A stretch of DNA of 64,000 nt from Alphaproteobacteria bacterium (lineage in GTDB: Bacteria > Pseudomonadota > Alphaproteobacteria > Micavibrionales > UBA2020). The position numbers and the translations under genes are program-made. This document shows, in pieces, positions 1 to 64,000 of the stretch (position 1 is its first letter; each line of letters begins with the position of its first letter). The stretch lies in contig JAIXUW010000292.1 of NCBI GenBank assembly GCA_027483355.1, positions 68,628 through 132,627 of the forward strand. Direction: 5' to 3'. The notes beneath the pieces were generated by a model, which worked only from the letters and a program-made list of their open reading frames with translations, searched no databases and was not told where the DNA came from.

Positions 1-3000
1 TACCAGCTGAATACGTCTAGTCCATCGTATAGATTGTTGAACCCTTGGGCGGGACAATGGGGACCTTCGTAGTTCACGGCGGTGCCGTTGTAAAGCACGG
101 ATCCGAATCCAGATGAACATTGAGTGCACGTGTTCAGATTATAGTCCGTGTTGCTGACAAACATTCCCAGGAGCGGAGAGCATTTGTTGAAAACGGTGTA
201 CGCAATAAAGTCAAACGCGTCTTTGGTGTAGCATTGAGGGATAAAGAATCCGCATCCAAACGACCAGCCGTAAGTGACGACCATGTGAAGTGGGATCAAG
301 AAGGGAGCTATCGTGCTCAGGAACACTCCAGCCGCGATTGGGTTGACAAAGACAAACACAAATAGGAATATGGTGAATACCACAGTCAGAATCTGTATCC
401 ATCCTCCAGCCCAACTGAATGTTCGTTTAGAGCAGTCCAAGTCCGTGGCGTAGTTACACGAGTACTTGTCGTAGATCGACGACGCAATCTCGCGGTAGTT
501 TGTGGTAATAAAGTCAATGATCGTGTCCACAAACTGAAGAACGGGAATTTGCAAAACATTCTCGATGAAATTGAACGTTTCCCACAATACGTTGACGTCA
601 ACCAGACCCGCGGCTCTCTCTTGCAAATACGTGTTGAATTGCGTCATCAGAGTACCATTTTGCACGAGTTCAGTCGGAAGAGGCACGCCGACCGTTTCTT
701 GGAAGAACCAATCGAGTTTGGGTCCCCAATCAAAGGGAAATCCTACGGCCTCACGAGGCGTGAATCTAAACCATTCGGCGGTACTCAGACCTCGAGCCGG
801 GAATCGAACTGGGTAGTTACCGTATCCAATGCGGACAGTCGTCGCCAAGTTGAACGTGTAGAGCAGAAAGTCCACACATGACAAGAAGGCTGCGGGGAAC
901 CACACCGTATAATATCCAATAGTCCAGAGGACTTGAGACACGATTTTTCCAACGACGTAATCGACGACAATACACTGCTCACAGAGTGTGGCGTCTCCGA
1001 GCTGACAGCCGAGAACGGATCGAGCAAAATCAATGCTTTCATTACGCGACTCTGGGAAGAAAAACTGGCTGCCGATAGACACGGATTCGGCCGTCGCCAT
1101 TCTGTTCTGTTTGCTGCCCAAATACGAATTGCCTACTTTGTTCTGCAAGACTCGAATTTCCACAACGTTGTGCGCGCGCACGGGCTTCAAATGCTTGGGC
1201 ATGGCTCTCATTTGCGCGATAAAACCTGGTTCTGTGCGGATTGCAGAAGCGGACGCGATTAGCGCGTATTGGCGACCGTCGGACAAACGAGACAGTTCGC
1301 CAGTCAACTCGGCCCGCTCGATTGCGGTCAGATTTCTCACTCCCTGAGCTGACATCATGATCTTTTGTTCAATGTCAGGACGCCTATCAATCAAAAGTGC
1401 CTCTCGATGTGTTTTGATTTGCACAATGGGAACTCGGTCGTCTCTCATGGTCGCCTTTTTGCCCGTCGCCTGTTCGTACAATTTGCGTCTAAACGTAATC
1501 GAATTCAACGTAATCGTGCGCTGATCCATCCAGATGTTCTCGTTTTGTAACGCGGTCTCGGCGGCAAGCGGCGTTTTCGTCTGGAAAAGCGACATGTAGA
1601 CTTCACGATCGGCCATCATTCGGGATTCTTCCAAAAAGAACTGAGTGGCTGCTCGAGTCACTGCAGCCGTTACCGTGTTGGATTGGCGGAATAGAGAACC
1701 CGTCTGCCTGGGATCCGTCGTGTTGTACGTTGACAATGGGACGCTAGAGGCAGCGTTTGCAGTTGTCTCCTCCACAACGTAATTGGCGTAGGACATGGCG
1801 TGATCTTGCAAACTAATTGTCGCATTGCCCTCCGAATAATCCTTGTACGTAGGCGTGCTCTGGAATTTCCGCTTCCATTCTCTGTACGCTTCTTGCTCTT
1901 CGTAAAACGTTTTGAACCGATTCTGCGACTGCTGAGCTGCTTTGGGGTCATAAATCACAGTTTCGGTCGTCTCAGTATTCGCAAAGCTCTGCTTGACATC
2001 TGAATTCAATTGATCCCAGTTTCTTTTCACAGACTGAAGCAAACGAGGAATGTTCTCATTATCCAAATGATGCTGGATTCGAGTCGTAAACTCAGTGCTG
2101 TAGGTCACAAACGCAGAAGCCAAAGAATACGTGAGCTGGCGTGCACCGCGAGCTTCGGGAGTTCGGGGCTGGCTCAATTCGGTCAGAACAGACGCAGTTT
2201 CGTTGGCCAAAAACTGGAAATCCTCCGTGATATTGTAGGACGGGTCCAGGAACTTGGTGGACAGAGTCCAGTCGTACTTGACGGAGCAGTTGGCGATATT
2301 GGCCGTCGCGTTACTCAATGAACACCAATAGGGGATGTAGGACGTGTTCAAGCGCGAAAGAGACGCGAACGCGCTTACAGATGCCACGACAAGTCTATGG
2401 AGTCTAGGTTGCTTTTCCAAATGGACCGGCGGCGTAGTCGTTGCCGGGTACTCGTCGGCGTCCATAGATCTCTTTTTCGTATTATAGTAATGCTGGGCCC
2501 ATTGTTCGTTGGCGGCACCGTTTGCAATCATGAATTCGTCGACGCGAGACGCGGCCGATTCCCAAATCGAATCGATGACCTGGCTGAATGTCAAACGAGG
2601 TCCTCTTTCAACACTGGCGTCTACAAGCACGCGTTTTTGTCCAGGAGTGCTTTCAGTTTCCTCCACTGAACGCTTTTTGCGTTTCTTGTTCTCAATTTCC
2701 CACGGATCCCTGTCCATGTAGTTTGAACTGTCTAGCACGTCGTGGAAATCCAGCCCATCTTCAGTAATCGTCCATGTCGAGATGATATCTTGAATGAATT
2801 TAGTGACTCCAGTCAACATCTGACCAAGAACGACGTAGAGATTGGCGTTGACTCGTGATTCGTCGTAGCTTGACACGTACTGGTCACCGTACTGTTTGTA
2901 GACCTCGGCTCTAACATTGCTTTCGTTATTCCAAACGTAGATGGAAGTGGAGCTGTAGTAAGAACCGTCGTCGAGAGACATATTTGTGACAGGATCCATG

Positions 3001-6000
3001 CCTTGAGCGATTCGCAACAATGCCGGGTCCGTGGAAAGATACAATGTGTTGTTGTACTGAATATCGGCGACAGTGTAGATGAAATTCGTGGTGCTCAAAT
3101 AAGATCGGTACAGGACGTCGGCGTAGGTCTGAATTCCGCCCGTGGTGTCTCCGAATCTCGATTTGCCGTAATCAGGATCGAAAAACTCGGGGACATTTCG
3201 TTTGAGATACCAGTCAATCGTCAAAGATTGTCTGTAGTGCTCAAAAAGAACATATGTGAGCTCGGATAGCCCGGGCCCAGGGTACAATTGCCGCATTTCG
3301 TTCTCGTAGTGAGACACATTAAGTCCCATGGCTTTCCATCTCATTTTCCATTCAGTGGACATGACTCGGTCTCGCGTCATGATCTTGTCAAATACAAATT
3401 GAGCGCCAATGACCGTAAATCGCGCAACGTGCGCAAATACATCAAATATACGAATGGGGTTGTACTTTATGTCCTTGGGGAGCCAGGACAAGAATGGAGA
3501 AGAGCTGGCCAGAGACACGGACACGGCAACGGATTGCAGACATTCCGTGTACACGTATACATCTGCGGCACGAAGCTCGCTGTACTTGGTTCCGTTTATG
3601 AAGCGGAAAAACTCGTGGCATGGAGTTCCAGGAGTCCATCCAACGTAGGTGGCGTAATGGGTGGGCAGATCTTCGGCAGTCGGGTTGCGATAGACTCTGA
3701 TAATCTCCGAGGTGCCGTTTGAATAAGTGACATTGAGTTCGAACATGAATCCGAATGCTTTTTGCATAGGCTCGGTCATGTTGACATACGCGTAAAAATC
3801 AGAAGTGCCTCTCTTCTTGTAATTCGTGCCCTCGTCTGCGTTGGCAAGATTGCCCGTTTGGCCTTTCAAAAAGTCGACAATGCGTCGGCAGCCTTTGCAA
3901 GGTTCGCATGAAGAGCAAATGCAGAGTAAACCGCAGACGGCTTCGATAATGGAAGTGATCCATCCCAAAAACAGACCAACGATGGAGAAGAAGATTTGCT
4001 CAAATGTGACACCCACGATTTGGAAGAATTTTTGAATGATCGTAGTAAACGTTCCCGTCGTGAAACCGCCAAAGATGCCTTGAATGACATAGAAAAACAG
4101 TTCTATGATCGCCGTAACCGTATCCCTCAATATAGACCCGAGGCGAATCAAGAACGAGTTGATGAGGCACAAAAACTGCGAAGTGGCAGTGACGTCTGAC
4201 GACGTGATCGCGCTAAGCCAGCAATCGACGGCATGAGCAAACGGGCATAGGGGTGATAATATCTTGTCGATGAAAATAGCGTAAATGTTTGAGATCACAG
4301 AAATCAAAGGACCCTTGCCGTTTACGAATTCGAAATTAGAGCCGTATTGTAGGAAAATGGCGATCAATTCAGGTCCGACTGCCAAGTAATTACCAAGACG
4401 GCATGCAAACGTTGCCATGCATACATTGGGCGTCTGGCGCGTCGGCAAGCTTCTAAATTCTCGAACGGCGCAAAATCCAGGTCTCGTGGCATGGCATTGC
4501 AAATCAATGGGGATTAGATAGGCGATCGTGGTTCCTAGACGACATCCAAAGCGATACGCTGTCTGATTGAAACCCGAGATGTCGAGTGGAGTGACTGGGC
4601 CGAGTTGACCTTGCGAGGTCACGGACACGAACGCTTTGACCACGTTTTTAATGCTTCTCAAAAGCAAAAGGAATCCTCGGATGAATAGCTGCACTAGAGC
4701 CTCGAATGTGGCTCCTAATCCGCACACGAACGACAAGCGGGATCGACATGTGACTGCATCCGCATTGTCAAATCGGTAAATGAACGTGGCAATGTTGCTG
4801 ATTTGAAGGGCTTCGGTTTCAAGCGCGTTCAAGGGCGCGTTGGGAGTGTTGTCCAAAAGATCCAGAATGGATGGATTGTTTTGCTCGTAGGCCCAACGAG
4901 TGTAGGCAAGCAAGTAGATGGGCACTCGGATACCCAAATTCAGAAACACGTTGAGTGCGCTCTGCAAGAATCGACCGATTCCAGGGTCGAGTAATCCAAA
5001 CGTGCATCCGAACGACTTGGCAAATCGCGGAATCTGAGCACTAAATTCCTGCAGTCTGTCACCGTCTCGGACGAAATAGAGAGCCGAGAAATACCCAGGC
5101 CACTTGGTCAACTCTAACAAAGTATACATTTCACCAAACGCCAAGTCTAGAACGATGTAGACCGCGGCGACTAGAGCGCGGCCTAATCCGCCAATAATTG
5201 GTCCAAACTTGATGTTCTGATCTTCACCATAAAACTCGTTTCCTTCGACCACGCATGTTGGAGCAATGTCCAAAAGCCCTTCGGCGCTATCAAAAAAGTT
5301 GATCAAGTTGACACGCAACATGTTAAACGTCAAGAATGTGTTTCCGCCCAATGTGAACCACGAAGGTGCGTAGAATATTAGTCTTAAAGCTTCCCAGAAC
5401 AAGGAAGACGCGGAAGCAAAGAAGAATCCGACAGTCTCGGCATATCGGGACTTGAAAAAGTTGACCAGATATTGGATGTAGCTTTCTGGAGGCTGTGGGA
5501 TCGGAAGCGACCCATTCACATACCCTTTGATATTTCCCAAGTAAATGTCGAACTGGATCACGGTCACGTTTTGAATCCAGAATCCGGCATTTTGCAACGC
5601 GACAGTGGTTAAATCGTTGAATTTCTCAATCGAGGGCCCGGTCTGTTTCAACACAGGCATGAAAAACAGTTGCTGAACAGCTGTCCAAGGAAGGTAAAGA
5701 ATACTGGCCACAGTATTCCTGAGCGACTGTTGTCTGAGTGACTCGCCGATTCCGCCCACAACGTATTTGAGGTACTGACAAGACGGAAGAATCGATCCCG
5801 CGTACAATTCGTATGCAAACTCGAATACATAAGTGAGAGGTTCGTCTAGAGGATACTGAGTGTAGAGGGGATTGCTGTTGATCCAGAACACCAAGCCTAG
5901 AATTAGAGAGGCCACAAATTGCCCGAACAATTTGGCTAAAGTAATAAAATTGGTGACCACAAAGGTCAAAAGCACTCGCGCGGGCCCCCACATGAGAAGG

Positions 6001-6692
6001 TTGTACACTCTGTAGAGCAGCACCGCAATTCCGAGTGAAAGCGTGGGAATCATGACCACGACTATATTTGTGAGCGGCAGTGCCAAAAAGTCGACGGCCA
6101 GTGGTCGAATAGTACATTGCCACGCTTGCACGACTATCGGGACAGTGGTGTCAAATGTTTCTCGAAGTCCGTAAGCGGCGAATGAGAGGCCGCCAAGCAC
6201 AAGAATGGGGAGCGCAAGAGCGACACCGTTTGATCCTGCGCTTTTGACAGAATCCACAAACCCGGATACGAGCAGAACGCCAGTGCCGACCAAGGCACCG
6301 AACGCCGTGCTCAACGACGACACTTCCACTGCTTTGGCACGCTGGCTTTCCAAGTCAGATTCTTGAATTTGGCCTATTGAATCGGCCGTAGTGACTAATG
6401 TCAGGAACCCAGGTGCGTACTTGGCAATGCGAACGCGGCGGGCTTTTTCCTCGGGTGACAACGGCTTTGGTTTTCGCGCCACGAGTGCCCAGAATATACA
6501 GAACAATAGGGCGGTGATAATCATAAAACCTAGAATTTCAGCTCCAATGAGGAGAATGGCGACCGACAACTTGCGTCGGTCCAGAGCCGAGGAGCTTCCG
6601 GTAGCTTTGACCAATAAAGGTACAACAGCCGATGCTAGAGTCCAAGCTGCGCCCAGCGCACTAAAGGCAGGCGGGACAATAGCAGCGGCCAT
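1..6692 (-). CDS. Giant polytopic membrane protein; 5' end complete, 3' end beyond the window (at least 2230 aa)
   Basis: ATG at 6690-6692 (minus) in context GAAAAAAAA-ATG. In my manual translation the frame stays open all the way to position 1. It is missing from the ORF track only because no stop lies in the window, and none of the listed minus ORFs in 1-6700 shares its frame. N-terminus MAAAIVPPAFSALGAAW. It has many ~20-aa hydrophobic segments, numerous NxS/T sequons, the Cys cluster CGLLCICSSCEPCKGC and a KKRKKR|S site. Confidence 0.8.
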   Translation of the reverse strand, partial: MAAAIVPPAFSALGAAWTLASAVVPLLVKATGSSSALDRRKLSVAILLIGAEILGFMIITALLFCIFWALVARKPKPLSPEEKARRVRIAKYAPGFLTLVTTADSIGQIQESDLESQRAKAVEVSSLSTAFGALVGTGVLLVSGFVDSVKSAGSNGVALALPILVLGGLSFAAYGLRETFDTTVPIVVQAWQCTIRPLAVDFLALPLTNIVVVMIPTLSLGIAVLLYRVYNLLMWGPARVLLTFVVTNFITLAKLFGQFVASLILGLVFWINSNPLYTQYPLDEPLTYVFEFAYELYAGSILPSCQYLKYVVGGIGESLRQQSLRNTVASILYLPWTAVQQLFFMPVLKQTGPSIEKFNDLTTVALQNAGFWIQNVTVIQFDIYLGNIKGYVNGSLPIPQPPESYIQYLVNFFKSRYAETVGFFFASASSLFWEALRLIFYAPSWFTLGGNTFLTFNMLRVNLINFFDSAEGLLDIAPTCVVEGNEFYGEDQNIKFGPIIGGLGRALVAAVYIVLDLAFGEMYTLLELTKWPGYFSALYFVRDGDRLQEFSAQIPRFAKSFGCTFGLLDPGIGRFLQSALNVFLNLGIRVPIYLLAYTRWAYEQNNPSILDLLDNTPNAPLNALETEALQISNIATFIYRFDNADAVTCRSRLSFVCGLGATFEALVQLFIRGFLLLLRSIKNVVKAFVSVTSQGQLGPVTPLDISGFNQTAYRFGCRLGTTIAYLIPIDLQCHATRPGFCAVREFRSLPTRQTPNVCMATFACRLGNYLAVGPELIAIFLQYGSNFEFVNGKGPLISVISNIYAIFIDKILSPLCPFAHAVDCWLSAITSSDVTATSQFLCLINSFLIRLGSILRDTVTAIIELFFYVIQGIFGGFTTGTFTTIIQKFFQIVGVTFEQIFFSIVGLFLGWITSIIEAVCGLLCICSSCEPCKGCRRIVDFLKGQTGNLANADEGTNYKKRGTSDFYAYVNMTEPMQKAFGFMFELNVTYSNGTSEIIRVYRNPTAEDLPTHYATYVGWTPGTPCHEFFRFINGTKYSELRAADVYVYTECLQSVAVSVSLASSSPFLSWLPKDIKYNPIRIFDVFAHVARFTVIGAQFVFDKIMTRDRVMSTEWKMRWKAMGLNVSHYENEMRQLYPGPGLSELTYVLFEHYRQSLTIDWYLKRNVPEFFDPDYGKSRFGDTTGGIQTYADVLYRSYLSTTNFIYTVADIQYNNTLYLSTDPALLRIAQGMDPVTNMSLDDGSYYSSTSIYVWNNESNVRAEVYKQYGDQYVSSYDESRVNANLYVVLGQMLTGVTKFIQDIISTWTITEDGLDFHDVLDSSNYMDRDPWEIENKKRKKRSVEETESTPGQKRVLVDASVERGPRLTFSQVIDSIWESAASRVDEFMIANGAANEQWAQHYYNTKKRSMDADEYPATTTPPVHLEKQPRLHRLVVASVSAFASLSRLNTSYIPYWCSLSNATANIANCSVKYDWTLSTKFLDPSYNITEDFQFLANETASVLTELSQPRTPEARGARQLTYSLASAFVTYSTEFTTRIQHHLDNENIPRLLQSVKRNWDQLNSDVKQSFANTETTETVIYDPKAAQQSQNRFKTFYEEQEAYREWKRKFQSTPTYKDYSEGNATISLQDHAMSYANYVVEETTANAASSVPLSTYNTTDPRQTGSLFRQSNTVTAAVTRAATQFFLEESRMMADREVYMSLFQTKTPLAAETALQNENIWMDQRTITLNSITFRRKLYEQATGKKATMRDDRVPIVQIKTHREALLIDRRPDIEQKIMMSAQGVRNLTAIERAELTGELSRLSDGRQYALIASASAIRTEPGFIAQMRAMPKHLKPVRAHNVVEIRVLQNKVGNSYLGSKQNRMATAESVSIGSQFFFPESRNESIDFARSVLGCQLGDATLCEQCIVVDYVVGKIVSQVLWTIGYYTVWFPAAFLSCVDFLLYTFNLATTVRIGYGNYPVRFPARGLSTAEWFRFTPREAVGFPFDWGPKLDWFFQETVGVPLPTELVQNGTLMTQFNTYLQERAAGLVDVNVLWETFNFIENVLQIPVLQFVDTIIDFITTNYREIASSIYDKYSCNYATDLDCSKRTFSWAGGWIQILTVVFTIFLFVFVFVNPIAAGVFLSTIAPFLIPLHMVVTYGWSFGCGFFIPQCYTKDAFDFIAYTVFNKCSPLLGMFVSNTDYNLNTCTQCSSGFGSVLYNGTAVNYEGPHCPAQGFNNLYDGLDVFSW

Positions 6693-6712
6693 TTTTTTTC
6701 GTTCTTTCCTCT

Positions 6713-6721
6713 GTCTATATA
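6713..6721 (-). promoter_or_regulatory. TATA-like element TATATAGAC, about 20-30 nt upstream of the ATG at 6692
   Basis: The minus strand reads CATATATAGACAGAGGAAAGAACGAAAAAAAA-ATG. The same 9-mer recurs upstream of the gene starting at 27508. Confidence 0.4.
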
Positions 6722-6920
6722 TGCGTGTTTTACAGACAAAGGTTCATGTAATCAAATGTGCGCAAAAAATGCGACTCAATGGCAATTATTTCAAAATAAA
6801 TGGGCGAGCTTGAAGAAATCAAATTACCCAAGCAGTTATTTAAAATTTTGCGCTTGGACGGCTCCATGTAACCAGTACATGATTCACAGATTTACAATTC
6901 AAGCCGGTTGTTTTTGTGCA

Positions 6921-9731
6921 ATGTTAAAAGCGGCGTTAGTCGCTCTGATTGCTCTTGGAATCGCAACTGTCACCGCGGCCCCGCTTTCAAATGCCGCCGA
7001 GTCTGGCGTATCGCGCTACTGTGGCGCGGTTCTATACAATCGCTTTAACAATGTAAGCGACATTGTGAACTGCGATTTCATGTCCACGGCGTCGTGGCCC
7101 ACTCAAACAATCATAGTAAACAATGTACCGGTCGTGGCCTCGTTTCCCACAGGTAGATTGCGACTCTCTTTTTTCGGAACGTATCCCATGCCGCCATTTG
7201 CAACTGTGTTGCCTATTGGAGATGATAGAAACGATGTGGTTGCAAGTGATCCCGCCATCATGCAGGCCCCGGACTACTTGACGGATTTCAACGGTTTCAA
7301 TCTGAGAAATTATTGGTTCAATACGAGCATGGTTGGGCGTAAATTCCCCGACATGTTGACCTTTTCTATCCCGTGGTGCGCAGCCAATCTTGACTATGCA
7401 ACTCCATACAGTGGAAACGCGACAATTCAACAGCTATACCCGCCCGATTACCCTGTGTGGTCTAATCCGAGTGACACCACGCTCCCCGAGTGCCGCACGC
7501 CGTTGCTGTTCAACTATAGGCCGATCGGAGGCTCTACTGCCGCACAGCGATTTGATACACATTGCAACGGCACATTTTCTCAAACCTGTTTGCAATCGCC
7601 ACGCCTTAACTTTGGAACAGGGCGTCCTAGCGTGCCGAATGACCCTTTCTACTTGACTCGACCTGAATTGGCCGAACTGAACAATTATCCTAGTTACGCA
7701 CTCAACCCCAAAGTTTCAAGATGGGGTCGCAACTACTATGATGTACCTCCGGATTCAATCGGCAATTTCTGGGGCCGAGGAATCGCGCGCGACCAAGGCG
7801 ACGATATAGTCGGCACCTACACATGGATTCGCCCGCCGAATTGCACCATGGAGCTTTATACTAGCCAGAATAAGACACCGATTATCAATTTTGATTTTGA
7901 AGGGCTGTATGATCAACAGGACGGTGCGCCTGTTCTCATTGAGTGGGATTCCAACACACCTGCTGCCAACGCAAGTAGACCTTGGATGAACAGAGTCAGT
8001 TTTATGCCTGGCCTGTCATGTTTCGCATTGAACCCTAGACCGGCATCCGCCCTGCGGTTTTCGGAATCCAACGTGGCTTTAGTGACCGGCATCTGTCGTG
8101 CTACAGCGCCTTGGAACGCGACCAAATACTCGAGCAGTTTAGACCAATTCGCGTATTTGACATTGACCGGTGGCGTCACTCAACCGTCGTCAATCGCACC
8201 TAACACGGTCGCCGTTCAAATCGCAGTCTACAACCTTCCCTCAGATGGAATGTCCGTTTATACTACAGTCGACGCGGTTCAATACGCTCCCAACGGTACT
8301 ATGGACCCCATTGTGCTTAGAGTGAGCAATAATCTGTTTCTGCAAAACGGAAAGATCTCTCAGTTTACGGTTGATTACACTCAAATCGCAGGATCATTCC
8401 AGAACGTATGGGATCTTTTCCTGACCGTGTTTGCGCCTGACAACACTCCCATTTTGTCATTGAGACTTCCCGAAGATAATTCAATCCCTCCATGTGCTTG
8501 CAGACCAAGCGCGGATGTGTTGGACGGGAACGTGATTTGCGATACGGATTTCAAAGTGATTGAAGACACGATCATTACCAATCCTCTCTTCGTGCCAGGT
8601 CAAACCACAGTTAGACCTAACTGTACTATCGTATTGACTTCGGTTCAAGGCTCTTTCATACGAGGGAACTCGACGATAGAGCAGAATTCATTGTACCAAC
8701 TGAACTTGAATATCAACGGCAGTAGCGACAACGGGTATATTGTAGGCTGGAATGTCATGAATAATGGAGCATTGTCCGTGCAAATAGACACTCCGGAAGG
8801 TCAGACAGCTCAATTCAGAGCGTTTGGCGAGGGTCAGTTTACAATTCAAGCTGCGGTCACAGTGCCCGTTTCACTTTTAAAGGGAACGTGCTTTGTCGAC
8901 ATTCAAGTGTTTAGAACATGCGTGACTCCTGCTATAGCGGCTGGAACTACGGACGCGGATTTGAATCAACTGGTCACGCTCGACGCCACTGTAACATTGA
9001 TTCCTAGTGGCAATGTATACTATGATTACTCGTGGACAATTGACAATGCCGTTCCATTATCTTCATTGGGATCGGCGTCGATAACAAACGCGGCTGCGTC
9101 TGTAATTTGGTTTTCTGCGTCAAGCACGGCGCTCTACACTCTTAAGCTACAACTCGACACATACGACGTGACTTCTCTCTCTCTATTATGCGTTCAGTAC
9201 CGATATATCGACATTGCAGTGTCGAACAAGACGCTGCCGCCGATAGACCCGGGAGTCGCAGACACTGTTGTCATTCCCGATGTATGCTTTGAAAACATTG
9301 GCAATTTTACGAAGCCGATTCCACCAACGGGCGAATACATTAACGGGTTGCCGCCGACTGACCCAGTCAATTTCCAGCCCATCGGCAGCGTCAATTTTGC
9401 TCAAGACGATAGCTGGAAACTTACAAAGCTTGTGAGGAATTTGGCAAGAATGAACTTTTCAGAAGAAGACGAAGGAGTAAGAATGAAGAAGGCCGAGTCG
9501 GAGAACTTGGCCGTTCAAATCGCTTACACGGCCATCCGCGTTATTGTTGGAATCTTTGGCACTGCTCTAGGTATTCTAGTATCCGTATCGTTATACACAT
9601 TGTTGCCACTGTCGGCGCAAGAAAAACTCAGGACGTGTTGCTCGCGCAAGAGCTGCAAAAAATGCAAACGCTGCAAGCCGTGTTGCGGCAAGCCCTGTTG
9701 CGGCAAAAAGAAACACAGAAACCAAAAGTAG
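6921..9731 (+). CDS. Type I membrane glycoprotein, paralogue A (936 aa), with a PKD-like Ig domain and a Cys/Lys-rich cytoplasmic tail
   Basis: Internal ATG of track ORF 6756..9731 that starts a signal peptide (MLKAALVALIALGIATVTAAP). It has many NxS/T sequons and a C-terminal TM segment (IVGIFGTALGILVSVSLYTLL). Its Cys scaffold is shared with the 10869..13463 product. Confidence 0.85.
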   Translation: MLKAALVALIALGIATVTAAPLSNAAESGVSRYCGAVLYNRFNNVSDIVNCDFMSTASWPTQTIIVNNVPVVASFPTGRLRLSFFGTYPMPPFATVLPIGDDRNDVVASDPAIMQAPDYLTDFNGFNLRNYWFNTSMVGRKFPDMLTFSIPWCAANLDYATPYSGNATIQQLYPPDYPVWSNPSDTTLPECRTPLLFNYRPIGGSTAAQRFDTHCNGTFSQTCLQSPRLNFGTGRPSVPNDPFYLTRPELAELNNYPSYALNPKVSRWGRNYYDVPPDSIGNFWGRGIARDQGDDIVGTYTWIRPPNCTMELYTSQNKTPIINFDFEGLYDQQDGAPVLIEWDSNTPAANASRPWMNRVSFMPGLSCFALNPRPASALRFSESNVALVTGICRATAPWNATKYSSSLDQFAYLTLTGGVTQPSSIAPNTVAVQIAVYNLPSDGMSVYTTVDAVQYAPNGTMDPIVLRVSNNLFLQNGKISQFTVDYTQIAGSFQNVWDLFLTVFAPDNTPILSLRLPEDNSIPPCACRPSADVLDGNVICDTDFKVIEDTIITNPLFVPGQTTVRPNCTIVLTSVQGSFIRGNSTIEQNSLYQLNLNINGSSDNGYIVGWNVMNNGALSVQIDTPEGQTAQFRAFGEGQFTIQAAVTVPVSLLKGTCFVDIQVFRTCVTPAIAAGTTDADLNQLVTLDATVTLIPSGNVYYDYSWTIDNAVPLSSLGSASITNAAASVIWFSASSTALYTLKLQLDTYDVTSLSLLCVQYRYIDIAVSNKTLPPIDPGVADTVVIPDVCFENIGNFTKPIPPTGEYINGLPPTDPVNFQPIGSVNFAQDDSWKLTKLVRNLARMNFSEEDEGVRMKKAESENLAVQIAYTAIRVIVGIFGTALGILVSVSLYTLLPLSAQEKLRTCCSRKSCKKCKRCKPCCGKPCCGKKKHRNQK

Positions 9732-9813
9732 AATTTGGGCGTTTCTCCCCCAAAATAAGGTTTTTTATAATGTAAAATACACACACTCAATGAAAAAGAA
9801 AGAGAGTGAAAAA

Positions 9814-10500
9814 TCACATTGTTTTGAAGAACAAATCAATGTCGACCATGCTGTGGCCGTGAAGCGCCTTGAAATGATCCAACAAACTCTCCAAAGCGTT
9901 GGGCAAATTGGGTTGAATCGTAAATGTAGCAATCTGCGCGTTGCCGCTATCGGCAAGCTTGTTGACTCGCGAAACGGCGGTGAAAAACTGCTCGCCCATG
10001 GGACGCGCCATGTAGATTGATCCTTCCGACAGAATATTCAAAAGAACGACACGTTCTAGAGTATTGAGTTCCTGCAGATCCCTCCACTTTTTGACAATGT
10101 CGTAGCCGCACGTGGTAATGTGCACTTGCAGGCCGCAGGAAGCGTACACGAGATCCGTACTCGCCTCACTTGTATACCAGACTCGACACGCGTGATATTT
10201 GGAGTCTTGATGGTTCAAAAATTGCTTCATACCCAAAAGATGAACGACGGACTGAAGTTCGTAGGCGCTGCGGACCAAAAACACTAGTCTGTTCGACCCT
10301 TTGCGGCCCTTGGCCTCGCACCCAAAATTCAGCAACTTGCTAATCTTGGTACCCACTAATTTTGTGAAAATATTGGGCTCATTGAAAATCAAATCCCAGC
10401 CCATGTGCTCCTGTCGCCCGAGGCGAGTGCCCTCAAACAGCGAGTAGAGAGGCCGAGATGATTCGGCGGAATGTCCAATAGGCAAAATAGCAGTGCTCAT
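9814..10500 (-). CDS. Hypothetical protein (228 aa from the first ATG)
   Basis: Track ORF 9814..10812 starts at TTG. The first in-frame ATG is at 10500 (MSTAILPIGHSAESS). It lies between the two glycoprotein paralogues on the opposite strand. I recognise no motif. Confidence 0.55.
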   Translation of the reverse strand: MSTAILPIGHSAESSRPLYSLFEGTRLGRQEHMGWDLIFNEPNIFTKLVGTKISKLLNFGCEAKGRKGSNRLVFLVRSAYELQSVVHLLGMKQFLNHQDSKYHACRVWYTSEASTDLVYASCGLQVHITTCGYDIVKKWRDLQELNTLERVVLLNILSEGSIYMARPMGEQFFTAVSRVNKLADSGNAQIATFTIQPNLPNALESLLDHFKALHGHSMVDIDLFFKTM

Positions 10501-10868
10501 GGTTGATGTGATCGATTGAGAATTTGATCGGAATGAAAAGCGATAGCGGCATGTACAGCGGCCGCGTAGGTTTGACTCGGGGTGGTTTGGGAGGGTGTCT
10601 AGCAAAGTTGAACATTTCAAAGCACTCCTCGGAATCAGTTTTTGCTGGCTATTGCACACGCCGCTATCGCTAAAGTATGCAAATAAATTCAATCTTGTTA
10701 GGGAATGGTATAATATGTTAATCTGTAATTTCTTAGCGACCGCGAAATATTTAGAAGAGCGCCAGGATTTATTGGAGTTGGCGCGCCCTTTTGAGAGAGA
10801 AAAAAATGCCAAGCCGATACGACTCGCGTAATTAAGGTTTCTCTGCGAAAAACTGCATTTGTAGTGCC

Positions 10869-13463
10869 ATGAAATACAAACTAGATAGCTTGTATATTTT
10901 TTTACTGGCCGCTGTGCTCGGACTTGCGTGCCAAACGGCTCGCGCGCAGACTCCCAACCTGTCGTTGCGGCTAAACAAATACTGCGGTGCTAGAATATAC
11001 AATAACGACGTGAGCATCCCTTGTTATTTACTCGCTGGTGGATACAGAGCGTCTCGATTCCTTGGAGTATTTCCCTATCCTGCTACGGTAATTGAGTTTT
11101 ATCCCACGCCGGCTTTGCCGCCGCTAGTTTACAATGGAAGCGTTCTCAATTTTACGTTGGGACCTGAGCCAGTATATCAAAATTATTCGGGCATTCCGCT
11201 CTCAACGCTGTTCAATTTAACGGCGACTCCGCCCGCGCTACCGGGTTCTATCACATTCCCCGTGCCATATTGTGCAGCTACTAGCTTTAGAGTAATTAAC
11301 GGACTTTCAGGCATACAATATACGGCTTTAAATCCTACTACGGGATCGACTGTCCTTCGTTTTTCCGTTCCTGGGGCATCTTCGGAGTGTTTTGAGAGTC
11401 TAATGCTATACAACTACGAGCCTTTGTGTAGCGCAAAGACAACGCAAGAATTCGACACTAATTGCGCGACGGACACGACGTCATTTACGACCTGTGCAAC
11501 AAATCCGCTCAAGCTCACGCCTGTTGTACCTATTAGTCTTCAAAATGTAAACATTACTGCAGCAGGCCAAGTCTCTGCCAACGTAGTTGCCGATTTGATA
11601 AACGGTCAAATTCTACAAACGGGCCAATCTGCGTGCTCCGGATGGGGCACGACACGAAATAGAGCTCTATACGGATTTCCATTTCCTTCAACAGCAGATT
11701 TAGGATTGGCTGCGAGTGATTTGGGCCCACCGGTCCCGTATGCAGGAACAATAACATGGATCAAAAAGCCCGGATGTACTAGCAGCGCATTGGCGTTTCG
11801 AATTGACGGAATACCTCGAACTGACAGATTGACTCCGATTTTGATTCGATCTGACGCAAACGTGAACGAGGCGGCTCGCGTTGCTTACGTACCCGAGATT
11901 CAGTGCAATCAAAACGCGCTTCGGCCCGCGTCCGGTCCACGAAGACAGGCCTACATCAATGTTGCTCCGTATTGTAGAATAGCAGGACAATTTTCCACCA
12001 ATGTCCCAGCGCCTCCGAGTACGGCGTTTTACCCGGAAAAGTCCGGCGGTGTCATCCCACCCGCTAATATCAACGATGGAAACATTGTGTACATGGTGTC
12101 CGCACATAATCTGCCTGACTCTCTTGGTTCGGCTCCGTTTTCCAATGCCGACTACCCGCCGTTGAGCGCCTGGACTCAAATTAGCGCGCTCTATCCCACT
12201 AGCGTGAACCAATCGCGCATTGTGGCCACAGTGTATCCGAGAAACCGATTTAGATCGTTTGTGACTTTGAATCAGAGCTTTGCCGATTTGGAAGATCGAG
12301 CTCTCGTCTACGCCCGGAAATTCAGTCCTTATTCGGACGTGGAGCTTGTGGCATCCGAAGCGCGAATCAACAATATTCCATCATGCAATTGCTACGTACC
12401 TCAAATCAATAGCACAGTGCCGTTTGATTCCAAGGGCGCGATTCCTTGTGACACAAATTACAACGCGATTTTGAACGATATTGTTCCCTACTATTCACAG
12501 CCAACGGGAACCTTTTCGGGAACTCGACCGGCGTGTAATATCAAACTATTGGACGGGTTTTTGAACACACCCAACGGTGTACTTCAATCAGGTCTGTACA
12601 CAGCTCGAGGATTCGCTTCAGGAGCTGATCTGTATGCATGGAGATTCTCGACTGGAACACCGCAAAGTGTAGTCATTGTATCCGGTCAGGGAACTCCGGA
12701 TATTACGTTTCGCGTGTTTTCCTCGAATCAGATTCAGACTCTCGAGCTTATTGTGACTAGGCTGGAACCGACACAAAATTTCACATCCAGATGCACGCTT
12801 GAATTACGCGCGTTCACGGGCGCACCGCAAATTTTTGTGGTCCCAGTGTCGGCTCAAGTTGCTCCAGGCCAAGGGCTAACATTGAACGCGTCGTTGACGT
12901 TTTCACCGACCGGTGAACCTATAACATTCGAATGGTCCGTCTACTTACCGGACACTCAAGCCAATGTACTGACGCAGACCGGTAACACGCCAATCACAAC
13001 GTTCACTACGACCGAAGTGGGCACATATGGAATTAGACTGCGTGTAAGAAATCCTCGAGTCTATTCGGATCAGCAAATCACAATCGTGGTCACTCAGAAC
13101 GCACCGCCGCCCAACACGACCATTGAAATCCCGTCAATCTGCCAGTCCTTTTTCAACAGCGGCAACGTGAGCAATGTGACTTTTCCTCCGTACAATGCCA
13201 CGGATCCCGGTTTCATACCGCAGCCACCTCAAGCAAATTCTGTGCTCGTGCCGCCCATAGACCTGGCGCCCAATCTGACACCCGAACAGATTTTAGACGC
13301 GCGGTTCGACAATGCGTCGGAAATGTTTATAGCTCTTTTAAGAGCGTTTGTGGGAGTTATACTAGCATTAGGAGGTATATTTACAGCGTTTGTAGTATAC
13401 TGGATCGCAAAACGGTTTGTGAAATTGTTGTGCGCCAATATGGGCGATCCCAAAGTGGAATAA
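10869..13463 (+). CDS. Type I membrane glycoprotein, paralogue B (864 aa), with a PKD-like Ig domain
   Basis: ATG start with a signal peptide (MKYKLDSLYIFLLAAVLGLACQTARA). It has many sequons, a TM segment (FVGVILALGGIFTAFVVYWIA) and a short tail. The segment GLTLNASLTFSPTGEPITFEWSV...GTYGIRLRVRN fits the PKD-domain pattern. Confidence 0.85.
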   Translation: MKYKLDSLYIFLLAAVLGLACQTARAQTPNLSLRLNKYCGARIYNNDVSIPCYLLAGGYRASRFLGVFPYPATVIEFYPTPALPPLVYNGSVLNFTLGPEPVYQNYSGIPLSTLFNLTATPPALPGSITFPVPYCAATSFRVINGLSGIQYTALNPTTGSTVLRFSVPGASSECFESLMLYNYEPLCSAKTTQEFDTNCATDTTSFTTCATNPLKLTPVVPISLQNVNITAAGQVSANVVADLINGQILQTGQSACSGWGTTRNRALYGFPFPSTADLGLAASDLGPPVPYAGTITWIKKPGCTSSALAFRIDGIPRTDRLTPILIRSDANVNEAARVAYVPEIQCNQNALRPASGPRRQAYINVAPYCRIAGQFSTNVPAPPSTAFYPEKSGGVIPPANINDGNIVYMVSAHNLPDSLGSAPFSNADYPPLSAWTQISALYPTSVNQSRIVATVYPRNRFRSFVTLNQSFADLEDRALVYARKFSPYSDVELVASEARINNIPSCNCYVPQINSTVPFDSKGAIPCDTNYNAILNDIVPYYSQPTGTFSGTRPACNIKLLDGFLNTPNGVLQSGLYTARGFASGADLYAWRFSTGTPQSVVIVSGQGTPDITFRVFSSNQIQTLELIVTRLEPTQNFTSRCTLELRAFTGAPQIFVVPVSAQVAPGQGLTLNASLTFSPTGEPITFEWSVYLPDTQANVLTQTGNTPITTFTTTEVGTYGIRLRVRNPRVYSDQQITIVVTQNAPPPNTTIEIPSICQSFFNSGNVSNVTFPPYNATDPGFIPQPPQANSVLVPPIDLAPNLTPEQILDARFDNASEMFIALLRAFVGVILALGGIFTAFVVYWIAKRFVKLLCANMGDPKVE

Positions 13464-13475
13464 ACGATATTTCTT

Positions 13476-15200
13476 TTAGTGATAATTTGTTGCAAGTGGG
13501 ATTCGCGGATTCATTCTTCTCCAAACGGTCATGCTTGTTTTTAGTTTGTTTTCTATTGAGTTGATTGGAACTATTGTTTTCTTCACAATTTGTATCAAAT
13601 GTTCAAAAAGCTCTCTTTGTCCGGATTGTCGCATTTCACAGAGCCTTCGTATGTCGCCGGCGCCCGGCGGGTTTTGATCAAACAGAGCGACAAATTCGCC
13701 GAGAACTTCTCGCGTTTCTCGTAAAATGGTGTCTACCTTTTCTGAAAAATATAGCCTGCATTGTCGAAAGTCAACAGTGTCTTCAATCGAGTAGGCATCC
13801 TTGATAGTGTCACGCAGATCTGACAATACGGCGTTTGCTATTTTAGGCGCTATGTCGTAGCCGTCCAAATTTCTTAACTCTCTACGCGCGTCTTCAATTT
13901 GACTTTCTGTTATTTGGATTGCAAATTGTCTAGCGACCTGTGCGGCATATTGGCTAATTTTTAGCTCGGGAGCGTTGTCTATGGACATTCTGTTCCCGTC
14001 GGCGTCGAAAGCCGAATCTTCAAATTCTCTCTTGACCATTAACATGGCAGCGTGCTCTAGCACCGTAGCACCCTCGAATCCACGATCGGTTTTTATGGCA
14101 TCAAATTGTATCTTTTTTCTGCCACGTGGCTGAGCTACTGCGTTATTGTTTCCGCCTTGTCCGCCAGGAAGAGGAGGGAGAGGCGGTGCTGCGGGCGGAC
14201 CGTCTTGTCTGCCAGCGAATAAATTGGCGCCAATCGCGTCGGCATAATCCGCACTCGTGTTGCTTAAGTAATACGAAAACAATCTATAGATTGTCTCAGA
14301 TTGGAAGAACTGGCGAAATTTGGCCAAAAGTGCCTTGATTTTGTCGACGCATCTGTTTTCTGCAAGCTTTGTGTACACTCTGTCGATTTCGTCCCAAAAC
14401 CTTTTCCTCGCGTCGAATGTTAAAATCTGTTTGGCGCAGAATACTGCGTACAGAGTTCTTGTTTGGCGATTCAGCTGAGAAAAAGCAGAGTTTTTAAAGT
14501 TTCCGAAAGCTTTGTCAGGCTTACTTAAGTCGTAGAAAAAATACATCTTTTCCACCATACTTGTCATTGCATCAAATAGACTTTTCTCCGTGCGAGGGCC
14601 TGACAGGTTTTCAACAATTACGTCTGCTGCCAGCTTGTCCAATCGATCAGAGTACCCGGAGTTGTCCATAATAGAACGAACAAAATACACTTTTCCTCTG
14701 AATAGTATGACATTGACAGCTATGGAAAGTCTAAATACGCGTTCGGCCCAAATTCTGTTTTCCTCGTCGGCGTAAGTAAAGTTGTCGTTTGGTTTGGGAT
14801 TATAAGAAAACTTGGGGTCCAAAGACCCAACAAACTGCTTGGGTGTTCGTATTGTCGCTTTTACTTCGGTAAAAGCGGTTTTGATCACACGTTTCGCCGC
14901 GGGGGATTTATCCGTGTTGGACGTTTTTATCTTCATTCTTACAACGTCTTCCGTTTTGACTTCTTGTGCGATTGCAAACAATTCCGTCTGCTCACGCTTG
15001 ACGCCGTAATCAGTTTCTCCCTTCTTTTTTACTCTGTATTCTGTTTCAAGTCCAAGCACCTTGTCTGTTATTTTTGTAACATCGACGACGACCTCGTTCT
15101 TACTGTTAACGAGCACTGGAATTTTTGTTTCCTCGGTCCCCATTAAAAGCAAAATTTCGGCATCTGTAAAGTATTTTGAAAATCTACCTTCCTGCGCCAT
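13476..15200 (-). CDS. Hypothetical protein (574 aa) with an internal poly-proline/glycine linker
   Basis: Track ORF 13476..15233 starts at GTG. The first ATG is at 15200 (MAQEGRFSKYF). It contains PPAAPPLPPLPGGQGGNNN. Its stop lies only 12 nt from the convergent stop of paralogue B. Confidence 0.75.
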   Translation of the reverse strand: MAQEGRFSKYFTDAEILLLMGTEETKIPVLVNSKNEVVVDVTKITDKVLGLETEYRVKKKGETDYGVKREQTELFAIAQEVKTEDVVRMKIKTSNTDKSPAAKRVIKTAFTEVKATIRTPKQFVGSLDPKFSYNPKPNDNFTYADEENRIWAERVFRLSIAVNVILFRGKVYFVRSIMDNSGYSDRLDKLAADVIVENLSGPRTEKSLFDAMTSMVEKMYFFYDLSKPDKAFGNFKNSAFSQLNRQTRTLYAVFCAKQILTFDARKRFWDEIDRVYTKLAENRCVDKIKALLAKFRQFFQSETIYRLFSYYLSNTSADYADAIGANLFAGRQDGPPAAPPLPPLPGGQGGNNNAVAQPRGRKKIQFDAIKTDRGFEGATVLEHAAMLMVKREFEDSAFDADGNRMSIDNAPELKISQYAAQVARQFAIQITESQIEDARRELRNLDGYDIAPKIANAVLSDLRDTIKDAYSIEDTVDFRQCRLYFSEKVDTILRETREVLGEFVALFDQNPPGAGDIRRLCEMRQSGQRELFEHLIQIVKKTIVPINSIENKLKTSMTVWRRMNPRIPLATNYH

Positions 15201-15262
15201 GGCTTTTGCAGTATCAATAGTAAACACGTACACTAAAACACATGGAATTGTATGATAACAGA

Positions 15263-17011
15263 TTAAATTTGTACAAGCCGATCGACACTTGCAGCTGCGT
15301 TGCGAATATCGTACTCTGCTTTACGTCGTTGTTCAATTGCTTCTTCTTCAGTCAAGTCCTTGGAAAGAACGCCGAGAATAGCGCCAATCTTTTCAGTTCG
15401 TTCTCTGGCTTCTGCCGTTCGTCTCTCATCGTCTCTTCGTCTTTGTTCGATATCAGCAGCGTTTGTCGCGCTTGAATTTTGCTGCGCCATTTGACTTGCT
15501 CGGCTGGGACCGGGCAACTTGTACACTGGATTGCGGTCGGTTTTGTAACGTTCCTTAGCAGTCTCGGTTCTTGGGAACGAATATATAATGTCCGCTTCGT
15601 CTAATACAGGTTGTGCGTATCCAAGAACCATCGTCGTTGACTTTATAGTCGCCTTCTTAATATTTCCTTTTCCATCAAGTTCCGGGATTTGGAGCAGAGA
15701 ATATATGTCTTTTAAAACCAAACCGTATTCCTTTTCCAAAGCCGGTTCAAACGCTTCCGTAAACTCTTTTTGCCTTTGTTCGATGTATTGGTCTATATAA
15801 GCGTCGACTGCAACGCCAAGTGCCTTGCCATACAATCGCCCAATGTCCTCCTTCGGCGTTACTCTTTTTTTCGTTTTCAAAGCTTCTTTTCTTTTCTGTA
15901 TAAGATTTCTAACCGCTTTAAATGCGCCTACACGTTTCTGTTGCGTTTCGGCGGTGACGCTAGCCGATGCATCTTCTGCTATTACATCGCCCGTATCGGC
16001 TTCGTATTCGGCTATTTTTGCTTTTAGTGCGTTTACTTCTTCAATCGGAGTTCCAATTATTGTATTCGTGACTTGGATGACAGGAGGAGAATTTTTGGCT
16101 CGTTTTTCAAATGCCCGCAAGCGCGCGACTTTCGCTTTAAGCCTAGAAATATCAGCATATGACGGCTCACGCGCCGCAGTAGTTTCTTGCACCGCGTCCT
16201 CGACGTCTTCTTTTACACGAACAAGACTGTCGTAAACTGCTTGCAAAGGTCGAGTATTTGACCGGTTGACTCCGGCAATATCAGCAGTCAGAGACATGGC
16301 CAATTCTGCATGTTGCTGCAGTCGCGACGTCAGCGCGGCCACTAATCCCTTTTCAATGAGTAATTGCCGGTTTACTTCCCTGTAAGCTTGAACCAGTTCA
16401 GTGTTTTGACGTTTGATCAAGCTCAAGTCGGATTCGAGACCCTGAATCTGCGTTCGCAGGCCGGACGATTCGTTCTGTAGATATATATCTTTTTCTTTTA
16501 GCCCTCTAAGTTCAGCAGTAGCAACTGCCAACGATCGAGTGGTTTGCACGACATTAAGATTTGCACTACGACGGTCGCTGTCGATCTTTTCGTTCTTTTG
16601 TAGCAAAAATTGGACTTCTTTTTCGGCATCTGCCAAATCTCGTTGAACGTCTGCGATCTGGGCTTGTAATTGCGTTTCGCGTTCGGCAGCAGTCGTGATC
16701 CTGTCATTCAACTCGTCAATGTGTCTCTTTTGGTCAAGTGTCTCGGTCTCGAGTTCCGAATTTAGTTGCTCAAGATCTCGGACTTCTATGTCAAGCTGCT
16801 CTTTCAATTCGCGTTCTTGTTGCAGTTTTGCGGTCAAATCCCGGATAACTTCCGCCGTGCTCTTTTTCGTCTGCTCCGCGACAGCTTCCGTCTCGCGTAG
16901 TTTGGATTCAACACTCTCAAATTTACGCTTTTGTTGGCGGAGCTTGTATTTGAGAAGCGCTGTGCTCGGCGCAAAGCCTGCATCCGTAGGCGCGATTTCA
17001 GAGGACTCCAT
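15263..17011 (-). CDS. Long coiled-coil protein (582 aa; alternative start at 17083)
   Basis: Heptad-like E/K/Q/L-rich sequence runs for about 300 aa (LQQERELKEQLDIEVRDLEQLNSELETE...). The track start at 17101 is GTG. In-frame ATGs lie at 17083 (directly preceded by TGTTATAAA) and at 17011 (GTATATAAC about 60 nt upstream). Confidence 0.75.
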   Translation of the reverse strand: MESSEIAPTDAGFAPSTALLKYKLRQQKRKFESVESKLRETEAVAEQTKKSTAEVIRDLTAKLQQERELKEQLDIEVRDLEQLNSELETETLDQKRHIDELNDRITTAAERETQLQAQIADVQRDLADAEKEVQFLLQKNEKIDSDRRSANLNVVQTTRSLAVATAELRGLKEKDIYLQNESSGLRTQIQGLESDLSLIKRQNTELVQAYREVNRQLLIEKGLVAALTSRLQQHAELAMSLTADIAGVNRSNTRPLQAVYDSLVRVKEDVEDAVQETTAAREPSYADISRLKAKVARLRAFEKRAKNSPPVIQVTNTIIGTPIEEVNALKAKIAEYEADTGDVIAEDASASVTAETQQKRVGAFKAVRNLIQKRKEALKTKKRVTPKEDIGRLYGKALGVAVDAYIDQYIEQRQKEFTEAFEPALEKEYGLVLKDIYSLLQIPELDGKGNIKKATIKSTTMVLGYAQPVLDEADIIYSFPRTETAKERYKTDRNPVYKLPGPSRASQMAQQNSSATNAADIEQRRRDDERRTAEARERTEKIGAILGVLSKDLTEEEAIEQRRKAEYDIRNAAASVDRLVQI

Positions 17012-17082
17012 CCGAATTTGCGGTTTTTGAGAACACCACCCGGAATAGACAAATTTGCGTGTTATATACACATGCGATTTCA

Positions 17083-17092
17083 TTTTATAACA
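17083..17092 (-). promoter_or_regulatory. Recurrent 10-mer TGTTATAAAA (copy 1 of 3)
   Basis: Exact 10-mer on the minus strand, abutting the in-frame ATG at 17083. The other copies are at 32132 and 38163, all upstream of minus-strand ORFs. Confidence 0.4.
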
Positions 17093-17116
17093 GGATAACA
17101 CAAAACAACCCGCGCT

Positions 17117-20100
17117 TTAAAGGAGCCCCGTGGCTTGTTTTGCAAACCAATTGCTATAAAAGGGTTTGCCGTTTGCAGAGACGGGTACAGGTTCGGGATC
17201 GGGTTGATTCAACGACGGTAGCGGATTCGTTGGTTCTACGCTGCTCGTGTTCGGCAATATTGACGTTTCGAAAGCCGGCGGCGGTGGCGCTGTAGGAAAA
17301 CTCATGCCAGGCGCCGGGTACGTTTCAGACGAGAACGGCTGTGCAAAACTTGTGTTAGCCGCTGTGGACGTTTCATACAGGGACGGCTGCGCAAAACTTG
17401 TGTTAGACGTCATAGACGTATCGAACGGGACTCGGAGCGAAAAATTCGCAGGCTCCATGTCACTCACGTTGGGTAACATTGACATTCCATAGGGCGACAA
17501 GTTGTCGCTAGGCAACGTGTTTGTACCCGTTGAAGCATACAAGTAGTTTGCGATTGCTGCAGCGGTGCCAACGAGCGCGACGGCTGCTGCGGCCTTGACG
17601 TAAGGCGTGGCCTTTCCAAGCAGACCCATTATTTCCCACCCTTTTGTGACAATCAAGTTTTTCTTTTTCCCCGGATCAACTGCAATTTTGTTCTGGACAA
17701 TGTCGTTGAATTCCTTTTCTTTTACCTTGAGTTTAGTCTCAATCTGAGCCAGTTGCGGCGGCAATTCATCGTCGTCGTCGTCATCGTCTAATGCCAATTG
17801 CACTGTTATAGGGCCAGGTTGATTTGACGAATTTGACCCCGTGTATGCAATTGGTGCGTTTTGAGCGCGGTTCGGTGCCTTTGAAAAGGTATTGCGCTTG
17901 CGTTTTCCGGCGGGCTTTTGCACAACAGGCTGGTTTGTAACGGGCGCAGCCGGAACATTGGGTTGAATAGCAACAGGCACTTGCGGCGCTTGTGGCACTT
18001 GAGGTTGGATGACTGGCGCTTGTGGCACTTGAGGTTGGATGACTGGCGCTTGTGGCACTTGAGGTTGGATGACGGGCGCTTGTGGCACTTGAGGTTGGAT
18101 GACTGGCGCTTGTGGCACTTGTGGTTGGATGACGGGCGCTTGTGGCGCTTGCGGTTGAGCGGGAGGCACTTGAGGTTGCACAACAGGCAGTTGTGGCTGG
18201 CCGGGAGGCGCTTGTGGTTGCACGACGGGCACTTGTGGCTGAACAGCGGGAGCCACTTGTGGCGGAGCGGCAGGCGGGTTTCTTCTAAACCAATTTCCAA
18301 TGCTATTCACAATATCTCCAATCACTGCTGCTTTTTGAGGAACATACGCGGCTGCCTTTCTGAGACTAGACAGTACTTCTCCGGCTTTGCGTGTGAGCTC
18401 GGCGCCGTAGCCTGGTCTCTCGTACAGTTTCCGATACTCTCTAATCCTTTCCCTAAGCTCGCTGACTTCCGTTCTCGCAGCCGAGGCCTCAGATTCGACC
18501 TGTTTAGCACGCGCAGCCACCCTTCTCGCCTTTGCCTTTGCCGATCGAAGTTTCGCCGCGTTCTGACTCGACGCTCGCGAGTTGAATTTCATTCCGGCGA
18601 ATGTATTCTGCATTTCTTTCAATGCATATTCACCCAAGTGACCGGCTCGTTTTGTCAAATGCGACTTGTTCCACAGACTGTAGCGAGCCGTGGACGAGAA
18701 GGTGCTGCCCAAGTCCCACGCGATGAAAAGAGTAGTTTTCGACTTTTCCACATCGGCATTTTTTGCAAAATACGCGCTTATAGCTTTTTCTTCTTCCTCA
18801 AGCGTAATTGGGAGGAAATCAAACTCGGAGGTCGAGAAAATCGGCCGAATGTTGTCTGCCACGTAATTCTCTGCCGCCTTCACGTCGTATGCAGCAATTA
18901 CGACTTTTGTAACGACACCACTGAGAAGGAAAAGTGCTTCTGACATCGCTAACAAAGACACGGCGGGGACGGCAAGCCTGATCACTGGATATCCGTACCG
19001 CGCATCTCTCACGAGATACTCTTTGAAAATGTTTTGGTGGTACAGTGCTTCCATAATCAACTTTGAACCGCTCAAATACTGCTTGAGAGACAGTTCGCCG
19101 ATCAAAGTGCGAGACTGAGCCGATTCACGCAGTTCGGTTGCCGAAAATCCGTAGTTGACAACGGCATCGGGCGACGGGAAGCATCCATCGTAAATGTCGA
19201 ATGCGATCGAGTAGATGGCCGTGGTCACGGGCGCCCATGACTCAGTTGCGGTTTTTGCGAGACTCTGCACTTTGTCGGCCCATTCTTTAACAAGCGGGGT
19301 TGCCGCGTTTTGTGCTTGAAAGTGCTTGCCGATGACTTGCACAGCACGCATCAATTGTTCCACGCTGCCCTCGTATAAGAACGGTTGAAATTGAGCGTCC
19401 AAGATTGCCATACAGAGTTCTTGACCGAGTCCGGTCAAGTTGTAAAAGTCCATTTTGGACAATAGATCCAAAATTTTGTCGGCATAACCTTCCGATGCTT
19501 TGCTATACACTGCAGCGGACTTGATCCACGTGTCCACGAGTTCCTTTTCCAATTTCTCGTAGCTGGGGTCCGGAAGAACCAAATTTCTCGCCGCGTGAAC
19601 CTCGTCCCGAATCGTTGTTATGCTTTCTTCAGAAGCAGTCCAGCCGACCAGAGTGGCTGCAGCGGCAACTTGCACAGTGTCAGTCGAATCGACCTTTGCG
19701 AACACGTCGTATATTTGACGCGCTCGAGGCGGAAGCTGATTGATCATTGCCTGCATTCCGGTAATGGTAATAATCGAAGTGTACGTTCCGTATTTTTCAA
19801 ACGCTTTGGGCTCGCTGTTGAACGCACACGCGACCGCTTGCTGGTATTTTGTGAATATGGACAGATCCGGAAGCTTTGGCTTTTTCTCCTTTGGCGGCTT
19901 TGCATCGGGCGCAGGCGCGTCTTGGTCTCCATTTTCCGGAGCCGACATCTGTTCTGCCTTTCTTTTGCCCTTGGGTTTGGAATTACCGCCGCCGGCTTTT
20001 GGACCCCGAAGTTCAAACAGAGAGTTTGTCGGCGAGACGTCCATGGCGTCCTCCTCGTTCTTTTTCTTTTTAGACGACTTGCTCTCACGCTTGGTCAGAT

Positions 20101-23100
20101 CAATGCTTGTTTTCTCGTCGGGGCTGTCGCGACGTCTTGTTGCAATAGCAAGCAACATTAGCCGAATCGCAAATGCGACTAGCAACAACGAATTGTCGCC
20201 TTTTATGTTGTTTTGACCCATCACTCTACTAAGAGCGCCCAGCACGCGCTGGCAGTGTTCCGTCACCAAGTTTGATCTTTCAAAATATTCCAGCGTTGGC
20301 GTGGAAGTCAAAATCTCGCGGAAAAGTCCAAAGTGCGTTGGCGTTTTCATGGCCAAGCAGACGCCGTCGCAGAACAAGCGCAGATCTGTTTTAGGAGACA
20401 TTGGCGTTCCCTTTTGCACGACCTTCTCGGCGTCCTCGGTGGAAACAAGTTTTTTCTCCATCATAGAACCGCCCCATCTAGTCTGGGAATTTGACACGAG
20501 CATTCTTGGGGGCACTTGCGATTCCGGGACCAGTGCAAATCCGACTTCCGCTGGTATTTTGTCGAACCAACGACTTTGCACATGTTGAGCGTAGTGAATG
20601 ACCGCCTGAGCGTGTTCTTTGTCGCGTCCTTTCAATTGTTCACCGTTGCCGGATACAAGGGCGATGGAAGCCTGAGTAACAAAGCCGGCGTTTTCAAATC
20701 TGTTCACGGATTCTGTGATCAGTGGAATCATCTCATTCGTAATTTCCAAATGCAATCCAATGAGACCTAGATCGGTAGCAAGATGATTGATAAACCCGAC
20801 AAGTGTAACTGTCCTTTCGTCTATCGTTATCCACTCAGATTCGAGAATTCCTCTAATCTTGTTGTAGAGAGAAAAGAGCGGCCCGGGCTGAAACGTGTTC
20901 TCGACAATATGCAACGCTTTCACAAGTGCCGCAAATGCCATGTACACAGAGCACCAAAATCTTGAAATAAAGTGCGTTTGCATTCTCCAGAGCTCGGTGT
21001 CGACAAAAGCCGCTTTGGCGGATCGCAGCGCCATTTGATAAACACTCAAAATGTCCAATGCACGTTGTATGATACGTTCAAACGTAATCGTCGCCATTGA
21101 AGCGTTGAATTCAATGTAGGATGGCACATGGTATGAATACGGCGCATTGTTGGTTTCGAACAAATGTGTTGCAAAAATATCGGAACTGCTCTTCATCCTG
21201 TACACCATGTACTGTAATTTTGCACAATGTGGAATCATAGAGCGCAGTTCTTCGGGAGCAAGCCGAAGCATTTTTGAGGTTTTTGGGATCTGAACCGCAT
21301 TTGCCAAGTTTTTCACCGTGGCAATCAACGCGTCGACCGTGATCCTATTCTGCGGAAATGCAAGATTGAAATGTGACTTTTGGCTGACAAAAGCCGATTT
21401 TACGAGCCGGTAAATTGTCTTGATGGCAGCACCGGACAAATCCAGGTTCCTTGTGCCCGAAATACTCTGCATTGTAAACGGAGACGGGAATTCCATGGTT
21501 GTGCTAGTGCCAAGCATTTCCTTTCTCAGCCTTTCAGCTCGCTCGGCAACGACGCCGTCGGGCGCAATGCGGACAAAATTATTGTCCAGTGCATCGAACG
21601 AGTTAAGAATATCGTCGGGCTTCAGTCTAGAGTCGTCAAATTTCTTTGCCACGGCGATAATCTCTGTGCCCAAGAACTCTAAAAACACATCAAACTGTTC
21701 ACTTGTTTCAGCACTGTTAAACACAGAGGGCAGCCACGGGAACCGCATTGTGAGGCGGTCTACTTCAAGCGACAGATCCACCATGTCTTGAGTCAAATTC
21801 GGAACAGAGCTCTTCTCAATTTTGTACAACACGGCATTGGCTGCAAAATTTGCATCAACAAATCTCTTGTATCGCTTTGCAAACCAGGCGTGCCAACGGC
21901 TGTTAGGATCACGCAATAGAGACATGAGCAGCCGCGCGAATTTTGTGTTTCCGGGCAGCATGTAACAAGGCAGATATAGACTGGGCAGGTTTCCCTGTCC
22001 AAACTTAATGCCCCACGCCTTTTTCATGGCCTCGAAGAGAATTCGTCCTTCGGACGCTTCCTGTTCAAAGGAAACCTTGTCGCCTTCTTGACTTTTAGTC
22101 TCGCATAACTTGAACAAAAGAACAAACGCGCCAATGGATTCGGCAAGCCAAATATGAAATATAGATTCTTCAGTGGACGGAACTGCAGTTCCATCGGCAA
22201 TTTCCGAAAGGTTCTCAAAATACTGCTTCCATTTGTCATTACCCTGAGAGTTTACCGCAGCGTCGATAACCGCAGAGAACCTCAATCCATACAGCAATTT
22301 TGGCGAAGGGTTGGCAACAGCGGACAAAAATTCACTTGCAGAAAGAGCCAACTCTGATTCTTTAACAGTATCCTCTCCTTGTTTTCTCTGAGTAACAAAC
22401 TCGGCGGCACCATAGGTCTCAAGCTTGGCGCCTTCGATTGTGTTGCACAGTCGTGCCAACAAAGCGCTTGGGTAGATTCCAGTTTGCACTGAAAAGGGAA
22501 ATTCAATCCGCTGCGATTCCTTTTGCACAGCATCCTCGTACGAGGAATTCCTCACGGGAATCATATAGTTTTGAGGCAGACACAATGCCGACCCGGCAAG
22601 TTTACCCAGCGAAAGGCTGCCAAGCGGAAGTTTGCTTCCTTCGTCAACGGCGGTGACTACATGGCGAGTGAATACTTGGCTTGTATCGACGCAAAAGGCT
22701 TCTGTGTAACTGTCCGCTTTCACAAGATTGTCTATAACACGTTCGGGATGCATGTCGACAGCCGCAGCGAGGCTGCGCCCTTGAAGATCAGGGCGGAATT
22801 TTTCGCGCAGAATACCTTTTACGTCGTCGAGATCAATGTCAAAGGAGACTTCTCCGCTTTTCGTATCGTCGTAATTAACGTTCTTGTCGGACACCATATA
22901 GAGAATAGCTTCAATGGTCTCGAATCCGTCATCGTCTTCGTCGTCCTCGCCGTTCTTGTCTCCGTTCTTGTCTCCGCCGCCGCCATTATCATCATCCTCG
23001 TCGCTGTCGGCTAAGAACGAGTCTTCCTCGTTTTCGGAAGATGACGCTTTTTTAGCAGGTACAGCTGCAGGGTTGTCCACATCCATAGCGTCGTCAGACT

Positions 23101-24319
23101 CGTCGTCACTGCTGTCTATTTGCTTCCAGCCATCGTCAAATGAATCGTAGTCACTATCTTCAGCAAAAATCGTTTCCGCCGATGCCTTGTATTCGTCTTC
23201 AATTCTTCCTCTCAGCTGGTTTGTCAACACGTCTATTTCTTCGGCGTTATAACTACCGGAATCCGCAAAAATCGTTTTACTGGACCTGTACGCGCGATGA
23301 AGAGCGTAGACCGCCGCAGTTAAGCGCTCTTCGTCCAACGTATCGTCGACTCCCTCGATCATTTCCGGGATCAATGTAACGGGCTTTTGCACATAAGGAG
23401 AAGTATCCGTAGTTGTTGCAATATCAACAGCCGCGAGCTTTAAGCCGAGCAAGATGGCCAAGTCCGCGTAGATGAACCGGAATCTCGGCAGCAATTCAGC
23501 TCTACTTTGAGCCGAAAGTGAAATCCACAACGCTGCCGCGAACGCAGCCGTTTTTATCAAAAGGAAACACGATCTTTTCATACTTTCCGGCAAGAATGCG
23601 CCCATGGCGTCGTCATACGCATAAAACAGTCTATACATGTCCGTGGACAGATTTTTGTATATCAGAGCCACGACAGACGGATCCGTTACGGGTTCTGCGC
23701 ATTCAACGTCTGAGAATTCCGCGGTGAACATGGAAGGCGGAGTTGGAAGCAGACTCTGTTGGTTCACCTTGGTTTGCAGAAACTCGTGCGCTGTTTCAGA
23801 GACGATTCTAGCAAATTTTGCTTGTGCTCCAATTTGATCCGTCAGAATGTAGTCGCATAAGAAAGCGATATAGTGGTATGTCTTTTCCAACGCCAAAGCG
23901 TCAAGAAGAATCGTTTCGTTCGAGGTCATCTCATCGCCGACAAAAATCTGTTTTTGACGATTAACGACCAAGGGCATAAATGTAGCCATGAAATATCCGG
24001 TCTGACCGTTGGCGGAAAACAGAGCATCTCTCCATTGTTTTTGCAAATCACGTTTCTCCGAGTCCGAGTCCGCAAATTCGATTCCAGAATCGTCGTATGA
24101 AAATAACTGAACCAGGCTCTCGGAAAAGGAAGCATACTGCGCAGATGATTGAGCGGCGTTTTTCAACCATGCGTTGTACTCTAGCGCGCGTGCTCGCAAC
24201 TGATTGTAGTTTAGATAGCGCCTATTGCCACCGAAATATTGCTTGTAGTTTTGCGGGTCAAAAAGACTTTGTATAGAACCGAGGTCAACGTCGGAAATCT
24301 TCAAGTTGTTCTCTGACAT
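17117..24319 (-). CDS. Very large tail-anchored protein (2400 aa) with acidic tracts and a PQ-rich tandem repeat
   Basis: The first ATG is at 24319 (MSENNLKISDVDLG); the track start is TTG. It has acidic runs (DSSDDESDD, DDDDDDDE), a basic coiled segment, five PQVPQAPVIQ repeats and a hydrophobic segment near the C-terminus (AAAAVALVGTAAAIANYLY). Confidence 0.85.
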   Translation of the reverse strand: MSENNLKISDVDLGSIQSLFDPQNYKQYFGGNRRYLNYNQLRARALEYNAWLKNAAQSSAQYASFSESLVQLFSYDDSGIEFADSDSEKRDLQKQWRDALFSANGQTGYFMATFMPLVVNRQKQIFVGDEMTSNETILLDALALEKTYHYIAFLCDYILTDQIGAQAKFARIVSETAHEFLQTKVNQQSLLPTPPSMFTAEFSDVECAEPVTDPSVVALIYKNLSTDMYRLFYAYDDAMGAFLPESMKRSCFLLIKTAAFAAALWISLSAQSRAELLPRFRFIYADLAILLGLKLAAVDIATTTDTSPYVQKPVTLIPEMIEGVDDTLDEERLTAAVYALHRAYRSSKTIFADSGSYNAEEIDVLTNQLRGRIEDEYKASAETIFAEDSDYDSFDDGWKQIDSSDDESDDAMDVDNPAAVPAKKASSSENEEDSFLADSDEDDDNGGGGDKNGDKNGEDDEDDDGFETIEAILYMVSDKNVNYDDTKSGEVSFDIDLDDVKGILREKFRPDLQGRSLAAAVDMHPERVIDNLVKADSYTEAFCVDTSQVFTRHVVTAVDEGSKLPLGSLSLGKLAGSALCLPQNYMIPVRNSSYEDAVQKESQRIEFPFSVQTGIYPSALLARLCNTIEGAKLETYGAAEFVTQRKQGEDTVKESELALSASEFLSAVANPSPKLLYGLRFSAVIDAAVNSQGNDKWKQYFENLSEIADGTAVPSTEESIFHIWLAESIGAFVLLFKLCETKSQEGDKVSFEQEASEGRILFEAMKKAWGIKFGQGNLPSLYLPCYMLPGNTKFARLLMSLLRDPNSRWHAWFAKRYKRFVDANFAANAVLYKIEKSSVPNLTQDMVDLSLEVDRLTMRFPWLPSVFNSAETSEQFDVFLEFLGTEIIAVAKKFDDSRLKPDDILNSFDALDNNFVRIAPDGVVAERAERLRKEMLGTSTTMEFPSPFTMQSISGTRNLDLSGAAIKTIYRLVKSAFVSQKSHFNLAFPQNRITVDALIATVKNLANAVQIPKTSKMLRLAPEELRSMIPHCAKLQYMVYRMKSSSDIFATHLFETNNAPYSYHVPSYIEFNASMATITFERIIQRALDILSVYQMALRSAKAAFVDTELWRMQTHFISRFWCSVYMAFAALVKALHIVENTFQPGPLFSLYNKIRGILESEWITIDERTVTLVGFINHLATDLGLIGLHLEITNEMIPLITESVNRFENAGFVTQASIALVSGNGEQLKGRDKEHAQAVIHYAQHVQSRWFDKIPAEVGFALVPESQVPPRMLVSNSQTRWGGSMMEKKLVSTEDAEKVVQKGTPMSPKTDLRLFCDGVCLAMKTPTHFGLFREILTSTPTLEYFERSNLVTEHCQRVLGALSRVMGQNNIKGDNSLLLVAFAIRLMLLAIATRRRDSPDEKTSIDLTKRESKSSKKKKNEEDAMDVSPTNSLFELRGPKAGGGNSKPKGKRKAEQMSAPENGDQDAPAPDAKPPKEKKPKLPDLSIFTKYQQAVACAFNSEPKAFEKYGTYTSIITITGMQAMINQLPPRARQIYDVFAKVDSTDTVQVAAAATLVGWTASEESITTIRDEVHAARNLVLPDPSYEKLEKELVDTWIKSAAVYSKASEGYADKILDLLSKMDFYNLTGLGQELCMAILDAQFQPFLYEGSVEQLMRAVQVIGKHFQAQNAATPLVKEWADKVQSLAKTATESWAPVTTAIYSIAFDIYDGCFPSPDAVVNYGFSATELRESAQSRTLIGELSLKQYLSGSKLIMEALYHQNIFKEYLVRDARYGYPVIRLAVPAVSLLAMSEALFLLSGVVTKVVIAAYDVKAAENYVADNIRPIFSTSEFDFLPITLEEEEKAISAYFAKNADVEKSKTTLFIAWDLGSTFSSTARYSLWNKSHLTKRAGHLGEYALKEMQNTFAGMKFNSRASSQNAAKLRSAKAKARRVAARAKQVESEASAARTEVSELRERIREYRKLYERPGYGAELTRKAGEVLSSLRKAAAYVPQKAAVIGDIVNSIGNWFRRNPPAAPPQVAPAVQPQVPVVQPQAPPGQPQLPVVQPQVPPAQPQAPQAPVIQPQVPQAPVIQPQVPQAPVIQPQVPQAPVIQPQVPQAPVIQPQVPQAPQVPVAIQPNVPAAPVTNQPVVQKPAGKRKRNTFSKAPNRAQNAPIAYTGSNSSNQPGPITVQLALDDDDDDDELPPQLAQIETKLKVKEKEFNDIVQNKIAVDPGKKKNLIVTKGWEIMGLLGKATPYVKAAAAVALVGTAAAIANYLYASTGTNTLPSDNLSPYGMSMLPNVSDMEPANFSLRVPFDTSMTSNTSFAQPSLYETSTAANTSFAQPFSSETYPAPGMSFPTAPPPPAFETSILPNTSSVEPTNPLPSLNQPDPEPVPVSANGKPFYSNWFAKQATGLL
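18001..18150. repeat. Five tandem copies of a 30-bp unit (gaggttggatgactggcgcttgtggcactt), in frame within the 2400-aa CDS
   Basis: Read directly: the units start at 18001, 18031, 18061, 18091 and 18121 with 1-3 substitutions. Degenerate copies flank the array (about 17940-18265). The unit encodes PQVPQAPVIQ on the minus strand. Confidence 0.9.
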
Positions 24320-24470
24320 TATGTATGTCAAAAAAAAAACAAAGAATCCTCGTATCTATACTTCTCTATTACATCCAACTATCCCTATTGCTTTTTCAAT
24401 AACCGTTTTATTTTTTCTTTCAAATATACATACACGGCATCAAATCAACGCAGATCAGAGAAACCCCATA

Positions 24471-26633
24471 TTATATCGATATGGGAAACCGTATATAGTT
24501 GAAGGGCGCGTTGTAAAACAATGTACACAGGTGCACGTATGCATTGTAGTCCAATTCGTCTTCAGCAGGTTCAAACATATACGGTCTAAATATTGACAAT
24601 ATCGCCTTTTCGAATCCTGAATTAGGAACCGAGGACAAAGCATCAATGCGAATTGATTTGGGGTTCAAATTGGAGAGCAGATGGAGAATGCAGTACAGAG
24701 GCGCGCCGATCAAATTCTGAATAGCGTTGACGTGAATTACAAAGGCTTTGCCTGTTGCCTTTTGCAAAACAGTATTGGCTTGAAATTCTCTAAAGCGTGC
24801 GCTGTTGGACGCATCCAGCCCTTCCGGGAACTGCAAGTCGTGATCTCGAATGAACCTTCCTATTTTTGCTTTTAACTCTGTAAAATCCTGCGCTGCTTCG
24901 GATTCGCGAAGAGGAACTGGACGTTCAAACTGCGCCGGCAATTTAGGTTGCTGTTGCTGTTGCGCCATAGAAGCGGCCTCTATCGCAGCGATATTTAGAG
25001 ACTGCTTTGGTTGTGCGACAGGCGGTACGACCGCGGTTGATATTGGACTAAGTCTTTTCTTTCCACTTGATGTGACTGTGATGGTTTGCATTGACAGTAG
25101 TTGCTGTGGCGTGGTTATTGGAATTGGAGTTGGCGCTGGCGCAGGCACTGGCTCTGGAGCCGGAGCAGGAACAGGAGCAGGCTCAGAAGCCGGAGCGGGA
25201 GCAGGAACAGGCAAGTTGACAGGTTGCGGTGCTACTGCCCCGTCACTCAACGCGAGTGCATTGTCAATCTCCGCGTCGGACATGGTTTCCTTGCCAATCG
25301 AAGCCAAAACAGCCGCAAAAAACCGCGATCCAAACGGGCTTAAATTGCGATTACCCAAAAGATTTTTGATTTGAGAAACGAGTCCCCTCTGCGCTATGCG
25401 GCCGGCATCAGGCGGCAACAATTTTCGTAGATCGGTCACCGCGTCGCGGAACACCAGGCGCTTTTCTTCAACAACGTCGTTTTCCAGATCCGGTAGTATT
25501 TCGGTCATATCTTTGACAAAGTCGAGTTTCTTGGCGTCGCCGCTTTCCGCGACAGGAACAGGCACAGGAGTTTGAATTGGCTGGTTCACAGGAAGTTGAG
25601 TCACCGGTGGCGGAATTTCAGGAACAACTTGAGATGGAATCGGTGCAGGAGTGTCGACAATCGCTGGTTGTTCAGGTAAAGCCAGAGGCCGAGATTGTTG
25701 TTGTTGTTGTCGCAACTCTTGCATCGCATTTTTATCATTCGCCACTTCCGCTAGCAAAGTAGCCACTCCTTGAAAGTTATTCGTCTGCTTCAAATACTGA
25801 ACTTTGCTCATGTATCGTTGCAGAAAATGTGCAATGATACTGCTATCGTATGCTTGGTTTTGTATCATCTCAGCGGCAAACTGCTCTTTGTCAAACGGCT
25901 CAATCTGAGCGTCGCCTACGACGCAATACGATAGCGTTTCTTCTAGCTGTTTGGTAATAGGAAACATGGCCAGGTTTGCGGTAGCCATGTATTTCTCCAC
26001 TCTGCTAATCACAGGATTGTCTGAGACAACACCGCGTAACTCGGGTGGTATTAGCGGGATCAAGAACTCATATTGTTCTGCAAAATCGTCGGGTAGTTCC
26101 GGAGAGACCAGCAAGTCGAATAGACACGTTGCAAGCGACGCGTTGCCAAGCTGTTTCTTTTTCCCCATTCGCTGCTTGAACATTTCGACGTTATTGATCA
26201 ATTGTCTTAACTCGTAAATTTTCATGACCGCTGCGTAGAAACTGTCGATAGTTTTCCATTTTAAAGGATTGCAGACGTCGAATACGCTTGTTGCTCTGTC
26301 GAACGCCGACACGGATCCTGCTAAAAAGCCAGCCAATCGAGTGTCAATCGGTCCCCAGTTAGATCGGACGCCAATAATCATTGAGCTCCAAATCTCAGGC
26401 AATGATAACACGAAATACGACTGGAATAACACTCGCGTGGCGTGTTCGCCAAAATAGTACGCCGTCGCTTCGTCCGGCAATCGCAGTTTCCACGCGCTTA
26501 TCGAGGATTCCACTGCGCTTGGATCGGTGATTCTTTTTAAACTGCGAAGGTCGATCACGTAGTTTGTGCTGGATTTGGATATTGCAGCCGCCGCTCGAAC
26601 AAGTGCGTCATTCAACGCAACGGGTAGACTCAT
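24471..26633 (-). CDS. Hypothetical protein (720 aa) with Pro/Ala-rich linkers
   Basis: ATG start (MSLPVALNDALV) and an uninterrupted ORF. It contains PAPAPASEPAPVPAPAPEPVPAPAPTP and a Q-run. I recognise no catalytic motif. Confidence 0.8.
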   Translation of the reverse strand: MSLPVALNDALVRAAAAISKSSTNYVIDLRSLKRITDPSAVESSISAWKLRLPDEATAYYFGEHATRVLFQSYFVLSLPEIWSSMIIGVRSNWGPIDTRLAGFLAGSVSAFDRATSVFDVCNPLKWKTIDSFYAAVMKIYELRQLINNVEMFKQRMGKKKQLGNASLATCLFDLLVSPELPDDFAEQYEFLIPLIPPELRGVVSDNPVISRVEKYMATANLAMFPITKQLEETLSYCVVGDAQIEPFDKEQFAAEMIQNQAYDSSIIAHFLQRYMSKVQYLKQTNNFQGVATLLAEVANDKNAMQELRQQQQQSRPLALPEQPAIVDTPAPIPSQVVPEIPPPVTQLPVNQPIQTPVPVPVAESGDAKKLDFVKDMTEILPDLENDVVEEKRLVFRDAVTDLRKLLPPDAGRIAQRGLVSQIKNLLGNRNLSPFGSRFFAAVLASIGKETMSDAEIDNALALSDGAVAPQPVNLPVPAPAPASEPAPVPAPAPEPVPAPAPTPIPITTPQQLLSMQTITVTSSGKKRLSPISTAVVPPVAQPKQSLNIAAIEAASMAQQQQQPKLPAQFERPVPLRESEAAQDFTELKAKIGRFIRDHDLQFPEGLDASNSARFREFQANTVLQKATGKAFVIHVNAIQNLIGAPLYCILHLLSNLNPKSIRIDALSSVPNSGFEKAILSIFRPYMFEPAEDELDYNAYVHLCTLFYNAPFNYIRFPISI

Positions 26634-26811
26634 TCTTCGGAGTTTCTACCTTCACCAATAAAAAACAATGCCGAGGGCCATGTAAGCTGTGCAAATATTA
26701 AACGTCAAGACAGTTTAAACCGGCCCGTTGGAGTGCAAACGTTTAATTTTCTTGTCGAGCCAAATTCCTTTTTGACGCATTCAGACGGTGTCAAACACAC
26801 AAAAGAAAAAA

Positions 26812-27405
26812 ATGTCACACGAATTCCATGTAGTCAACGATCACGCAGGAACGTGGTGGGAATTGGGCCTGAGTAGCTCCCTGGTCATTTTTGGAAGTCT
26901 CTCAAGCATTCTTCTCAATGTCATCTTTGCTTATTGGGGAGTCGATTTCATGTTCCTATTCTTGCTCACCATGGGTCTGATCCTGTACAAAACCGGGATT
27001 GGTTTAATGCGCAAACTTTTGTCAACCCATACTTCTCGCGGCTACCGCGTTCATATTATGGATGTAACAAGCGCATTTGGTTACATTTTACAATTTTGCT
27101 GGATTCAATACATTTTCATTCTGGGAAGGCAAGCGTACAACCCGGGCACAAGCTTGACCGCAATCGAGGGCATTATTTTGCTCACCGTGTTCATATGCCT
27201 GTTCATCTTCATGGCTCTGTACGGCAAGTTTTCAACTGAACTGGCTCAATCAAACGTGGCATGGCTTCGCCGAAAAGTAGACCAGTGGTCCAAATCTGCC
27301 ATGGATACCATGGCCACGACCTCATTGTACTTTGAACCAAATATACCTATTCAAAACGCGTGGCAGGCTGTTATGCGCCGAAAGAAGGAGCATTCAAATA
27401 AATAG
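26812..27405 (+). CDS. Small multi-pass membrane protein (197 aa)
   Basis: ATG in the context AAAAGAAAAAA-ATG (the track start at 26788 is GTG). It has about four hydrophobic segments (e.g. LVIFGSLSSILLNVIFAYW, IILLTVFICLFIFMALY). Confidence 0.65.
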   Translation: MSHEFHVVNDHAGTWWELGLSSSLVIFGSLSSILLNVIFAYWGVDFMFLFLLTMGLILYKTGIGLMRKLLSTHTSRGYRVHIMDVTSAFGYILQFCWIQYIFILGRQAYNPGTSLTAIEGIILLTVFICLFIFMALYGKFSTELAQSNVAWLRRKVDQWSKSAMDTMATTSLYFEPNIPIQNAWQAVMRRKKEHSNK

Positions 27406-27449
27406 CACGCTGCTTTAAAACGCGAACATGCGAATTGTATTTGTGTATG

Positions 27450-27458
27450 TATATAGAC
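27450..27458 (+). promoter_or_regulatory. TATA-like element TATATAGAC, about 50 nt upstream of the ATG at 27508
   Basis: The same 9-mer occurs at 6713..6721 (minus). It lies in the 100-bp gap before the 416-aa gene. Confidence 0.4.
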
Positions 27459-27507
27459 GATAAAAGAACCCTGCTGAAAAAATGCGTTTTGGCACACTGG
27501 ACACAAA

Positions 27508-28758
27508 ATGTCACTTTTAATCCCGCACGTAGCGCGATCTGTTCCGAGGCGTCTCAATGCCGAAGTCCAAGCTGCCGATATTATCGGAGGCGGTACAGAT
27601 GACCCGTTGCTAGCAGGATTCGAAGCCGAAGAAGAGGCACAGCAGCAGCAGCCGGAGCCTGAACCCGTCACCGTGCCGATTCCCGAATCCTACCAGTCAA
27701 AAGTAACGCGGCAATATATTCAAAAACAGATTGAACTCGAAGGCGGATCGCGTGTATTTGCTTCAAGCCGAAAACCGCCGCCTAAACGCGTGGCAACAGT
27801 TGACCCTTCTGGAATTCCGGCCGCTAAGCGCCGCAAAACGCCAGACAATGTACTTTTAGATGGAACCGACGACGATTTCGACATGAACGGCGGGTTTGGT
27901 GCAGGCCTCGAGCAAACAGACTCTTTGTTTTCGCGGTTCACAAAGCGTGGCCGTGACGCGTTGAATGAGAGAAACGAGGAGCTCGATAATGACATGAGCA
28001 ATGAAGACAAAAACGGAGAAGCCGTGGAAGCGTTATTCAAACAGTGGGCGAGTCGCAATCAAAATGGTCAAGGTGATCTGCCCAACGCAGAACCGAATCT
28101 GTTTCCTCACGACGATGACGACAATGATGATCACCAACACTCGTCTCATCCATTTGAAGAGTGCTTTTTCTGCGTATACGAAGGCAAAGCGGTCCCACCG
28201 GATATTCTGGTGCACTACAAGACAATGCTGTCGTTTTTTGACGAGAAGATAGCGTCAATGCCAGCGTACAAGCTAGCAGAAGCAATCTACAAATACTACG
28301 AGTCGTTTGTCAGGCCCGCGCTGGCCGCTTCGGTTCCTGCAAAATTTCACCAGCGATTGTGCCCAAAAATGTCAGTCGAAATAGTCTACTCTCATATTAT
28401 GATATGCACTCGGGACCCGCGCGTGTTCCAAGCCATGGTGATTGACATGAGCAAGCGTTTAACGTTTAGACTCATGCAGAATTGCGAGACGATGTTAGTG
28501 GCCGATTTTATGAACCGCCACAATGGAAATCCGGCCGTGGCGCTGGACAAGAAAATGCTGACACTTGCAGAGAGATGGATCAGAATCACGGTGTTTCTGT
28601 ACAAATTAGACCCAAGAAAATGCGCTTTTTACAACCCATACAAAGAAAGGCCCATAACGTCCATGGCGTCTCTGGGTCTAATGCCCGTGTATGATCTAAC
28701 GCATGATTTGAAGGAAAAAGATGAAGACAACGACGAATCTCAAGCAAAGCAAAAATAG
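27508..28758 (+). CDS. Hypothetical protein (416 aa): acidic/basic N-terminal half with an NLS-like AAKRRK, and a Cys/His-containing C-terminal domain
   Basis: ATG start in the context ACACAAA-ATG. Motifs: EEEAQQQQPEPEP, PPPKRV, AAKRRK and HPFEECFFCVYEG...HIMIC. Function unknown. Confidence 0.8.
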   Translation: MSLLIPHVARSVPRRLNAEVQAADIIGGGTDDPLLAGFEAEEEAQQQQPEPEPVTVPIPESYQSKVTRQYIQKQIELEGGSRVFASSRKPPPKRVATVDPSGIPAAKRRKTPDNVLLDGTDDDFDMNGGFGAGLEQTDSLFSRFTKRGRDALNERNEELDNDMSNEDKNGEAVEALFKQWASRNQNGQGDLPNAEPNLFPHDDDDNDDHQHSSHPFEECFFCVYEGKAVPPDILVHYKTMLSFFDEKIASMPAYKLAEAIYKYYESFVRPALAASVPAKFHQRLCPKMSVEIVYSHIMICTRDPRVFQAMVIDMSKRLTFRLMQNCETMLVADFMNRHNGNPAVALDKKMLTLAERWIRITVFLYKLDPRKCAFYNPYKERPITSMASLGLMPVYDLTHDLKEKDEDNDESQAKQK

Positions 28759-28784
28759 ACAAAAAACGTGACTTTCTTTTGGTG

Positions 28785-28790
28785 AATAAA
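28785..28790 (+). terminator. AATAAA poly(A)-signal-like hexamer, 27 nt after the stop at 28758
   Basis: Read directly (ggtgAATAAAac). Assigning it as a poly(A) signal is an inference. Confidence 0.4.
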
Positions 28791-28815
28791 ACTTATACAG
28801 TGCACCCGGATGGAC

Positions 28816-30765
28816 TTATTTATTGCCATAAAACCTTTGTAAAGTTCTCGTGTTGACTTGCACGTCGGCGGGGTGAGGTACCTTTGCAAAACTGATATTC
28901 TCAAATTTCCTTGCTCGCGATGCGGCCACGTAGAGCGAGTGATTTCCAAAACATTGACCATTTCCTTCGTTTTGAACATGCACGTTGTTCAATGTCATTC
29001 CTTGCGCTCTATGAACGGTGATAGCGTAGCCTAAGTAGAAGGGCCACTGCACTCGACAGGCAACTTCTTTCGCTTCAGGCACTTTCTTGACCGGGTTGTA
29101 CTTGAACTCGTAGCATGAAAACTTCTGAGGGTAGACAAGAACAGGGATATCCAAATGTTCAAATTTGACAAGCACGCAAGTGCAATTATCTAGACCTCGA
29201 TGCGGAGACTTGGGCGCGACAGCGCATGGCGCAAACAAATCCGAAACCCGATCGCCAGGCTTTTCCTCCCAGTGTTCGGAACATATGCTCAGAAATGACG
29301 ACCAGCCCGAAGACGAGCCATCGGCGTCATGCACGTTGACACGGCAGTGAAGATCAGCATTCTTGCTGCTTGCTCTATTTTCTGCGGCGTAATTCATCAA
29401 ATCAACCAGATCGGCGACTTTAGCTCCGCCACCAAAGTTGAAAACGTAGTTGGATAAAGATGCGCCGGAGTAGTCCGTTGTTTGAAACGTCAAAATGGCC
29501 TGTACAATTCCGCGCGCGCCCTTGACGATTCCACTGTTGACACAAATGTTGTGAATCAAAATCACAGATGCTCCCACGCACAAATCGACAGAATTGGGGA
29601 GAGCGTCGGCCAGGTCGGAAGCGTAGGCTTGGAGCATATACTTCTCTTGAGGCGGGCCCAGAGGGCTGAAATCACACGCAAGTTGATTCGCCAACTTGAA
29701 ATTGCGTTTTTGAGACACGATTCCGTACAGAACACCGTTGATATGCGACGCGAGATCGTTTTGCCCAACGAGCATGACGGGCGCGTCCTTTGGGCTGACT
29801 TTAGCCCTATCTAACACTTTGTCTAATGCGTTGACTTTGATGAGCTCGGAAAACTTGCCCGGGTCCAGGCCTCCAACACGCATAGAGGAGAGAAAATCCT
29901 GAAATCTCTCGTCGTCCTTGGCTCTTTGATTCTGTTCCAACGAGAGCACATGAGGCGCGAAGAGGGCCCATAGTTCGGATTCCCAGCAACATTGGGCTGG
30001 CGCCGTCGGCCGAGACACGGGCTCGAGTTGAAGTGGGTCGCCCACAAGGACGATGGTTGGGAACGAGTTTTTCCACGCCGAGCCCATTTGGGCGAAATTA
30101 CGCAAGAGAGGCATCCAAAAGCTGCCGTTCAGAAAATACTTGTCTTCCGCAGGTTTGGAATCGTATTTGTTCATATTGGACGAGTAGGTCGTTTGTCTAG
30201 ACCCAGAAGAAGCACTTGCCTTGGCGTGATATTCACGCAGAGCGGTTCTGACCTCGGGAAAGTAGTCCCGTGGATCCGTTCTTTTCCAAAACGCGATGCA
30301 GCACATGATAAACCGTGCCATAAAACGATCGAATAGCTCCGCGCTCATCATGCTGATCTCGTCTATCACAACGTACTTTAACTTGCCGCGCAGAGAGAAC
30401 CAAGGTTCAAGCCGTTCGTTGCACGTGGCTTGAAATCGCTTTTTGTTATCGTAACAAATACCTTCTATCCATTTAGAATCAGCGTCCATTAAACAGAACG
30501 CGCGATGAATCGTACAAGCGCGGTGTTCGGAGAAATTAGACGCGGCTTGATTTGTTGTCGCCGTAATCATGACCTCGCCCTCGCTATGATTTTTCAACAA
30601 GTGCTTGACAAGATGAGATTTTCCGGAGCCTCCAGGAGCCGCGAGAAAGTACACAGGAGACACGCGGCTTGTAATGGCATTGTACGCTGCAGCCTGTTCA
30701 CTTGAAAGTGGGCTGGCCTCAGAGACAGCCATTTCTTCGTCAGAGTCGTAAATAACAATGGCCAT
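28816..30765 (-). CDS. PIF1/RecD-like SF1 helicase (649 aa)
   Basis: The motifs appear in order: Walker A AAPGGSGKSH (30616-30642), Walker B VVIDEISMM, GDPLQLEPV, LEQNQRAKDD..F, VGASVILIHN...VKGARGIV, ITVHRAQGMTL and LYVAASRAR. The first ATG is at 30765 (MAIVIYDSDEE); the track start is TTG. Confidence 0.85.
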   Translation of the reverse strand: MAIVIYDSDEEMAVSEASPLSSEQAAAYNAITSRVSPVYFLAAPGGSGKSHLVKHLLKNHSEGEVMITATTNQAASNFSEHRACTIHRAFCLMDADSKWIEGICYDNKKRFQATCNERLEPWFSLRGKLKYVVIDEISMMSAELFDRFMARFIMCCIAFWKRTDPRDYFPEVRTALREYHAKASASSGSRQTTYSSNMNKYDSKPAEDKYFLNGSFWMPLLRNFAQMGSAWKNSFPTIVLVGDPLQLEPVSRPTAPAQCCWESELWALFAPHVLSLEQNQRAKDDERFQDFLSSMRVGGLDPGKFSELIKVNALDKVLDRAKVSPKDAPVMLVGQNDLASHINGVLYGIVSQKRNFKLANQLACDFSPLGPPQEKYMLQAYASDLADALPNSVDLCVGASVILIHNICVNSGIVKGARGIVQAILTFQTTDYSGASLSNYVFNFGGGAKVADLVDLMNYAAENRASSKNADLHCRVNVHDADGSSSGWSSFLSICSEHWEEKPGDRVSDLFAPCAVAPKSPHRGLDNCTCVLVKFEHLDIPVLVYPQKFSCYEFKYNPVKKVPEAKEVACRVQWPFYLGYAITVHRAQGMTLNNVHVQNEGNGQCFGNHSLYVAASRARKFENISFAKVPHPADVQVNTRTLQRFYGNK

Positions 30766-30950
30766 TGAAGTTTTAGAGAACTGTCTGTGAAAATGCAAAC
30801 AAAATCTGGCAGATGTAGTGGGCGAGGGGATATAGGCGCGCGCGCACAAAAAGAACGACAAGGTGCGCCACAACGAGAACTTTAGTTAATTGTATTTTTT
30901 TATTGCGTATTCCTAAAACGTATCTAATTACGTACCCTACTTATTCAAGA

Positions 30951-31268
30951 ATGCAAAAAGTGGAGCGGTCCCTTGTTCTTGCCATTGTCTCTACGCGGTT
31001 CACGAAATTCGGCGGCCGTGCCATAACGACACATGAAACTACCTTGAATCCTTCTAATTTGTTCTCGGTTCTTCAGGACAACGACGAGGACTTTTTCGAC
31101 AAAGTCGTCCAACCCAATATAAGCCATCTTATTGAACGCGAAATCGATTACGTTGCTTGCTACGAGCAAATAACTGGAGGCGCTTTCAACTTTACCAGAA
31201 AGGCGCTACGCAGCCTAGAAAAAAGCGCCGTGGTAAGGCTCGTTTCCTCCTCGGTCCTTTGTGAATAA
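30951..31268 (+). CDS. Possible small protein (105 aa)
   Basis: First ATG inside track ORF 30903..31268. It fills the gap between two minus-strand genes. No motif recognised, so support is weak. Confidence 0.35.
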   Translation: MQKVERSLVLAIVSTRFTKFGGRAITTHETTLNPSNLFSVLQDNDEDFFDKVVQPNISHLIEREIDYVACYEQITGGAFNFTRKALRSLEKSAVVRLVSSSVLCE

Positions 31269-31403
31269 TCGTACCTAGTTTTTTTCTATACGCGTGTGTG
31301 TATACTATGTAAATATATGTGTATAATCGGTGGCATCAAAACGTTTTGTCGGAGAAAGTGGCAATGAAAAATTGCATTTTTTCGGCGCCGGCATCGCATA
31401 ATA

Positions 31404-32126
31404 TCAATTTAACACATCGTTATTGTCGTCATCGTCATTTCGGTCATCTTCGTGTCTGGACTCGTCGTCGGAATTGGATCGCCGGACCTCGGTGTGGCGG
31501 CCTTGCCCTAAATTATCATCGTCGCCGTCTTCTGCAAGAGAGTCGTCGTCGCTGTTGGCATTCCCGCGCTTGCGCTTCTTGGACTTTTCTTCAAATGTCA
31601 AAACAAGCTTGTTTTCAACCCACTTGTATTTCCAATTGTTCTGAAGAAGCCATTTCGTGACGAATGACGCGCGGTATCTCAAAATGGGATAATAATCGGA
31701 CGGCAGGTCTGCAATCTTGGAGTCGCGCAAATCACTATCCGTAATCTCCAAAACTTTCAAATACGGATTGTGTCTCAATTCGCCGCGAATGTACGACGTC
31801 AAGAGACCGAGTATGCGGTCTTGTGCCTTGGTAGAATCATACCAGACCTTGGAGCGAAGTGTTTTGTTTTTATAATCGATGGCATCTTGAAATGTAAAAC
31901 TTGTCTTTTGATCCGAGTGATTGTTGCTCGAAGAGGACGTGATTGGACCGTCGTGCGGATCGTAACGCCGCTGGGAATAGGGATTGTAGTCATTATCGTA
32001 GCCATTATCGCGATAAGGTCTTGGAGCTTGAAGATTCTGGCCTCTAGAATACGGAGCGACAGATGAAGCTCGGCGAGGTCTGTTGTCGCGTCCTCCGCTA
32101 CCGTTGTTAAACGATCGAGACGACAT
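31404..32126 (-). CDS. Hypothetical protein (240 aa): R/G/N/Y-rich N-terminus, globular core, highly acidic C-terminal tail
   Basis: ATG at 32126 (MSSRSFNNGSGGRDN), preceded by GTGTTATAAAAGCCTA. C-terminal tail: DDDSLAEDGDDD...EDDRNDDDDNND. The charge pattern suggests nucleic-acid or chromatin binding, but this is inference only. Confidence 0.65.
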   Translation of the reverse strand: MSSRSFNNGSGGRDNRPRRASSVAPYSRGQNLQAPRPYRDNGYDNDYNPYSQRRYDPHDGPITSSSSNNHSDQKTSFTFQDAIDYKNKTLRSKVWYDSTKAQDRILGLLTSYIRGELRHNPYLKVLEITDSDLRDSKIADLPSDYYPILRYRASFVTKWLLQNNWKYKWVENKLVLTFEEKSKKRKRGNANSDDDSLAEDGDDDNLGQGRHTEVRRSNSDDESRHEDDRNDDDDNNDVLN

Positions 32127-32131
32127 TAGGC

Positions 32132-32141
32132 TTTTATAACA
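32132..32141 (-). promoter_or_regulatory. Recurrent 10-mer TGTTATAAAA (copy 2 of 3)
   Basis: Exact 10-mer, 5 nt upstream of the ATG at 32126. Confidence 0.4.
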
Positions 32142-32242
32142 CTCACGCGCACACAAAGACCAATGGTAATGCTAGAATGAGAGATTTGCGTTTAATTTTA
32201 CAATTGGCAACAATGCAAAACAAAAAAAACTCGGGGGAAGAA

Positions 32243-32641
32243 TCACACGTTGCTGTGTTGATTTTCAACTGCGACGGCGGCTACTTTCAGAGGATACATG
32301 CAGGATATAAGCACATTAATCACAGTCTGCTCGAATTGCTGCACGTCCATGGGCAGCTGGGCGATTTTGGAAACGTGAAGGTATTGCGCCGAATGCAATT
32401 CGATCAAATTCTGGGTCAGCAATGGATATTCTTGTTTGACTCGTGCCATAAGTTCATTGTTGCTGTATCCTGCGATGAACAGATCGTACAGACCGGCTTT
32501 TCTGGCCAGCGCGGGCAAGGGCGCAGCCGCAGAAGTCGACGGATTTGTTGATCTAACGAGTAAATGAGTGGGAAGTCGAGGCCGGCCATTTGGGATGTTT
32601 ACTTTAGCACGAAAGCACTTTTTGGTGTTTCCGGTAGACAT
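32243..32641 (-). CDS. Small hypothetical protein (132 aa; a longer 193-aa form from the ATG at 32824 is possible)
   Basis: The track ORF starts at TTG (32875). In-frame ATGs lie at 32824 and 32641. The longer form would overlap the divergent 81-aa ORF by 33 nt, so the start is unresolved. Confidence 0.45.
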   Translation of the reverse strand: MSTGNTKKCFRAKVNIPNGRPRLPTHLLVRSTNPSTSAAAPLPALARKAGLYDLFIAGYSNNELMARVKQEYPLLTQNLIELHSAQYLHVSKIAQLPMDVQQFEQTVINVLISCMYPLKVAAVAVENQHSNV

Positions 32642-32791
32642 TCGAAGAGCCAAGAACGTTTGTATTAAATCCGTTTTTGAGAAACTTGCAATTGGAATGC
32701 ACCAAAGTCGTGTTTTGTTGAGATTGAAGGGGCAAAAGGGGGTGGAGGTTTTTCCACACAGCGCTGGATTTTCCGATCTAAACTCAAAAAA

Positions 32792-33037
32792 ATGTCGTTT
32801 GAAACAACGGAATCGGAATATCATCCACTGGTGAACGATTTCTCGCCGCCCGGCGTGATATACGAAAAATGCCAAGACACGGGATTCCTTCCTTCTTTCC
32901 TGACAACTACAGTATTCAAAGGCGACGTGGCCATGTCTGTTTTGATTTTGCTACTGGCTCTACTATGGCCGTGGTTTATCGGGACGATTAGAAACATGGC
33001 GAGTCAGCCTGCGCCAAAAACAAAGAAACTCATTTGA
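32792..33037 (+). CDS. Small single-pass membrane protein (81 aa)
   Basis: ATG in the context CTCAAAAAA-ATG, typical of this window. It has a clear TM segment (MSVLILLLALLWPWFIGTI) followed by a basic tail. Confidence 0.45.
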   Translation: MSFETTESEYHPLVNDFSPPGVIYEKCQDTGFLPSFLTTTVFKGDVAMSVLILLLALLWPWFIGTIRNMASQPAPKTKKLI

Positions 33038-33058
33038 TAACTTACTCAGGCTTTTTTT

Positions 33059-34480
33059 TTACTGAGCACTGGTCGTTTTTCTGTACAATTCCTGTATGTG
33101 CCAGGTGCACCATTGTAATATATGATCTTTCATGTTATCAGCGGCCCACTTGATTCTAGAGGTACACGCGTTGAATGTATCAGCGTTTGACAGTTCTTCT
33201 CGTTCCCTTTGGAAAAAAACTTCCATCTTTTTCGCGTCAATCGGAACGTTCAAATCGTCCGTTCCTTCATCGTCGTAGTATCTTTTGTCCAGGAGCTGGT
33301 AGGGAAAATACCCATCCCAGTCTATAGTATGCAAAAGTTGATGCATGCCTCCGCTGGCTACGAAATTGTCCTTTCGAGCGAATTCTTTGGGCAGAACATG
33401 ATGCCTGCTCACAAAGAACGTGTTCTGCTCGACCGACAGCGGAGTAGAGTACCCGTAATGGCACGCAATCAAACTCGCAACTTGCATGCACATTGTTCTG
33501 TACATCAAATACTGTTCAGGGTTCGCCGCGTGTCCCCACAAACTAAAGTAGAACTGCAGATATAGACCTAGCCACACTTCCTTGTTGTAATACGTTTCAA
33601 AGTAGTGTTGAAATTTGAAGTCCGTGGCCTCGAAAATAGACTTTGAATTCGAGGCAAAGCTCTGCGATTGACTCCACATGGCTTGAGATTGAACTCGAGC
33701 CGCCTGAATCGCCGATTTGACCCAAGGCATGTTCATGAACACGTGTTGCGGCAGAGACAAATGAGTCTGGCTCCACAGCTGCATGAACACGGTTTCCGAG
33801 TTTCGTGCATTCGCTTTGCGACTCGTAACGGGGTCAATGTAATGCGAAGGGAGAACTTTGACATCCAATCGAGTCGGGCCCTGGCAAATGTCATAGACAT
33901 GAAAAACAATCTCGGACACGTAGTAGGGCTCGATTTCTTCCACAATTTGCTTGATCGAAAACGAGAATCGCTTGTTGTGTCCCAAAATATAAGCAAAACA
34001 GTCGGCGGATGCAAGTGACGACGACAGATTGTAAGTGCGCGTGTTCAATTTGATCGACGACGCGGTATCCGACGCGGAAGGTTCCAGATCACTTATAGAC
34101 GCTTTTAAAAGCCTACTGGCAAGTACGTCGATCAAGGATTGAGCCGTGCTTTCCACGACGGGGACGTGTGCTAGTCCGCGCGCCATAGAACTCGTTCTAT
34201 ATGCATTATCGCTTCCAAGTACAATCTCGGATTCGTGATCGACAATATCTACATCGTTTGCCTTGATTTTCTGCAAAAGCGTCTCCGTGCGCCGAATATC
34301 GTCGTCGTCAAGCGCGTGGTAGCCCGAGGTTCGGGGCTGCGTCACCCAATACGCGATAGTAGTGTACACGGCTGTTGGATCCGCGACTAGAGCAAATGCT
34401 AGAAATTCAGCAACGGCCGCGGGCTTGGCAAACGCGGGGATATTGGATAGTTTTTCTAGATTTGACTCTTCTAGGTCCAT
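33059..34480 (-). CDS. Hypothetical protein (473 aa)
   Basis: First ATG at 34480 (MDLEESNLEKL); the track start is GTG. It is a long uninterrupted ORF with no motif I recognise. Confidence 0.8.
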   Translation of the reverse strand: MDLEESNLEKLSNIPAFAKPAAVAEFLAFALVADPTAVYTTIAYWVTQPRTSGYHALDDDDIRRTETLLQKIKANDVDIVDHESEIVLGSDNAYRTSSMARGLAHVPVVESTAQSLIDVLASRLLKASISDLEPSASDTASSIKLNTRTYNLSSSLASADCFAYILGHNKRFSFSIKQIVEEIEPYYVSEIVFHVYDICQGPTRLDVKVLPSHYIDPVTSRKANARNSETVFMQLWSQTHLSLPQHVFMNMPWVKSAIQAARVQSQAMWSQSQSFASNSKSIFEATDFKFQHYFETYYNKEVWLGLYLQFYFSLWGHAANPEQYLMYRTMCMQVASLIACHYGYSTPLSVEQNTFFVSRHHVLPKEFARKDNFVASGGMHQLLHTIDWDGYFPYQLLDKRYYDDEGTDDLNVPIDAKKMEVFFQREREELSNADTFNACTSRIKWAADNMKDHILQWCTWHIQELYRKTTSAQ

Positions 34481-34613
34481 ATTTGGATATTTAACACGCG
34501 CGTGCACACACGGCCAATGTTATAATAAATCAAAGGACATTGATTCTCGAAAAAGAAGAGCTGGCAGCTCAGAACAATCCCCCAACTGCGCGTGTGTGCT
34601 CGCAAGAAAAAAA

Positions 34614-36125
34614 ATGTACGCATCATCCAACAAATCTGCAATGCCTGCAGTCAGCAGTGTTCAATTGAAATCAGTCACGCTCACGGGCATTGAAGTTCCC
34701 GATCCGGCGACGGCAACCAAATCGTTTCTCAAGCATGTCAACGACACCTCGCTTCTCTACTGCTTTTTCAGCGCTCGATTGGCTGCAAATGCTGCTTCGC
34801 ATGAAGACATCTGCGAACTCGTACGACTAGTTCCCCAAAATATACATCAGTCGATGATAGAAACGGCCGGAGGCGATAGCGTCTATTTGCGGATGCAGCC
34901 ACCCGGTCTCCAAATCTGCGACAACTTGGCTGTTGAAAGTCTGAAAATGGCCTTTGCGGCTCCATGCCCGTTTTACGACCCTGGCCCGTGTAGAGAAGCA
35001 GAAAACTGGGTGCGCGAAAGGCTTTATCAATCGTCGTCCACAAGACGCAAATTTGAGATCGCTTTACATGAAATGGTGGACGATTCGACAGCGGGAAAAT
35101 TGGCCAAAGCAATCGGCATTGAAAGAGCGCCCTTGGCTCGAACTGCAGTTCAGTCAAACGAACTCATGTTTGCTAATACTAAGGGCACACTGATTGCCAA
35201 ATCAAATCAACTTTTACAAATTACGGACTCTGGCAATGTCTCGGCGCTGAAAACATTGGCCGGGATGATGTTCTTCCACTTTCTTACGGGCGAAAAACTA
35301 GTGTCCGGTGCCCTAGACGATTCTTTAGCCGGTAAACTGGAAGAAATTCTGTCCAAGACAACATTGAGACTCACGGACATACTGGTTCTGTTCGGGATTA
35401 CTCCGTCGAGCTCCAACCCATTCGAGTCAGAGCCCGCTACGTGTATACCACAACGATTATGGAAACTGGGATACAATGTGACACTTCATGCCATGTTGTC
35501 CGAAGACAAATGCTCGTTTGCTACTCTGAAAACGTTTTTCCAATCGCTGGATTTCTTGGCGTTGGCAGACGAGCATTTGAAATACGCTCGGATGCACATC
35601 TACGACACGCTCAAGGTTTGTATCCACAACAAATGCCTTAAATGGCTCAAACTCACGGATCTACAGCTCTTGTTGAACGTCACAAGCGCTGACGTTCTTG
35701 TCGAGCATATGCGGTCACTGGACGATTTTCTCTTCCTCTCCGAACTGGTGGAACCCCTGCTGACGTACAAAGTCTGGACGCTAGATCTGAAACTCAATGT
35801 CGGTAATTTGCAAGCTCGATTTGCTCGAAATAGAGCAGCCACTGAAGTGAACGAGGAAGAAGCGTTTAAGGTGTTAGAAATGCTTCAATGGCCGGCTAAT
35901 GAAGCCAAGCGGCTGGCTCGACTTGCAAACCCCAAACCCGTACCTGTGATCAATTTTGGAAGCACGTCGTTGTCGTCGTCCACGGCACTCGCGACACCTA
36001 CAGCACCTATTATTTCAAATCCAGTTCCAGTCCCTGCTGCGGAACCCCCGTCAAACGACCCACGGTCAAAACTACGCGCCGCAGCGCTTAGATTGACACA
36101 ACGCTCGAACGCGACGGGAAATTGA
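34614..36125 (+). CDS. Hypothetical protein (503 aa)
   Basis: ATG in the context CAAGAAAAAAA-ATG (MYASSNKSAMP). The upstream part of track ORF 34362..36125 overlaps the divergent gene and lacks an ATG. Confidence 0.8.
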   Translation: MYASSNKSAMPAVSSVQLKSVTLTGIEVPDPATATKSFLKHVNDTSLLYCFFSARLAANAASHEDICELVRLVPQNIHQSMIETAGGDSVYLRMQPPGLQICDNLAVESLKMAFAAPCPFYDPGPCREAENWVRERLYQSSSTRRKFEIALHEMVDDSTAGKLAKAIGIERAPLARTAVQSNELMFANTKGTLIAKSNQLLQITDSGNVSALKTLAGMMFFHFLTGEKLVSGALDDSLAGKLEEILSKTTLRLTDILVLFGITPSSSNPFESEPATCIPQRLWKLGYNVTLHAMLSEDKCSFATLKTFFQSLDFLALADEHLKYARMHIYDTLKVCIHNKCLKWLKLTDLQLLLNVTSADVLVEHMRSLDDFLFLSELVEPLLTYKVWTLDLKLNVGNLQARFARNRAATEVNEEEAFKVLEMLQWPANEAKRLARLANPKPVPVINFGSTSLSSSTALATPTAPIISNPVPVPAAEPPSNDPRSKLRAAALRLTQRSNATGN

Positions 36126-36152
36126 GTTTTTATATTAAAGAACTACAAGGTG

Positions 36153-36557
36153 ATGGCTAACAATTGCCAAGAAACAACAGAAAATGCTGTTGAGTTGACG
36201 GAATCCGATGAAATAGAAAAATACGTGCAAGAAATTATAGACAAATTCCCGCCAACCATGGGGCCTGGTTATGAAACACCCATTCATTTGAGTCAGCTAA
36301 ACTTTAAGCTGAAACACTTGGACAAAATACAGGACAGCCTACAGGCTAAAGGAATTTGGATGCGCCCTTACTGGGACTACAAAGACAATTTAATGGGATA
36401 CGATTTTGGATACGAAGTAGCCGTCGACGATTCCCTATGGAGTGGCGCGCGACCAATTAGCACTTCTCGGCAGGTGTTTTTACTTGGTTGTATCGTAGCG
36501 GTATTAATATACATGTATCAACGGTGTCTCGTGTCTACATTAAACCAAAATGAGTAA
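36153..36557 (+). CDS. Tail-anchored small protein (134 aa), paralogue 1
   Basis: C-terminal TM segment (VFLLGCIVAVLIYMY). It shares the core KGIWMRPYWDYKDN..GYDFGY with the next gene (RGVWTKPYFKYNGKRIGHTFRF). Confidence 0.6.
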   Translation: MANNCQETTENAVELTESDEIEKYVQEIIDKFPPTMGPGYETPIHLSQLNFKLKHLDKIQDSLQAKGIWMRPYWDYKDNLMGYDFGYEVAVDDSLWSGARPISTSRQVFLLGCIVAVLIYMYQRCLVSTLNQNE

Positions 36558-36630
36558 CCCTTGTCCCCTCGCTTACTTTAACCAAAAACCGTGGCCCGCC
36601 ATGTGCAAGTAAACCAAATAAGTCAACAAA

Positions 36631-37050
36631 ATGACTGAAGTCAGAAAAAAGTGGGAGCAATCTCACTCTGTGTTTAAAACAGAACAAATGCAGGAAATTG
36701 TGAAAATAGCTGACGCCGTCGTGGAAAAGGTTCCTCCCGGCGACTCCGAAGAGCCTGAAATTATGTTGACTGACATGGAGTTGGAACTGAAATACAAGAG
36801 CGCGCCCCTTTTGGAAGCTGAACTTTATCGCAGAGGCGTCTGGACGAAACCGTACTTTAAGTACAACGGGAAACGCATCGGTCACACCTTTCGATTTCAA
36901 GGCGTCCCAAGTTCCGATGCATGGTCTACATTTACGCATTTTATTGCACACAAATTCTGGCAAAACCCTGCAGATTTTGTTCTCACCATTCTTCTCTGCG
37001 TTGTCTGTATCGGATTTGTTGCATTGGCGTACACGGCCTCGAGAAAGTAA
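36631..37050 (+). CDS. Tail-anchored small protein (139 aa), paralogue 2
   Basis: ATG start and a C-terminal TM segment (FVLTILLCVVCIGFVALAY). The sequence resembles the 36153..36557 product. Confidence 0.6.
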   Translation: MTEVRKKWEQSHSVFKTEQMQEIVKIADAVVEKVPPGDSEEPEIMLTDMELELKYKSAPLLEAELYRRGVWTKPYFKYNGKRIGHTFRFQGVPSSDAWSTFTHFIAHKFWQNPADFVLTILLCVVCIGFVALAYTASRK

Positions 37051-37070
37051 TTAAAGGGTAGCATTTTCTC

Positions 37071-37964
37071 TTATTCCAACTTCCTTGTTTTACTCGGGGT
37101 TATGACCTTCCATGCAAAGTAGGCGAACGCAACGGCAAAGGACAGAGGCACGGCTAGCACAATGGCGACCTTGAAAAGTTCGAATACAGTCTCTACTCCC
37201 ATGATTCGAAGTAAAAATGGTAGTATTGGAAACACGCCACCGATTGGAGACCATTCGCCTAGTCCTTCGCCCAGCGCTTTGAGCACTGTTGTTTGCGCGT
37301 CCGCCTTGGTGTAGTCGTTTTTTTCCGAGTGACACCTGGCTTCTCCGCCCTTCTCCTTTTTGCATTTTTCGAATTTATCCTGTGTAGTCTCGCGATGTGA
37401 ATCCAATTTACCGTATTCAGCGCTGGCCAGAATAATTATAGAGACCACGTGAAACAATATGAATGCTATTGCGACGTAAAGCCGGATTTTGCGCTTCGGC
37501 GGCTCAGTATTACGTTTTTTAGATACACGCTTTGCATTTGGAGACTTTCCGCTTGATGTATGCTCGGCCAGGGAGCGGTTTAGGCGTTTTTCGATAGAAC
37601 TCGGGCTCTGTTTTCTATTCAAAGCAGGGGCGTTACACACGAGCTCGCTCTCTGTTAATTCGTTTTCCGAATCACTCTCATGTTCAGAATGCTCTACCTC
37701 ATCCAAATCATCCTCGCGGATCCACTGCGCGGCTCTGACAATTGACTTTTGCGCCACCTTGAGCAAAGCCCATATCCAGGACATGATGTTTATCACAAAT
37801 ATGGGAATGTGTGCATTTAGGTTCAACATCCGGCCCCATTCAAAGAAGCTAGAGGCGTATCCGGAAAAATATTGGTCCCACCATGTTCGTAATAGAGAAT
37901 GTCCTATTTTAGATATGAAAAACGAGCCAATTGTCTTGGCTATAGCGATTCCGAATTGGAGCAT
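37071..37964 (-). CDS. Multi-pass membrane protein (297 aa from the first ATG; the ORF is open up to a GTG at 38090)
   Basis: Hydrophobic segments lie at both ends (IFVINIMSWIWALL, LYVAIAFILFHVVSIIILA, VAIVLAVPLSFAVAFAYFAW) around an acidic/basic loop. The antisense 180-aa ORF looks non-protein-like. Confidence 0.65.
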   Translation of the reverse strand: MLQFGIAIAKTIGSFFISKIGHSLLRTWWDQYFSGYASSFFEWGRMLNLNAHIPIFVINIMSWIWALLKVAQKSIVRAAQWIREDDLDEVEHSEHESDSENELTESELVCNAPALNRKQSPSSIEKRLNRSLAEHTSSGKSPNAKRVSKKRNTEPPKRKIRLYVAIAFILFHVVSIIILASAEYGKLDSHRETTQDKFEKCKKEKGGEARCHSEKNDYTKADAQTTVLKALGEGLGEWSPIGGVFPILPFLLRIMGVETVFELFKVAIVLAVPLSFAVAFAYFAWKVITPSKTRKLE

Positions 37965-38162
37965 TGAGAAAATCGATAGCGGCAAGTGCAACGGCCGGCC
38001 CAGTGTTGTTCGGGGTGCTCCGCGTCCCTGACTCGTAGCGAGTGAGTTTCCAAAGCAGTTGTCGCTTGTCGTTTTCTGCGCCCGCTGCACTGGTCGCTAT
38101 CGCAAAAGTTTACGGACAAATTGGATATACATTCCTTTGTTTTAGTAAAAACTATTTCGTAA

Positions 38163-38172
38163 TTTTATAACA
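38163..38172 (-). promoter_or_regulatory. Recurrent 10-mer TGTTATAAAA (copy 3 of 3)
   Basis: Exact 10-mer in the AT-rich gap upstream of the 37071..38090 ORF. Confidence 0.35.
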
Positions 38173-38288
38173 TCCGCCGATGTATACATGGCCGGGAATT
38201 TTTGATCTCGTCATCTGCGCGTATTTTACAATGCAATCATGCAGCCATAAGTTCTATAAAATCATAATACATTTATATACAATATTCG

Positions 38289-38519
38289 TTAGGACACATC
38301 CATGGCGTCGGGGTCGGCGGGAATATTTGCGTGTTCTTGAACGGAGTCCGGTGCATTTTCAGGAGATTGAGCATTGCTAGAATGTGGCACTTGAGTCGAC
38401 AAGTTTAATAACTGAACGCGACGCTTGCATAATCCGCTGCCGTCGGACTTGACGTAAAACGGCGCCGCCGGCCTGTAGCTCTTTTGCGCGGCGATAATCG
38501 CTTCCCGTCTGTCCGCCAT
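38289..38519 (-). CDS. Possible small protein (76 aa)
   Basis: ATG at 38519 (MADRREAIIAAQK) with CATATAGAATTATC about 20 nt upstream. It is short and has no recognised motif. Confidence 0.35.
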   Translation of the reverse strand: MADRREAIIAAQKSYRPAAPFYVKSDGSGLCKRRVQLLNLSTQVPHSSNAQSPENAPDSVQEHANIPADPDAMDVS

Positions 38520-38558
38520 GGCGCTTGATAATTCTATATGTACACACACAAATTGCGT

Positions 38559-41351
38559 TTATTTCGTGGCTTGTAAATAAACAAAAGTGCTTTCTTGCCC
38601 GAATACAGGGAACAGGCGGAGCGTTTGAGTCACGTGTGGGCTGTTGGGCTCAGCGCCAGCGACCTCTTTGAACCGAGGTAGCAACTTGGGGACTTTCTCA
38701 GAAGCCCGTTCTCCCTCCACCATCATGATACGAGCGTCGATCACACGCAATGCAAAGTCCTTTGTTGGTTTCGATTCAGATCCATAGAAGGGCACGGCTA
38801 CATTACGATTCTGCGTGTCCTCGTAGGAAGAAAATTCTTGCGAGCCAAGCACGATTGGCGGGCGCTGGGCCACAATATCCAAATCTTCAATACAAGCGTC
38901 AAGTGACTCAAGTGCGGCTTTTGGAGCTCTCAAAAACGGATGGCAGAGCTTGTGTTGAGCGCGTACGGCGAAAAAGTTCTTTTCCGGGCGCAGGCATCCC
39001 AACAAAAAGTCTTCCATAGGCACACCGAATCTATTTGTGCCACTTTCAATCCATGTAGAGTAGGACGCGGCTCCAGCGACCGACGGGCCGATTTTGAGCT
39101 GCTTAGTCGCGTACTTGAGCAGCGTAACGTTGACCGTGTGGCAGATATCGCGCCAGAATACGGTAGAATAACGATCGTGATCAATGTCGACAACGACAAT
39201 GCGTTTTCTGGAATCAGGATGTCCCGCCATGAGTCTCAGAACGTGAATATCCTTGATGCGAGCGGACATTTCGCCAATGTCCATTGAATAGTCGCGCATT
39301 TTTCCGGCGTATTGAATTGCGGCAATATCTCGATCAAATACCTTTCTTCTGTACTCACTAATCGTGTCGTAGGTCTCGGCGGATTTCAAGCGCGGCGTCA
39401 AGTACACGCTTGTGGCGACAAGTTGAGTCGAAACGGGGAATGTGGATTCCAATACGATTCCAGGAGGCACAAACACTTCAAGGGAGTTGGCGACATTAAC
39501 GAACCCTAGAGCCTTGGCGGACTGCTCGGCTTTCATCTTGTAAAAGTCAAGAGCCGTTCTGATCGCTTCCGGGTTCTCCCGAGCCGCGATCTTGTCGAAT
39601 TCAGATTCCCGGCCCATGATTTCGTACATTTGAAGCGAGGGGACGAGCAGACTGCATTGGTGGAAGCCAAGCTTGGCTCTTGCAGAATCGGGCGAGTCAA
39701 ACTTGAGCAGAGCAAGCATTTGATAGTCTCGGCTTGTGAACTCTCTGGCTGCCTTGTTCTGATCGATTTCAGTTGCCACTTCAAGCAATTTGCTTCCAGG
39801 ATAGTCGGCCGTGGTCGAAGTACTCGCTGACAAGTACTGGTAGTGAGTGTGCAAGAACTTGGCCAGGATTTCTAGCACGCCTGTCGTGTCGTATGCTTGG
39901 ATCTTATTGCTTGGGGACTTTGAACCATCGACCAGACTGATAAGCATGTCCCATGTTTCGCGTGTGGTCACTTCCAAGTCTTCACAATCGCCCGAGTCAG
40001 ACTGACCAGTGACTCTATTTTCATCACATGATTCGGTTCCTTTCACGCGAATCTCTCCTCCTTCATACGAAGCGATAAAATCACTTCTGTATTTGCCCAT
40101 GAACCCCGGGAGAGTGAGCATGTGTGCAATAACATCCCGGGCGGCGACTAGCCCAGCGATGGAAACTTCGTTGCTCCATTTTGATGGGTCCGCGCTCAAA
40201 AACGGCGTTAGAACGGCTTGGAGTTCCGATGGAGCGATCGAGTAGGCGTCACATGCGGTCTGAAGAATCGTGCTCAAGAACCGAACTTTGTTTGCGAAAA
40301 ACATGTTGATATCGCCTCTCGAGAGCGAGTAGAACCACACAGGCAACTTGAGGGACTCGGCTCTAGTTCTCATTTCGTGAGTTGTCAACAATCCGTACGT
40401 AATCCACCATGGTACGTGGAAACGAGCCATTCCGGGCAATTTGGGCAGAATTTGACCTTGGTTCAAGGCCGTCGGAGTTGCCGCGTTGAGTTCAGCCAAG
40501 CTCATTTTTTCGGCAGCCCCAAATGAATAGTAACCCGAATAAAGCTTAGTCTGCACAGTCTCGATATGTTTTTCAAATTCGGCAAACGCCTTGTTTTGCT
40601 TGCGAGAAAACGAAGTCCATTCTAGCATCACAGCACGCGCCAGTTTTGCCCACAATGAATCGGCGGCCATAACGACGTCGTATCGGGATTTCAGTCTCGC
40701 GTTTTGAGTCAAGTGAAGTCCGCGATCGACGTCACTGCCGTTTCCCACTAAGGGAGACTCGCAAATCGCGTTCTTTGTTGTCAAAGCATGACAAATATCC
40801 CATGCATTGAAATAGTATTCGCCAATTTGAGTGGGGCGCAACTCGTTCTGGTTAGTGTAGAGCGCCACACCGTTTTTAGCGGCCATTGTCTTCTCGTCAT
40901 TAGACAGTGCTTCCACGGCGCATCTGTACATGAGACTAATACGAATACCTTTTCTCATAGCATGATCGACTTGTGAATCTTGATCAGAGTGGATTTTGAC
41001 CCCGGAGGCAGCGCCAGGGATTTCGCCGTCAATGGCCGAAAAATCGTCTTCTTCTACGCACTTTTTGTACGCGGCCAGAGAACACAAAAATGGCTTATTC
41101 GTCGTAAAAAACGATTTCATGTTCAACATGACAGTTAGACGATCGCGTGAGTCGCTGCCAAGCTTGGAGGGATCCTTCATGCCCTGGACTATTTCGGGCG
41201 ATGCCAAAATAGGGAGGCGGGCGTAGGGATCCCGCTGGACATCGTAGACGTAAATGTAAGCGGACGGGAATAAGGACTTAAACTCGCTGGGAATGGGCGG
41301 GATCGAGATCTCAAACGCGAAAAAGTCTTCTTTCCTAACCGGCGTCGACAT
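38559..41351 (-). CDS. Large hypothetical protein (930 aa) with a Q-x5-C motif (GQSDSGDCEDL)
   Basis: ATG in the context AAAAAAGAAAAAAA-ATG and an uninterrupted ORF. The motif lies at residues 449-461 (39969-40007). A protease assignment is speculative. Confidence 0.85.
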   Translation of the reverse strand: MSTPVRKEDFFAFEISIPPIPSEFKSLFPSAYIYVYDVQRDPYARLPILASPEIVQGMKDPSKLGSDSRDRLTVMLNMKSFFTTNKPFLCSLAAYKKCVEEDDFSAIDGEIPGAASGVKIHSDQDSQVDHAMRKGIRISLMYRCAVEALSNDEKTMAAKNGVALYTNQNELRPTQIGEYYFNAWDICHALTTKNAICESPLVGNGSDVDRGLHLTQNARLKSRYDVVMAADSLWAKLARAVMLEWTSFSRKQNKAFAEFEKHIETVQTKLYSGYYSFGAAEKMSLAELNAATPTALNQGQILPKLPGMARFHVPWWITYGLLTTHEMRTRAESLKLPVWFYSLSRGDINMFFANKVRFLSTILQTACDAYSIAPSELQAVLTPFLSADPSKWSNEVSIAGLVAARDVIAHMLTLPGFMGKYRSDFIASYEGGEIRVKGTESCDENRVTGQSDSGDCEDLEVTTRETWDMLISLVDGSKSPSNKIQAYDTTGVLEILAKFLHTHYQYLSASTSTTADYPGSKLLEVATEIDQNKAAREFTSRDYQMLALLKFDSPDSARAKLGFHQCSLLVPSLQMYEIMGRESEFDKIAARENPEAIRTALDFYKMKAEQSAKALGFVNVANSLEVFVPPGIVLESTFPVSTQLVATSVYLTPRLKSAETYDTISEYRRKVFDRDIAAIQYAGKMRDYSMDIGEMSARIKDIHVLRLMAGHPDSRKRIVVVDIDHDRYSTVFWRDICHTVNVTLLKYATKQLKIGPSVAGAASYSTWIESGTNRFGVPMEDFLLGCLRPEKNFFAVRAQHKLCHPFLRAPKAALESLDACIEDLDIVAQRPPIVLGSQEFSSYEDTQNRNVAVPFYGSESKPTKDFALRVIDARIMMVEGERASEKVPKLLPRFKEVAGAEPNSPHVTQTLRLFPVFGQESTFVYLQATK

Positions 41352-41435
41352 TTTTTTCTTTTTTCAAACGCGCGGCCCTATTTACAAAGTTAGCCAACGC
41401 ATCGTATCAAAAATTGAACTTTTCTAGTCGTAATA

Positions 41436-41441
41436 TTTATT
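41436..41441 (-). terminator. AATAAA hexamer about 15 nt after the stop of the methyltransferase gene
   Basis: The minus strand reads ...GGCGGAAAATAAATATT. Assigning it as a poly(A) signal is an inference. Confidence 0.4.
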
Positions 41442-41455
41442 TTCCGCCGAAGAAT

Positions 41456-42709
41456 TCAATCTACGCTAAGTCTATACACAAAACCCGGATTGGATTTTGT
41501 GTTCCACGCGACGTCAATTCCAGGCACTTCGCGGACCAATGTGGCGCGCACATTCTCTACCATGAAACTCAATTGAAACACAGACTCGTTTTTGTTTCGT
41601 CGTGAAGCGCCGAGAGCACACGTCGTAATAATGTAGTGTTCTTTTGCTTGCACGTTTTCTTTCTTTCCCAGGAGAGCCGTGGCCAATCGATAAAGAATAG
41701 CTTGCTCTAAAGTGTAAAACTTGATGCCGTCAACGTTGAGAGCCGCAGTGCGGCGATTGGATCCTGAATGGACCGTGTCGAAATTGTCATTCGTCATGTA
41801 GTAAATGTTAGCCGCCATGTAGTAGGGCATAGCTGAGGGCGCGGTCGCGTCCTGGCATACAAGCCAATAGTTGGGATCTGTGCTCGAATAAAACTCTCGG
41901 TTCACGTAATTTCCAATTTGAACCAATTCAGGCACGCATTCGATTCCAATAGACGGAATGCCGATCGTAGTCGCCACTTGAGCGACAAGACTGCCTGTCC
42001 CGGCGCCGATATCTAACAGCATATCGTTTGGTCCCCATGGTTTAACACAATTTTTGTCGTTTCTGCTTGTTCCAAACACCGCGGCCACGCCTTCGGGCAA
42101 CGTGACTCCAAATTGTAGCGGATCTCTCGCGCCCGCGTTTGAAGTTTTGTACAGACAGTACGCGGGATACTTTTGACACGCAGAGCGTCGCGCTGCACAA
42201 AATGTAGAATAGGGCACGCCCGGAACAGGAAACCGATGGTTTAGCGTGTAGAAAATCTGCCCGTCTTCTTGCGGTGTGTACAAAATCCGATTCAAATACT
42301 CGACTTTGGAGGAGGTCTCCTTGTCTGCAAAAGTAGTGCTTATCTTGACTTCAGCTGGTACGATGGACGGCGCCAGCAGGCTGGCATGTGAAAACTCGAA
42401 TAGGAGTCTTTGATTTCCATGTGTGGCAATGTACGTAAAATCGGGTGTGAATCCAACAGAAAAGAGCCCCTGCTCTTCTTCTATCAGGACGCCCTTGCGT
42501 ATCGTAACACCCGCGTATTTCATAATGCAATCTGATAAATTGATATTCACAGAGTAAACTGCATTGAGAGTAGGCACCAGTCTCTTAATATGAGAGGCGG
42601 GGACGGCGTTTCCGGTGATAAACGCAAAATAATCGAATGTTCCGCTTTGCGAGAGCATAATATCTCTCGAATCTATTCGAAACAATTCATCGAATAATAT
42701 CGCAGTCAT
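41456..42709 (-). CDS. Class I SAM-dependent methyltransferase (417 aa) with DOT1-like motif order
   Basis: Motif I is MLLDIGAGTGSLVAQVA (about 41991-42020), followed by the post-I acidic SIGIE, then CQDAT and IYYMTNDNF. Compare DOT1 FVDLGSGVGQVVLQVA...GVE...GDF...VIFVNNFAF, recalled from memory. ATG start (MTAILFDELF). Confidence 0.8.
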   Translation of the reverse strand: MTAILFDELFRIDSRDIMLSQSGTFDYFAFITGNAVPASHIKRLVPTLNAVYSVNINLSDCIMKYAGVTIRKGVLIEEEQGLFSVGFTPDFTYIATHGNQRLLFEFSHASLLAPSIVPAEVKISTTFADKETSSKVEYLNRILYTPQEDGQIFYTLNHRFPVPGVPYSTFCAARRSACQKYPAYCLYKTSNAGARDPLQFGVTLPEGVAAVFGTSRNDKNCVKPWGPNDMLLDIGAGTGSLVAQVATTIGIPSIGIECVPELVQIGNYVNREFYSSTDPNYWLVCQDATAPSAMPYYMAANIYYMTNDNFDTVHSGSNRRTAALNVDGIKFYTLEQAILYRLATALLGKKENVQAKEHYIITTCALGASRRNKNESVFQLSFMVENVRATLVREVPGIDVAWNTKSNPGFVYRLSVD

Positions 42710-42753
42710 TAGTGAATATCAATAGTCGCAAATCGCGCGCTGGCGGGTGAAAA

Positions 42754-43019
42754 GTTGCGACGATCGCAACGACGATGGTTCGGATCCGCCATAGAAAAGT
42801 CGACTTCCTCCAAATCCATCAGAATATTCTCGGAATGTTTTAATTGTAATTCTAATATATATTAGACGCACTTTGTCTTAATTCACCTAGTGAATTCAAG
42901 CGAGGAGAGGCAAACGAAAAAAATAGGGCCAAGTCACGATGGCCAAAAAAAATTTTTTGGGCCGGGGCCCCGGGCGGAAATTTTTTTTTCGGACCATCGT
43001 GAGTAGGACCGATTTTTTT
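42754..43019. repeat. Cluster of palindromes/hairpins and A/T homopolymers in an ORF-poor gap
   Basis: Read directly: GTTGCGA-cga-TCGCAAC (42754-42770); the perfect 16-bp palindrome TCTAATATATATTAGA (42851-42866); AATTCAC-cta-GTGAATT (42880-42896); GGCCA-n8-TGGCC (42927-42944); GGCCA8T6GGGCC (42941-42963); CCGGGGCCCCGG (42962-42973); T9 (42981-42989); T7 (43013-43019). Confidence 0.8.
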
Positions 43020-43374
43020 GGGATCTCGCATAGCCGGTTTAGCATTATCACATACTAGGTCCCATAAATTTTTATTTGATATGTATACACCTAAATATGA
43101 GTTTTCCAACATTCGGAATCAATAGACGCGAGAACAGAGTTTGCTCGCCGCGGATATTAACAGGTATTCATATTCAAAAAGCACATGAGTTTCATGATTT
43201 GAGTAAGACTTAAATGCGTAAATGACGCTTAAATCAAATTTAGAACGAAACGCCAGAAAAACTGTCCAAACGAGGTCGTTGCGATCGTACGGATTTTTCG
43301 CGCTTAGGCACTTTGTAGATTTCGCGGCATATATTTTACAATATAGATACATGATTATGTGACAGTATTAAACT

Positions 43375-43430
43375 CGCAAATCGCAAATTTATGGCAATGG
43401 GGGCGCAAAACAGCGCAAATAATGCGCAAA
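43375..43430. repeat. Array of five CGCAAA hexamers within 56 bp
   Basis: tCGCAAAtCGCAAAttt...ggCGCAAAacagCGCAAAtaatgCGCAAAaatt, ending 2 nt before the stop codon (43433-43435) of the 114-aa minus-strand gene. Confidence 0.75.
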
Positions 43431-43432
43431 AA

Positions 43433-43777
43433 TTACGAAGACTTGGAGCGCTGCGCGCCGAACGCCACCTTCTTATAAGTGGCTATTGCATTAAGCAAAT
43501 CTGCTTTTTGAAACCGCCAATACAAGTTGGTATCGGTTTCGTGAGGCCATGAGATAATAATGGGCCCTCCGGCGTCGGAAATTTCAATGGGCTCTAGGGG
43601 CACTTTATCGCTGCCCTGAAGTTGAAACGTGATGTAGACTGTATGTCTGGTTTCTTCGTATATACTTACTTTTGGCATGAATTCGTAAAACTCTCGTATC
43701 AATTCCGAGACGAATTCAGCGGCCAGCCTGAATCTGGCAGCGCGACTGGGCTCGTTTGCGGGTGCTGCTGACGACAT
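43433..43777 (-). CDS. Small hypothetical protein (114 aa)
   Basis: ATG start (MSSAAPANEPSRAARF). The composition looks protein-like. No motif recognised. Confidence 0.6.
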   Translation of the reverse strand: MSSAAPANEPSRAARFRLAAEFVSELIREFYEFMPKVSIYEETRHTVYITFQLQGSDKVPLEPIEISDAGGPIIISWPHETDTNLYWRFQKADLLNAIATYKKVAFGAQRSKSS

Positions 43778-43871
43778 TGTTGTTTACACACCACACGCCC
43801 GCAGACACGTAAAAACCCGCTGTGCTTTTTTGATATAGAGAAAAACTGTGTACAAAAAACATTTATATATA

Positions 43872-44891
43872 CTACATTGCCGATGGCGAGGCGGGGGGTT
43901 CGGGAAGCGCAGGGCGCCGGGCAGATACTCTGATCTCTGCGACATTTTCCTTTCGAACAACGGCGTATTTTGAAGGGTTTCGAATGCCGTTATAGTCAGA
44001 AATGTCTTGGATGTGCGCCAAGATTCTATTAAAGAGAGTTACGGCGTCCACAGGGGTGACAAATTCGACAAACAACTCTACGCGCTCAATCTTTCTTCCA
44101 TTGCGCACGTACGTCTCCACTTCTTCAAAAGTCAATACCTGAAAATCCGAGGGGGTCCAAAGCTGATCCCTTTTTTCTTTCACCTTCTGTTCTTTCCTCG
44201 CGGCAAACGCCCATTTTGTAAAGTTTATAGCCTCGTCGCGCAATACGTCTTTGACAAAATCGGCCAATCTCCGATCTAGACGGAACGACTGCGTGGGCAG
44301 ATTTAAAGCTTCCCATTGATATTGAATTCCATGGGAATACAACATAAACCACAATGGGGAGCTCAACTCGACGACAATCGGCGTGTACTGCAAGAATCTT
44401 TGACATGCAAGATCGAAAAAATAGAGTTGAATGTTCTCAAACCTCTTTTTCGCGACCTGCCGGCCCCACGCCGTCATGTTAAAAAGATCAATGTATTCCA
44501 TGTTGCCGTTGAAATACGATTGGTTGTATTCATCCCACATTTCTTTTGCGAGCTGGAGTCTGAGATCTACAATGGATTCAACGTCACCAGGTCCCGAGTT
44601 GTAGCTCTCGGGATCGAGGAGATAGCGGAATTTAGACTCACGCGATAAGCGATCAAAGAAAAAATTTCTTTGATTGGGGAGCTTGGTTTTCTGTTGCTTT
44701 GCTATTTTCAGCGCTTCTATGTACGCTTGCTTCTCTTCCTGTGCATTCTCTAATTGCACCCGCCTGCGCTGTTCGCGCCACTCTTCAAATTCCTTTTGTT
44801 GCCTGTCCATGCTTGGTCCGGAATCAACGTCCATGACGTCTTCGGTACTGTCGTCGGTATCGATCTCAATACCATCGTCGTCGTCCTCCAT
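43872..44891 (-). CDS. Hypothetical protein (339 aa) with a highly acidic N-terminus
   Basis: ATG in the context GCGCGCAAAAAA-ATG. It starts MEDDDDGIEIDTDDSTEDVMDVD, followed by a basic coiled segment. Confidence 0.75.
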   Translation of the reverse strand: MEDDDDGIEIDTDDSTEDVMDVDSGPSMDRQQKEFEEWREQRRRVQLENAQEEKQAYIEALKIAKQQKTKLPNQRNFFFDRLSRESKFRYLLDPESYNSGPGDVESIVDLRLQLAKEMWDEYNQSYFNGNMEYIDLFNMTAWGRQVAKKRFENIQLYFFDLACQRFLQYTPIVVELSSPLWFMLYSHGIQYQWEALNLPTQSFRLDRRLADFVKDVLRDEAINFTKWAFAARKEQKVKEKRDQLWTPSDFQVLTFEEVETYVRNGRKIERVELFVEFVTPVDAVTLFNRILAHIQDISDYNGIRNPSKYAVVRKENVAEIRVSARRPALPEPPASPSAM

Positions 44892-45413
44892 TTTTTGCGC
44901 GCGATTGGTTACAAAAATAACTGAGACACAGAAAAGAAATTAGACTCAAGAATAGAAATGTTCATTTTATTCTTTTTGAAAATCGGCACCCCCCCTCACC
45001 CGCTTGTTTTGCGCCCGAGTACAAAAATAGAAATTTTTGTAGCCCCAGTGTAGCTACCTCAGTCTGTTCCGCGCATTACTCGGAACTTGCTATCTTCTAT
45101 CGCCACAATTACATTGTGTTTTTGTTTGTCATCCAAACCAATAATTAAGAACATCCACCGCCATGGGTGCGCACACGGCCGCGGACAGCTTAGCGACTTT
45201 TCGACTTTTGTAAAAACGCGCTAATGTTTTATCTCTAATTTTCTATTAGCTCAAAAAAATACAGACATTGCATTTTCGGCATTCCGCCCCGATGATCTCG
45301 GTCTGGGCAGCCTCGGCAACGCCACTTCTCTTTTGGAGCACCGTCGCGCCGACGGTCGAGCCGGGCCTGCCTTTTTCGCAGGCTCTAGATCCGCTGGCAC
45401 ACTTGCCGATATC

Positions 45414-46832
45414 ATGCGCCTTGCTCCTGAAGCAAGAAGCCGGTTATTTAGTCCGGATGATTCTGCACACGTGAAGAAAATGGAGATCAGCAACCTTCTC
45501 CCGTGCGAGTACGAAGCGTTTTGCAATGTTCTTCGCGGCCGCAACTCTACATTCGCAGGCTCGGATCCTTCTTACAATAATATTATTGAGACGTTAGTGT
45601 TTACCGATTTCAACGACCCTGCTCTCTTCCAATACGCGATGCAGCACATGAAAATGGCCGAGTTTTCGTCCTCCGTGTCCTACATCATTTTCAGGGATGC
45701 CACGTTTTTGAATATGAATAAGAAGACTGGCGAGGATCTAGCCGTGTTTTTGCATCAATTCCCGTGTTTGAAGCACGTGGAGTTCGACGACTCGATCGAC
45801 TTGCGCCCCATTCGGTTCCGAGTCGACCAATTCAACATGGACGAATGTGTCATTCAGTTCTGGATTGGTTGCTTCACGCGTATGTTTCTTCCCAACGTAA
45901 GCGTGTTGATATTGGACAGTCCAAAGTCGTATTTGGACGGACGCGTCGCGGCTGCCATTCTGACCATGTTCAAGAGCTCGTTCCTGCCTTCACTCACCAC
46001 GTTGACGTTCATATGGGCGCGAGAGCTTATTTTCCGCTCCGCGATGCAGCACACGCCGATGGCGCCTGCGTCCTCTACGTTCAAGGAGGCCACGGTCGCG
46101 ACCCAATTTGCCAGCACGATTTCCGCGTTTTGGAGCGAATTGTTTCAATGTACGCCTCGGCTTTACGAGCTTGAGATCGCGTCTTGGATGGACAAGTCTC
46201 AACCTGGCTCGTCGGACTGTGAGTCTACATGCGAGCTGCGGTTCCAAGCACTGCGCGTGTCGCCTACTGCGGGCAAGATTCCTTTGTTCATTTACAAGCT
46301 TTGTTTTGGAATTTCGACTCTGTACAATGCTGGTCAGGACGACGATCTTGACAGTGCTTCATTGCGCCCGGACGAGAAAAAAATGGCGCTTGGCCGCATC
46401 AAGTACAAGGATTTCACTGATGTCTGCTCCGAATTTCGCGTTGAACTTTGCGTTTCCTCTTTCAGCCGATGCTTCCATTTGTATTCGCCGATTCACGAAT
46501 CGAGCCCGGTTATGCCTTCTCAACTAGCCGTTGCGTTTCAGCACACTCTGAGTGAACCGGTTGCGTCTTGGTCTGACCAGGCATGTCAGAACGTTGCGGC
46601 TCGACTCAACGAAATGGTGCCCCAAAGAACGACGTCTCGTTGTGAATCTGTTCTTTTCCAGTGGCCCGCGTCAATGGAGTTTGCCGAGTTCCACGACGCC
46701 GGACAAGGGTTCTACTGCACTGATGTGTGGAGAGGATGTGATATAAGTGACTGCGACTCTGGCTGCGATTGCGGCTGCGAAAGCGAGATTGAGGGCGGGA
46801 ATGAACAAAATGAAGACGTGATGCAAGTGTAA
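45414..46832 (+). CDS. Hypothetical protein (472 aa; alternative start at 45480) with LRR-like repeats and an acidic Cys-rich C-terminus
   Basis: The track start at 45333 is TTG. ATGs lie at 45414 and at 45480 (context GAAGAAA-ATG). It has repeated LxxLxL-type segments (FPCLKHVEFDDSIDL, LPNVSVLILDSP, LPSLTTLTFIW, TPRLYELEIASW) and the tail CDISDCDSGCDCGCESE. Confidence 0.7.
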   Translation: MRLAPEARSRLFSPDDSAHVKKMEISNLLPCEYEAFCNVLRGRNSTFAGSDPSYNNIIETLVFTDFNDPALFQYAMQHMKMAEFSSSVSYIIFRDATFLNMNKKTGEDLAVFLHQFPCLKHVEFDDSIDLRPIRFRVDQFNMDECVIQFWIGCFTRMFLPNVSVLILDSPKSYLDGRVAAAILTMFKSSFLPSLTTLTFIWARELIFRSAMQHTPMAPASSTFKEATVATQFASTISAFWSELFQCTPRLYELEIASWMDKSQPGSSDCESTCELRFQALRVSPTAGKIPLFIYKLCFGISTLYNAGQDDDLDSASLRPDEKKMALGRIKYKDFTDVCSEFRVELCVSSFSRCFHLYSPIHESSPVMPSQLAVAFQHTLSEPVASWSDQACQNVAARLNEMVPQRTTSRCESVLFQWPASMEFAEFHDAGQGFYCTDVWRGCDISDCDSGCDCGCESEIEGGNEQNEDVMQV

Positions 46833-47001
46833 AATTGCGGAAAAGCGACTTGATACTCGGCGTGTATGTCAAATACAGTCGCGCAAAATTAAACACTATG
46901 CAAAAAACATACTACATGTTTGCATTGGCTATATTGTTCTTCTTTTTTGCCCATAACATGCTACATAAATAGCGTTTCAAACCGCAATCGTACTACGAGA
47001 A

Positions 47002-47991
47002 ATGTCTTTTTATAGAGCCAAACTGCATACACACTCGTTTTTTGAGGCAAAAACCGCTGACTACGATGTCGACCACAAAGATTCTGCACAAGTCGGTGAA
47101 ACAAAATCAATACTGTCGTCGTCGGATCTGTGCAAATTTCTTGCCGGCGTGGTAATCGTATCCACATTGGCAATAAGTATTGCCGCGCTTGTGTTATCCA
47201 TTAACGTGTCCACAAACAAATCTGATGGGTCAAACACGAAAAATAATGCCGTATTGGTTGGAAACGGTCCACCCAATGCGTCGGTGCAACAACAAGGATT
47301 CAATCTCTACTTTGATTATTCTACACTTACTTTGTATGCTTTGTTAAACGTCACGCAAACGCAGGCGTGTCAATATCCGCGATGTCACATGGGAGCCGTT
47401 GTATTGGCGGACAACGCGTTATGGTTTCCCGTTAACAACGCGCCTGTATCAAGCGTGTTTTTGTTAAGATGGGGAGGTCTATCTCCATATCAAAACGGTT
47501 CAGTGTGGTATTTTACAAACCAAACCCAGAGTAACGCGGTATTCGCACGGCAACCTGTGTTGACTTGGGGCACTCTTCCTAATACAACTGTGCAAATTGT
47601 ACCTGGAACAACATCTCGTTCTGACGGTTACATATCGTCTGTGCCTATCAAAACACTGCGATTATACGCAACTTTGCAGTATAGCTCACAGTCGACATCG
47701 GGTCGCATGCTTGCCAATCTGTTACTGAATAACACGGTAGTAAACGGAAATTGGCTAATGGTGGGCAACAACAACAATTTAAGAGCATCGACTACTGTCG
47801 AGTGGTCTAATATACCACCTAATACTCTTATACATTTCAATCTGGGATCCGCAACAACAGCAGGACCGCCCACAAACGCAGGCTGTCTGGCGTTTGTCGA
47901 ACTCGATGATTACCCAAAAAGCCCTATTTTTCAAAAACTGGCATCTGAAGTCGAGTTTTATGATATCGGGTTTAATCATACTGACATATAG
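47002..47991 (+). CDS. Type II (signal-anchor) membrane glycoprotein (329 aa)
   Basis: ATG start, an N-terminal cytosolic stretch of about 55 aa, then a TM segment (FLAGVVIVSTLAISIAALVLSI) and an ectodomain with about 10 NxS/T sequons. Confidence 0.75.
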   Translation: MSFYRAKLHTHSFFEAKTADYDVDHKDSAQVGETKSILSSSDLCKFLAGVVIVSTLAISIAALVLSINVSTNKSDGSNTKNNAVLVGNGPPNASVQQQGFNLYFDYSTLTLYALLNVTQTQACQYPRCHMGAVVLADNALWFPVNNAPVSSVFLLRWGGLSPYQNGSVWYFTNQTQSNAVFARQPVLTWGTLPNTTVQIVPGTTSRSDGYISSVPIKTLRLYATLQYSSQSTSGRMLANLLLNNTVVNGNWLMVGNNNNLRASTTVEWSNIPPNTLIHFNLGSATTAGPPTNAGCLAFVELDDYPKSPIFQKLASEVEFYDIGFNHTDI

Positions 47992-48008
47992 CAACATCAT
48001 ATACATAT

Positions 48009-48014
48009 AATAAA
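48009..48014 (+). terminator. AATAAA hexamer 18 nt after the stop at 47991
   Basis: Read directly (catatAATAAAgaaa). Assigning it as a poly(A) signal is an inference. Confidence 0.4.
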
Positions 48015-48151
48015 GAAATCGTTATTGTTTTTTGGGGTAGTTATATATTAAAATTTGGCTCGTGTAAATAAGCATCATATAGTTTCAGGGGGATGTATGT
48101 TATATTTTCTTTTCGCAGTAGGTGTGTGAAAAAAAAAGAAAAACGCATCCG

Positions 48152-50998
48152 ATGTCTTCGGGCTTTACTCGATTGCTCGAGTTATGCGGCGGTGACGCTA
48201 AAAAAGCCAAAGCGCTCCAATCTCAGATCGTTGCACGATACGTTAGAACAGAAGCCGTGTTTGGAGGAACGCGCTCTATACTAGACGATGGGTATAGTTT
48301 CAATGCACTGGCGGCTCGAGCTTCGGGCAAGGGCGAGCGTTTTAAACGCAAACGCGAAGACGACGACGACGACGACGACAACAATTCCGAGGACGATATG
48401 CAAGTAGACGCGTTTGACGAGGTCGTGGGTATTGAACCGACGCCTGGCAAGCGCGCAAAGCCTGAGTCCCAAAACGGCGACGACATGCAAGTCGATGATT
48501 CGCCCGCAACTGTTGCCGAAAATCCCGCGTTGCAAGGCGAAGAATACGGCATGGTCACTATGGGCGAGAATCAAGACATGAAAATTCCATTGGATATTGT
48601 GAAAAGAGTCATGATGGACGTGACCATGATTGCCGGTGTGAAACGCAAACTTCGCGATCTGGAAACGCAGGAACGTGAGAATTACACTCGCCCCATGTGT
48701 CTTGTCGATTTTAAGAAAGATATCACTATGCATGACGAGTATGAAAAGGAAATTCTACTGCTCTGCATGTGTTTTTCGCCACGCCTGCGTATTTTCACAC
48801 TTGTGAGCTATTTGACCGGAAAGACGCGCAAATTCGGACTCGAACCATACATGTTCTCTGCTGAAGACGACTTTGTCGTTGCTTTGGAAAAATCGGCTGT
48901 TTTAAGTGAGTCGATCAACGCCCTGCGCGAGATTCTTGACCAAAGACTCGCTCCTTCTCAACGAAACTTTGCAAAGGACATACTCCAATATCTGGAACAA
49001 GCAACTCGAGTAAAATCGCTGAAAGACGCACTTGATTGGATTGAGCAGGCGAGCCCGTATTTTCTCGACCTTCAACTTTCTTTGCTTGCCGCGTGGAGAG
49101 AGAGATACATTGGCAATTTTTTGCCCATGGCAGTGCGGCAAATTCAAGGAATGAATGCACGATACTTGAATACGTTGAACGCGACGATAACGCAGATAGC
49201 CGAAAAGGCGCATGTGTACATCGAAGGCGGTTATGAAGACTTACTTGAGAATGACGACGTCGACCCATGCAACGAACTCATCGCAAGCGAGTTTTACAAA
49301 CCTCTTCTGATTAGAAGACATCCTAATGGGTTCTTTGCGGCGCCTTTGTTCGACCTAGCGATTTTGCGCAAAATTGCACCACCCCCGGGCCACGAACTGG
49401 ACACTATTTTGAACAATAGCGCCATTGCAAAACTATGGGCTGACTATCGATCAGGAGCCCTTACTGCCGAAAATGGCATCCCTTTGCTCAGAACCGAACT
49501 TAGGCGGGTAAAAGACGCCTTTGACGATTCATATAAACGAGATACAATGCCTGAAGCCATCGTTGAGCAAACTCTGCAATCCCTTGAGACGTTCAAGGCG
49601 GCCTACCCACCTCGTGTTTGGAACTCAAGACGAGACGAGTGTATTCTCAGTACACTTAAACTATTTTTGATTGACGAATGCGAGCGCGGAAATCAGGCAT
49701 TTACATTGCGCCGGTGGCTGCTGGGTTCTAAAAACTTCCGTATTGGATCGACGGCTCCGGCAATGGACGCTCTAGTCAAATTCCACACACACGAGTATAT
49801 AATCACTCGGCTCAGTTTGATAGAAGTGCTATCTAAAATAGCAAATGACGCCGCGCAAAGAGTGGGAATGCCGAATCACAATATCGAGTTGGAGAGCAAC
49901 TTTGCCTCTAGCATTGTAATGTGTTACTCTAACACCAGCATTTTACTCAAGCAATTTAGAGAGTATGATTCGAAAATGCCCTTTGTGCTAGCAGATTGCA
50001 CTTGGTTTGCTGAAAACGATATTGCCATTGCAAGTCTCAGATATATAGACTTTGAGTGGAGGCGTCGCACTAAGAACAGGGTGCCGCCTGGTCTCCTAGA
50101 TGCTTTCTCGATATTGTTTGCCCAACACATTACGGATACGCCTCGAGAATTTGATCAAAACATGCGAAGGCCTTTTCGTATATTTCTAAGCAGCTTTTGG
50201 GCTTATTATTCTGTATACGTTTCAAGAGAGCCGTGGGTGGCTCAAAGACCTGATGTAACAAACCTCCTCGCTATGCTGCCAGATCTGGGTCATGCCATGC
50301 TCGATGCTACATGTAAGCGGCATAAAAAGCAAAAGACTGCCACTGACGTAATGACACTGGCCATCATTGGAAAACTACTGTTCACAAAACGTGTCCCTTT
50401 GGACACCAGGCAACTTCGCTTGCGTGATTTCTGTGTGTACTTGGCATCGTACTGGCAGAGAGAAAGCGTGCCGGTGATCAACTTTGCCAAACTCATGCGT
50501 GAATTTGACTTGCAGCAAACGACGGCGGACTCTGCAGAAGTGCACGGGCTTGCAATGCGTGCCAAACAGGAATTTTCTCTGGCCAAGTTAGAGAACGCTG
50601 GAAATGTAGAAGAAGTCTTGCGGCACAAGAATGCTGGCTTGATCGTGCTTCGGGACTTGTTTACTCACCCAAAGTATTGGTCTGTCTACGGCGGCGATAA
50701 ACTTTCAAGCGATGTCCAGTTAGTACGGCAGATGGTTCTTGCCTCGTTCGATGTGTATACAGTATCTGCCGACTACACGTCCTTATGGAATGAATTTCAA
50801 GACATCACCAGCCAATCCAGAGAAGAAAGACGTTTACTGAACATGTTTCTGACTGGCGAGATTTCTTGCTACGGATACATCACGGGCGAATTGACACCGT
50901 TCGACACTGAGGCAGCAGAAGTGCAGAAATATGCCATGATGTCGGTTGACCAATATCGTGAATCGGAAGAGTATCAGTATTGGAAGGACGTGATTTAA
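48152..50998 (+). CDS. Large hypothetical protein (948 aa) with an acidic N-terminal region
   Basis: First ATG at 48152 (MSSGFTRLLELCGG); the track start is GTG. It contains KRKREDDDDDDDNNSEDDMQVD and PGKRAKPE. The rest is predicted helical and I do not recognise it. Confidence 0.85.
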   Translation: MSSGFTRLLELCGGDAKKAKALQSQIVARYVRTEAVFGGTRSILDDGYSFNALAARASGKGERFKRKREDDDDDDDNNSEDDMQVDAFDEVVGIEPTPGKRAKPESQNGDDMQVDDSPATVAENPALQGEEYGMVTMGENQDMKIPLDIVKRVMMDVTMIAGVKRKLRDLETQERENYTRPMCLVDFKKDITMHDEYEKEILLLCMCFSPRLRIFTLVSYLTGKTRKFGLEPYMFSAEDDFVVALEKSAVLSESINALREILDQRLAPSQRNFAKDILQYLEQATRVKSLKDALDWIEQASPYFLDLQLSLLAAWRERYIGNFLPMAVRQIQGMNARYLNTLNATITQIAEKAHVYIEGGYEDLLENDDVDPCNELIASEFYKPLLIRRHPNGFFAAPLFDLAILRKIAPPPGHELDTILNNSAIAKLWADYRSGALTAENGIPLLRTELRRVKDAFDDSYKRDTMPEAIVEQTLQSLETFKAAYPPRVWNSRRDECILSTLKLFLIDECERGNQAFTLRRWLLGSKNFRIGSTAPAMDALVKFHTHEYIITRLSLIEVLSKIANDAAQRVGMPNHNIELESNFASSIVMCYSNTSILLKQFREYDSKMPFVLADCTWFAENDIAIASLRYIDFEWRRRTKNRVPPGLLDAFSILFAQHITDTPREFDQNMRRPFRIFLSSFWAYYSVYVSREPWVAQRPDVTNLLAMLPDLGHAMLDATCKRHKKQKTATDVMTLAIIGKLLFTKRVPLDTRQLRLRDFCVYLASYWQRESVPVINFAKLMREFDLQQTTADSAEVHGLAMRAKQEFSLAKLENAGNVEEVLRHKNAGLIVLRDLFTHPKYWSVYGGDKLSSDVQLVRQMVLASFDVYTVSADYTSLWNEFQDITSQSREERRLLNMFLTGEISCYGYITGELTPFDTEAAEVQKYAMMSVDQYRESEEYQYWKDVI

Positions 50999-51106
50999 CT
51001 TCGCCTTCAGGCGATGCATACGTGGCACGCTAAAAACGCCAACTAGTTTTTTCTTTGTGTGCATGTAAAAAACCCGCGCCAGTATTTGTTATTGTACACA
51101 CACCTT

Positions 51107-51643
51107 TTACGTAAAATATATACAAACTATGCAAACAGAACACAGTAGGCCGCATATGTCGCTCGACTTGTCCCCTATTTCATACACCGGATCCGGGTTT
51201 TGTAGAAAGTCATATTGTAAAAATAAGAAGCCAACTTCTATAAGATTTCCAACGCTCGGCAAATACTTGACGAAGCCCAAGCAAATCCAGCGGTAGATAG
51301 CAGCGCTTGGAATAATCAAAAAGCACGCAAATTCCAACAATGTGAATATATCAAACAAGTTTTGAAACATTTTTTTGGCCAAACTTGCGTCTGGATCGTC
51401 AGATTTGCCGCGCAGACTTTCGTAGGTTTGTATGAATTTATACTTGCTCCATTGATCAATTCTGTGTGCTAAATACACAATCAAGATTATCTGTACAGCT
51501 ATAGTCACGATTGCTGTAGCAAGCGCAAACTTGCGGTAGCTTTCAGAGCGGCTCCAAGGCAGCCACACTCCGTTTTCAATGTCCACGCCGTGTACAATAC
51601 GCGCTTCTTGAACGAGAACATTGATTCTTTGTGAATGAGGCAT
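51107..51643 (-). CDS. Small multi-pass membrane protein (178 aa)
   Basis: First ATG at 51643 (MPHSQRINVL); the track start is TTG. It has hydrophobic segments (FALATAIVTIAVQIILIVYLA, LLEFACFLIIPSAAIY) and ends in a Cys-rich hydrophobic tail. Confidence 0.6.
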   Translation of the reverse strand: MPHSQRINVLVQEARIVHGVDIENGVWLPWSRSESYRKFALATAIVTIAVQIILIVYLAHRIDQWSKYKFIQTYESLRGKSDDPDASLAKKMFQNLFDIFTLLEFACFLIIPSAAIYRWICLGFVKYLPSVGNLIEVGFLFLQYDFLQNPDPVYEIGDKSSDICGLLCSVCIVCIYFT

Positions 51644-52032
51644 TTTCACACACGTTTTGAATTTCAAACAAAAGAATGGTGCACCCGGTGCTGAGCCCAC
51701 AAAAAAAGTCGCCGACCAGCCTGCGCTGTTCAAAAGTGCGCGGGTGCCACTGGGAAATTGGTTGTGGTTGGGCGGGGAAGAAGCCGCGAAGATGGTTTGT
51801 TAATCTTAGAAGTGAATCAAGGTTGGTCTCTCCCCTTGCGAAATATAGATTAAATTCGTAAAGATGGGCTGTAAGAAAGAGCGCTATGGTGCGGTGTCGA
51901 CAGGTGTTGTTCTATCTAATTATCGTATCGCGGTACATGCGCCCAGGCCTAGATCGCCGACCGCCACAACCTTTTTTACGCACTCACTCACTCGCTCACT
52001 CACGCACTCACTCAGAAGCATTTGACTTTTTT

Positions 52033-52038
52033 TTTATT
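52033..52038 (-). terminator. AATAAA hexamer about 30 nt after the stop of the 52069..53397 gene
   Basis: The minus strand reads ATTACAATAAAAAAAAAGTC. This is an inference. Confidence 0.4.
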
Positions 52039-52068
52039 GTAATATGTACACGCGTGAAAAGTGTCAAA

Positions 52069-53397
52069 TCACCAATCCTCTTCCGGTACTAGTTCATGCG
52101 CCGGAGCCACTTGCCTTATAAAATCCTCGTCCAACCACTCGAGCTTGAATGACTTGTGACATAGCGTATATTCTCCATTCTCTGCTAGTGTGGGAGCGTG
52201 TCGAAACACGATTTTTGTCTTTTGAGCCCACAGAGGCCCCGAAAAAGTACCGTCTTCCGCTCTCTTGACTCCGGCTGAAACTTGGCAGTACTGTCCTTTT
52301 GCATCCGTCGTACTAATCGAAAATTGTGTCGGGTTGCCAATACCACATGTGATATCAAATCGCGCGCCGATGTGTCCGGCTGGAACGTTCCACGTATCGC
52401 ATGTATTCTGGCCCGAAAATGCCCATTGTCGATTATCCGTGTATTTTTTCTTTTTCTCTGTCTTTTCAAAGACGAATTTGGACGGAACGGGCGCGAAATG
52501 AACAAGTTGTCGCAGATAATCAAACTTCCATTCGGCCTCGATGTCTTCTAACGTCCCATCGTCCAATATAGTTTTGTACAACGGCTTCCACAAACCCATG
52601 TCGGAATCTCCATTTGGTTGCATAGCAACGGCAAGGAAGAGCCACGTAAGTGCGTTGCGATGTCGCGCCGCAGAGTCGGTTTTGATATTGTCGTCCGTCA
52701 AACAGCTCCACTGGTTATAATTCCAAAACACGGTTTGAAGGTCTTCCCAGACACATTCATAGATCTTCTCGGTGTCGGGTCCTGACATTATCACTCGGAA
52801 TTGCTCTATATCTTCCTCCGATTCAGGGTCCATAAACCGAAAAACCCGCGACATGCTCCACCGATTAGGCTTCACTTTCATGGCAGTTTTGACCAAATTG
52901 CTAATGTCCATACCCAAGAGGTAGAGAAACAGTTCACCGGATGGTCTGTCGACGCAGTCATATTCTCCAAATATTGCGTCGCTTGTTTGCCAAAATTCCT
53001 TTTTTTCGGAAACAGTGAGAGGGTTCACGTTCTCGTAGATACGCTCGAGGACGGTGATCCACGATTCCAAAGTCCATCCGGCCTTTCTGTAATCGAAATA
53101 TACGGCGGAATTGTCGTTTGACGACCACGCGCCTTGTAAGCGCGATTTAAACACGGGTAGAATGCTCAATATCAGGGCGTGTGCCGGCACCAAAACAGAG
53201 TCGGCGTCTTCGTTCTCGATTCTTACGGCGTCCGCCTCCGAATCGTCTCGCTCGTACACGATAATGTAGACGTCGGTTCTAAACGTCTTCCAAGGCACGT
53301 TTTTTGCGATTCGTGTAACCGCGGGCACGTTGGGTTTGTGCCGCTTTGCCGCTGGCGGTTCTAACTCGGCATCTTGCGCGACAACGAGCTGCGCCAT
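52069..53397 (-). CDS. BTB/POZ-like protein, paralogue 1 (442 aa)
   Basis: ATG start. NLS-like AAKRHK, then DVYIIV...VLVPAHALILSILPVFKSRLQGAW...WITVLERIY, which fits the BTB pattern (D-V-x-hydrophobic..aH..vL...S.yF). It is collinear with the two genes upstream. Confidence 0.8.
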   Translation of the reverse strand: MAQLVVAQDAELEPPAAKRHKPNVPAVTRIAKNVPWKTFRTDVYIIVYERDDSEADAVRIENEDADSVLVPAHALILSILPVFKSRLQGAWSSNDNSAVYFDYRKAGWTLESWITVLERIYENVNPLTVSEKKEFWQTSDAIFGEYDCVDRPSGELFLYLLGMDISNLVKTAMKVKPNRWSMSRVFRFMDPESEEDIEQFRVIMSGPDTEKIYECVWEDLQTVFWNYNQWSCLTDDNIKTDSAARHRNALTWLFLAVAMQPNGDSDMGLWKPLYKTILDDGTLEDIEAEWKFDYLRQLVHFAPVPSKFVFEKTEKKKKYTDNRQWAFSGQNTCDTWNVPAGHIGARFDITCGIGNPTQFSISTTDAKGQYCQVSAGVKRAEDGTFSGPLWAQKTKIVFRHAPTLAENGEYTLCHKSFKLEWLDEDFIRQVAPAHELVPEEDW

Positions 53398-53540
53398 GCT
53401 CCGCTTGTGACTATATTAATTCTATTCCAAAGCGCGATTGTTGCTTCAAAGCGCCGGTGCTCTGGTCTACGAATAGGAAAAATGAGAAGGGGAAAGTGCG
53501 GGCGTGCAGGGGATGTATCACGAAAAGACACCAAAATCCA

Positions 53541-53546
53541 TTTATT
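53541..53546 (-). terminator. AATAAA hexamer overlapping the TAA stop of the 53542..54789 gene
   Basis: The minus strand reads GTTGAATAAATGG. This is an inference. Confidence 0.35.
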
Positions 53547-54789
53547 CAACCCACTTTAAACGCAACGAATGACACACGATGATAAAATGAGGCATTCCAC
53601 TGCGATATACCCGTAGCGGTTCACGAACACAAGGTTCCAGCATCTGACTCCATAAAGGAGCTTTTTTTACGCCAGACTCGGTTTCTTTCTCGTCAACGGT
53701 CCACTTAATTCCACCCGAGTAGAAATCGTAAGCACCTGCCTGAGTAATGCGCGAGACGCCGAGAATGTTCTCTTTAAACGCAAACTCTCTCTTTTTCAGG
53801 CCTCTTCCGGCAAGGGCCAAAATAGAATGCGAAGTCTGGTCTTTCAATAAAAGAAAGTCGCGCCCTGCGACTGAATACGAAGACTTATCCTCGTTGCCCG
53901 ATAGATGCTGAAAACACGGCAGAAACAGCGCTAGCAACGCGTAATATTCCACATTGCTCTTCCCGTCGTGTTTGCCATAAAGGCAAGAAAACCCGCCTCT
54001 ATCGCAGCTATTAATAACCGCCTCCGACGTCTCGCAATCCATGTTACTACACGCGACTAGAAGAAAAAGCCATGTAAACACGCGGTACACGTGTTCCAAA
54101 TTCACCACCGGAAGAATATCGTCGCGTGGTGTGCACAGGGGCTCTAGGCAATTCGATATTCCGCCTATCATCATCTTATCAAACTTGTCCACGCGCGTCA
54201 ACATATCCTTGAATGTTAACATGTCTTCTCTTGAATCGTGAGAATAGTTGTTCACAAAGACGGGTATCAAGATGTCTCTAGCGACACACTTGTCCAACTC
54301 GCCGACAAGGGAAGGAAAATCGGTTGCCAGCAGGAACAGGAATAAATCGTGCTCGGATCTAAATGGAACCGAGGACTCGTAAAACGAGATTATAAACCGT
54401 TCTCTGGCCTTAGTTCTATCGACGCCAGCAGACAGTGGATTAAATCGACATGCGCGGCGTATCACGCCCGTCCAAACGGAGGCATCCCATTCGCAATCGG
54501 AGAAATCAAAATGAACATCTCGTGTAGAAATAGCCCAACTTCCGTCGAGCACCGCGGCGCATGTAGGAAAGTGCGCCATGAGCACTGCGTGAACCGGCAA
54601 GCGAATGAGCTCGGGATCGTCTGATGTTTCTTCGCTAATCTTCGTTGGCACGACAATGTAGCAATCGGCCTTGTATGTGACCCAAGGCGCGTTATCTAAC
54701 ACGGGGACGGCGTCAAAGGCGTTTTCAAACCGCTGGCGCTTCGGGGCGCTTTCCGTGACCACCGCATCCGCGCTTGCAACAGTGTCCAT
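53542..54789 (-). CDS. BTB/POZ-like protein, paralogue 2 (415 aa)
   Basis: First ATG at 54789 (MDTVASADAV); the track start is TTG. It contains APKRQRF, then DCYIVV...IRLPVHAVLMAHFPTCAAVLDGSW...WTGVIRRAC. Confidence 0.8.
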   Translation of the reverse strand: MDTVASADAVVTESAPKRQRFENAFDAVPVLDNAPWVTYKADCYIVVPTKISEETSDDPELIRLPVHAVLMAHFPTCAAVLDGSWAISTRDVHFDFSDCEWDASVWTGVIRRACRFNPLSAGVDRTKARERFIISFYESSVPFRSEHDLFLFLLATDFPSLVGELDKCVARDILIPVFVNNYSHDSREDMLTFKDMLTRVDKFDKMMIGGISNCLEPLCTPRDDILPVVNLEHVYRVFTWLFLLVACSNMDCETSEAVINSCDRGGFSCLYGKHDGKSNVEYYALLALFLPCFQHLSGNEDKSSYSVAGRDFLLLKDQTSHSILALAGRGLKKREFAFKENILGVSRITQAGAYDFYSGGIKWTVDEKETESGVKKAPLWSQMLEPCVREPLRVYRSGMPHFIIVCHSLRLKWVE

Positions 54790-54894
54790 TTTTGTGAGAT
54801 TCGTGAGTATACAATGAAATGCGTGCTTTGTATAGCGTGTCAGATACAATAAATTGGGTTAAACCGTGAACCCATGTGCGTTTTTTGGTACTGG

Positions 54895-54912
54895 AAAATT
54901 GCGCGCAATTTT
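54895..54912. repeat. Perfect 18-bp palindrome AAAATTGCGCGCAATTTT in an intergenic gap
   Basis: Read directly. It lies between the start of paralogue 2 and the stop of paralogue 3 and contains GCGCAA on both strands. Confidence 0.8.
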
Positions 54913-55017
54913 GCACACTTACCCAAATTGGACCAATCGACGCTGGCTCACTGGAAATACCACAGCAAAGAAATATACATTAGTACATCAATACATGCCT
55001 AATACACGTTGATGAGA

Positions 55018-56292
55018 TTACACAAACACGAGCGAGTATGAGTTACAATAAACCATGTACTCTGGCATAGCGGAGATTTTCAACCCTCTAGTGTATCTAT
55101 GCTGCACTTTGAACACTTGAAAAATGGGCAAATTTTTGGTAGACCCAAAAGGCCACACCACATTGCTCTCAGTTGTAGGTCTCGCTGATCTTAAGCAACA
55201 GGGGCCTTCAAACACAACGTCTTCCAAAACAAATGTCCAAAATTCGTGAGGTGCGTCGGGGATGACCACGTGAGATGGAGACCCGGCGTAGATGGCACTT
55301 TCGGCCTCCAGCATTTTGTGTTTTAACTCTGCGGCGTTGGAGTCGGATCGGAGAAAATGGGAGCAGCACGGTTTGAAACACCACATTGCCATGTTCAAAT
55401 CCTGCAGTTGCTTTGATTGAAACTTTGAAGCCACTTCCTTGTCAAATCGCTCCATAAATGTCTTGACAGCGCTGTGATCACTGGGCGCCAACCCGCACAA
55501 AATTAGCAACCAGCGGATCAAATTCATCATGGGTGGCAGAATTTCCACATCCTCGGGCCCTGATCCTCCAGAGCCGAATTGTTTCATGTAGTGTTCCGAT
55601 TTTTCCGTGCATGCCAGAACAAAGCACTTCAAGAGATAATACACTTCTTGAGTCGCAACAGCGGCGTCGTATATTCTTTTGAATGACTGCAGCGACTCCA
55701 AGTCCAACGCAGAGTGAGTTTCGACAAAGGCGGAAGCGACAGCGGTCAGGGCCTGAGAACCACCCACCTTGATGCATTTGAGCACCATGCTTGGAATATC
55801 CTCGCCCAAAAGGTACGCAAACAAGGCCATTTCGCAAGGAGGACCGTCGTCATCATCAAACGTCCAATCAAACTGCTGAAAAAGGTCTTCAGCGTCGGTG
55901 AAGAACGGGTTGATTTTGTACACTCGCTGCAGACATGCGATCCAAGTGCTCGTGGAATGCTCGAGACCACTGCAGTCAATGTTATTGTTGTCGTTGTCGT
56001 TTTTAGACGCTCCAGACGCAGAAGCCCAACTTCCAGTAAGGCGGCGTTGAAAAAACGGTAAAATCGCGAGTTGCACACGGTGCACCGGGATCCGCTCCAG
56101 CGTCTTGATTCCTTCTTCCGAAATTGCAGATGGAGCAACGATGAACAAGTCGGACATATAAGTGGACCAAGGAACAAATTCGACCACGGGAAGGGACGCA
56201 AACGCCTCCTCGTCCTGGCGTTTGGCTCGCTTGGCAGCAGAAGCAACCTCGGCGGACGGCGCGGGTGCGTCAGATGTTATAACGGAATCCAT
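55018..56292 (-). CDS. BTB/POZ-like protein, paralogue 3 (424 aa)
   Basis: First ATG at 56292 (MDSVITSDAPAP). It contains AAKRAKRQ, then DLFIVAP...ERIPVHRVQLAILPFFQRRLTGSW...WIACLQRVY. Confidence 0.8.
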   Translation of the reverse strand: MDSVITSDAPAPSAEVASAAKRAKRQDEEAFASLPVVEFVPWSTYMSDLFIVAPSAISEEGIKTLERIPVHRVQLAILPFFQRRLTGSWASASGASKNDNDNNNIDCSGLEHSTSTWIACLQRVYKINPFFTDAEDLFQQFDWTFDDDDGPPCEMALFAYLLGEDIPSMVLKCIKVGGSQALTAVASAFVETHSALDLESLQSFKRIYDAAVATQEVYYLLKCFVLACTEKSEHYMKQFGSGGSGPEDVEILPPMMNLIRWLLILCGLAPSDHSAVKTFMERFDKEVASKFQSKQLQDLNMAMWCFKPCCSHFLRSDSNAAELKHKMLEAESAIYAGSPSHVVIPDAPHEFWTFVLEDVVFEGPCCLRSARPTTESNVVWPFGSTKNLPIFQVFKVQHRYTRGLKISAMPEYMVYCNSYSLVFV

Positions 56293-56701
56293 GATTGAGT
56301 AGATGCTGTTCGAATATGCACTACCAAGAATGAATGGAATTTGTGTACGCGGCCCGAACAGCGCAGCGCGGATTTTTTTTTGCTCGGGGTGGGGAGACAC
56401 AGCGGCGTTTTTATTCTCCGCACACACGCGCGCGAAAAAAACAGTTTGCTTTCACTCCCTCGAGTTTGAATTTGAATTTAGACTGTTACAAGTTTTATAC
56501 AAACAGATTGTGCGTGTGTTTTTATAAATGTTACGATAAAATACGTTTGATTTGGCGTCGGCGCGATTTTTGTGCGCTCGCCGGGCAAAAGAAAAATTTG
56601 TAGCGGCTTTCCTCGCGCTCTTTTCTATTCGGAAAAATTCACACTAGATTCCCTATTCTAATCCCTGTTCATTTCTCAGTATCGTGAGAAAATCTAGCCC
56701 C

Positions 56702-58339
56702 ATGTCCGCGCCTTTTACTTTGTACGACCTCCCGGACGAACTACTCACCAACCACATCATCCAACATTTGGATTTCACAAGCCGTCGCTGTCTAACATGC
56801 GCAGGCAAACGCGGTCGCGACATGGTGGTTGCTACACGCGGCGTGATTCATCGACCCGGAGCATGGGGCGCTTCTGCCTCTCCTCCTCTTCCCAACAATC
56901 TTTGGGTATTTTACGAGGCATGCACACGTACCTATGCCTTTGCATGCACCAACAGCTGCGAGCCTATCCTGCGTTACAAAATGGGCTGGCTGACCGTGCC
57001 CTTTGTTGGCTCCAGGCAAGTTCTCCGCGCCTTTGACTGGATGTCTCTTCGCGTGGGATTCGCGTTTTTGGCATCCCCTCGCGATTTTGCGAGCGTGGTA
57101 TGGTGTTACATTAGGAAAGATTCGCGAAAGCATTGTCTCGGATTGCAGGATTTGCTCCACCGCCAAGTGCCGCAGGTCAACGACGACGTTGTTGACATTA
57201 CTCCTGCGCTCAGATATTTCGAAGCCGTTTGCGGTTATATGGCGAAATCGGAGAAGGATTTGTTTAGGATTTTTGCGCTATTGTTCAAGCGCCGCCTTTC
57301 GACATTTGAAGAGGCCTGGGACACGGTCGGCCGTGACGCGCCTGACGGAAATCAGGACGAGTGGCTTACAAAGAAATGCATTAGATTGGAGCTTAATGCA
57401 ATGTGCCACGCTTGGTCGTATCTCCAAATTCTTTGCGCGACTCTTCGCGAGAGGACCATTTCTTCTTCTTCTGCGGATGCCGAAGCCACTGATATGACTG
57501 CCGCAATTCGACTGCGAAGTTTTTACAACGAACTGCCTTGGCAGCATTATAGCGACAGCGACGACATTGTGGAGAATACCATAGCCTGGCCTGGATGCAC
57601 TTTTCAGGATGTTTCTCAGTTTTATTCGGAGACGGCTCAAGTCAACACCGCCTACTCAAAGTGCAAGGATGAGATGACGGAGTGCATTTTTAAGCTTGTT
57701 GCCCCATGCGAATCGAAAGACGCCCGACTTCTAGCTGGTGATCGGGGTCAGACCGTTTACGGATCAGAACCTGCAAATGCTTTGCTCTACATCTCAGCGG
57801 CTGTGCGCTATTACGCATTGGACCCCTGTATGAGCGAATATGACGAGAAGTTTCGTGTCTCCATTCACCGCGCTGTGAAACGCGATCTGCTCGTTTCTAC
57901 TGAACTTCCCGCGCACATCACAGCGCAGATGAATCGAACAATGTTTGTGCCTCTCCCATTTCACTTTAAGAGCGAATTCGATGCAGCCACGGCGAACGTG
58001 GACAAGTACGTTGCTTATTTTGCTTCATGCAACGGACATTTTCAGTTTTGGGACCCGGCATTGGTGGATGCCTCTATCAACGCGGGCAACATTCCTTATC
58101 TGTCTCGCAAAGAAACCATCTTGTTGATTCGGAGAATGGGCAGACGTACGTTGGGTCTCGTGTCTGACGCCGACGAATTCTTCCCTTTGGATCCCGAGCG
58201 CGATGACGATGACTATTGGGGACATGGCACGACCTTAAATTGGAACCTGATGCTACTTGATGGCACTGTGGTAGAAGAATTGTGCAAGCGAAACCCTGTT
58301 CAGGTGGGGTGGATTCATAACACACGCGTTTGGCGCTAG
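56702..58339 (+). CDS. F-box protein (545 aa)
   Basis: First ATG at 56702. The N-terminus MSAPFTLYDLPDELLTNHIIQHLDFTSRRCLTCAGKRGRDMV fits the F-box consensus (LPdEll..I...L......l..vck.w). I do not recognise the C-terminal 500 aa. Confidence 0.8.
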   Translation: MSAPFTLYDLPDELLTNHIIQHLDFTSRRCLTCAGKRGRDMVVATRGVIHRPGAWGASASPPLPNNLWVFYEACTRTYAFACTNSCEPILRYKMGWLTVPFVGSRQVLRAFDWMSLRVGFAFLASPRDFASVVWCYIRKDSRKHCLGLQDLLHRQVPQVNDDVVDITPALRYFEAVCGYMAKSEKDLFRIFALLFKRRLSTFEEAWDTVGRDAPDGNQDEWLTKKCIRLELNAMCHAWSYLQILCATLRERTISSSSADAEATDMTAAIRLRSFYNELPWQHYSDSDDIVENTIAWPGCTFQDVSQFYSETAQVNTAYSKCKDEMTECIFKLVAPCESKDARLLAGDRGQTVYGSEPANALLYISAAVRYYALDPCMSEYDEKFRVSIHRAVKRDLLVSTELPAHITAQMNRTMFVPLPFHFKSEFDAATANVDKYVAYFASCNGHFQFWDPALVDASINAGNIPYLSRKETILLIRRMGRRTLGLVSDADEFFPLDPERDDDDYWGHGTTLNWNLMLLDGTVVEELCKRNPVQVGWIHNTRVWR

Positions 58340-58396
58340 GCATATTGTTTGTTTATTTTGTCTTGTCTATAAATCTTCATTTTTTTGTATCTTGGA

Positions 58397-60349
58397 ATGG
58401 ATCTCGTTCAATACCGCAATTGGTGCTGGCCAGACTCGGGCGACGATTTTCACGCGTGGTTGCGGGCCCACCCGACGATCCCGTATTTTGACCATGAAAA
58501 ATTCCGACTCATGAAAGTGCAAGAGTACTCGAGATACTATGAAGAACTCAAAATGAGCAAGGCGCCCATTTTCACGTCGGGTTTACTCGGCTCGCGCCGT
58601 CCCAAGGAAGTAAACGTGACGCTGTTAGTCATGGAATGTCAATTGTTGGACAGATACGCGTTAGTTCGATCCATGAACAAATTGGGCGAAGAGGAGACTA
58701 TTGCGATCGAGCCCACTGCCGAGTACAAGGCAGCGCCGTTCAACATTAACATCAATCGGTATTTTGAGCGGTTCTTTGTAGAAGACGGTTGCGCGATTCA
58801 GGAAAATCAAAGAGGAAGTGAAAAGACGATTCGAGGATCGTTTGGTAAACCATTCAATTGCTTGTACAGCATTACAGCACACGGAGTGATCACATGTCAG
58901 CTGTCCAAAGAAAGCATTCAATGTATGCTTACGGCCATGCTGGCTTTGGAGACTTTAATCCAACGCGTTGAGCAGGTGCATCGACCGACGGCGACTCCGT
59001 TTACTGTGCGCCACGCCCGCATAGCTACGATGCAAGCCACATGTGATTTCGGAGTCAAAGCCGATGTGCATGCTCTGAAATTCTGGAACCCTTGGAGTAC
59101 AAAGGAGTATACTAAAAATACGACGGCTGGGTTTGAAAGCACAGACACTGACACTGGTGCGACTTCCTCAAACTCGCCTGCGAAACAAGGCAATAGTGGC
59201 AGCGGTAGCAGTAGTAGTAGAAAGAAAAGCGGACTAGAATCCAAAATGAATATCCAATTCAACAATATTGTGTATTACACGGCGAGCTCGGCGAGTTTCC
59301 GTCAAATGTGCATTCCCAAGCCTCCGTTTTTCGCCATGACCAACGAAACGCGATACGAAGCCGAAAAGGACTTTTTGGTCGGCAATTTGACACCCGTCTC
59401 ACCCGAGGCAGGCTATGTGAGCAGGGAAGACAAGTTGCCCTGTCGCCCCACGACGATTTCGACTGTTTTCATGGCTCAACACGGCAAATCCACAGTTTCT
59501 TGCATCAATTGCACGAGTTGGATCGAGTGCCTGGCGGGGTTTACGGAGCTTTACGAGCAAATTCTGTTTTGTGAATACGCCGGACGATTGATCGAGCCCG
59601 CGCTGTCCGAATGCCGATCTATGATTGTTAATTGCAAGGAGTCTCTAAACAAGTTTATGTATCAAAAGGATCTGGCCGATATCGTATGCGAGCACTTTAA
59701 GAAAACGTTTTGTCCTGTATGGAGTTCCATTGTCGTGTTCCCGTCGGACAAAATCACGCCCGAATTCGCGCGAGAAATACAAGATATTGTGAGCTCGACG
59801 CTCGTAAATTCATTCTACAACTGCAGGAATCACACGACCAAGGAGCATTACTCGGCCGACTTGTTCAAGGGATTAGAGATCGAGCTCAATGAACGAATCG
59901 AGGCGGAACTCAGAATACAAGAAGAACTGAAAATGAGACTTAATTCCGACAAATTCTACGACGTGAAACGAGCAAAGGGTGGTGCAAAAGGCGCGGCGGC
60001 CAATAATTCTACCGCCTCAGCCGCGGCGGCTGCAAGTCGTGCGACCAATCTACGCGCTCGAGGTCAGACTACGGCCAAAAATGGCGCTGTAGCAAAACAA
60101 GGCGCGAAACGACGCGTCGTGTACTTGAATTCCACTCCTCTGCCGCTCACCTCGACTCCAAGCCACCATCACTTTGAAGACGAATACGCTTCGTCTGATG
60201 TGGCGCCCAAGGCGAGCCAATCTTGCCCCAAATGCATCATGGGACTTTTACTGCTGCACTTGCCCTACATTAGACAAGATGAAATTCACTTTATGGACAA
60301 GATAAGAGGCGTGACCGACAATATGTGGCTGTATTTACAAACTAAATGA
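58397..60349 (+). CDS. Hypothetical protein (650 aa)
   Basis: First ATG at 58397 (MDLVQYRNWCW) with CTATAAATC about 30 nt upstream. It has a Ser-rich patch (GNSGSGSSSSRKKSG). Its 3' end overlaps the convergent gene by 15 nt. Confidence 0.8.
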   Translation: MDLVQYRNWCWPDSGDDFHAWLRAHPTIPYFDHEKFRLMKVQEYSRYYEELKMSKAPIFTSGLLGSRRPKEVNVTLLVMECQLLDRYALVRSMNKLGEEETIAIEPTAEYKAAPFNININRYFERFFVEDGCAIQENQRGSEKTIRGSFGKPFNCLYSITAHGVITCQLSKESIQCMLTAMLALETLIQRVEQVHRPTATPFTVRHARIATMQATCDFGVKADVHALKFWNPWSTKEYTKNTTAGFESTDTDTGATSSNSPAKQGNSGSGSSSSRKKSGLESKMNIQFNNIVYYTASSASFRQMCIPKPPFFAMTNETRYEAEKDFLVGNLTPVSPEAGYVSREDKLPCRPTTISTVFMAQHGKSTVSCINCTSWIECLAGFTELYEQILFCEYAGRLIEPALSECRSMIVNCKESLNKFMYQKDLADIVCEHFKKTFCPVWSSIVVFPSDKITPEFAREIQDIVSSTLVNSFYNCRNHTTKEHYSADLFKGLEIELNERIEAELRIQEELKMRLNSDKFYDVKRAKGGAKGAAANNSTASAAAAASRATNLRARGQTTAKNGAVAKQGAKRRVVYLNSTPLPLTSTPSHHHFEDEYASSDVAPKASQSCPKCIMGLLLLHLPYIRQDEIHFMDKIRGVTDNMWLYLQTK

Positions 60350-61096
60350 ACTCAGTTCTTCCCCGTCTCTTGAAATCTGCGCGGTCGTTTGCTGCTGTGA
60401 AGACAATTCAAACTCGGCGACGCTGATGCGTGGCGGCTCGAGAGGCACGGGTGGCATGTCGGTCAGCAACAAATCCGGGCCGGCATACTCCACATGTACG
60501 AGTGGATCTGAAGCTGGTAATATGGACTCTCCCAGTTCTTCTAGCGCTTCGTCGAGAGACATATCCGCTGTGGGATCCAAGTTGACAAATTCGTGCTTTG
60601 TTTCTTCAATCACCGCGTCCATGTCCTCGATCACGTCGGCCAGTTCGTCTGTATGCGCCACGTAAGCTCTCTCGGTTTGTTCGATTTGAGGCAAAGCTGC
60701 TTTTCCAAGTCTAGCCGTGGCCAAAGTCAACTGAGCCGCGTTGGCAATCGTCCTTTCTTTCATAATCGTTTCCTGAACTTTGTTTGCCGTCGCCAGCACC
60801 GTCTGTATTCTTTTCAAATCATGTTTTGCAGTGTCAATGTCACGCTTGAGAGCCACGCAACTTTGACTGAGCCGTCGCGCTTGCTCTTTGGACTTTGGGT
60901 CGTCGCGCAAAAGAAGTTTTTTGAGCACCAACGTGTCATTATGAAATCTTGATTCCTTCTCTTGAACCATGACCTGAATCCGCATAGCGTCTTGGAGCAC
61001 TCGTTGGTGCTTGGAAAGAGTCTCGGATTCGAGTGGCGACCGATGAGCAACTTGGGTTCCACGTTTAGAGCCGCGATTCGCACCAGCGTACGCCAT
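60335..61096 (-). CDS. Snf7/ESCRT-III-like (CHMP2/Vps2-type) protein (253 aa)
   Basis: First ATG at 61096 (MAYAGANRGSKRG). It has a basic helical N-terminal half and an acidic C-terminal half. HQRVLQDAMR, then 96 aa, then LPQIEQTERAYVAHTDELADVIEDMDAVIEE...DEALEELGESI parallels human CHMP2A NQRALNRAMR, 92 aa, LPQIQKIMMEFERQAEIMDMKEEMMNDAIDD...SQVLDELGLSL (CHMP2A recalled from memory). Confidence 0.75.
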   Translation of the reverse strand: MAYAGANRGSKRGTQVAHRSPLESETLSKHQRVLQDAMRIQVMVQEKESRFHNDTLVLKKLLLRDDPKSKEQARRLSQSCVALKRDIDTAKHDLKRIQTVLATANKVQETIMKERTIANAAQLTLATARLGKAALPQIEQTERAYVAHTDELADVIEDMDAVIEETKHEFVNLDPTADMSLDEALEELGESILPASDPLVHVEYAGPDLLLTDMPPVPLEPPRISVAEFELSSQQQTTAQISRDGEELSSFSL

Positions 61097-61125
61097 TTTC
61101 ACTCTTTTTTCCTATTGCCAAAGTC

Positions 61126-63333
61126 CTATTTACGCGGCACGAACTCGGGCGGTAGTCGATCTGCTAATAGCTGTGGCTGTGGGCGATAGTCTTGTATCCT
61201 CTGCAGCAATTCTCTTAGCAGTCTCGCAGACGATTTCGCAGACACTAGCGTTTCAATTGGTCCGCTTCCAGTTTCCTTTCGAACGACGAGAATAAATTTG
61301 GCTACGAATTCCGCAAACAGAGACTTGAATCCAGTATCGGGCATTGTAATCGTCGGCATCGGGTCAAAATACTGCCAGTTCATATCAAACCCACGCACGG
61401 AGGTTTTCATGTGCGAAGTTGCGGTTTGAATCGCGGCTTGCACGACTGGAGAAAATCTAAACGTGCCACTCATGACCGGGTCAACACGACGTGCTACTTG
61501 AGCTATGATTGCCTTTTTTGCGGCTTCCTGAGAAATATAATCCTTGATTTGGGGCAGTGAAAAGATTTGCTGCCTGGTTTCGTCAATCTGCATGCGATTT
61601 TGCTCGACTTTTTTCACAGAGGCTGCTTGGATGGGTTCCATGAGCATAGCGACAACTTCGTGTACGAATTGATACATCAAAACGTTGACAATGACCGCGA
61701 AGCGCAGATCAAAGTAAATGTTTATACGATATTCGGCTACAAAATTGTAGAGCATGCACGCTAATGAAAGCAGAATTTCCGCTTTACTCAGTCTCGCGGG
61801 GTCGTTGAATAGAAACCCAATATTTGTACTTGCAAAGTTAGGTATGTCGCGAATTAGCCCAAGAGCTTCACGCGGCTCTCCGAGTTTCACGAGGCATTCT
61901 TGTATTTTTACTTGCAATTCATTGGTGTCGCTGTGTCGAGACAGTTGGTGCAAAATATGCGCGCACTTTTTGAACACGTCGGATAATGCAGTTTCCTTTT
62001 CCAAATACACTGCCAAATTAGAGATGGCAGTTTTGAGGGGCGTCAAGTCCTCTATCTTCTGCAATTCGGGTTGCACAAATTTCAACAATCCTGTAGCAAC
62101 CTCGGCCTTTCTTTTGCTTGCTTCGGCGCTGTTTGAACCTTTGTATTTATACTTGACCGCAGACAGCGCGGTTCGCGCCAACTCGTCGGCCGTGTCCGCA
62201 ATCTGACCGGCGCGGAAATTTACAAATGGAACACGGTCGCCATCGGAGTCAATACTTGATTCTGTATACGGGGTGTATTCTAGTGTCACCGTAGAATCGC
62301 CTTTGTAAGGAACGCTCAGAGTAAATAGGTTGACATATTTGGAAAGGCTTGCCAGTGCCTCGTTGGATGCAAAATCTGGCGCAGTGGCTTCGGTTTTAAT
62401 CGTTTCCCATATATCGCCCAAAATCGATGTGTATGCGTCGTTTGCGTTTCCAAGACCAGTGCCAGGCGCAAACGCCGACTTGATGGACTCAAGTTTAGAA
62501 CTTGCCAGGTATCTGTCGAGTGCTCCATTCGGACCTAAAATTTGCACTTTTGCGCGATAATGCCCCTGTGCCGACTGGAGGGTGAGTCCGTTGCCAATCT
62601 TTCTCACCAGGTCATCGATTTTTTGTATAAACTGAGGCCCTGAAAAGGACTTGATAGGTGGCATGACAAGATTGACAGCTTGTCCAATTTCGCTGACGAT
62701 AGCGTTTAGCGCGGTTTGATTCATCGCCAAGAGACTATCGGATTGTTTAGCCACGGGTATAAAATTTTTGAGATCTTTTAGAAAATCGCGCATGAAATCC
62801 GAAAATTGGTTTTTGACAATGGTCGTGTAGTCGGATCTCAGCAACAAGTCGGTTGTTTGAACTTGCAAATTGCCTTGAATGCCAATCAAGAATTGGTATG
62901 TCGGATCGGCTAATAGCAAAGCCAGACGAGCGTCAAGAAGTTCAAACACTTCGTCGCTAAATGCTTTTTGTATACGCGCTGTGTCTGTTTCTTTACTCGT
63001 GGCATTTTCTACGAATCGATTGTAAATCCGAAGATCCTTTGCGTCCGTCGGCACCGCGTTCACCCATTCGGCTTTAAACCTGTCGCCGGCTTCAGCCGAC
63101 GCTCTATCCACAGCATATCCGTCTACTGTTGGAACAAGATACTTGGCCGCGCCTGTAGCAAGCGTTGGCACGACGAATGGCTTTGAAAAGTCAGCTTCTC
63201 TTGCCGCGGCTATGTGATCGTCCGAATCACTCTGTTCTATCTTCTGCCTCTTGGGCGCTCTAATTTCGTCAACGTAAGCGCTTGATTCGGGTACCGCTCC
63301 GCTGCGATACCAAGGAACGTTTGAAGCGGACAT
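61126..63333 (-). CDS. Large hypothetical protein (735 aa) with an N-terminal NLS-like APKRQK
   Basis: ATG start (MSASNVPWYRSGAV) and an uninterrupted ORF. No motif recognised. Confidence 0.85.
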   Translation of the reverse strand: MSASNVPWYRSGAVPESSAYVDEIRAPKRQKIEQSDSDDHIAAAREADFSKPFVVPTLATGAAKYLVPTVDGYAVDRASAEAGDRFKAEWVNAVPTDAKDLRIYNRFVENATSKETDTARIQKAFSDEVFELLDARLALLLADPTYQFLIGIQGNLQVQTTDLLLRSDYTTIVKNQFSDFMRDFLKDLKNFIPVAKQSDSLLAMNQTALNAIVSEIGQAVNLVMPPIKSFSGPQFIQKIDDLVRKIGNGLTLQSAQGHYRAKVQILGPNGALDRYLASSKLESIKSAFAPGTGLGNANDAYTSILGDIWETIKTEATAPDFASNEALASLSKYVNLFTLSVPYKGDSTVTLEYTPYTESSIDSDGDRVPFVNFRAGQIADTADELARTALSAVKYKYKGSNSAEASKRKAEVATGLLKFVQPELQKIEDLTPLKTAISNLAVYLEKETALSDVFKKCAHILHQLSRHSDTNELQVKIQECLVKLGEPREALGLIRDIPNFASTNIGFLFNDPARLSKAEILLSLACMLYNFVAEYRINIYFDLRFAVIVNVLMYQFVHEVVAMLMEPIQAASVKKVEQNRMQIDETRQQIFSLPQIKDYISQEAAKKAIIAQVARRVDPVMSGTFRFSPVVQAAIQTATSHMKTSVRGFDMNWQYFDPMPTITMPDTGFKSLFAEFVAKFILVVRKETGSGPIETLVSAKSSARLLRELLQRIQDYRPQPQLLADRLPPEFVPRK

Positions 63334-63551
63334 GTTCTTACGCCAGATCCACGTTCAAACCATGCTCATGGCACTTTTAAATGGTATGACTCTAAATAGA
63401 AAAAAGGAATACAATTTTGCGCAATTAGTAATTTAAATAAGAACCGTGCTCATGTCCCTGTTTTCCGACGCGTGGTATTTTTCAACAGCCAAAACCACCA
63501 AGATCCTCGCCGCGAGTAAAAAAAAAAGAAGAAGACTCGAGTGCACAGCAC

Positions 63552-64000
63552 ATGAACGCCGCCGAGGAGGATACGGTGCGACAGCATGTCAACAAAGTTC
63601 GCCAGGTTGCGAGTAGCGAATTCAAGCTCGCGGCGCTGTTTATGATTGAAAAAGCATATCGGCTGCCTGATGAAAATCGCTTGAACTTTATAAAACAATG
63701 CGTTGCATGCTATGATGGAGATATTGCAATGGTCTGGAGCCCAGACGACGCCTTGCTTCCGCCCGATTTGGGAACAGACAATGTCGACGCTGTAGAAAAT
63801 CAAAGAACAGAATTGGCATCGATTTTATATGACAATTTGAACCCTTGGGACAAGGGTACACTAGAAGTGTTTGATGGCAACGTCGCAGCTAGGCGGCTGT
63901 GGCGCTCGTTCTTGTTCCTTCTGCGATTCAAAATTGCATTGGAAAATATGACGCCGCAAATGGGCCAAAACCAAAATGACGCTATCGTGGCCGATAGACA
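63552..64000 (+). CDS. Hypothetical protein; 5' end complete, 3' end beyond the window (at least 149 aa)
   Basis: The ATG at 63552 (MNAAEEDTVRQHVNKVRQVASSEF...) stays open to 64000 in my translation. It is not in the ORF track because it has no stop. The listed antisense ORF 63450..63803 looks spurious. Confidence 0.6.
   Translation, partial: MNAAEEDTVRQHVNKVRQVASSEFKLAALFMIEKAYRLPDENRLNFIKQCVACYDGDIAMVWSPDDALLPPDLGTDNVDAVENQRTELASILYDNLNPWDKGTLEVFDGNVAARRLWRSFLFLLRFKIALENMTPQMGQNQNDAIVADR

What the first reader, a model, noticed from the sequence alone, without database searches (positions are those of the whole stretch)
52069..58339. Cluster of putative ubiquitin-ligase substrate adaptors: three tandem BTB-like paralogues plus a divergently transcribed F-box gene
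Three collinear minus-strand genes (442, 415 and 424 aa) share the same architecture: an N-terminal A(A/P)KRxK, then a BTB-like block (D-x-(Y/F)-I-(I/V)-(V/A) ... P-(A/V)-H-x-(L/V) ... G-(A/S)-W, with variable insert length), then a diverged C-terminal domain. The next gene, on the opposite strand, opens with a textbook F-box (LYDLPDELLTNHIIQHL). BTB proteins adapt Cullin-3 ligases and F-box proteins adapt SCF ligases. A fast-diverging tandem family of such adaptors suggests targeted degradation of host factors. The LRR-like protein at 45414-46832 may belong to the same theme.
Basis: partly seen in the sequence, partly recalled or inferred. Interest (0 to 1): 0.6.

Follow-up and report, generated by a model that had tools for sequence, protein, structure and literature searches.

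The report
Tandem viral BTB-like genes beside F-box-like gene
Three neighbouring genes of an uncharacterised large DNA virus encode very diverged copies of the BTB protein fold, which cells and poxviruses use to steer protein-destruction machinery, and they sit next to a gene with a weak F-box-like start; this is a new branch of a known viral strategy, and no biochemical function has been shown.

Summary
Three minus-strand genes (442, 415 and 424 aa) are true paralogues (BLASTP 1e-17 to 2e-21) and carry the stated motifs.

- **Family:** an exhaustive HMM search places them in a small family of 12 clusters. All lie on ORFan-dense contigs that look viral.
- **BTB:** no member reaches Pfam's BTB threshold. 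However, the family profile aligns in register with BTB/POZ (hhalign P 1e-5, score 38 against 12±2 for shuffles). An AlphaFold model has BTB topology at pLDDT 80-95. BTB domains are also the most recurrent named hits in two Foldseek searches, though no hit is significant. I put a BTB fold at about 0.8.
- **Cul3 binding:** the φ-X-(D/E) contact motif is absent in all 12 members, so a Cul3 adaptor role is only plausible (about 0.4).
- **F-box:** the neighbouring gene's N-terminus is sub-threshold (PF00646 11.6 bits, cutoff 20.5), has a one-residue register shift and lacks the conserved Trp. Yet LPDELL occurs only once in all six frames.
- **Context:** two related contigs also place F-box-like genes next to BTB-like genes, one of them F-box plus LRR and the other a five-gene family.
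- **LRR:** the LRR idea for 45414-46832 found no support.

Verdict: partly supported, a new variant of a known kind, of moderate interest.

The parts
52069..53397 (-). Paralogue 1, 442 aa: basic KRxK motif, BTB-like domain, helical middle, variable beta-rich C-terminus
   Evidence: ORF. BLASTP to the other two paralogues gives 1e-17. It is identical to database protein P0001 on a 292,368-bp NCBI contig.
52858..53313 (-). BTB-like domain of paralogue 1 (about residues 29-180)
   Evidence: It is a row of alignment A4. A4 against BTB references gives hhalign Prob 82.5 and P 9.9e-6.
53542..54789 (-). Paralogue 2, 415 aa (ATG start), the protein that was modelled
   Evidence: ORF. BLASTP gives 1e-17 and 2e-21. 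AF2 with the 12-sequence alignment gives mean pLDDT 65 and pTM 0.67, with residues about 22-220 at 80-95.
54265..54705 (-). BTB-like domain of paralogue 2 (about residues 29-175). Model elements: E43-48, E61-66, H68-71, H75-84, E92-95, H103-113, inserted H125-137, H144-153, H158-164
   Evidence: hhalign aligns residues 31-116 to the BTB profile in register. Secondary structure comes from the model. Foldseek finds the ZBTB8A BTB domain over 72 columns at rmsd 2.0 Å, prob 0.98, E 0.4.
55018..56292 (-). Paralogue 3, 424 aa (ATG start; the database call P0002 uses an upstream GTG and gives 469 aa)
   Evidence: ORF. BLASTP gives 1e-17 and 2e-21. Listed as P0002.
55750..56190 (-). BTB-like domain of paralogue 3 (about residues 35-181)
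   Evidence: It is a row of A4.
56293..56701 (.). 409-bp divergent intergenic spacer between paralogue 3 and the F-box-like gene (presumed bidirectional promoter region)
   Evidence: Sequence read. The same head-to-head pairing of a BTB-like and an F-box-like gene occurs twice in related contig L011.
56702..58339 (+). 545-aa singleton ORFan with an F-box-like N-terminus
   Evidence: ORF. The only database match is itself, P0125. No Pfam or PDB sequence match for the whole protein.
56720..56824 (+). F-box-like motif, residues 7-41: LYDLPDELLTNHIIQHLDFTSRRCLTCAGKRGRDM
   Evidence: PF00646 gives E 0.28 and 11.6 bits, below the 20.5 cutoff. My own F-box HMM gives 6.5 bits, exceeded by 0 of 2000 shuffles, but this is within the noise of the six-frame scan. 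The motif is unique in the window. It ranks 4th of 102 ORF N-termini, behind F-box-like genes of L003 and L011.

Best explanation
The three genes are old tandem duplicates of a small protein family. That family is found only on ORFan-dense contigs that look like uncharacterised large DNA viruses of aquatic microbial eukaryotes.

**Architecture of each protein**
- An invariant basic KRxK motif near the N-terminus. I infer a classical nuclear-localisation signal.
- A strongly diverged BTB/POZ-fold domain with one extra helix between α3 and α4. This is supported but not proven.
- An all-helical middle region.
- A poorly conserved, β-rich C-terminal region.

**Most likely role (inferred)**
- They are nuclear adaptor proteins. 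The conserved BTB-like module provides self-association and docking onto a host partner, most plausibly a cullin-RING ligase as for poxvirus A55/EVM150. The variable C-terminal half selects targets.
- The divergently transcribed neighbour carries an F-box-like N-terminal helix. It may be a second kind of ligase adaptor (SCF type).
- The recurrent co-clustering of the two gene types in related genomes suggests a host-manipulation neighbourhood built around ubiquitin-ligase adaptors.

Shown here: paralogy, the existence and distribution of the family, and the similarity to BTB. Not shown: nuclear import, oligomerisation, Cul3 or Skp1 binding, and degradation of any host factor.
For: **Family**
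- Paralogy.
- An exhaustive HMM search of 1.84 billion representatives finds only 12 clusters (E down to 1e-23), all 389-491 aa with the same full-length architecture.
- Invariant columns are K17, R18 (the KRxK motif), W36, H67, D95 and W106.

**BTB similarity**
- hhalign of the family against 7 reference BTBs (verified at E 1e-23 to 1e-34) gives score 39.5 and P 6.6e-5. With the N-terminal domain alone it gives Prob 82.5 and P 9.9e-6.
- The alignment is in register: D of β1, (P)xH(R) on AHK/R, FPxF on SPxF, and W..VL...Y on f..LL.f.Y.
- Controls: reversed profiles score 11.7 and 12.9. One hundred column shuffles give 11.7±2.0, maximum 19.5.
- Calibration: with the same small profiles, BTB/POZ against Skp1+ElonginC scores 38.3. 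The family scores only 16-18 against Skp1/ElonginC and 8.5 against KCTD5.
- PF00651 is the only Pfam family hit by more than one member fragment (2 of 12, best E 0.036).

**Structure**
- The AF2 model has pLDDT 80-95 over residues about 22-220, with β-β-α-α-β-α…α-α order followed by helices.
- Foldseek against PDB: ZBTB8A BTB at prob 0.98, 72 columns, rmsd 2.0 Å, plus BCL6 and KEAP1.
- Foldseek against BFVD: 10 of the top 50 hits are named BTB proteins of poxviruses and giant viruses.

**Adaptor-like pattern and context**
- The N-terminal part is more conserved than the rest: 31% against 17-19% identity.
- L003 has a BTB-like gene plus two F-box-like genes. One reaches PF00646 20.7 bits as a 70-aa fragment (16.8 full-length) and has visible LRRs. 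The other gives PF12937 E 1e-4.
- L011 has two BTB-like genes interleaved with five paralogous genes that start ..LPEDILAIILS..STC..MR.L. These give PF00646 E 0.006, and hhalign 22.2 against shuffles of 9.3±1.9.

**Precedent**
- Poxviruses encode both BTB-Kelch (Cul3) and ankyrin/F-box (Cul1) adaptors (PMC3185573, PMC6484134).
Against: **BTB evidence is not independent of method weakness**
- No member passes Pfam's BTB threshold.
- The family HMM finds no BTB chain in the PDB by sequence.
- No Foldseek hit reaches E ≤ 1e-3.
- Only about 60-70 columns (β1 to α3) align. The α4-α5 equivalence is my reading.
- The model rests on 12 sequences, and its C-terminal third is unreliable (pLDDT below 50).

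**Cul3 role**
- The φ-X-(D/E) motif is not met. A hydrophobic residue sits at φ (Trp in 9 of 12 members), but none of the 12 has D/E at φ+2.
- No BACK, Kelch or MATH domain was detected.

**F-box**
- It is sub-threshold.
- Helix 1 has one residue more than canonical LPxEILxxIFxxL.
- The conserved Trp of the 'CKRW' segment is a Gly.
- The F-box-like proteins share no homology beyond the N-terminus.

**Host and virus lineage are unknown.**
Confidence: 0.42

Rival explanations
1. The domain is a BTB fold with no link to ubiquitin ligases. It serves only as an oligomerisation or partner-binding module of nuclear viral proteins, as in ZBTB transcription factors. Possible roles are regulation of viral or host transcription or chromatin, or organisation of replication compartments.
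For: - The best structural matches are ZBTB-type BTB domains (ZBTB8A, BCL6), not KLHL or SPOP.
- The φ-X-(D/E) motif is absent.
- The KRxK motif is invariant.
- No known substrate-binding domain was detected.
- Many BTB proteins, including vaccinia C2 and F3, are not thought to bind Cul3 (PMC6484134).
Against: - No DNA-binding or chromatin domain was detected either.
- The recurrent clustering with F-box-like genes fits a ligase theme better.
- The conserved-N, variable-C pattern is typical of adaptors.
Confidence: 0.3
2. The similarity to BTB is convergent or spurious. The family has a fold of its own and an unrelated function, and the 'F-box' is a chance LPDELL.
For: - All single-method significance is weak: no Pfam hit at threshold, Foldseek E ≥ 0.03, hhalign probability only 64-82%, and family profile against single BTBs only P 0.002-0.16.
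- The AF2 alignment is shallow (12 sequences).
- The F-box HMM score of the window gene lies within six-frame noise.
Against: - Independent methods converge on the same about 70 residues and the same family.
- Reversal and shuffle controls are far lower, with a z of about 14.
- The score equals that between accepted BTB-fold families.
- LPDELL at an N-terminus has an expectation of 0.003, and relatives carry better F-box matches.
Confidence: 0.2
3. The BTB-fold proteins are virus-encoded Skp1- or ElonginC-like bridging subunits. They pair with the F-box-like proteins encoded next to them and form virus-specified SCF-like modules.
For: - Skp1 and ElonginC are BTB-fold proteins.
- BTB-like and F-box-like genes co-cluster and co-expand, and they sit head-to-head in the window and twice in L011.
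- From my own knowledge, chloroviruses encode a Skp1 homologue.
Against: - The family profile matches BTB/POZ (score 38.1) far better than Skp1 (15.9) or Skp1+ElonginC (18.4).
- There is no counterpart of the Skp1 C-terminal F-box-binding helices (PF01466).
- The proteins are about 420 aa with a large extra C-terminal part.
Confidence: 0.08

Closest known systems
Poxvirus BTB-BACK-Kelch proteins (vaccinia A55, ectromelia EVM150/EVM167; PMC6484134, PMC3185573)
   Same: - They are multi-copy, diverged viral BTB-domain proteins of about 400-560 aa with an N-terminal BTB and a C-terminal target-binding part.
- The same viruses also encode F-box-type adaptors.
- A camelpox Kelch-BTB protein is the 2nd-ranked BFVD hit.
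   Different: - No Kelch repeats and no detectable 3-box or BACK domain.
- The φ-X-(D/E) motif is absent.
- The sequences are too diverged for Pfam BTB.
- There is an invariant N-terminal KRxK motif.
- The poxvirus F-box (PRANC) is C-terminal to ankyrin repeats, whereas here the motif is N-terminal.
BTB/POZ multigene families of giant viruses (Megavirus/Mimiviridae, Pandoravirus, Orpheovirus, Marseillevirus, Klosneuvirus entries in BFVD)
   Same: - They are expanded, fast-diverging BTB families in large DNA viruses of protists. From my own knowledge, they often occur alongside F-box, ankyrin or LRR families.
- Such proteins make up 9 of the top 50 BFVD hits.
   Different: - Those proteins are recognisable by Pfam or UniProt as BTB, and the present family is not.
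- No sequence-level relationship was found.
- The genome here lacks any detected NCLDV hallmark within the window.
Cellular ZBTB-type BTB/POZ domains (ZBTB8A, BCL6, PLZF)
   Same: - They are the best structural matches (72 columns, rmsd 2.0 Å).
- The D…(A/V)H(K/R)…L(A)..(S/F)P.F…Y signature aligns in register.
- They are nuclear proteins.
   Different: - No zinc fingers.
- There is an extra helix between α3 and α4.
- About 11% identity in the aligned columns.
Cellular F-box proteins of the FBXL type (Skp2, TIR1) and viral F-box-like proteins
   Same: - An N-terminal LPDELL…I..L helix identical in its core to Skp2's LPDELL.
- A related contig (L003) has a gene with an F-box match plus LRRs.
   Different: - The window gene scores 11.6 bits against a cutoff of 20.5.
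- It has a one-residue register shift in helix 1 and lacks the conserved Trp.
- No LRR, WD40 or Kelch domain was detected.
Skp1 / ElonginC (BTB-fold ligase bridging subunits)
   Same: BTB-superfamily fold and a functional link to F-box or BC-box proteins.
   Different: Weak profile similarity (P 0.03-0.08), and no Skp1 C-terminal domain.

Membership tests
BTB/POZ domain (Pfam PF00651, clan POZ) | Match to the family HMM at the curated gathering score | tested here: not met
   No hit at E ≤ 1 for the three window proteins or nine relatives. As isolated N-terminal fragments, 2 of 12 give PF00651 at best E 0.036.
BTB/POZ domain (Pfam PF00651, clan POZ) | Profile-level homology over the core, with conserved positions in register | tested here: met
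   hhalign gives P 6.6e-5 (full length) and 9.9e-6 (domain), at scores 39.5 and 38.1. Reversed controls score 11.7-12.9 and shuffles 11.7±2.0. This equals the BTB/POZ against Skp1+EloC score of 38.3. It covers β1-α3 only.
BTB/POZ domain (Pfam PF00651, clan POZ) | Core topology β1-β2-α1-α2-β3-α3-α4-α5 in the 3-D structure | tested here: inconclusive
BTB/POZ domain (Pfam PF00651, clan POZ) | Significant structural match to solved BTB domains | tested here: inconclusive
   Foldseek against PDB gives ZBTB8A BTB at prob 0.98 and rmsd 2.0 Å over 72 columns, but E 0.4. Nothing reaches E ≤ 1e-3. In BFVD, BTB proteins are enriched among the top hits at E 0.07-0.6. The query was the full-length model.
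Cullin-3 substrate adaptors (BTB-BACK-Kelch, MATH-BTB) | φ-X-(D/E) Cul3-contact motif after the SPxF helix | tested here: not met
   By the hhalign register, φ is Trp in 9 of 12 members, but φ+2 is I/S/S/S/R/N/A/A… and never D/E. The motif definition is from PMC6484134. Loop alignment is uncertain.
Cullin-3 substrate adaptors (BTB-BACK-Kelch, MATH-BTB) | 3-box / BACK helical region following the BTB domain | tested here: inconclusive
   An all-helical region follows (H167-296 in the model). It has no Pfam BACK match, and only noisy ARM and 14-3-3 Foldseek hits.
Cullin-3 substrate adaptors (BTB-BACK-Kelch, MATH-BTB) | Recognised substrate-binding domain (Kelch, MATH, etc.) | tested here: not met
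   No Pfam domain in the C-terminal half. The model there has pLDDT below 50.
Cullin-3 substrate adaptors (BTB-BACK-Kelch, MATH-BTB) | Physical binding to Cul3 N-terminal domain | not testable with these tools
   The host is unknown, no complex modelling was available, and this needs experiment.
F-box (PF00646 / PF12937), for the window gene 56702-58339 | Match to the family HMM at the gathering score | tested here: not met
   The 60-aa fragment gives PF00646 E 0.28 and 11.6 bits against 20.5, over profile positions 2-24 of 43. There is no hit for the 156-aa or full-length protein.
F-box (PF00646 / PF12937), for the window gene 56702-58339 | N-terminal LPxE(I/L)L helix-1 signature | tested here: met
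   LPDELL lies at residues 10-15. It is unique in six frames, with an expectation of 0.003 at ORF N-termini. However, the spacing to the next hydrophobic pair is one residue longer than canonical.
F-box (PF00646 / PF12937), for the window gene 56702-58339 | Helix 2/3 signature (…L..l.VCKRW..L…) with the conserved Trp or an aromatic residue | tested here: not met
   The sequence reads CLTCAGKRGRDMV, with Gly where Trp or Phe is expected (direct reading). The Pfam match stops at profile position 24.
F-box (PF00646 / PF12937), for the window gene 56702-58339 | Binding to Skp1 | not testable with these tools
Leucine-rich repeat protein (window 45414-46832) | Match to LRR profiles or LRR structures | tested here: not met
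   No Pfam hit. No PDB sequence hit at E ≤ 5. No similarity to the F-box-LRR protein of L003.

The most novel reading that the evidence does not exclude
The BTB-like and F-box-like genes form a co-evolving two-component system specific to this unplaced virus group. The BTB-fold proteins would act as virus-encoded bridging subunits, functionally like Skp1 or ElonginC. They would pair with the neighbouring F-box-like proteins and give the virus its own modular family of ligase adaptors, independent of the host's Skp1 or BTB repertoire.
Probability: 0.08. Interest if true: 0.8.

Novelty: new variant of a known kind. Interest (0 to 1): 0.45.

Why it matters
**What would be new**
- If the BTB reading is right, the viral BTB repertoire gains a family that standard annotation misses entirely, since every member has no Pfam domain.
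- It would have an unreported architecture: KRxK, BTB-like domain, helical region, novel C-terminal domain.
- It is one of very few genes shared among a set of otherwise mutually unrecognisable, ORFan-rich large viral contigs from marine and other aquatic samples. That could make it a useful marker for that group.

**What it makes testable**
- BTB-like and F-box-like genes sit side by side in three independent genomes. This gives a concrete hypothesis that these viruses invest in redirecting host cullin-RING ligases.

**Limits**
- Viral BTB and F-box adaptors are already well known from poxviruses and giant viruses, so the concept itself is not new.

Tried and rejected
**Direct sequence and structure searches that found nothing decisive**
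- Pfam on all window proteins of the cluster: no BTB, F-box or LRR hit.
- Sequence search of the PDB with the paralogue profile, the N-terminal profile and the 545-aa protein: nothing relevant.
- AF2 with only the three paralogues: pLDDT 38, unusable.

**Searches for more relatives**
- Word-based homology search found only self-hits for the paralogues and for the 545-aa protein.
- IMG/VR and JGI metagenome scans with A1 found no relatives. A2 was too diverse to derive search patterns.
- The phage collection gave no match.

**Attempts to identify the genome (all failed)**
- The helicase has only distant Pif1 relatives, including a fungal one.
- Literature searches for the contig length and run accessions gave nothing useful, except that ERZ4109989 is an Arctic Tara co-assembly.
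- I considered the Aurantiochytrium mirusvirus AurliV-1 (about 300 kb, 45% GC; PMC12606086) but could not verify it. No mirusvirus paper mentions BTB.

**Other rejected leads**
- A further degenerate paralogue in the window: none found by a six-frame HMM scan.
- Homology among the F-box-like proteins beyond the N-terminus, or to the 'LRR-like' protein: none.
- Shared upstream promoter motif for the three paralogues: none seen by eye.
- DNA repeats between paralogues: none.
- dN/dS: not attempted, because at 23-31% protein identity the synonymous sites are saturated.

Full report
**1. What is in the sequence**

The region holds three collinear minus-strand ORFs. They are 52069-53397 (442 aa), 53542-54789 (415 aa from its ATG) and 55018-56292 (424 aa from its ATG). 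A plus-strand ORF at 56702-58339 (545 aa from its ATG) is divergent from the third across 409 bp.

The three proteins are real paralogues. BLASTP gives E = 1e-17, 1e-17 and 2e-21 at 23-31% identity, and one pair aligns end to end. No DNA-level repeat remains between them, so the duplications are old. A six-frame HMM scan found no further copy in the window. In a neighbour-joining tree the three group together, though with bootstrap below 50 for the trio. This fits duplication within this lineage.

**2. Genomic setting**

- The window is about 47-48% GC and has no tRNA genes.
- It is densely packed with long ORFs, almost all of them ORFans. Across 36 ORFs, Pfam finds only three things: a Pif1-like helicase (28816-30765), one PKD domain, and a weak DOT1-like hit.
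- Two of the paralogues (P0001, P0002) and the helicase (P0003) sit in the protein database on a single 292,368-bp NCBI contig with no names attached.
- I could not identify the organism. An aquatic eukaryotic large DNA virus or episome is the most economical reading. Supporting points are the ATG-start genes, the NLS-like motifs, and the F-box/LRR, homeodomain and dual-specificity phosphatase genes in related contigs. This remains an inference.

**3. The paralogues belong to a small family that appears to be restricted to viruses**

- An exhaustive profile search of 1.84 billion representative proteins returned only 12 clusters: the three window proteins plus P0116-P0124 (E 2.6e-23 to 9.6e-6).
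- All are 389-491 aa and align over their full length.
- Invariant columns include K and R of the N-terminal KRxK motif, W36, H67 (the 'PVH' motif), D95 and W106.
- The relatives lie on gene-dense, almost wholly unannotated contigs from metagenomes and sequencing runs. These include an Arctic Tara co-assembly, and the contigs range up to 0.2-1 Mb.
- At BLAST level the BTB-like family is the only gene shared between the window and those loci.

**4. Is the N-terminal domain a BTB domain?**

No member hits Pfam BTB at E ≤ 1. More sensitive tests converge on BTB.

- The full-length family gives score 39.5 and P 6.6e-5. The N-terminal domain alone gives Prob 82.5% and P 9.9e-6.
- The signature positions fall in register. 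D of β1 aligns with D. (P)xH(R) aligns with AH(K/R). FPxF aligns with SPxF. W..VL...Y aligns with f..LL.f.Y.
- Controls are clean. Reversed profiles score 11.7 and 12.9. One hundred column shuffles give 11.7±2.0, maximum 19.5.
- As calibration, the same BTB profile against Skp1+ElonginC, which are accepted BTB-fold relatives, scores 38.3. The viral family scores only 16-18 against Skp1/ElonginC and 8.5 against KCTD5.

(b) *Pfam on fragments.* Scanned as isolated fragments, 2 of 12 members give sub-threshold PF00651 hits (best E 0.036). BTB is the only family hit more than once.

(c) *Structure model.* AlphaFold2 with the 12-sequence alignment gives pTM 0.67 and pLDDT 80-95 over residues about 22-220. 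The order is β-β-α-α-β-α, then an extra helix, then two helices matching the 'LF.YLL..D…L' segment, followed by an all-helical region to about residue 296. The C-terminal third is unreliable.

(d) *Fold searches.* Foldseek with the full-length model finds no hit at E ≤ 1e-3.
- In the PDB, the hits with high probability are BTB domains: ZBTB8A (prob 0.98, 72 columns, rmsd 2.0 Å), BCL6 and KEAP1.
- In BFVD, 10 of the top 50 hits are proteins named BTB, from camelpox, Megavirus, Orpheovirus, Pandoravirus and others.

**5. Does it work as a Cullin-3 adaptor?**

This step is inference. Three points favour it.
- The N-terminal module is more conserved than the rest: 31% against 17-19% identity among the three.
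- Poxviruses set a precedent. A55 and EVM150 bind Cul3 through BTB (PMC6484134, PMC3185573).
- The genomic company it keeps points the same way (section 7).

Three points count against it.
- By the hhalign register, the Cul3-contact motif φ-X-(D/E) has a conserved hydrophobic residue (Trp in 9 of 12) but no acidic residue at φ+2 in any of the 12 members.
- No BACK, Kelch or MATH domain is detectable.
- The nearest structural neighbours are ZBTB-type domains, which are dimerisation modules of nuclear regulators.

PMC6484134 itself argues that vaccinia C2 and F3 are BTB-Kelch proteins unlikely to bind Cul3. I therefore put the ligase-adaptor reading at about 0.4 and a non-ligase BTB scaffold at about 0.3.

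The invariant KRxK is most simply a monopartite NLS. The same (A/P)KRx(K/R) motif also occurs near the N-termini of two other window proteins, at 27508-28758 and 61126-63333. This suggests nuclear proteins.

**6. The F-box claim for 56702-58339**

The protein is a singleton ORFan.

Evidence against an F-box:
- A 60-residue N-terminal fragment gives PF00646 E 0.28 and 11.6 bits against a cutoff of 20.5, over profile positions 2-24 of 43 only.
- Longer fragments and the whole protein give nothing.
- With my own 10-sequence F-box HMM the fragment scores 6.5 bits, and 0 of 2000 shuffles reach that. In a six-frame scan of the window this is within noise, since a spurious 59-aa segment scores 7.1.
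- By direct reading, helix 1 carries one residue more than canonical LPxEILxxIFxxL, which shifts the hydrophobic register. The Trp of the 'CKRW' segment is replaced (AGKRGRDM).

Evidence in favour:
- LPDELL, which is identical to Skp2's core, occurs once in all six frames. It lies at residue 10 of this ORF, where shuffles predict 0.003 occurrences.

Verdict: a real, non-random F-box-like helix, but membership is untested and unmet at HMM level. I estimate about 0.35-0.4 that it is a functional F-box.

**7. Context that strengthens the theme**

When the N-terminal 80 residues of all 102 ORFs from the window and related loci were ranked against the F-box HMM, the top hits were genes lying beside BTB-like genes. 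The window gene ranked 4th.

*L003.* The BTB-like gene P0118 (5053-6300) is followed by two F-box-like genes.
- The 468-aa protein at 7303-8709 has an F-box match. As a 70-aa fragment it reaches PF00646 20.7 bits, just over the cutoff. The full-length protein gives 16.8 bits.
- The same protein also has obvious LRRs, and its weak PDB hits are all to LRR proteins.
- The second gene, at 12679-14079, starts MDDFPDEILCNIFS…RRVCRRF (PF12937 E 1e-4).

*L011 (a 72-kb contig).*
- Two BTB-like paralogues (47% identical) are interleaved with five paralogous 341-384-aa genes. All five start ..LPEDILAIILS…L.STC..MR.L.
- These give PF00646 E 0.006 over profile positions 2-39 of 43. hhalign against the F-box references scores 22.2 (P 4e-4), against shuffles of 9.3±1.9.

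*Gene arrangement.* The head-to-head arrangement of BTB-like and F-box-like genes seen in the window recurs twice in L011.

*Caveats.* The F-box-like proteins share nothing beyond the N-terminal motif, as expected for a modular adaptor motif. The loci were all selected for containing a BTB-like gene, so there is no unbiased background. Other loci (L002, L007, L009, L010) show no F-box-like neighbour.

**8. The LRR suggestion for 45414-46832**

This found no support from any of the following:
- Pfam.
- The PDB sequence search.
- Comparison with the L003 F-box-LRR protein.

**9. Comparison with what is known, and novelty**

Viral BTB and F-box adaptors are established in poxviruses (PMC3185573, PMC6484134). 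BTB families are annotated in many giant viruses. The concept is therefore known.

Three things are new here.
- A sequence family invisible to Pfam, with a distinct architecture and an invariant KRxK motif.
- Its restriction to an unplaced group of ORFan-rich large viral contigs, in which it is the only gene found to be shared.
- Its repeated physical association with F-box-like genes.

I classify it as a new variant of a known kind, with interest about 0.45. The most novel reading not excluded is that the BTB-fold proteins are virus-encoded Skp1-like partners of the adjacent F-box-like proteins. Profile evidence disfavours this, and I put it at about 0.08.

Noticed in passing
window 1-6692 (-) and 17117-24319 (-): There are two giant ORFs. 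One is at least 2230 aa and runs off the window start. The other is 2400 aa. Neither has a Pfam domain apart from a sub-threshold 'ALF' repeat hit in the 2400-aa protein. Related contigs also carry 2095-2501-aa ORFs near the BTB-like gene, one of them highly repetitive (L002 6929-11464).
   Followed up: partly
window 6756-9731 (+) and 10869-13463 (+): This is a second paralogous pair (BLASTP 1e-19). The 864-aa member has an apparent signal peptide and a PKD domain (PF00801, E 6.7e-6), so these may be surface or envelope glycoproteins.
   Followed up: partly
window 36153-36557 (+) and 36631-37050 (+): This is a third, small tandem paralogous pair (134 and 139 aa, BLASTP 5e-9) with no known domain.
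   Followed up: no
window 28816-30765 (-): A Pif1-like SF1 helicase (AAA_30 E 2e-13, weak Herpes_Helicase C-terminal hit) is the only clearly assignable enzyme in the window. Its nearest relatives are only about 25-32% identical over part of the protein. An identical copy lies on a 3.5-kb Logan contig from run SRR16126875.
   Followed up: partly
window 27508-28758 (+) residue 106; 61126-63333 (-) residue 27: The (A/P)KRx(K/R) motif of the BTB-like paralogues also occurs in two other proteins (PAAKRRKTP and RAPKRQKIE). This suggests a shared nuclear-import signal in this genome.
   Followed up: partly
L011 135-7575 (Logan SRR18313612, 72-kb contig): Five paralogous genes (341-384 aa, 29-57% identical) with an F-box-like N-terminus (..LPEDILAIILS..STC..MR.L) are interleaved with two BTB-like paralogues. 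This is a much larger version of the window's arrangement.
   Followed up: yes
L003 7303-8709 (+) and 12679-14079 (-) (Logan SRR22746113): An F-box plus LRR (FBXL-like) gene and a second F-box-like gene lie within 8 kb of the BTB-like gene P0118. A GIY-YIG/zf-CCHC gene is also on this contig.
   Followed up: yes
ERZ4109989 contig (no DNA) and L007 12547-13635: A dual-specificity phosphatase (PF00782 DSPc) gene lies a few kb downstream of the BTB-like gene in two different related contigs. No counterpart was found in the window.
   Followed up: no
L009 415-1077: A homeodomain (Homeobox_KN) protein is encoded on a related contig about 4 kb from the BTB-like gene P0121. This is a eukaryote-type transcription factor in a contig that looks viral.
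   Followed up: no
window 51978-52014: A short (CACT)n / ACGCACTCACTC microsatellite lies in the intergenic region just downstream of the stop codon of the 442-aa paralogue.
   Followed up: no
L002 1400-2527 (-): A 375-aa protein has an N-terminal PKRTR basic motif followed by DVTFDV…VVHGSRVDLELF, and its C-terminal part looks LRR-like by eye. It may be a still more diverged BTB-like protein, but the family HMM does not detect it.
   Followed up: no

Follow-up and report, generated by a model that had tools for sequence, protein, structure and literature searches.

A conserved helical protein of possible ESCRT-III-like build in a virus-like gene group from marine metagenomes

A conserved gene and its neighbors

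The window analyzed here, by which we mean the whole stretch of 64,000 nucleotides, carries at 60335..61096 on the minus strand the coding sequence of a 253-aa protein, stop codon included, which starts from an ATG (MAYAGANRG...). The open reading frame list and the translation bear out these coordinates as the earlier note had given them. Homologs of 252-260 aa with 35-39% identity are found at loci L003, L004, L005 and L006, and a homolog of 252 aa is encoded in ENA ERZ4109989; these three to four divergent homologs come from marine and other metagenomes, and the gene order is always kept. Because the homologs are conserved together with their synteny, this open reading frame is a real, conserved gene. 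The N-termini of the homologs read MYAGA[NR]RG, which favors the ATG over a GTG at 61102, two codons upstream; the GTG was rejected as start since the homologs begin at the Met of MYAGA.

Searched exhaustively with phmmer, 1.84 billion representative proteins yielded only the 253-aa protein itself and one homolog, and a word-indexed profile search added one near-duplicate. Scans of IMG/VR with the 253-aa family, with the conserved 650-aa neighbor described below and with a CHMP2A/Vps2 alignment gave no match from any of them, and the sole return of the metagenome scan was a Tara scaffold identical to L003.

The 253-aa gene is convergent with a strongly conserved gene for a 650-aa protein with no known domain (58397..60349, plus strand), and the two overlap by 15 nt. 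This neighbor is 59% identical to its L003 homolog and had no match in Pfam or PDB. The arrangement is repeated in L003, L004, L005, L006 and one ENA contig, and the tie between the two genes consists of this conserved synteny only. Upstream, on the same strand as the 253-aa gene, lies a gene for a 735-aa protein, also with no known domain (61126..63333, minus strand), whose syntenic counterpart on a related ENA contig is a 751-aa gene. The 253-aa gene had been described as sitting among several membrane-protein genes; the window does contain several predicted membrane proteins, but none of them is an immediate neighbor. When 29 window proteins were scanned with Pfam, curated cut-offs were passed by a Pif1/SF1 helicase and a PKD domain only, with weak sub-threshold matches to DOT1, DUF5900 and ALF. 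PDB sequence searches with three neighbor proteins were empty, tRNA and Rfam searches of the window gave no match, and no other reported mirusvirus core function was seen among the window open reading frames scanned.

Charge layout, predicted fold and conserved motifs

The net charge of the 253-aa protein is +10 over residues 1-125 and -22 over residues 126-253. Split at the LP motif of the core segment described below, all four family sequences have a preceding part of +8 to +12 and a following part of -14 to -24, compared with +17/-18 in CHMP2A. By this count, the basic N-terminal half and acidic C-terminal half that had been claimed for the protein hold in all four homologs.

AlphaFold2 predicts a confident helical hairpin running on into a long helix, followed by a short helix and a proline-rich tail predicted to be disordered; the model is built on one to three sequences and gives the 'open' form only. 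Replacing the single sequence by a three-row alignment leaves the model unchanged, and pLDDT is 93-98 over residues 30-100 in two runs. The first hairpin arm is a predicted basic helix of aa 21-63 (60908..61036, minus strand), which hhalign aligns with CHMP2A alpha1. The second arm and its extension form a predicted long helix of aa 67-173 (60578..60898, minus strand), like alpha2-alpha4 of 'open' ESCRT-III. The alpha1-alpha2 hairpin looked for in the earlier note is seen in the predicted fold, and when aligned by hhalign its turn at aa 64-66 comes to lie on KQGQ, the hairpin turn of CHMP2A. A short acidic amphipathic helix, LDEALEELGES, is predicted at aa 181-191 (181-191/192 in the model; 60524..60556, minus strand) and is aligned by hhalign with CHMP2A alpha5 VSQVLDELGLS. 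An acidic leucine-rich helix had been placed near the end of the protein; the helix is present (DMSLDEALEELGESIL, predicted at residues 181-191), but it lies ~60 residues short of the C-terminus.

The N-terminal motif M(A)YAGA[NR]RG (aa 1-9; 61070..61096, minus strand) is invariant at M1, Y3, A4, G5, A6, R8 and G9 and is followed by a basic low-confidence segment, with pLDDT below 50 for residues 1-16/18. ESCRT-III proteins have an N-terminal membrane-insertion motif in this position, but its sequence is different. An N-terminal 'LFG'/myristoylation motif is absent from the 253-aa protein. The most conserved segment is the core motif LGK..LP.IE.TER.Y (aa 130-145; 60662..60709, minus strand), with the invariant columns L130, G131, K132, L135, P136, I138, E139, T141, E142, R143 and Y145. 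This motif aligns with the CHMP2A alpha3/alpha4 linker LPQIQKIMMEF and is the sole segment still aligning to CHMP2A once the window sequence is omitted. The disordered tail carries the MIM2-like DLL..D[LM]P.[VP]P..P..I (aa 208-224; 60425..60475, minus strand), invariant at D208, L209, L210, D213, P215, P218, P221 and I224, and the extreme C-terminus is E[EF].SFS[LF] (aa 246-253; 60338..60361, minus strand), invariant at E247, S250, F251 and S252.

Sequence, profile and structure comparisons

An ESCRT-III-like build has to be weighed against an ordinary virus-specific helical or coiled-coil protein (tegument, matrix, scaffold or adaptor) unrelated to ESCRT-III, whose resemblance would come from composition, generic hairpin geometry and a few chance matches in one sequence. 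All standard sequence tests were negative, as expected of such a helical protein. The earlier note had proposed a Snf7/CHMP2-like homolog, but the Pfam Snf7 profile (PF03357) matched none of the four family members, i.e., neither the window protein nor its three homologs, at E<=10; as a positive control, 7/7 canonical ESCRT-III sequences were matched (best E=4.5e-51). The weak Pfam matches that the family does have are of coiled-coil type (HIP1_clath_bdg and CENP-H) and also fit an ordinary helical protein. No ESCRT-III was found at E<=10 when all PDB chains were searched by phmmer and by hmmsearch with a two-sequence profile. BLASTP against CHMP2A gave one match, the 15-residue first anchor, with E=0.11 for that single comparison.

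This anchor is one of two that the earlier note had quoted against CHMP2A. The strings given there do occur, and in the same order in both proteins, at 30, 135, 150 and 185 in the 253-aa protein and at 18, 119, 138 and 168 in CHMP2A (sequence used here identical to PDB 7zcg_B over residues 8-154). The first of them, HQRVLQDAMR, is however not conserved, as the helical-protein explanation would have it: the homologs have HNQAAHHAAI and HNRTIQEADG in its place, with only H30 and A37 invariant. The second anchor is kept among the homologs as LP.IE.TER.Y. Judged from the two sequences, the anchor matches do not go beyond chance.

Profile comparison with hhalign is sub-threshold, and its colinear alignment speaks against an ordinary helical protein. 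The family aligned to a CHMP2/3/1/Vps2/Vps24 alignment with a score of 28-31 (P=0.9-2e-3, probability 13-22%) over 161-186 colinear columns, and the best run, against CHMP2/3/1, had P=9e-4, a probability of 22% and 186 colinear columns. Reversed profiles scored 10-17, and 240 column shuffles reached a maximum of 23.1, with none at the real score; as decoys, 28 other window proteins scored <=20.2 and HSV pUL51 scored 12. The alignment is colinear over the full length: the turn of the predicted hairpin falls in register with that of CHMP2A, as does the conserved LP.I motif with the LPQI linker of CHMP2A. On the other side, the signal depends on the window sequence and is gone without it, which argues for the helical protein; the three other homologs are at background, whether compared one by one (10-14) or combined into a profile (13.6, P=0.37). 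An affinity to the CHMP4/Snf7 subfamily was rejected, as hhalign against the CHMP4/Snf7/CHMP6 group was also at background.

Structural comparison cuts both ways. In one Foldseek run against PDB, the first seven matches and 13 of the top 15 were ESCRT-III, Asgard ESCRT-III, Vipp1 or PspA subunits, and in a second run 16 of the top 17 belonged to the ESCRT-III superfamily (ESCRT-III/PspA/Vipp1). Such nearly uniform top ranks speak against an ordinary helical protein, while the E-values, all >=0.03 and not significant at TM-scores of 0.3-0.5, and the presence of the hairpin proteins prefoldin, FadA and ROP among the matches speak for it. The best match in BFVD (viral) was a 'Snf7 family protein', with an E-value that was not significant. 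The enrichment of ESCRT-III is not independent proof, because a hairpin with a long helix is a simple structure that is rare in PDB outside ESCRT-III filaments.

The proline-rich tail

The MIM2-like pattern [DE][LM]Px[VP]PxxP is found in the same position in 4/4 family sequences, as DMPPVPLEP in the window protein and DLPEPP[IV]KP in the homologs, compared with ELPEVPSEP in CHMP6. It is unique among the 16,901 aa of window proteins and occurs in 0.13% of tail shuffles; the pattern was written after the sequences were seen, and its P-values are illustrative. The motif also fits the vMIM2 consensus, (large hydrophobic)xxxPx(phi)(phi)xxx(phi), which has been reported together with the CHMP6 MIM2 sequence (PMC11218997). 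In HCMV pUL71, a MIM2-like motif likewise lies in a disordered proline-rich tail (PMC11218997). A pattern scan for MIM1 at the C-terminus of the 253-aa protein was negative. Where the earlier note anticipated a C-terminal MIM, the MIM1 helix is lacking and the family has a conserved proline motif of MIM2-like type in its stead.

If the 253-aa protein were an ordinary helical protein, the Foldseek ranking, the hhalign register, the conserved charge asymmetry and the conserved MIM2-like tail motif would all be coincidental. We regard this as a serious possibility that still falls somewhat short of probable.

Proposed function

The reading that we prefer, and to which we give an even chance, is a soluble, all-helical, virus-conserved protein of ESCRT-III-like build with a proposed membrane and MIT role. 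Going by the predicted model, this build plausibly comprises the basic hairpin and long helix, an elbow motif (LGK..LP.IE.TER.Y), acidic helices and a proline-rich tail with the MIM2-like motif. The ESCRT-III reading of the earlier note is partly supported: it had named two outcomes as speaking against it, and while a Snf7 HMM match is indeed absent, a hairpin of the ESCRT-III type is present in the prediction. The product is a plausible, unproven new example of a virus-encoded ESCRT-III-like protein.

In the proposed mechanism, the basic hairpin would attach to a host membrane where virions bud or acquire their envelope and might polymerize there, and a host protein with a MIT domain, for example the Vps4 ATPase, would be brought in by the tail motif. 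The virus may thereby supply, or plug into, a membrane-scission step. Cellular CHMP6 and CHMP4 have the same mode of action. HCMV pUL71 has been reported to act in this mode as well (PMC11218997).

A more ambitious version holds that this is a true ESCRT-III-superfamily protein with a working Vps4-recruiting MIM2, invisible to Pfam, in large marine DNA viruses of an unclassified lineage distinct from mirusviruses and orthoherpesviruses. We consider this version rather unlikely. If true, large enveloped DNA viruses would repeatedly be found to supply their own scission subunit, each diverged independently, and the protein would offer a minimal, highly diverged ESCRT-III for probing what the fold needs. 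The gene may be either a captured Snf7-family gene that diverged past recognition or an independent mimic.

The same structural and motif evidence would also suit an ESCRT-III-like decoy that engages host ESCRT-III or Vps4 and blocks or diverts them, with no scission for the virus. C-terminally altered CHMPs are dominant-negative, and the long divergent tail, which lacks MIM1, could mean that only part of the host machinery is engaged. However, the sequence does not tell a decoy from an active role, and the position beside highly conserved, core-like genes is no less compatible with a role in structure or assembly. We find a decoy improbable.

Cellular and viral counterparts

Eukaryotic CHMP2/CHMP3/CHMP1 (Vps2/Vps24/Did2) resemble the 253-aa protein in their length of ~220-250 aa, in their basic N-terminal and acidic C-terminal halves and in the alpha1/alpha2 hairpin leading into a long helix, as in the open conformer and as predicted here. 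With CHMP2A, the likeness extends to the LPQI linker in register with LP.I, the alpha5-like short acidic helix and a weak colinear profile alignment. In contrast to CHMP2/3/1, the 253-aa protein has no Pfam or PDB sequence match, no MIM1 and another N-terminal motif; it has its own ~60-residue tail with its own conserved motifs, and its sister lineages are without profile signal. With the MIM2 of CHMP6/CHMP4 and the vMIM2 of HCMV pUL71 (PMC11218997), the 253-aa protein shares a proline motif that lies in a disordered tail at the C-terminus, with MIT binding only putative here, whereas in profile comparison the helical core resembles neither the CHMP4/CHMP6 group nor pUL51.

Herpesvirus pUL51/pUL71 have been described as viral ESCRT-III-like proteins (10.1101/810663; PMC11218997). 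HSV-1 pUL51 and EBV BSRF1 form a helix-turn-helix hairpin like that of CHMP4B without detectable ESCRT-III sequence similarity, have a disordered tail and are proposed to act in cytoplasmic envelopment (10.1101/810663). They share with the 253-aa protein a virus-encoded helical hairpin followed by a disordered tail, but the latter has no sequence or profile similarity to pUL51 and no N-terminal palmitoylation cysteine, and its neighbors, which have no recognizable domains, offer no candidate for the pUL7-like (CUSTARD fold) partner of pUL51. Orthology to this tegument protein of herpesviruses (pUL51/pUL71/BSRF1), which would place the gene in a herpes-like, though distant, virus, is highly improbable and was rejected: the similar size and plan (helical hairpin, more helix, disordered proline-rich tail), the MIM2-like motif that HCMV pUL71 has in a comparable tail and the likeness of the window to a large enveloped DNA virus with few recognizable domains would fit, but hhalign against HSV-1 pUL51 (sequence checked against PDB 6t5a_A) was at background (score 12, P=0.56), there was no Pfam Herpes_UL51 match, 6T5A was not among the top 50 Foldseek matches, and residues 1-79 contain no cysteine, hence none in the first 20 for palmitoylation.

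Snf7 is a reported core gene of Mirusviricota (PMC12768974). The mirusvirus proteins are ESCRT-III-type products of ~200-290 aa from large DNA viruses of marine plankton, a description that would also suit the 253-aa protein, but Pfam PF03357 matches them at E 1e-8 to 1e-17 and leaves the 253-aa family unmatched. The earlier view that a virus-encoded ESCRT-III subunit would be unusual is outdated, given Snf7 in mirusviruses (PMC12768974) and pUL51/pUL71 in herpesviruses (10.1101/810663; PMC11218997), and the concept is thus already known whichever reading is right. If the preferred ESCRT-III-like reading holds, the 253-aa protein would join mirusvirus Snf7 and herpesvirus pUL51/pUL71 as a third case, unrelated in sequence, among large DNA viruses, and would bring along a motif for recruitment of Vps4 type; an ORFan family of uncultured marine viruses would gain a testable envelopment function, and such proteins would be shown to escape standard annotation. 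If it is wrong, the gene is one more conserved helical ORFan.

The even chance given to the ESCRT-III-like reading is a joint one: it also covers the assignment of the gene group to marine plankton, as part of a small set of large DNA viruses, or virus-like elements, that are unclassified. Relatives of the 253-aa gene are present on a Tara Oceans scaffold.

The target gene and its relatives

The open reading frame placed at 60335-61096 in the earlier note is present on the minus strand and encodes 253 aa counted from the ATG. Comparison with the homologues fixes translation to start at the first Met in M(A)YAGA[NR]RG. This N-terminus (window 61070-61096, minus strand) is invariant across the family, and so are the last residues of the protein, E[EF].SFS[LF] (60338-60361, minus strand); neither terminus corresponds to an assignable motif. 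The basic front and acidic back described earlier are borne out by net charges of +10 (residues 1-125) and -22 (residues 126-253), and no transmembrane-like segment is predicted in the protein.

phmmer, run exhaustively on 1.84 billion representative proteins, returned solely the target itself and one homologue (39% identity). A third family sequence was gained by profile search, and further homologues were reached via the strongly conserved neighbouring gene. The resulting family alignment, which is very shallow (Neff 1.8), holds the window protein and its homologues from three metagenomic loci, L003 (the same sequence as L006, a Tara Oceans scaffold), L004 (JGI metagenome) and L005 (Logan assembly). 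In this alignment the homologues are 35-37% identical to the window protein, and aligning the L003 homologue pairwise gives 39%. A fifth, syntenic gene of 252 aa, outside the alignment, is found on an ENA contig; relatives sit on ENA contigs of 132-208 kb and on the Tara Oceans scaffold. The target is a conserved protein-coding gene.

In every case a gene of 600-654 aa converges on the target with an overlap of 15 nt (window 58397-60349, plus strand; L003:862-2766; L005:1080-2882; L006:502-2406). Its conservation is far above that of the target, with 56-59% identity and long invariant runs, and it carries CxxC motifs, e.g., CINC and CPKC/CSKC; Pfam and PDB gave no match for it. As this convergent, overlapping arrangement is constant, the neighbour probably belongs to the core genes of the virus group. 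A gene of 735-751 aa lies upstream of the target wherever the upstream flank is visible, i.e., in the window (61126-63333, minus strand) and on the ENA contig.

Comparison with ESCRT-III

The strings from which the target was proposed to be a Snf7/CHMP2-like ESCRT-III protein do occur in it, in the same order as in human CHMP2A (target positions 30, 135, 150 and 185 vs. 18, 119, 138 and 168), but the likeness between the two sequences is not above chance, as BLASTP aligned only the 15-residue first anchor (E=0.11). The CHMP2A sequence used matches PDB 7zcg_B exactly over residues 8-154. The first anchor is not kept across the four-sequence alignment. None of the four family members has a Pfam Snf7 match even at E<=10; the same scan matched 7/7 canonical ESCRT-III sequences, and mirusvirus Snf7 proteins are reported with Pfam E-values of 1e-8 to 1e-17 (PMC12768974). 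Searches of all PDB chains by phmmer and by profile returned no ESCRT-III protein. Membership of the target in the Snf7 family is not established.

The hairpin anticipated for the fold appears in the AlphaFold2 prediction as a helix at 21-63, a turn and a helix at 67-173, after which come a short third helix (181-191) and a tail predicted to be disordered. The same model was obtained from the single sequence and from a three-row alignment, with pLDDT 93-98 over residues 30-100. Foldseek searches against PDB ranked ESCRT-III superfamily filament subunits (CHMP1B, CHMP2A/3, Asgard ESCRT-IIIB, Loki CHMP4-7, Vipp1 and PspA) as the first seven matches and 13 of the top 15 in one run, and as 16 of the top 17 in a second. 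In a viral structure library the top match was a 'Snf7 family protein'. All E-values were 0.03-0.3 and TM-scores 0.3-0.5, and the ranking is evidence of similar shape but not of homology, as a hairpin with an extended helix is simple and rare elsewhere in the PDB. The predicted structure is compatible with ESCRT-III.

Aligned by hhalign with a CHMP2A/2B/3/1A/1B/Vps2/Vps24 alignment, the family gave a sub-threshold score of 30.6 (P=9e-4, probability 22%), colinear across 186 columns; the reference sequences were confirmed as Snf7-family via Pfam. Controls scored lower, at 10-17 (reversed profiles), means of 13.5-14.2 with a maximum of 23.1 (240 column shuffles), at most 20.2 (28 other window proteins) and 12 (HSV-1 pUL51), and the CHMP4/Snf7/CHMP6/CHMP5 group gave no signal. 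In this alignment the CHMP2A turn (KQGQ) falls opposite the predicted hairpin turn (RDDP, aa 64-67), and the CHMP2A alpha3/alpha4 linker (LPQIQKIMMEF) opposite LP.IE.TER.Y, the motif best conserved in the family. It is the window sequence that carries the signal: the other three homologues scored 10-14 singly and, combined in a profile, 13.6 (P=0.37), with the LP.I segment again the best local match. To the main rival explanation, in which the target is a helical protein of the virion or of its assembly, unrelated to ESCRT-III and resembling it by coincidence, we give about a third of the weight.

The C-terminal MIM that the earlier note suggested looking for is absent in its MIM1 helix form. 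The tail is proline-rich and variable apart from two invariant islands, the second being the extreme C-terminus. The first (DLL..D[LM]P.[VP]P..P..I, aa 208-224), with DMPPVPLEP in the window protein and DLPEPP[IV]KP in its homologues, matches the viral MIM2 consensus of HCMV pUL71 (PMC11218997). The MIM2 of CHMP6 is ELPEVPSEP, confirmed from cloning primers (PMC11218997). Every homologue has a single copy of an extended MIM2-like pattern, and these copies coincide in the alignment. Scanning 16,901 aa of window proteins gave no further copy, and shuffling the tail produced the pattern in 0.13% of cases; these statistics are illustrative only, because the pattern was defined after the sequences were seen.

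Possible function

Collectively, we regard it as an even call that the target is built like ESCRT-III and carries a plausible Vps4-type recruitment motif. On this reading, the likeliest mechanism is that the basic hairpin would bind, and perhaps polymerise on, membranes at envelopment sites, and that the tail would recruit an MIT-domain ATPase, by which the virus would supply, or couple to, membrane scission. The same role has been proposed for herpesvirus pUL51/pUL71 (10.1101/810663; PMC11218997), and pUL71 is reported to recruit VPS4A via a MIM2 mimic (PMC11218997). A role as a decoy is a minor possibility. So is orthology to pUL51, which failed the sequence test (hhalign score of 12 for the family against HSV-1 pUL51).

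A virus-encoded ESCRT-III subunit had been considered unusual; this is contradicted by the Snf7 proteins described as a mirusvirus core function (PMC12768974) and by pUL51/pUL71, described as viral ESCRT-III-like proteins (10.1101/810663; PMC11218997). If real, the target would be a sequence-unrelated addition to these, from an uncharacterised viral lineage.

Genomic setting

The source is best read as a large DNA virus, still unclassified, or a virus-like element, from marine plankton. Among 29 window proteins, Pfam gave only two matches above curated cut-offs, besides weak sub-threshold ones: an SF1/Pif1-type helicase (28816-30873, minus strand), also with weak Herpes_Helicase and Viral_helicase1 matches, and an 864-aa membrane protein with a PKD domain (10869-13463, plus strand). 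The target was said to sit among several membrane-protein genes; several type-I or multipass proteins are indeed predicted in the window, but none immediately adjoins it. One is a predicted 991-aa type-I membrane glycoprotein (6756-9731, plus strand), whose predicted cytoplasmic tail is extremely Cys/Lys-rich (CCSRKSCKKCKRCKPCCGKPCCGKKKHRNQK) and partly encoded by a 15-nt tandem repeat at 9673-9706.

Both strands of the window are densely coding outside bases 1-6700, which hold no ORF >165 aa on either strand and no notable repeats, tRNAs or Rfam matches. This region could be non-coding, a genome end or occupied by spliced genes; AT skew is unusual at 4001-6000. In a 2404-aa ORF (17117-24331, minus strand), whose sole domain match is a weak ALF repeat, tandem repeats of 30 nt (10 aa) lie at 17985-18157, with more repeats to 18262. 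The N-terminus of a 551-aa ORF (56684-58339, plus strand) resembles an F-box (LYDLPDELLTNHIIQHLD), with no Pfam match. An ORF at 63600-64000 (plus strand; …MIEKAYRLPDENRLNFIKQCVACYDGD…) continues past the window end, and its position corresponds to that of a 1282-aa gene, the size of a capsid protein, on a related ENA contig.
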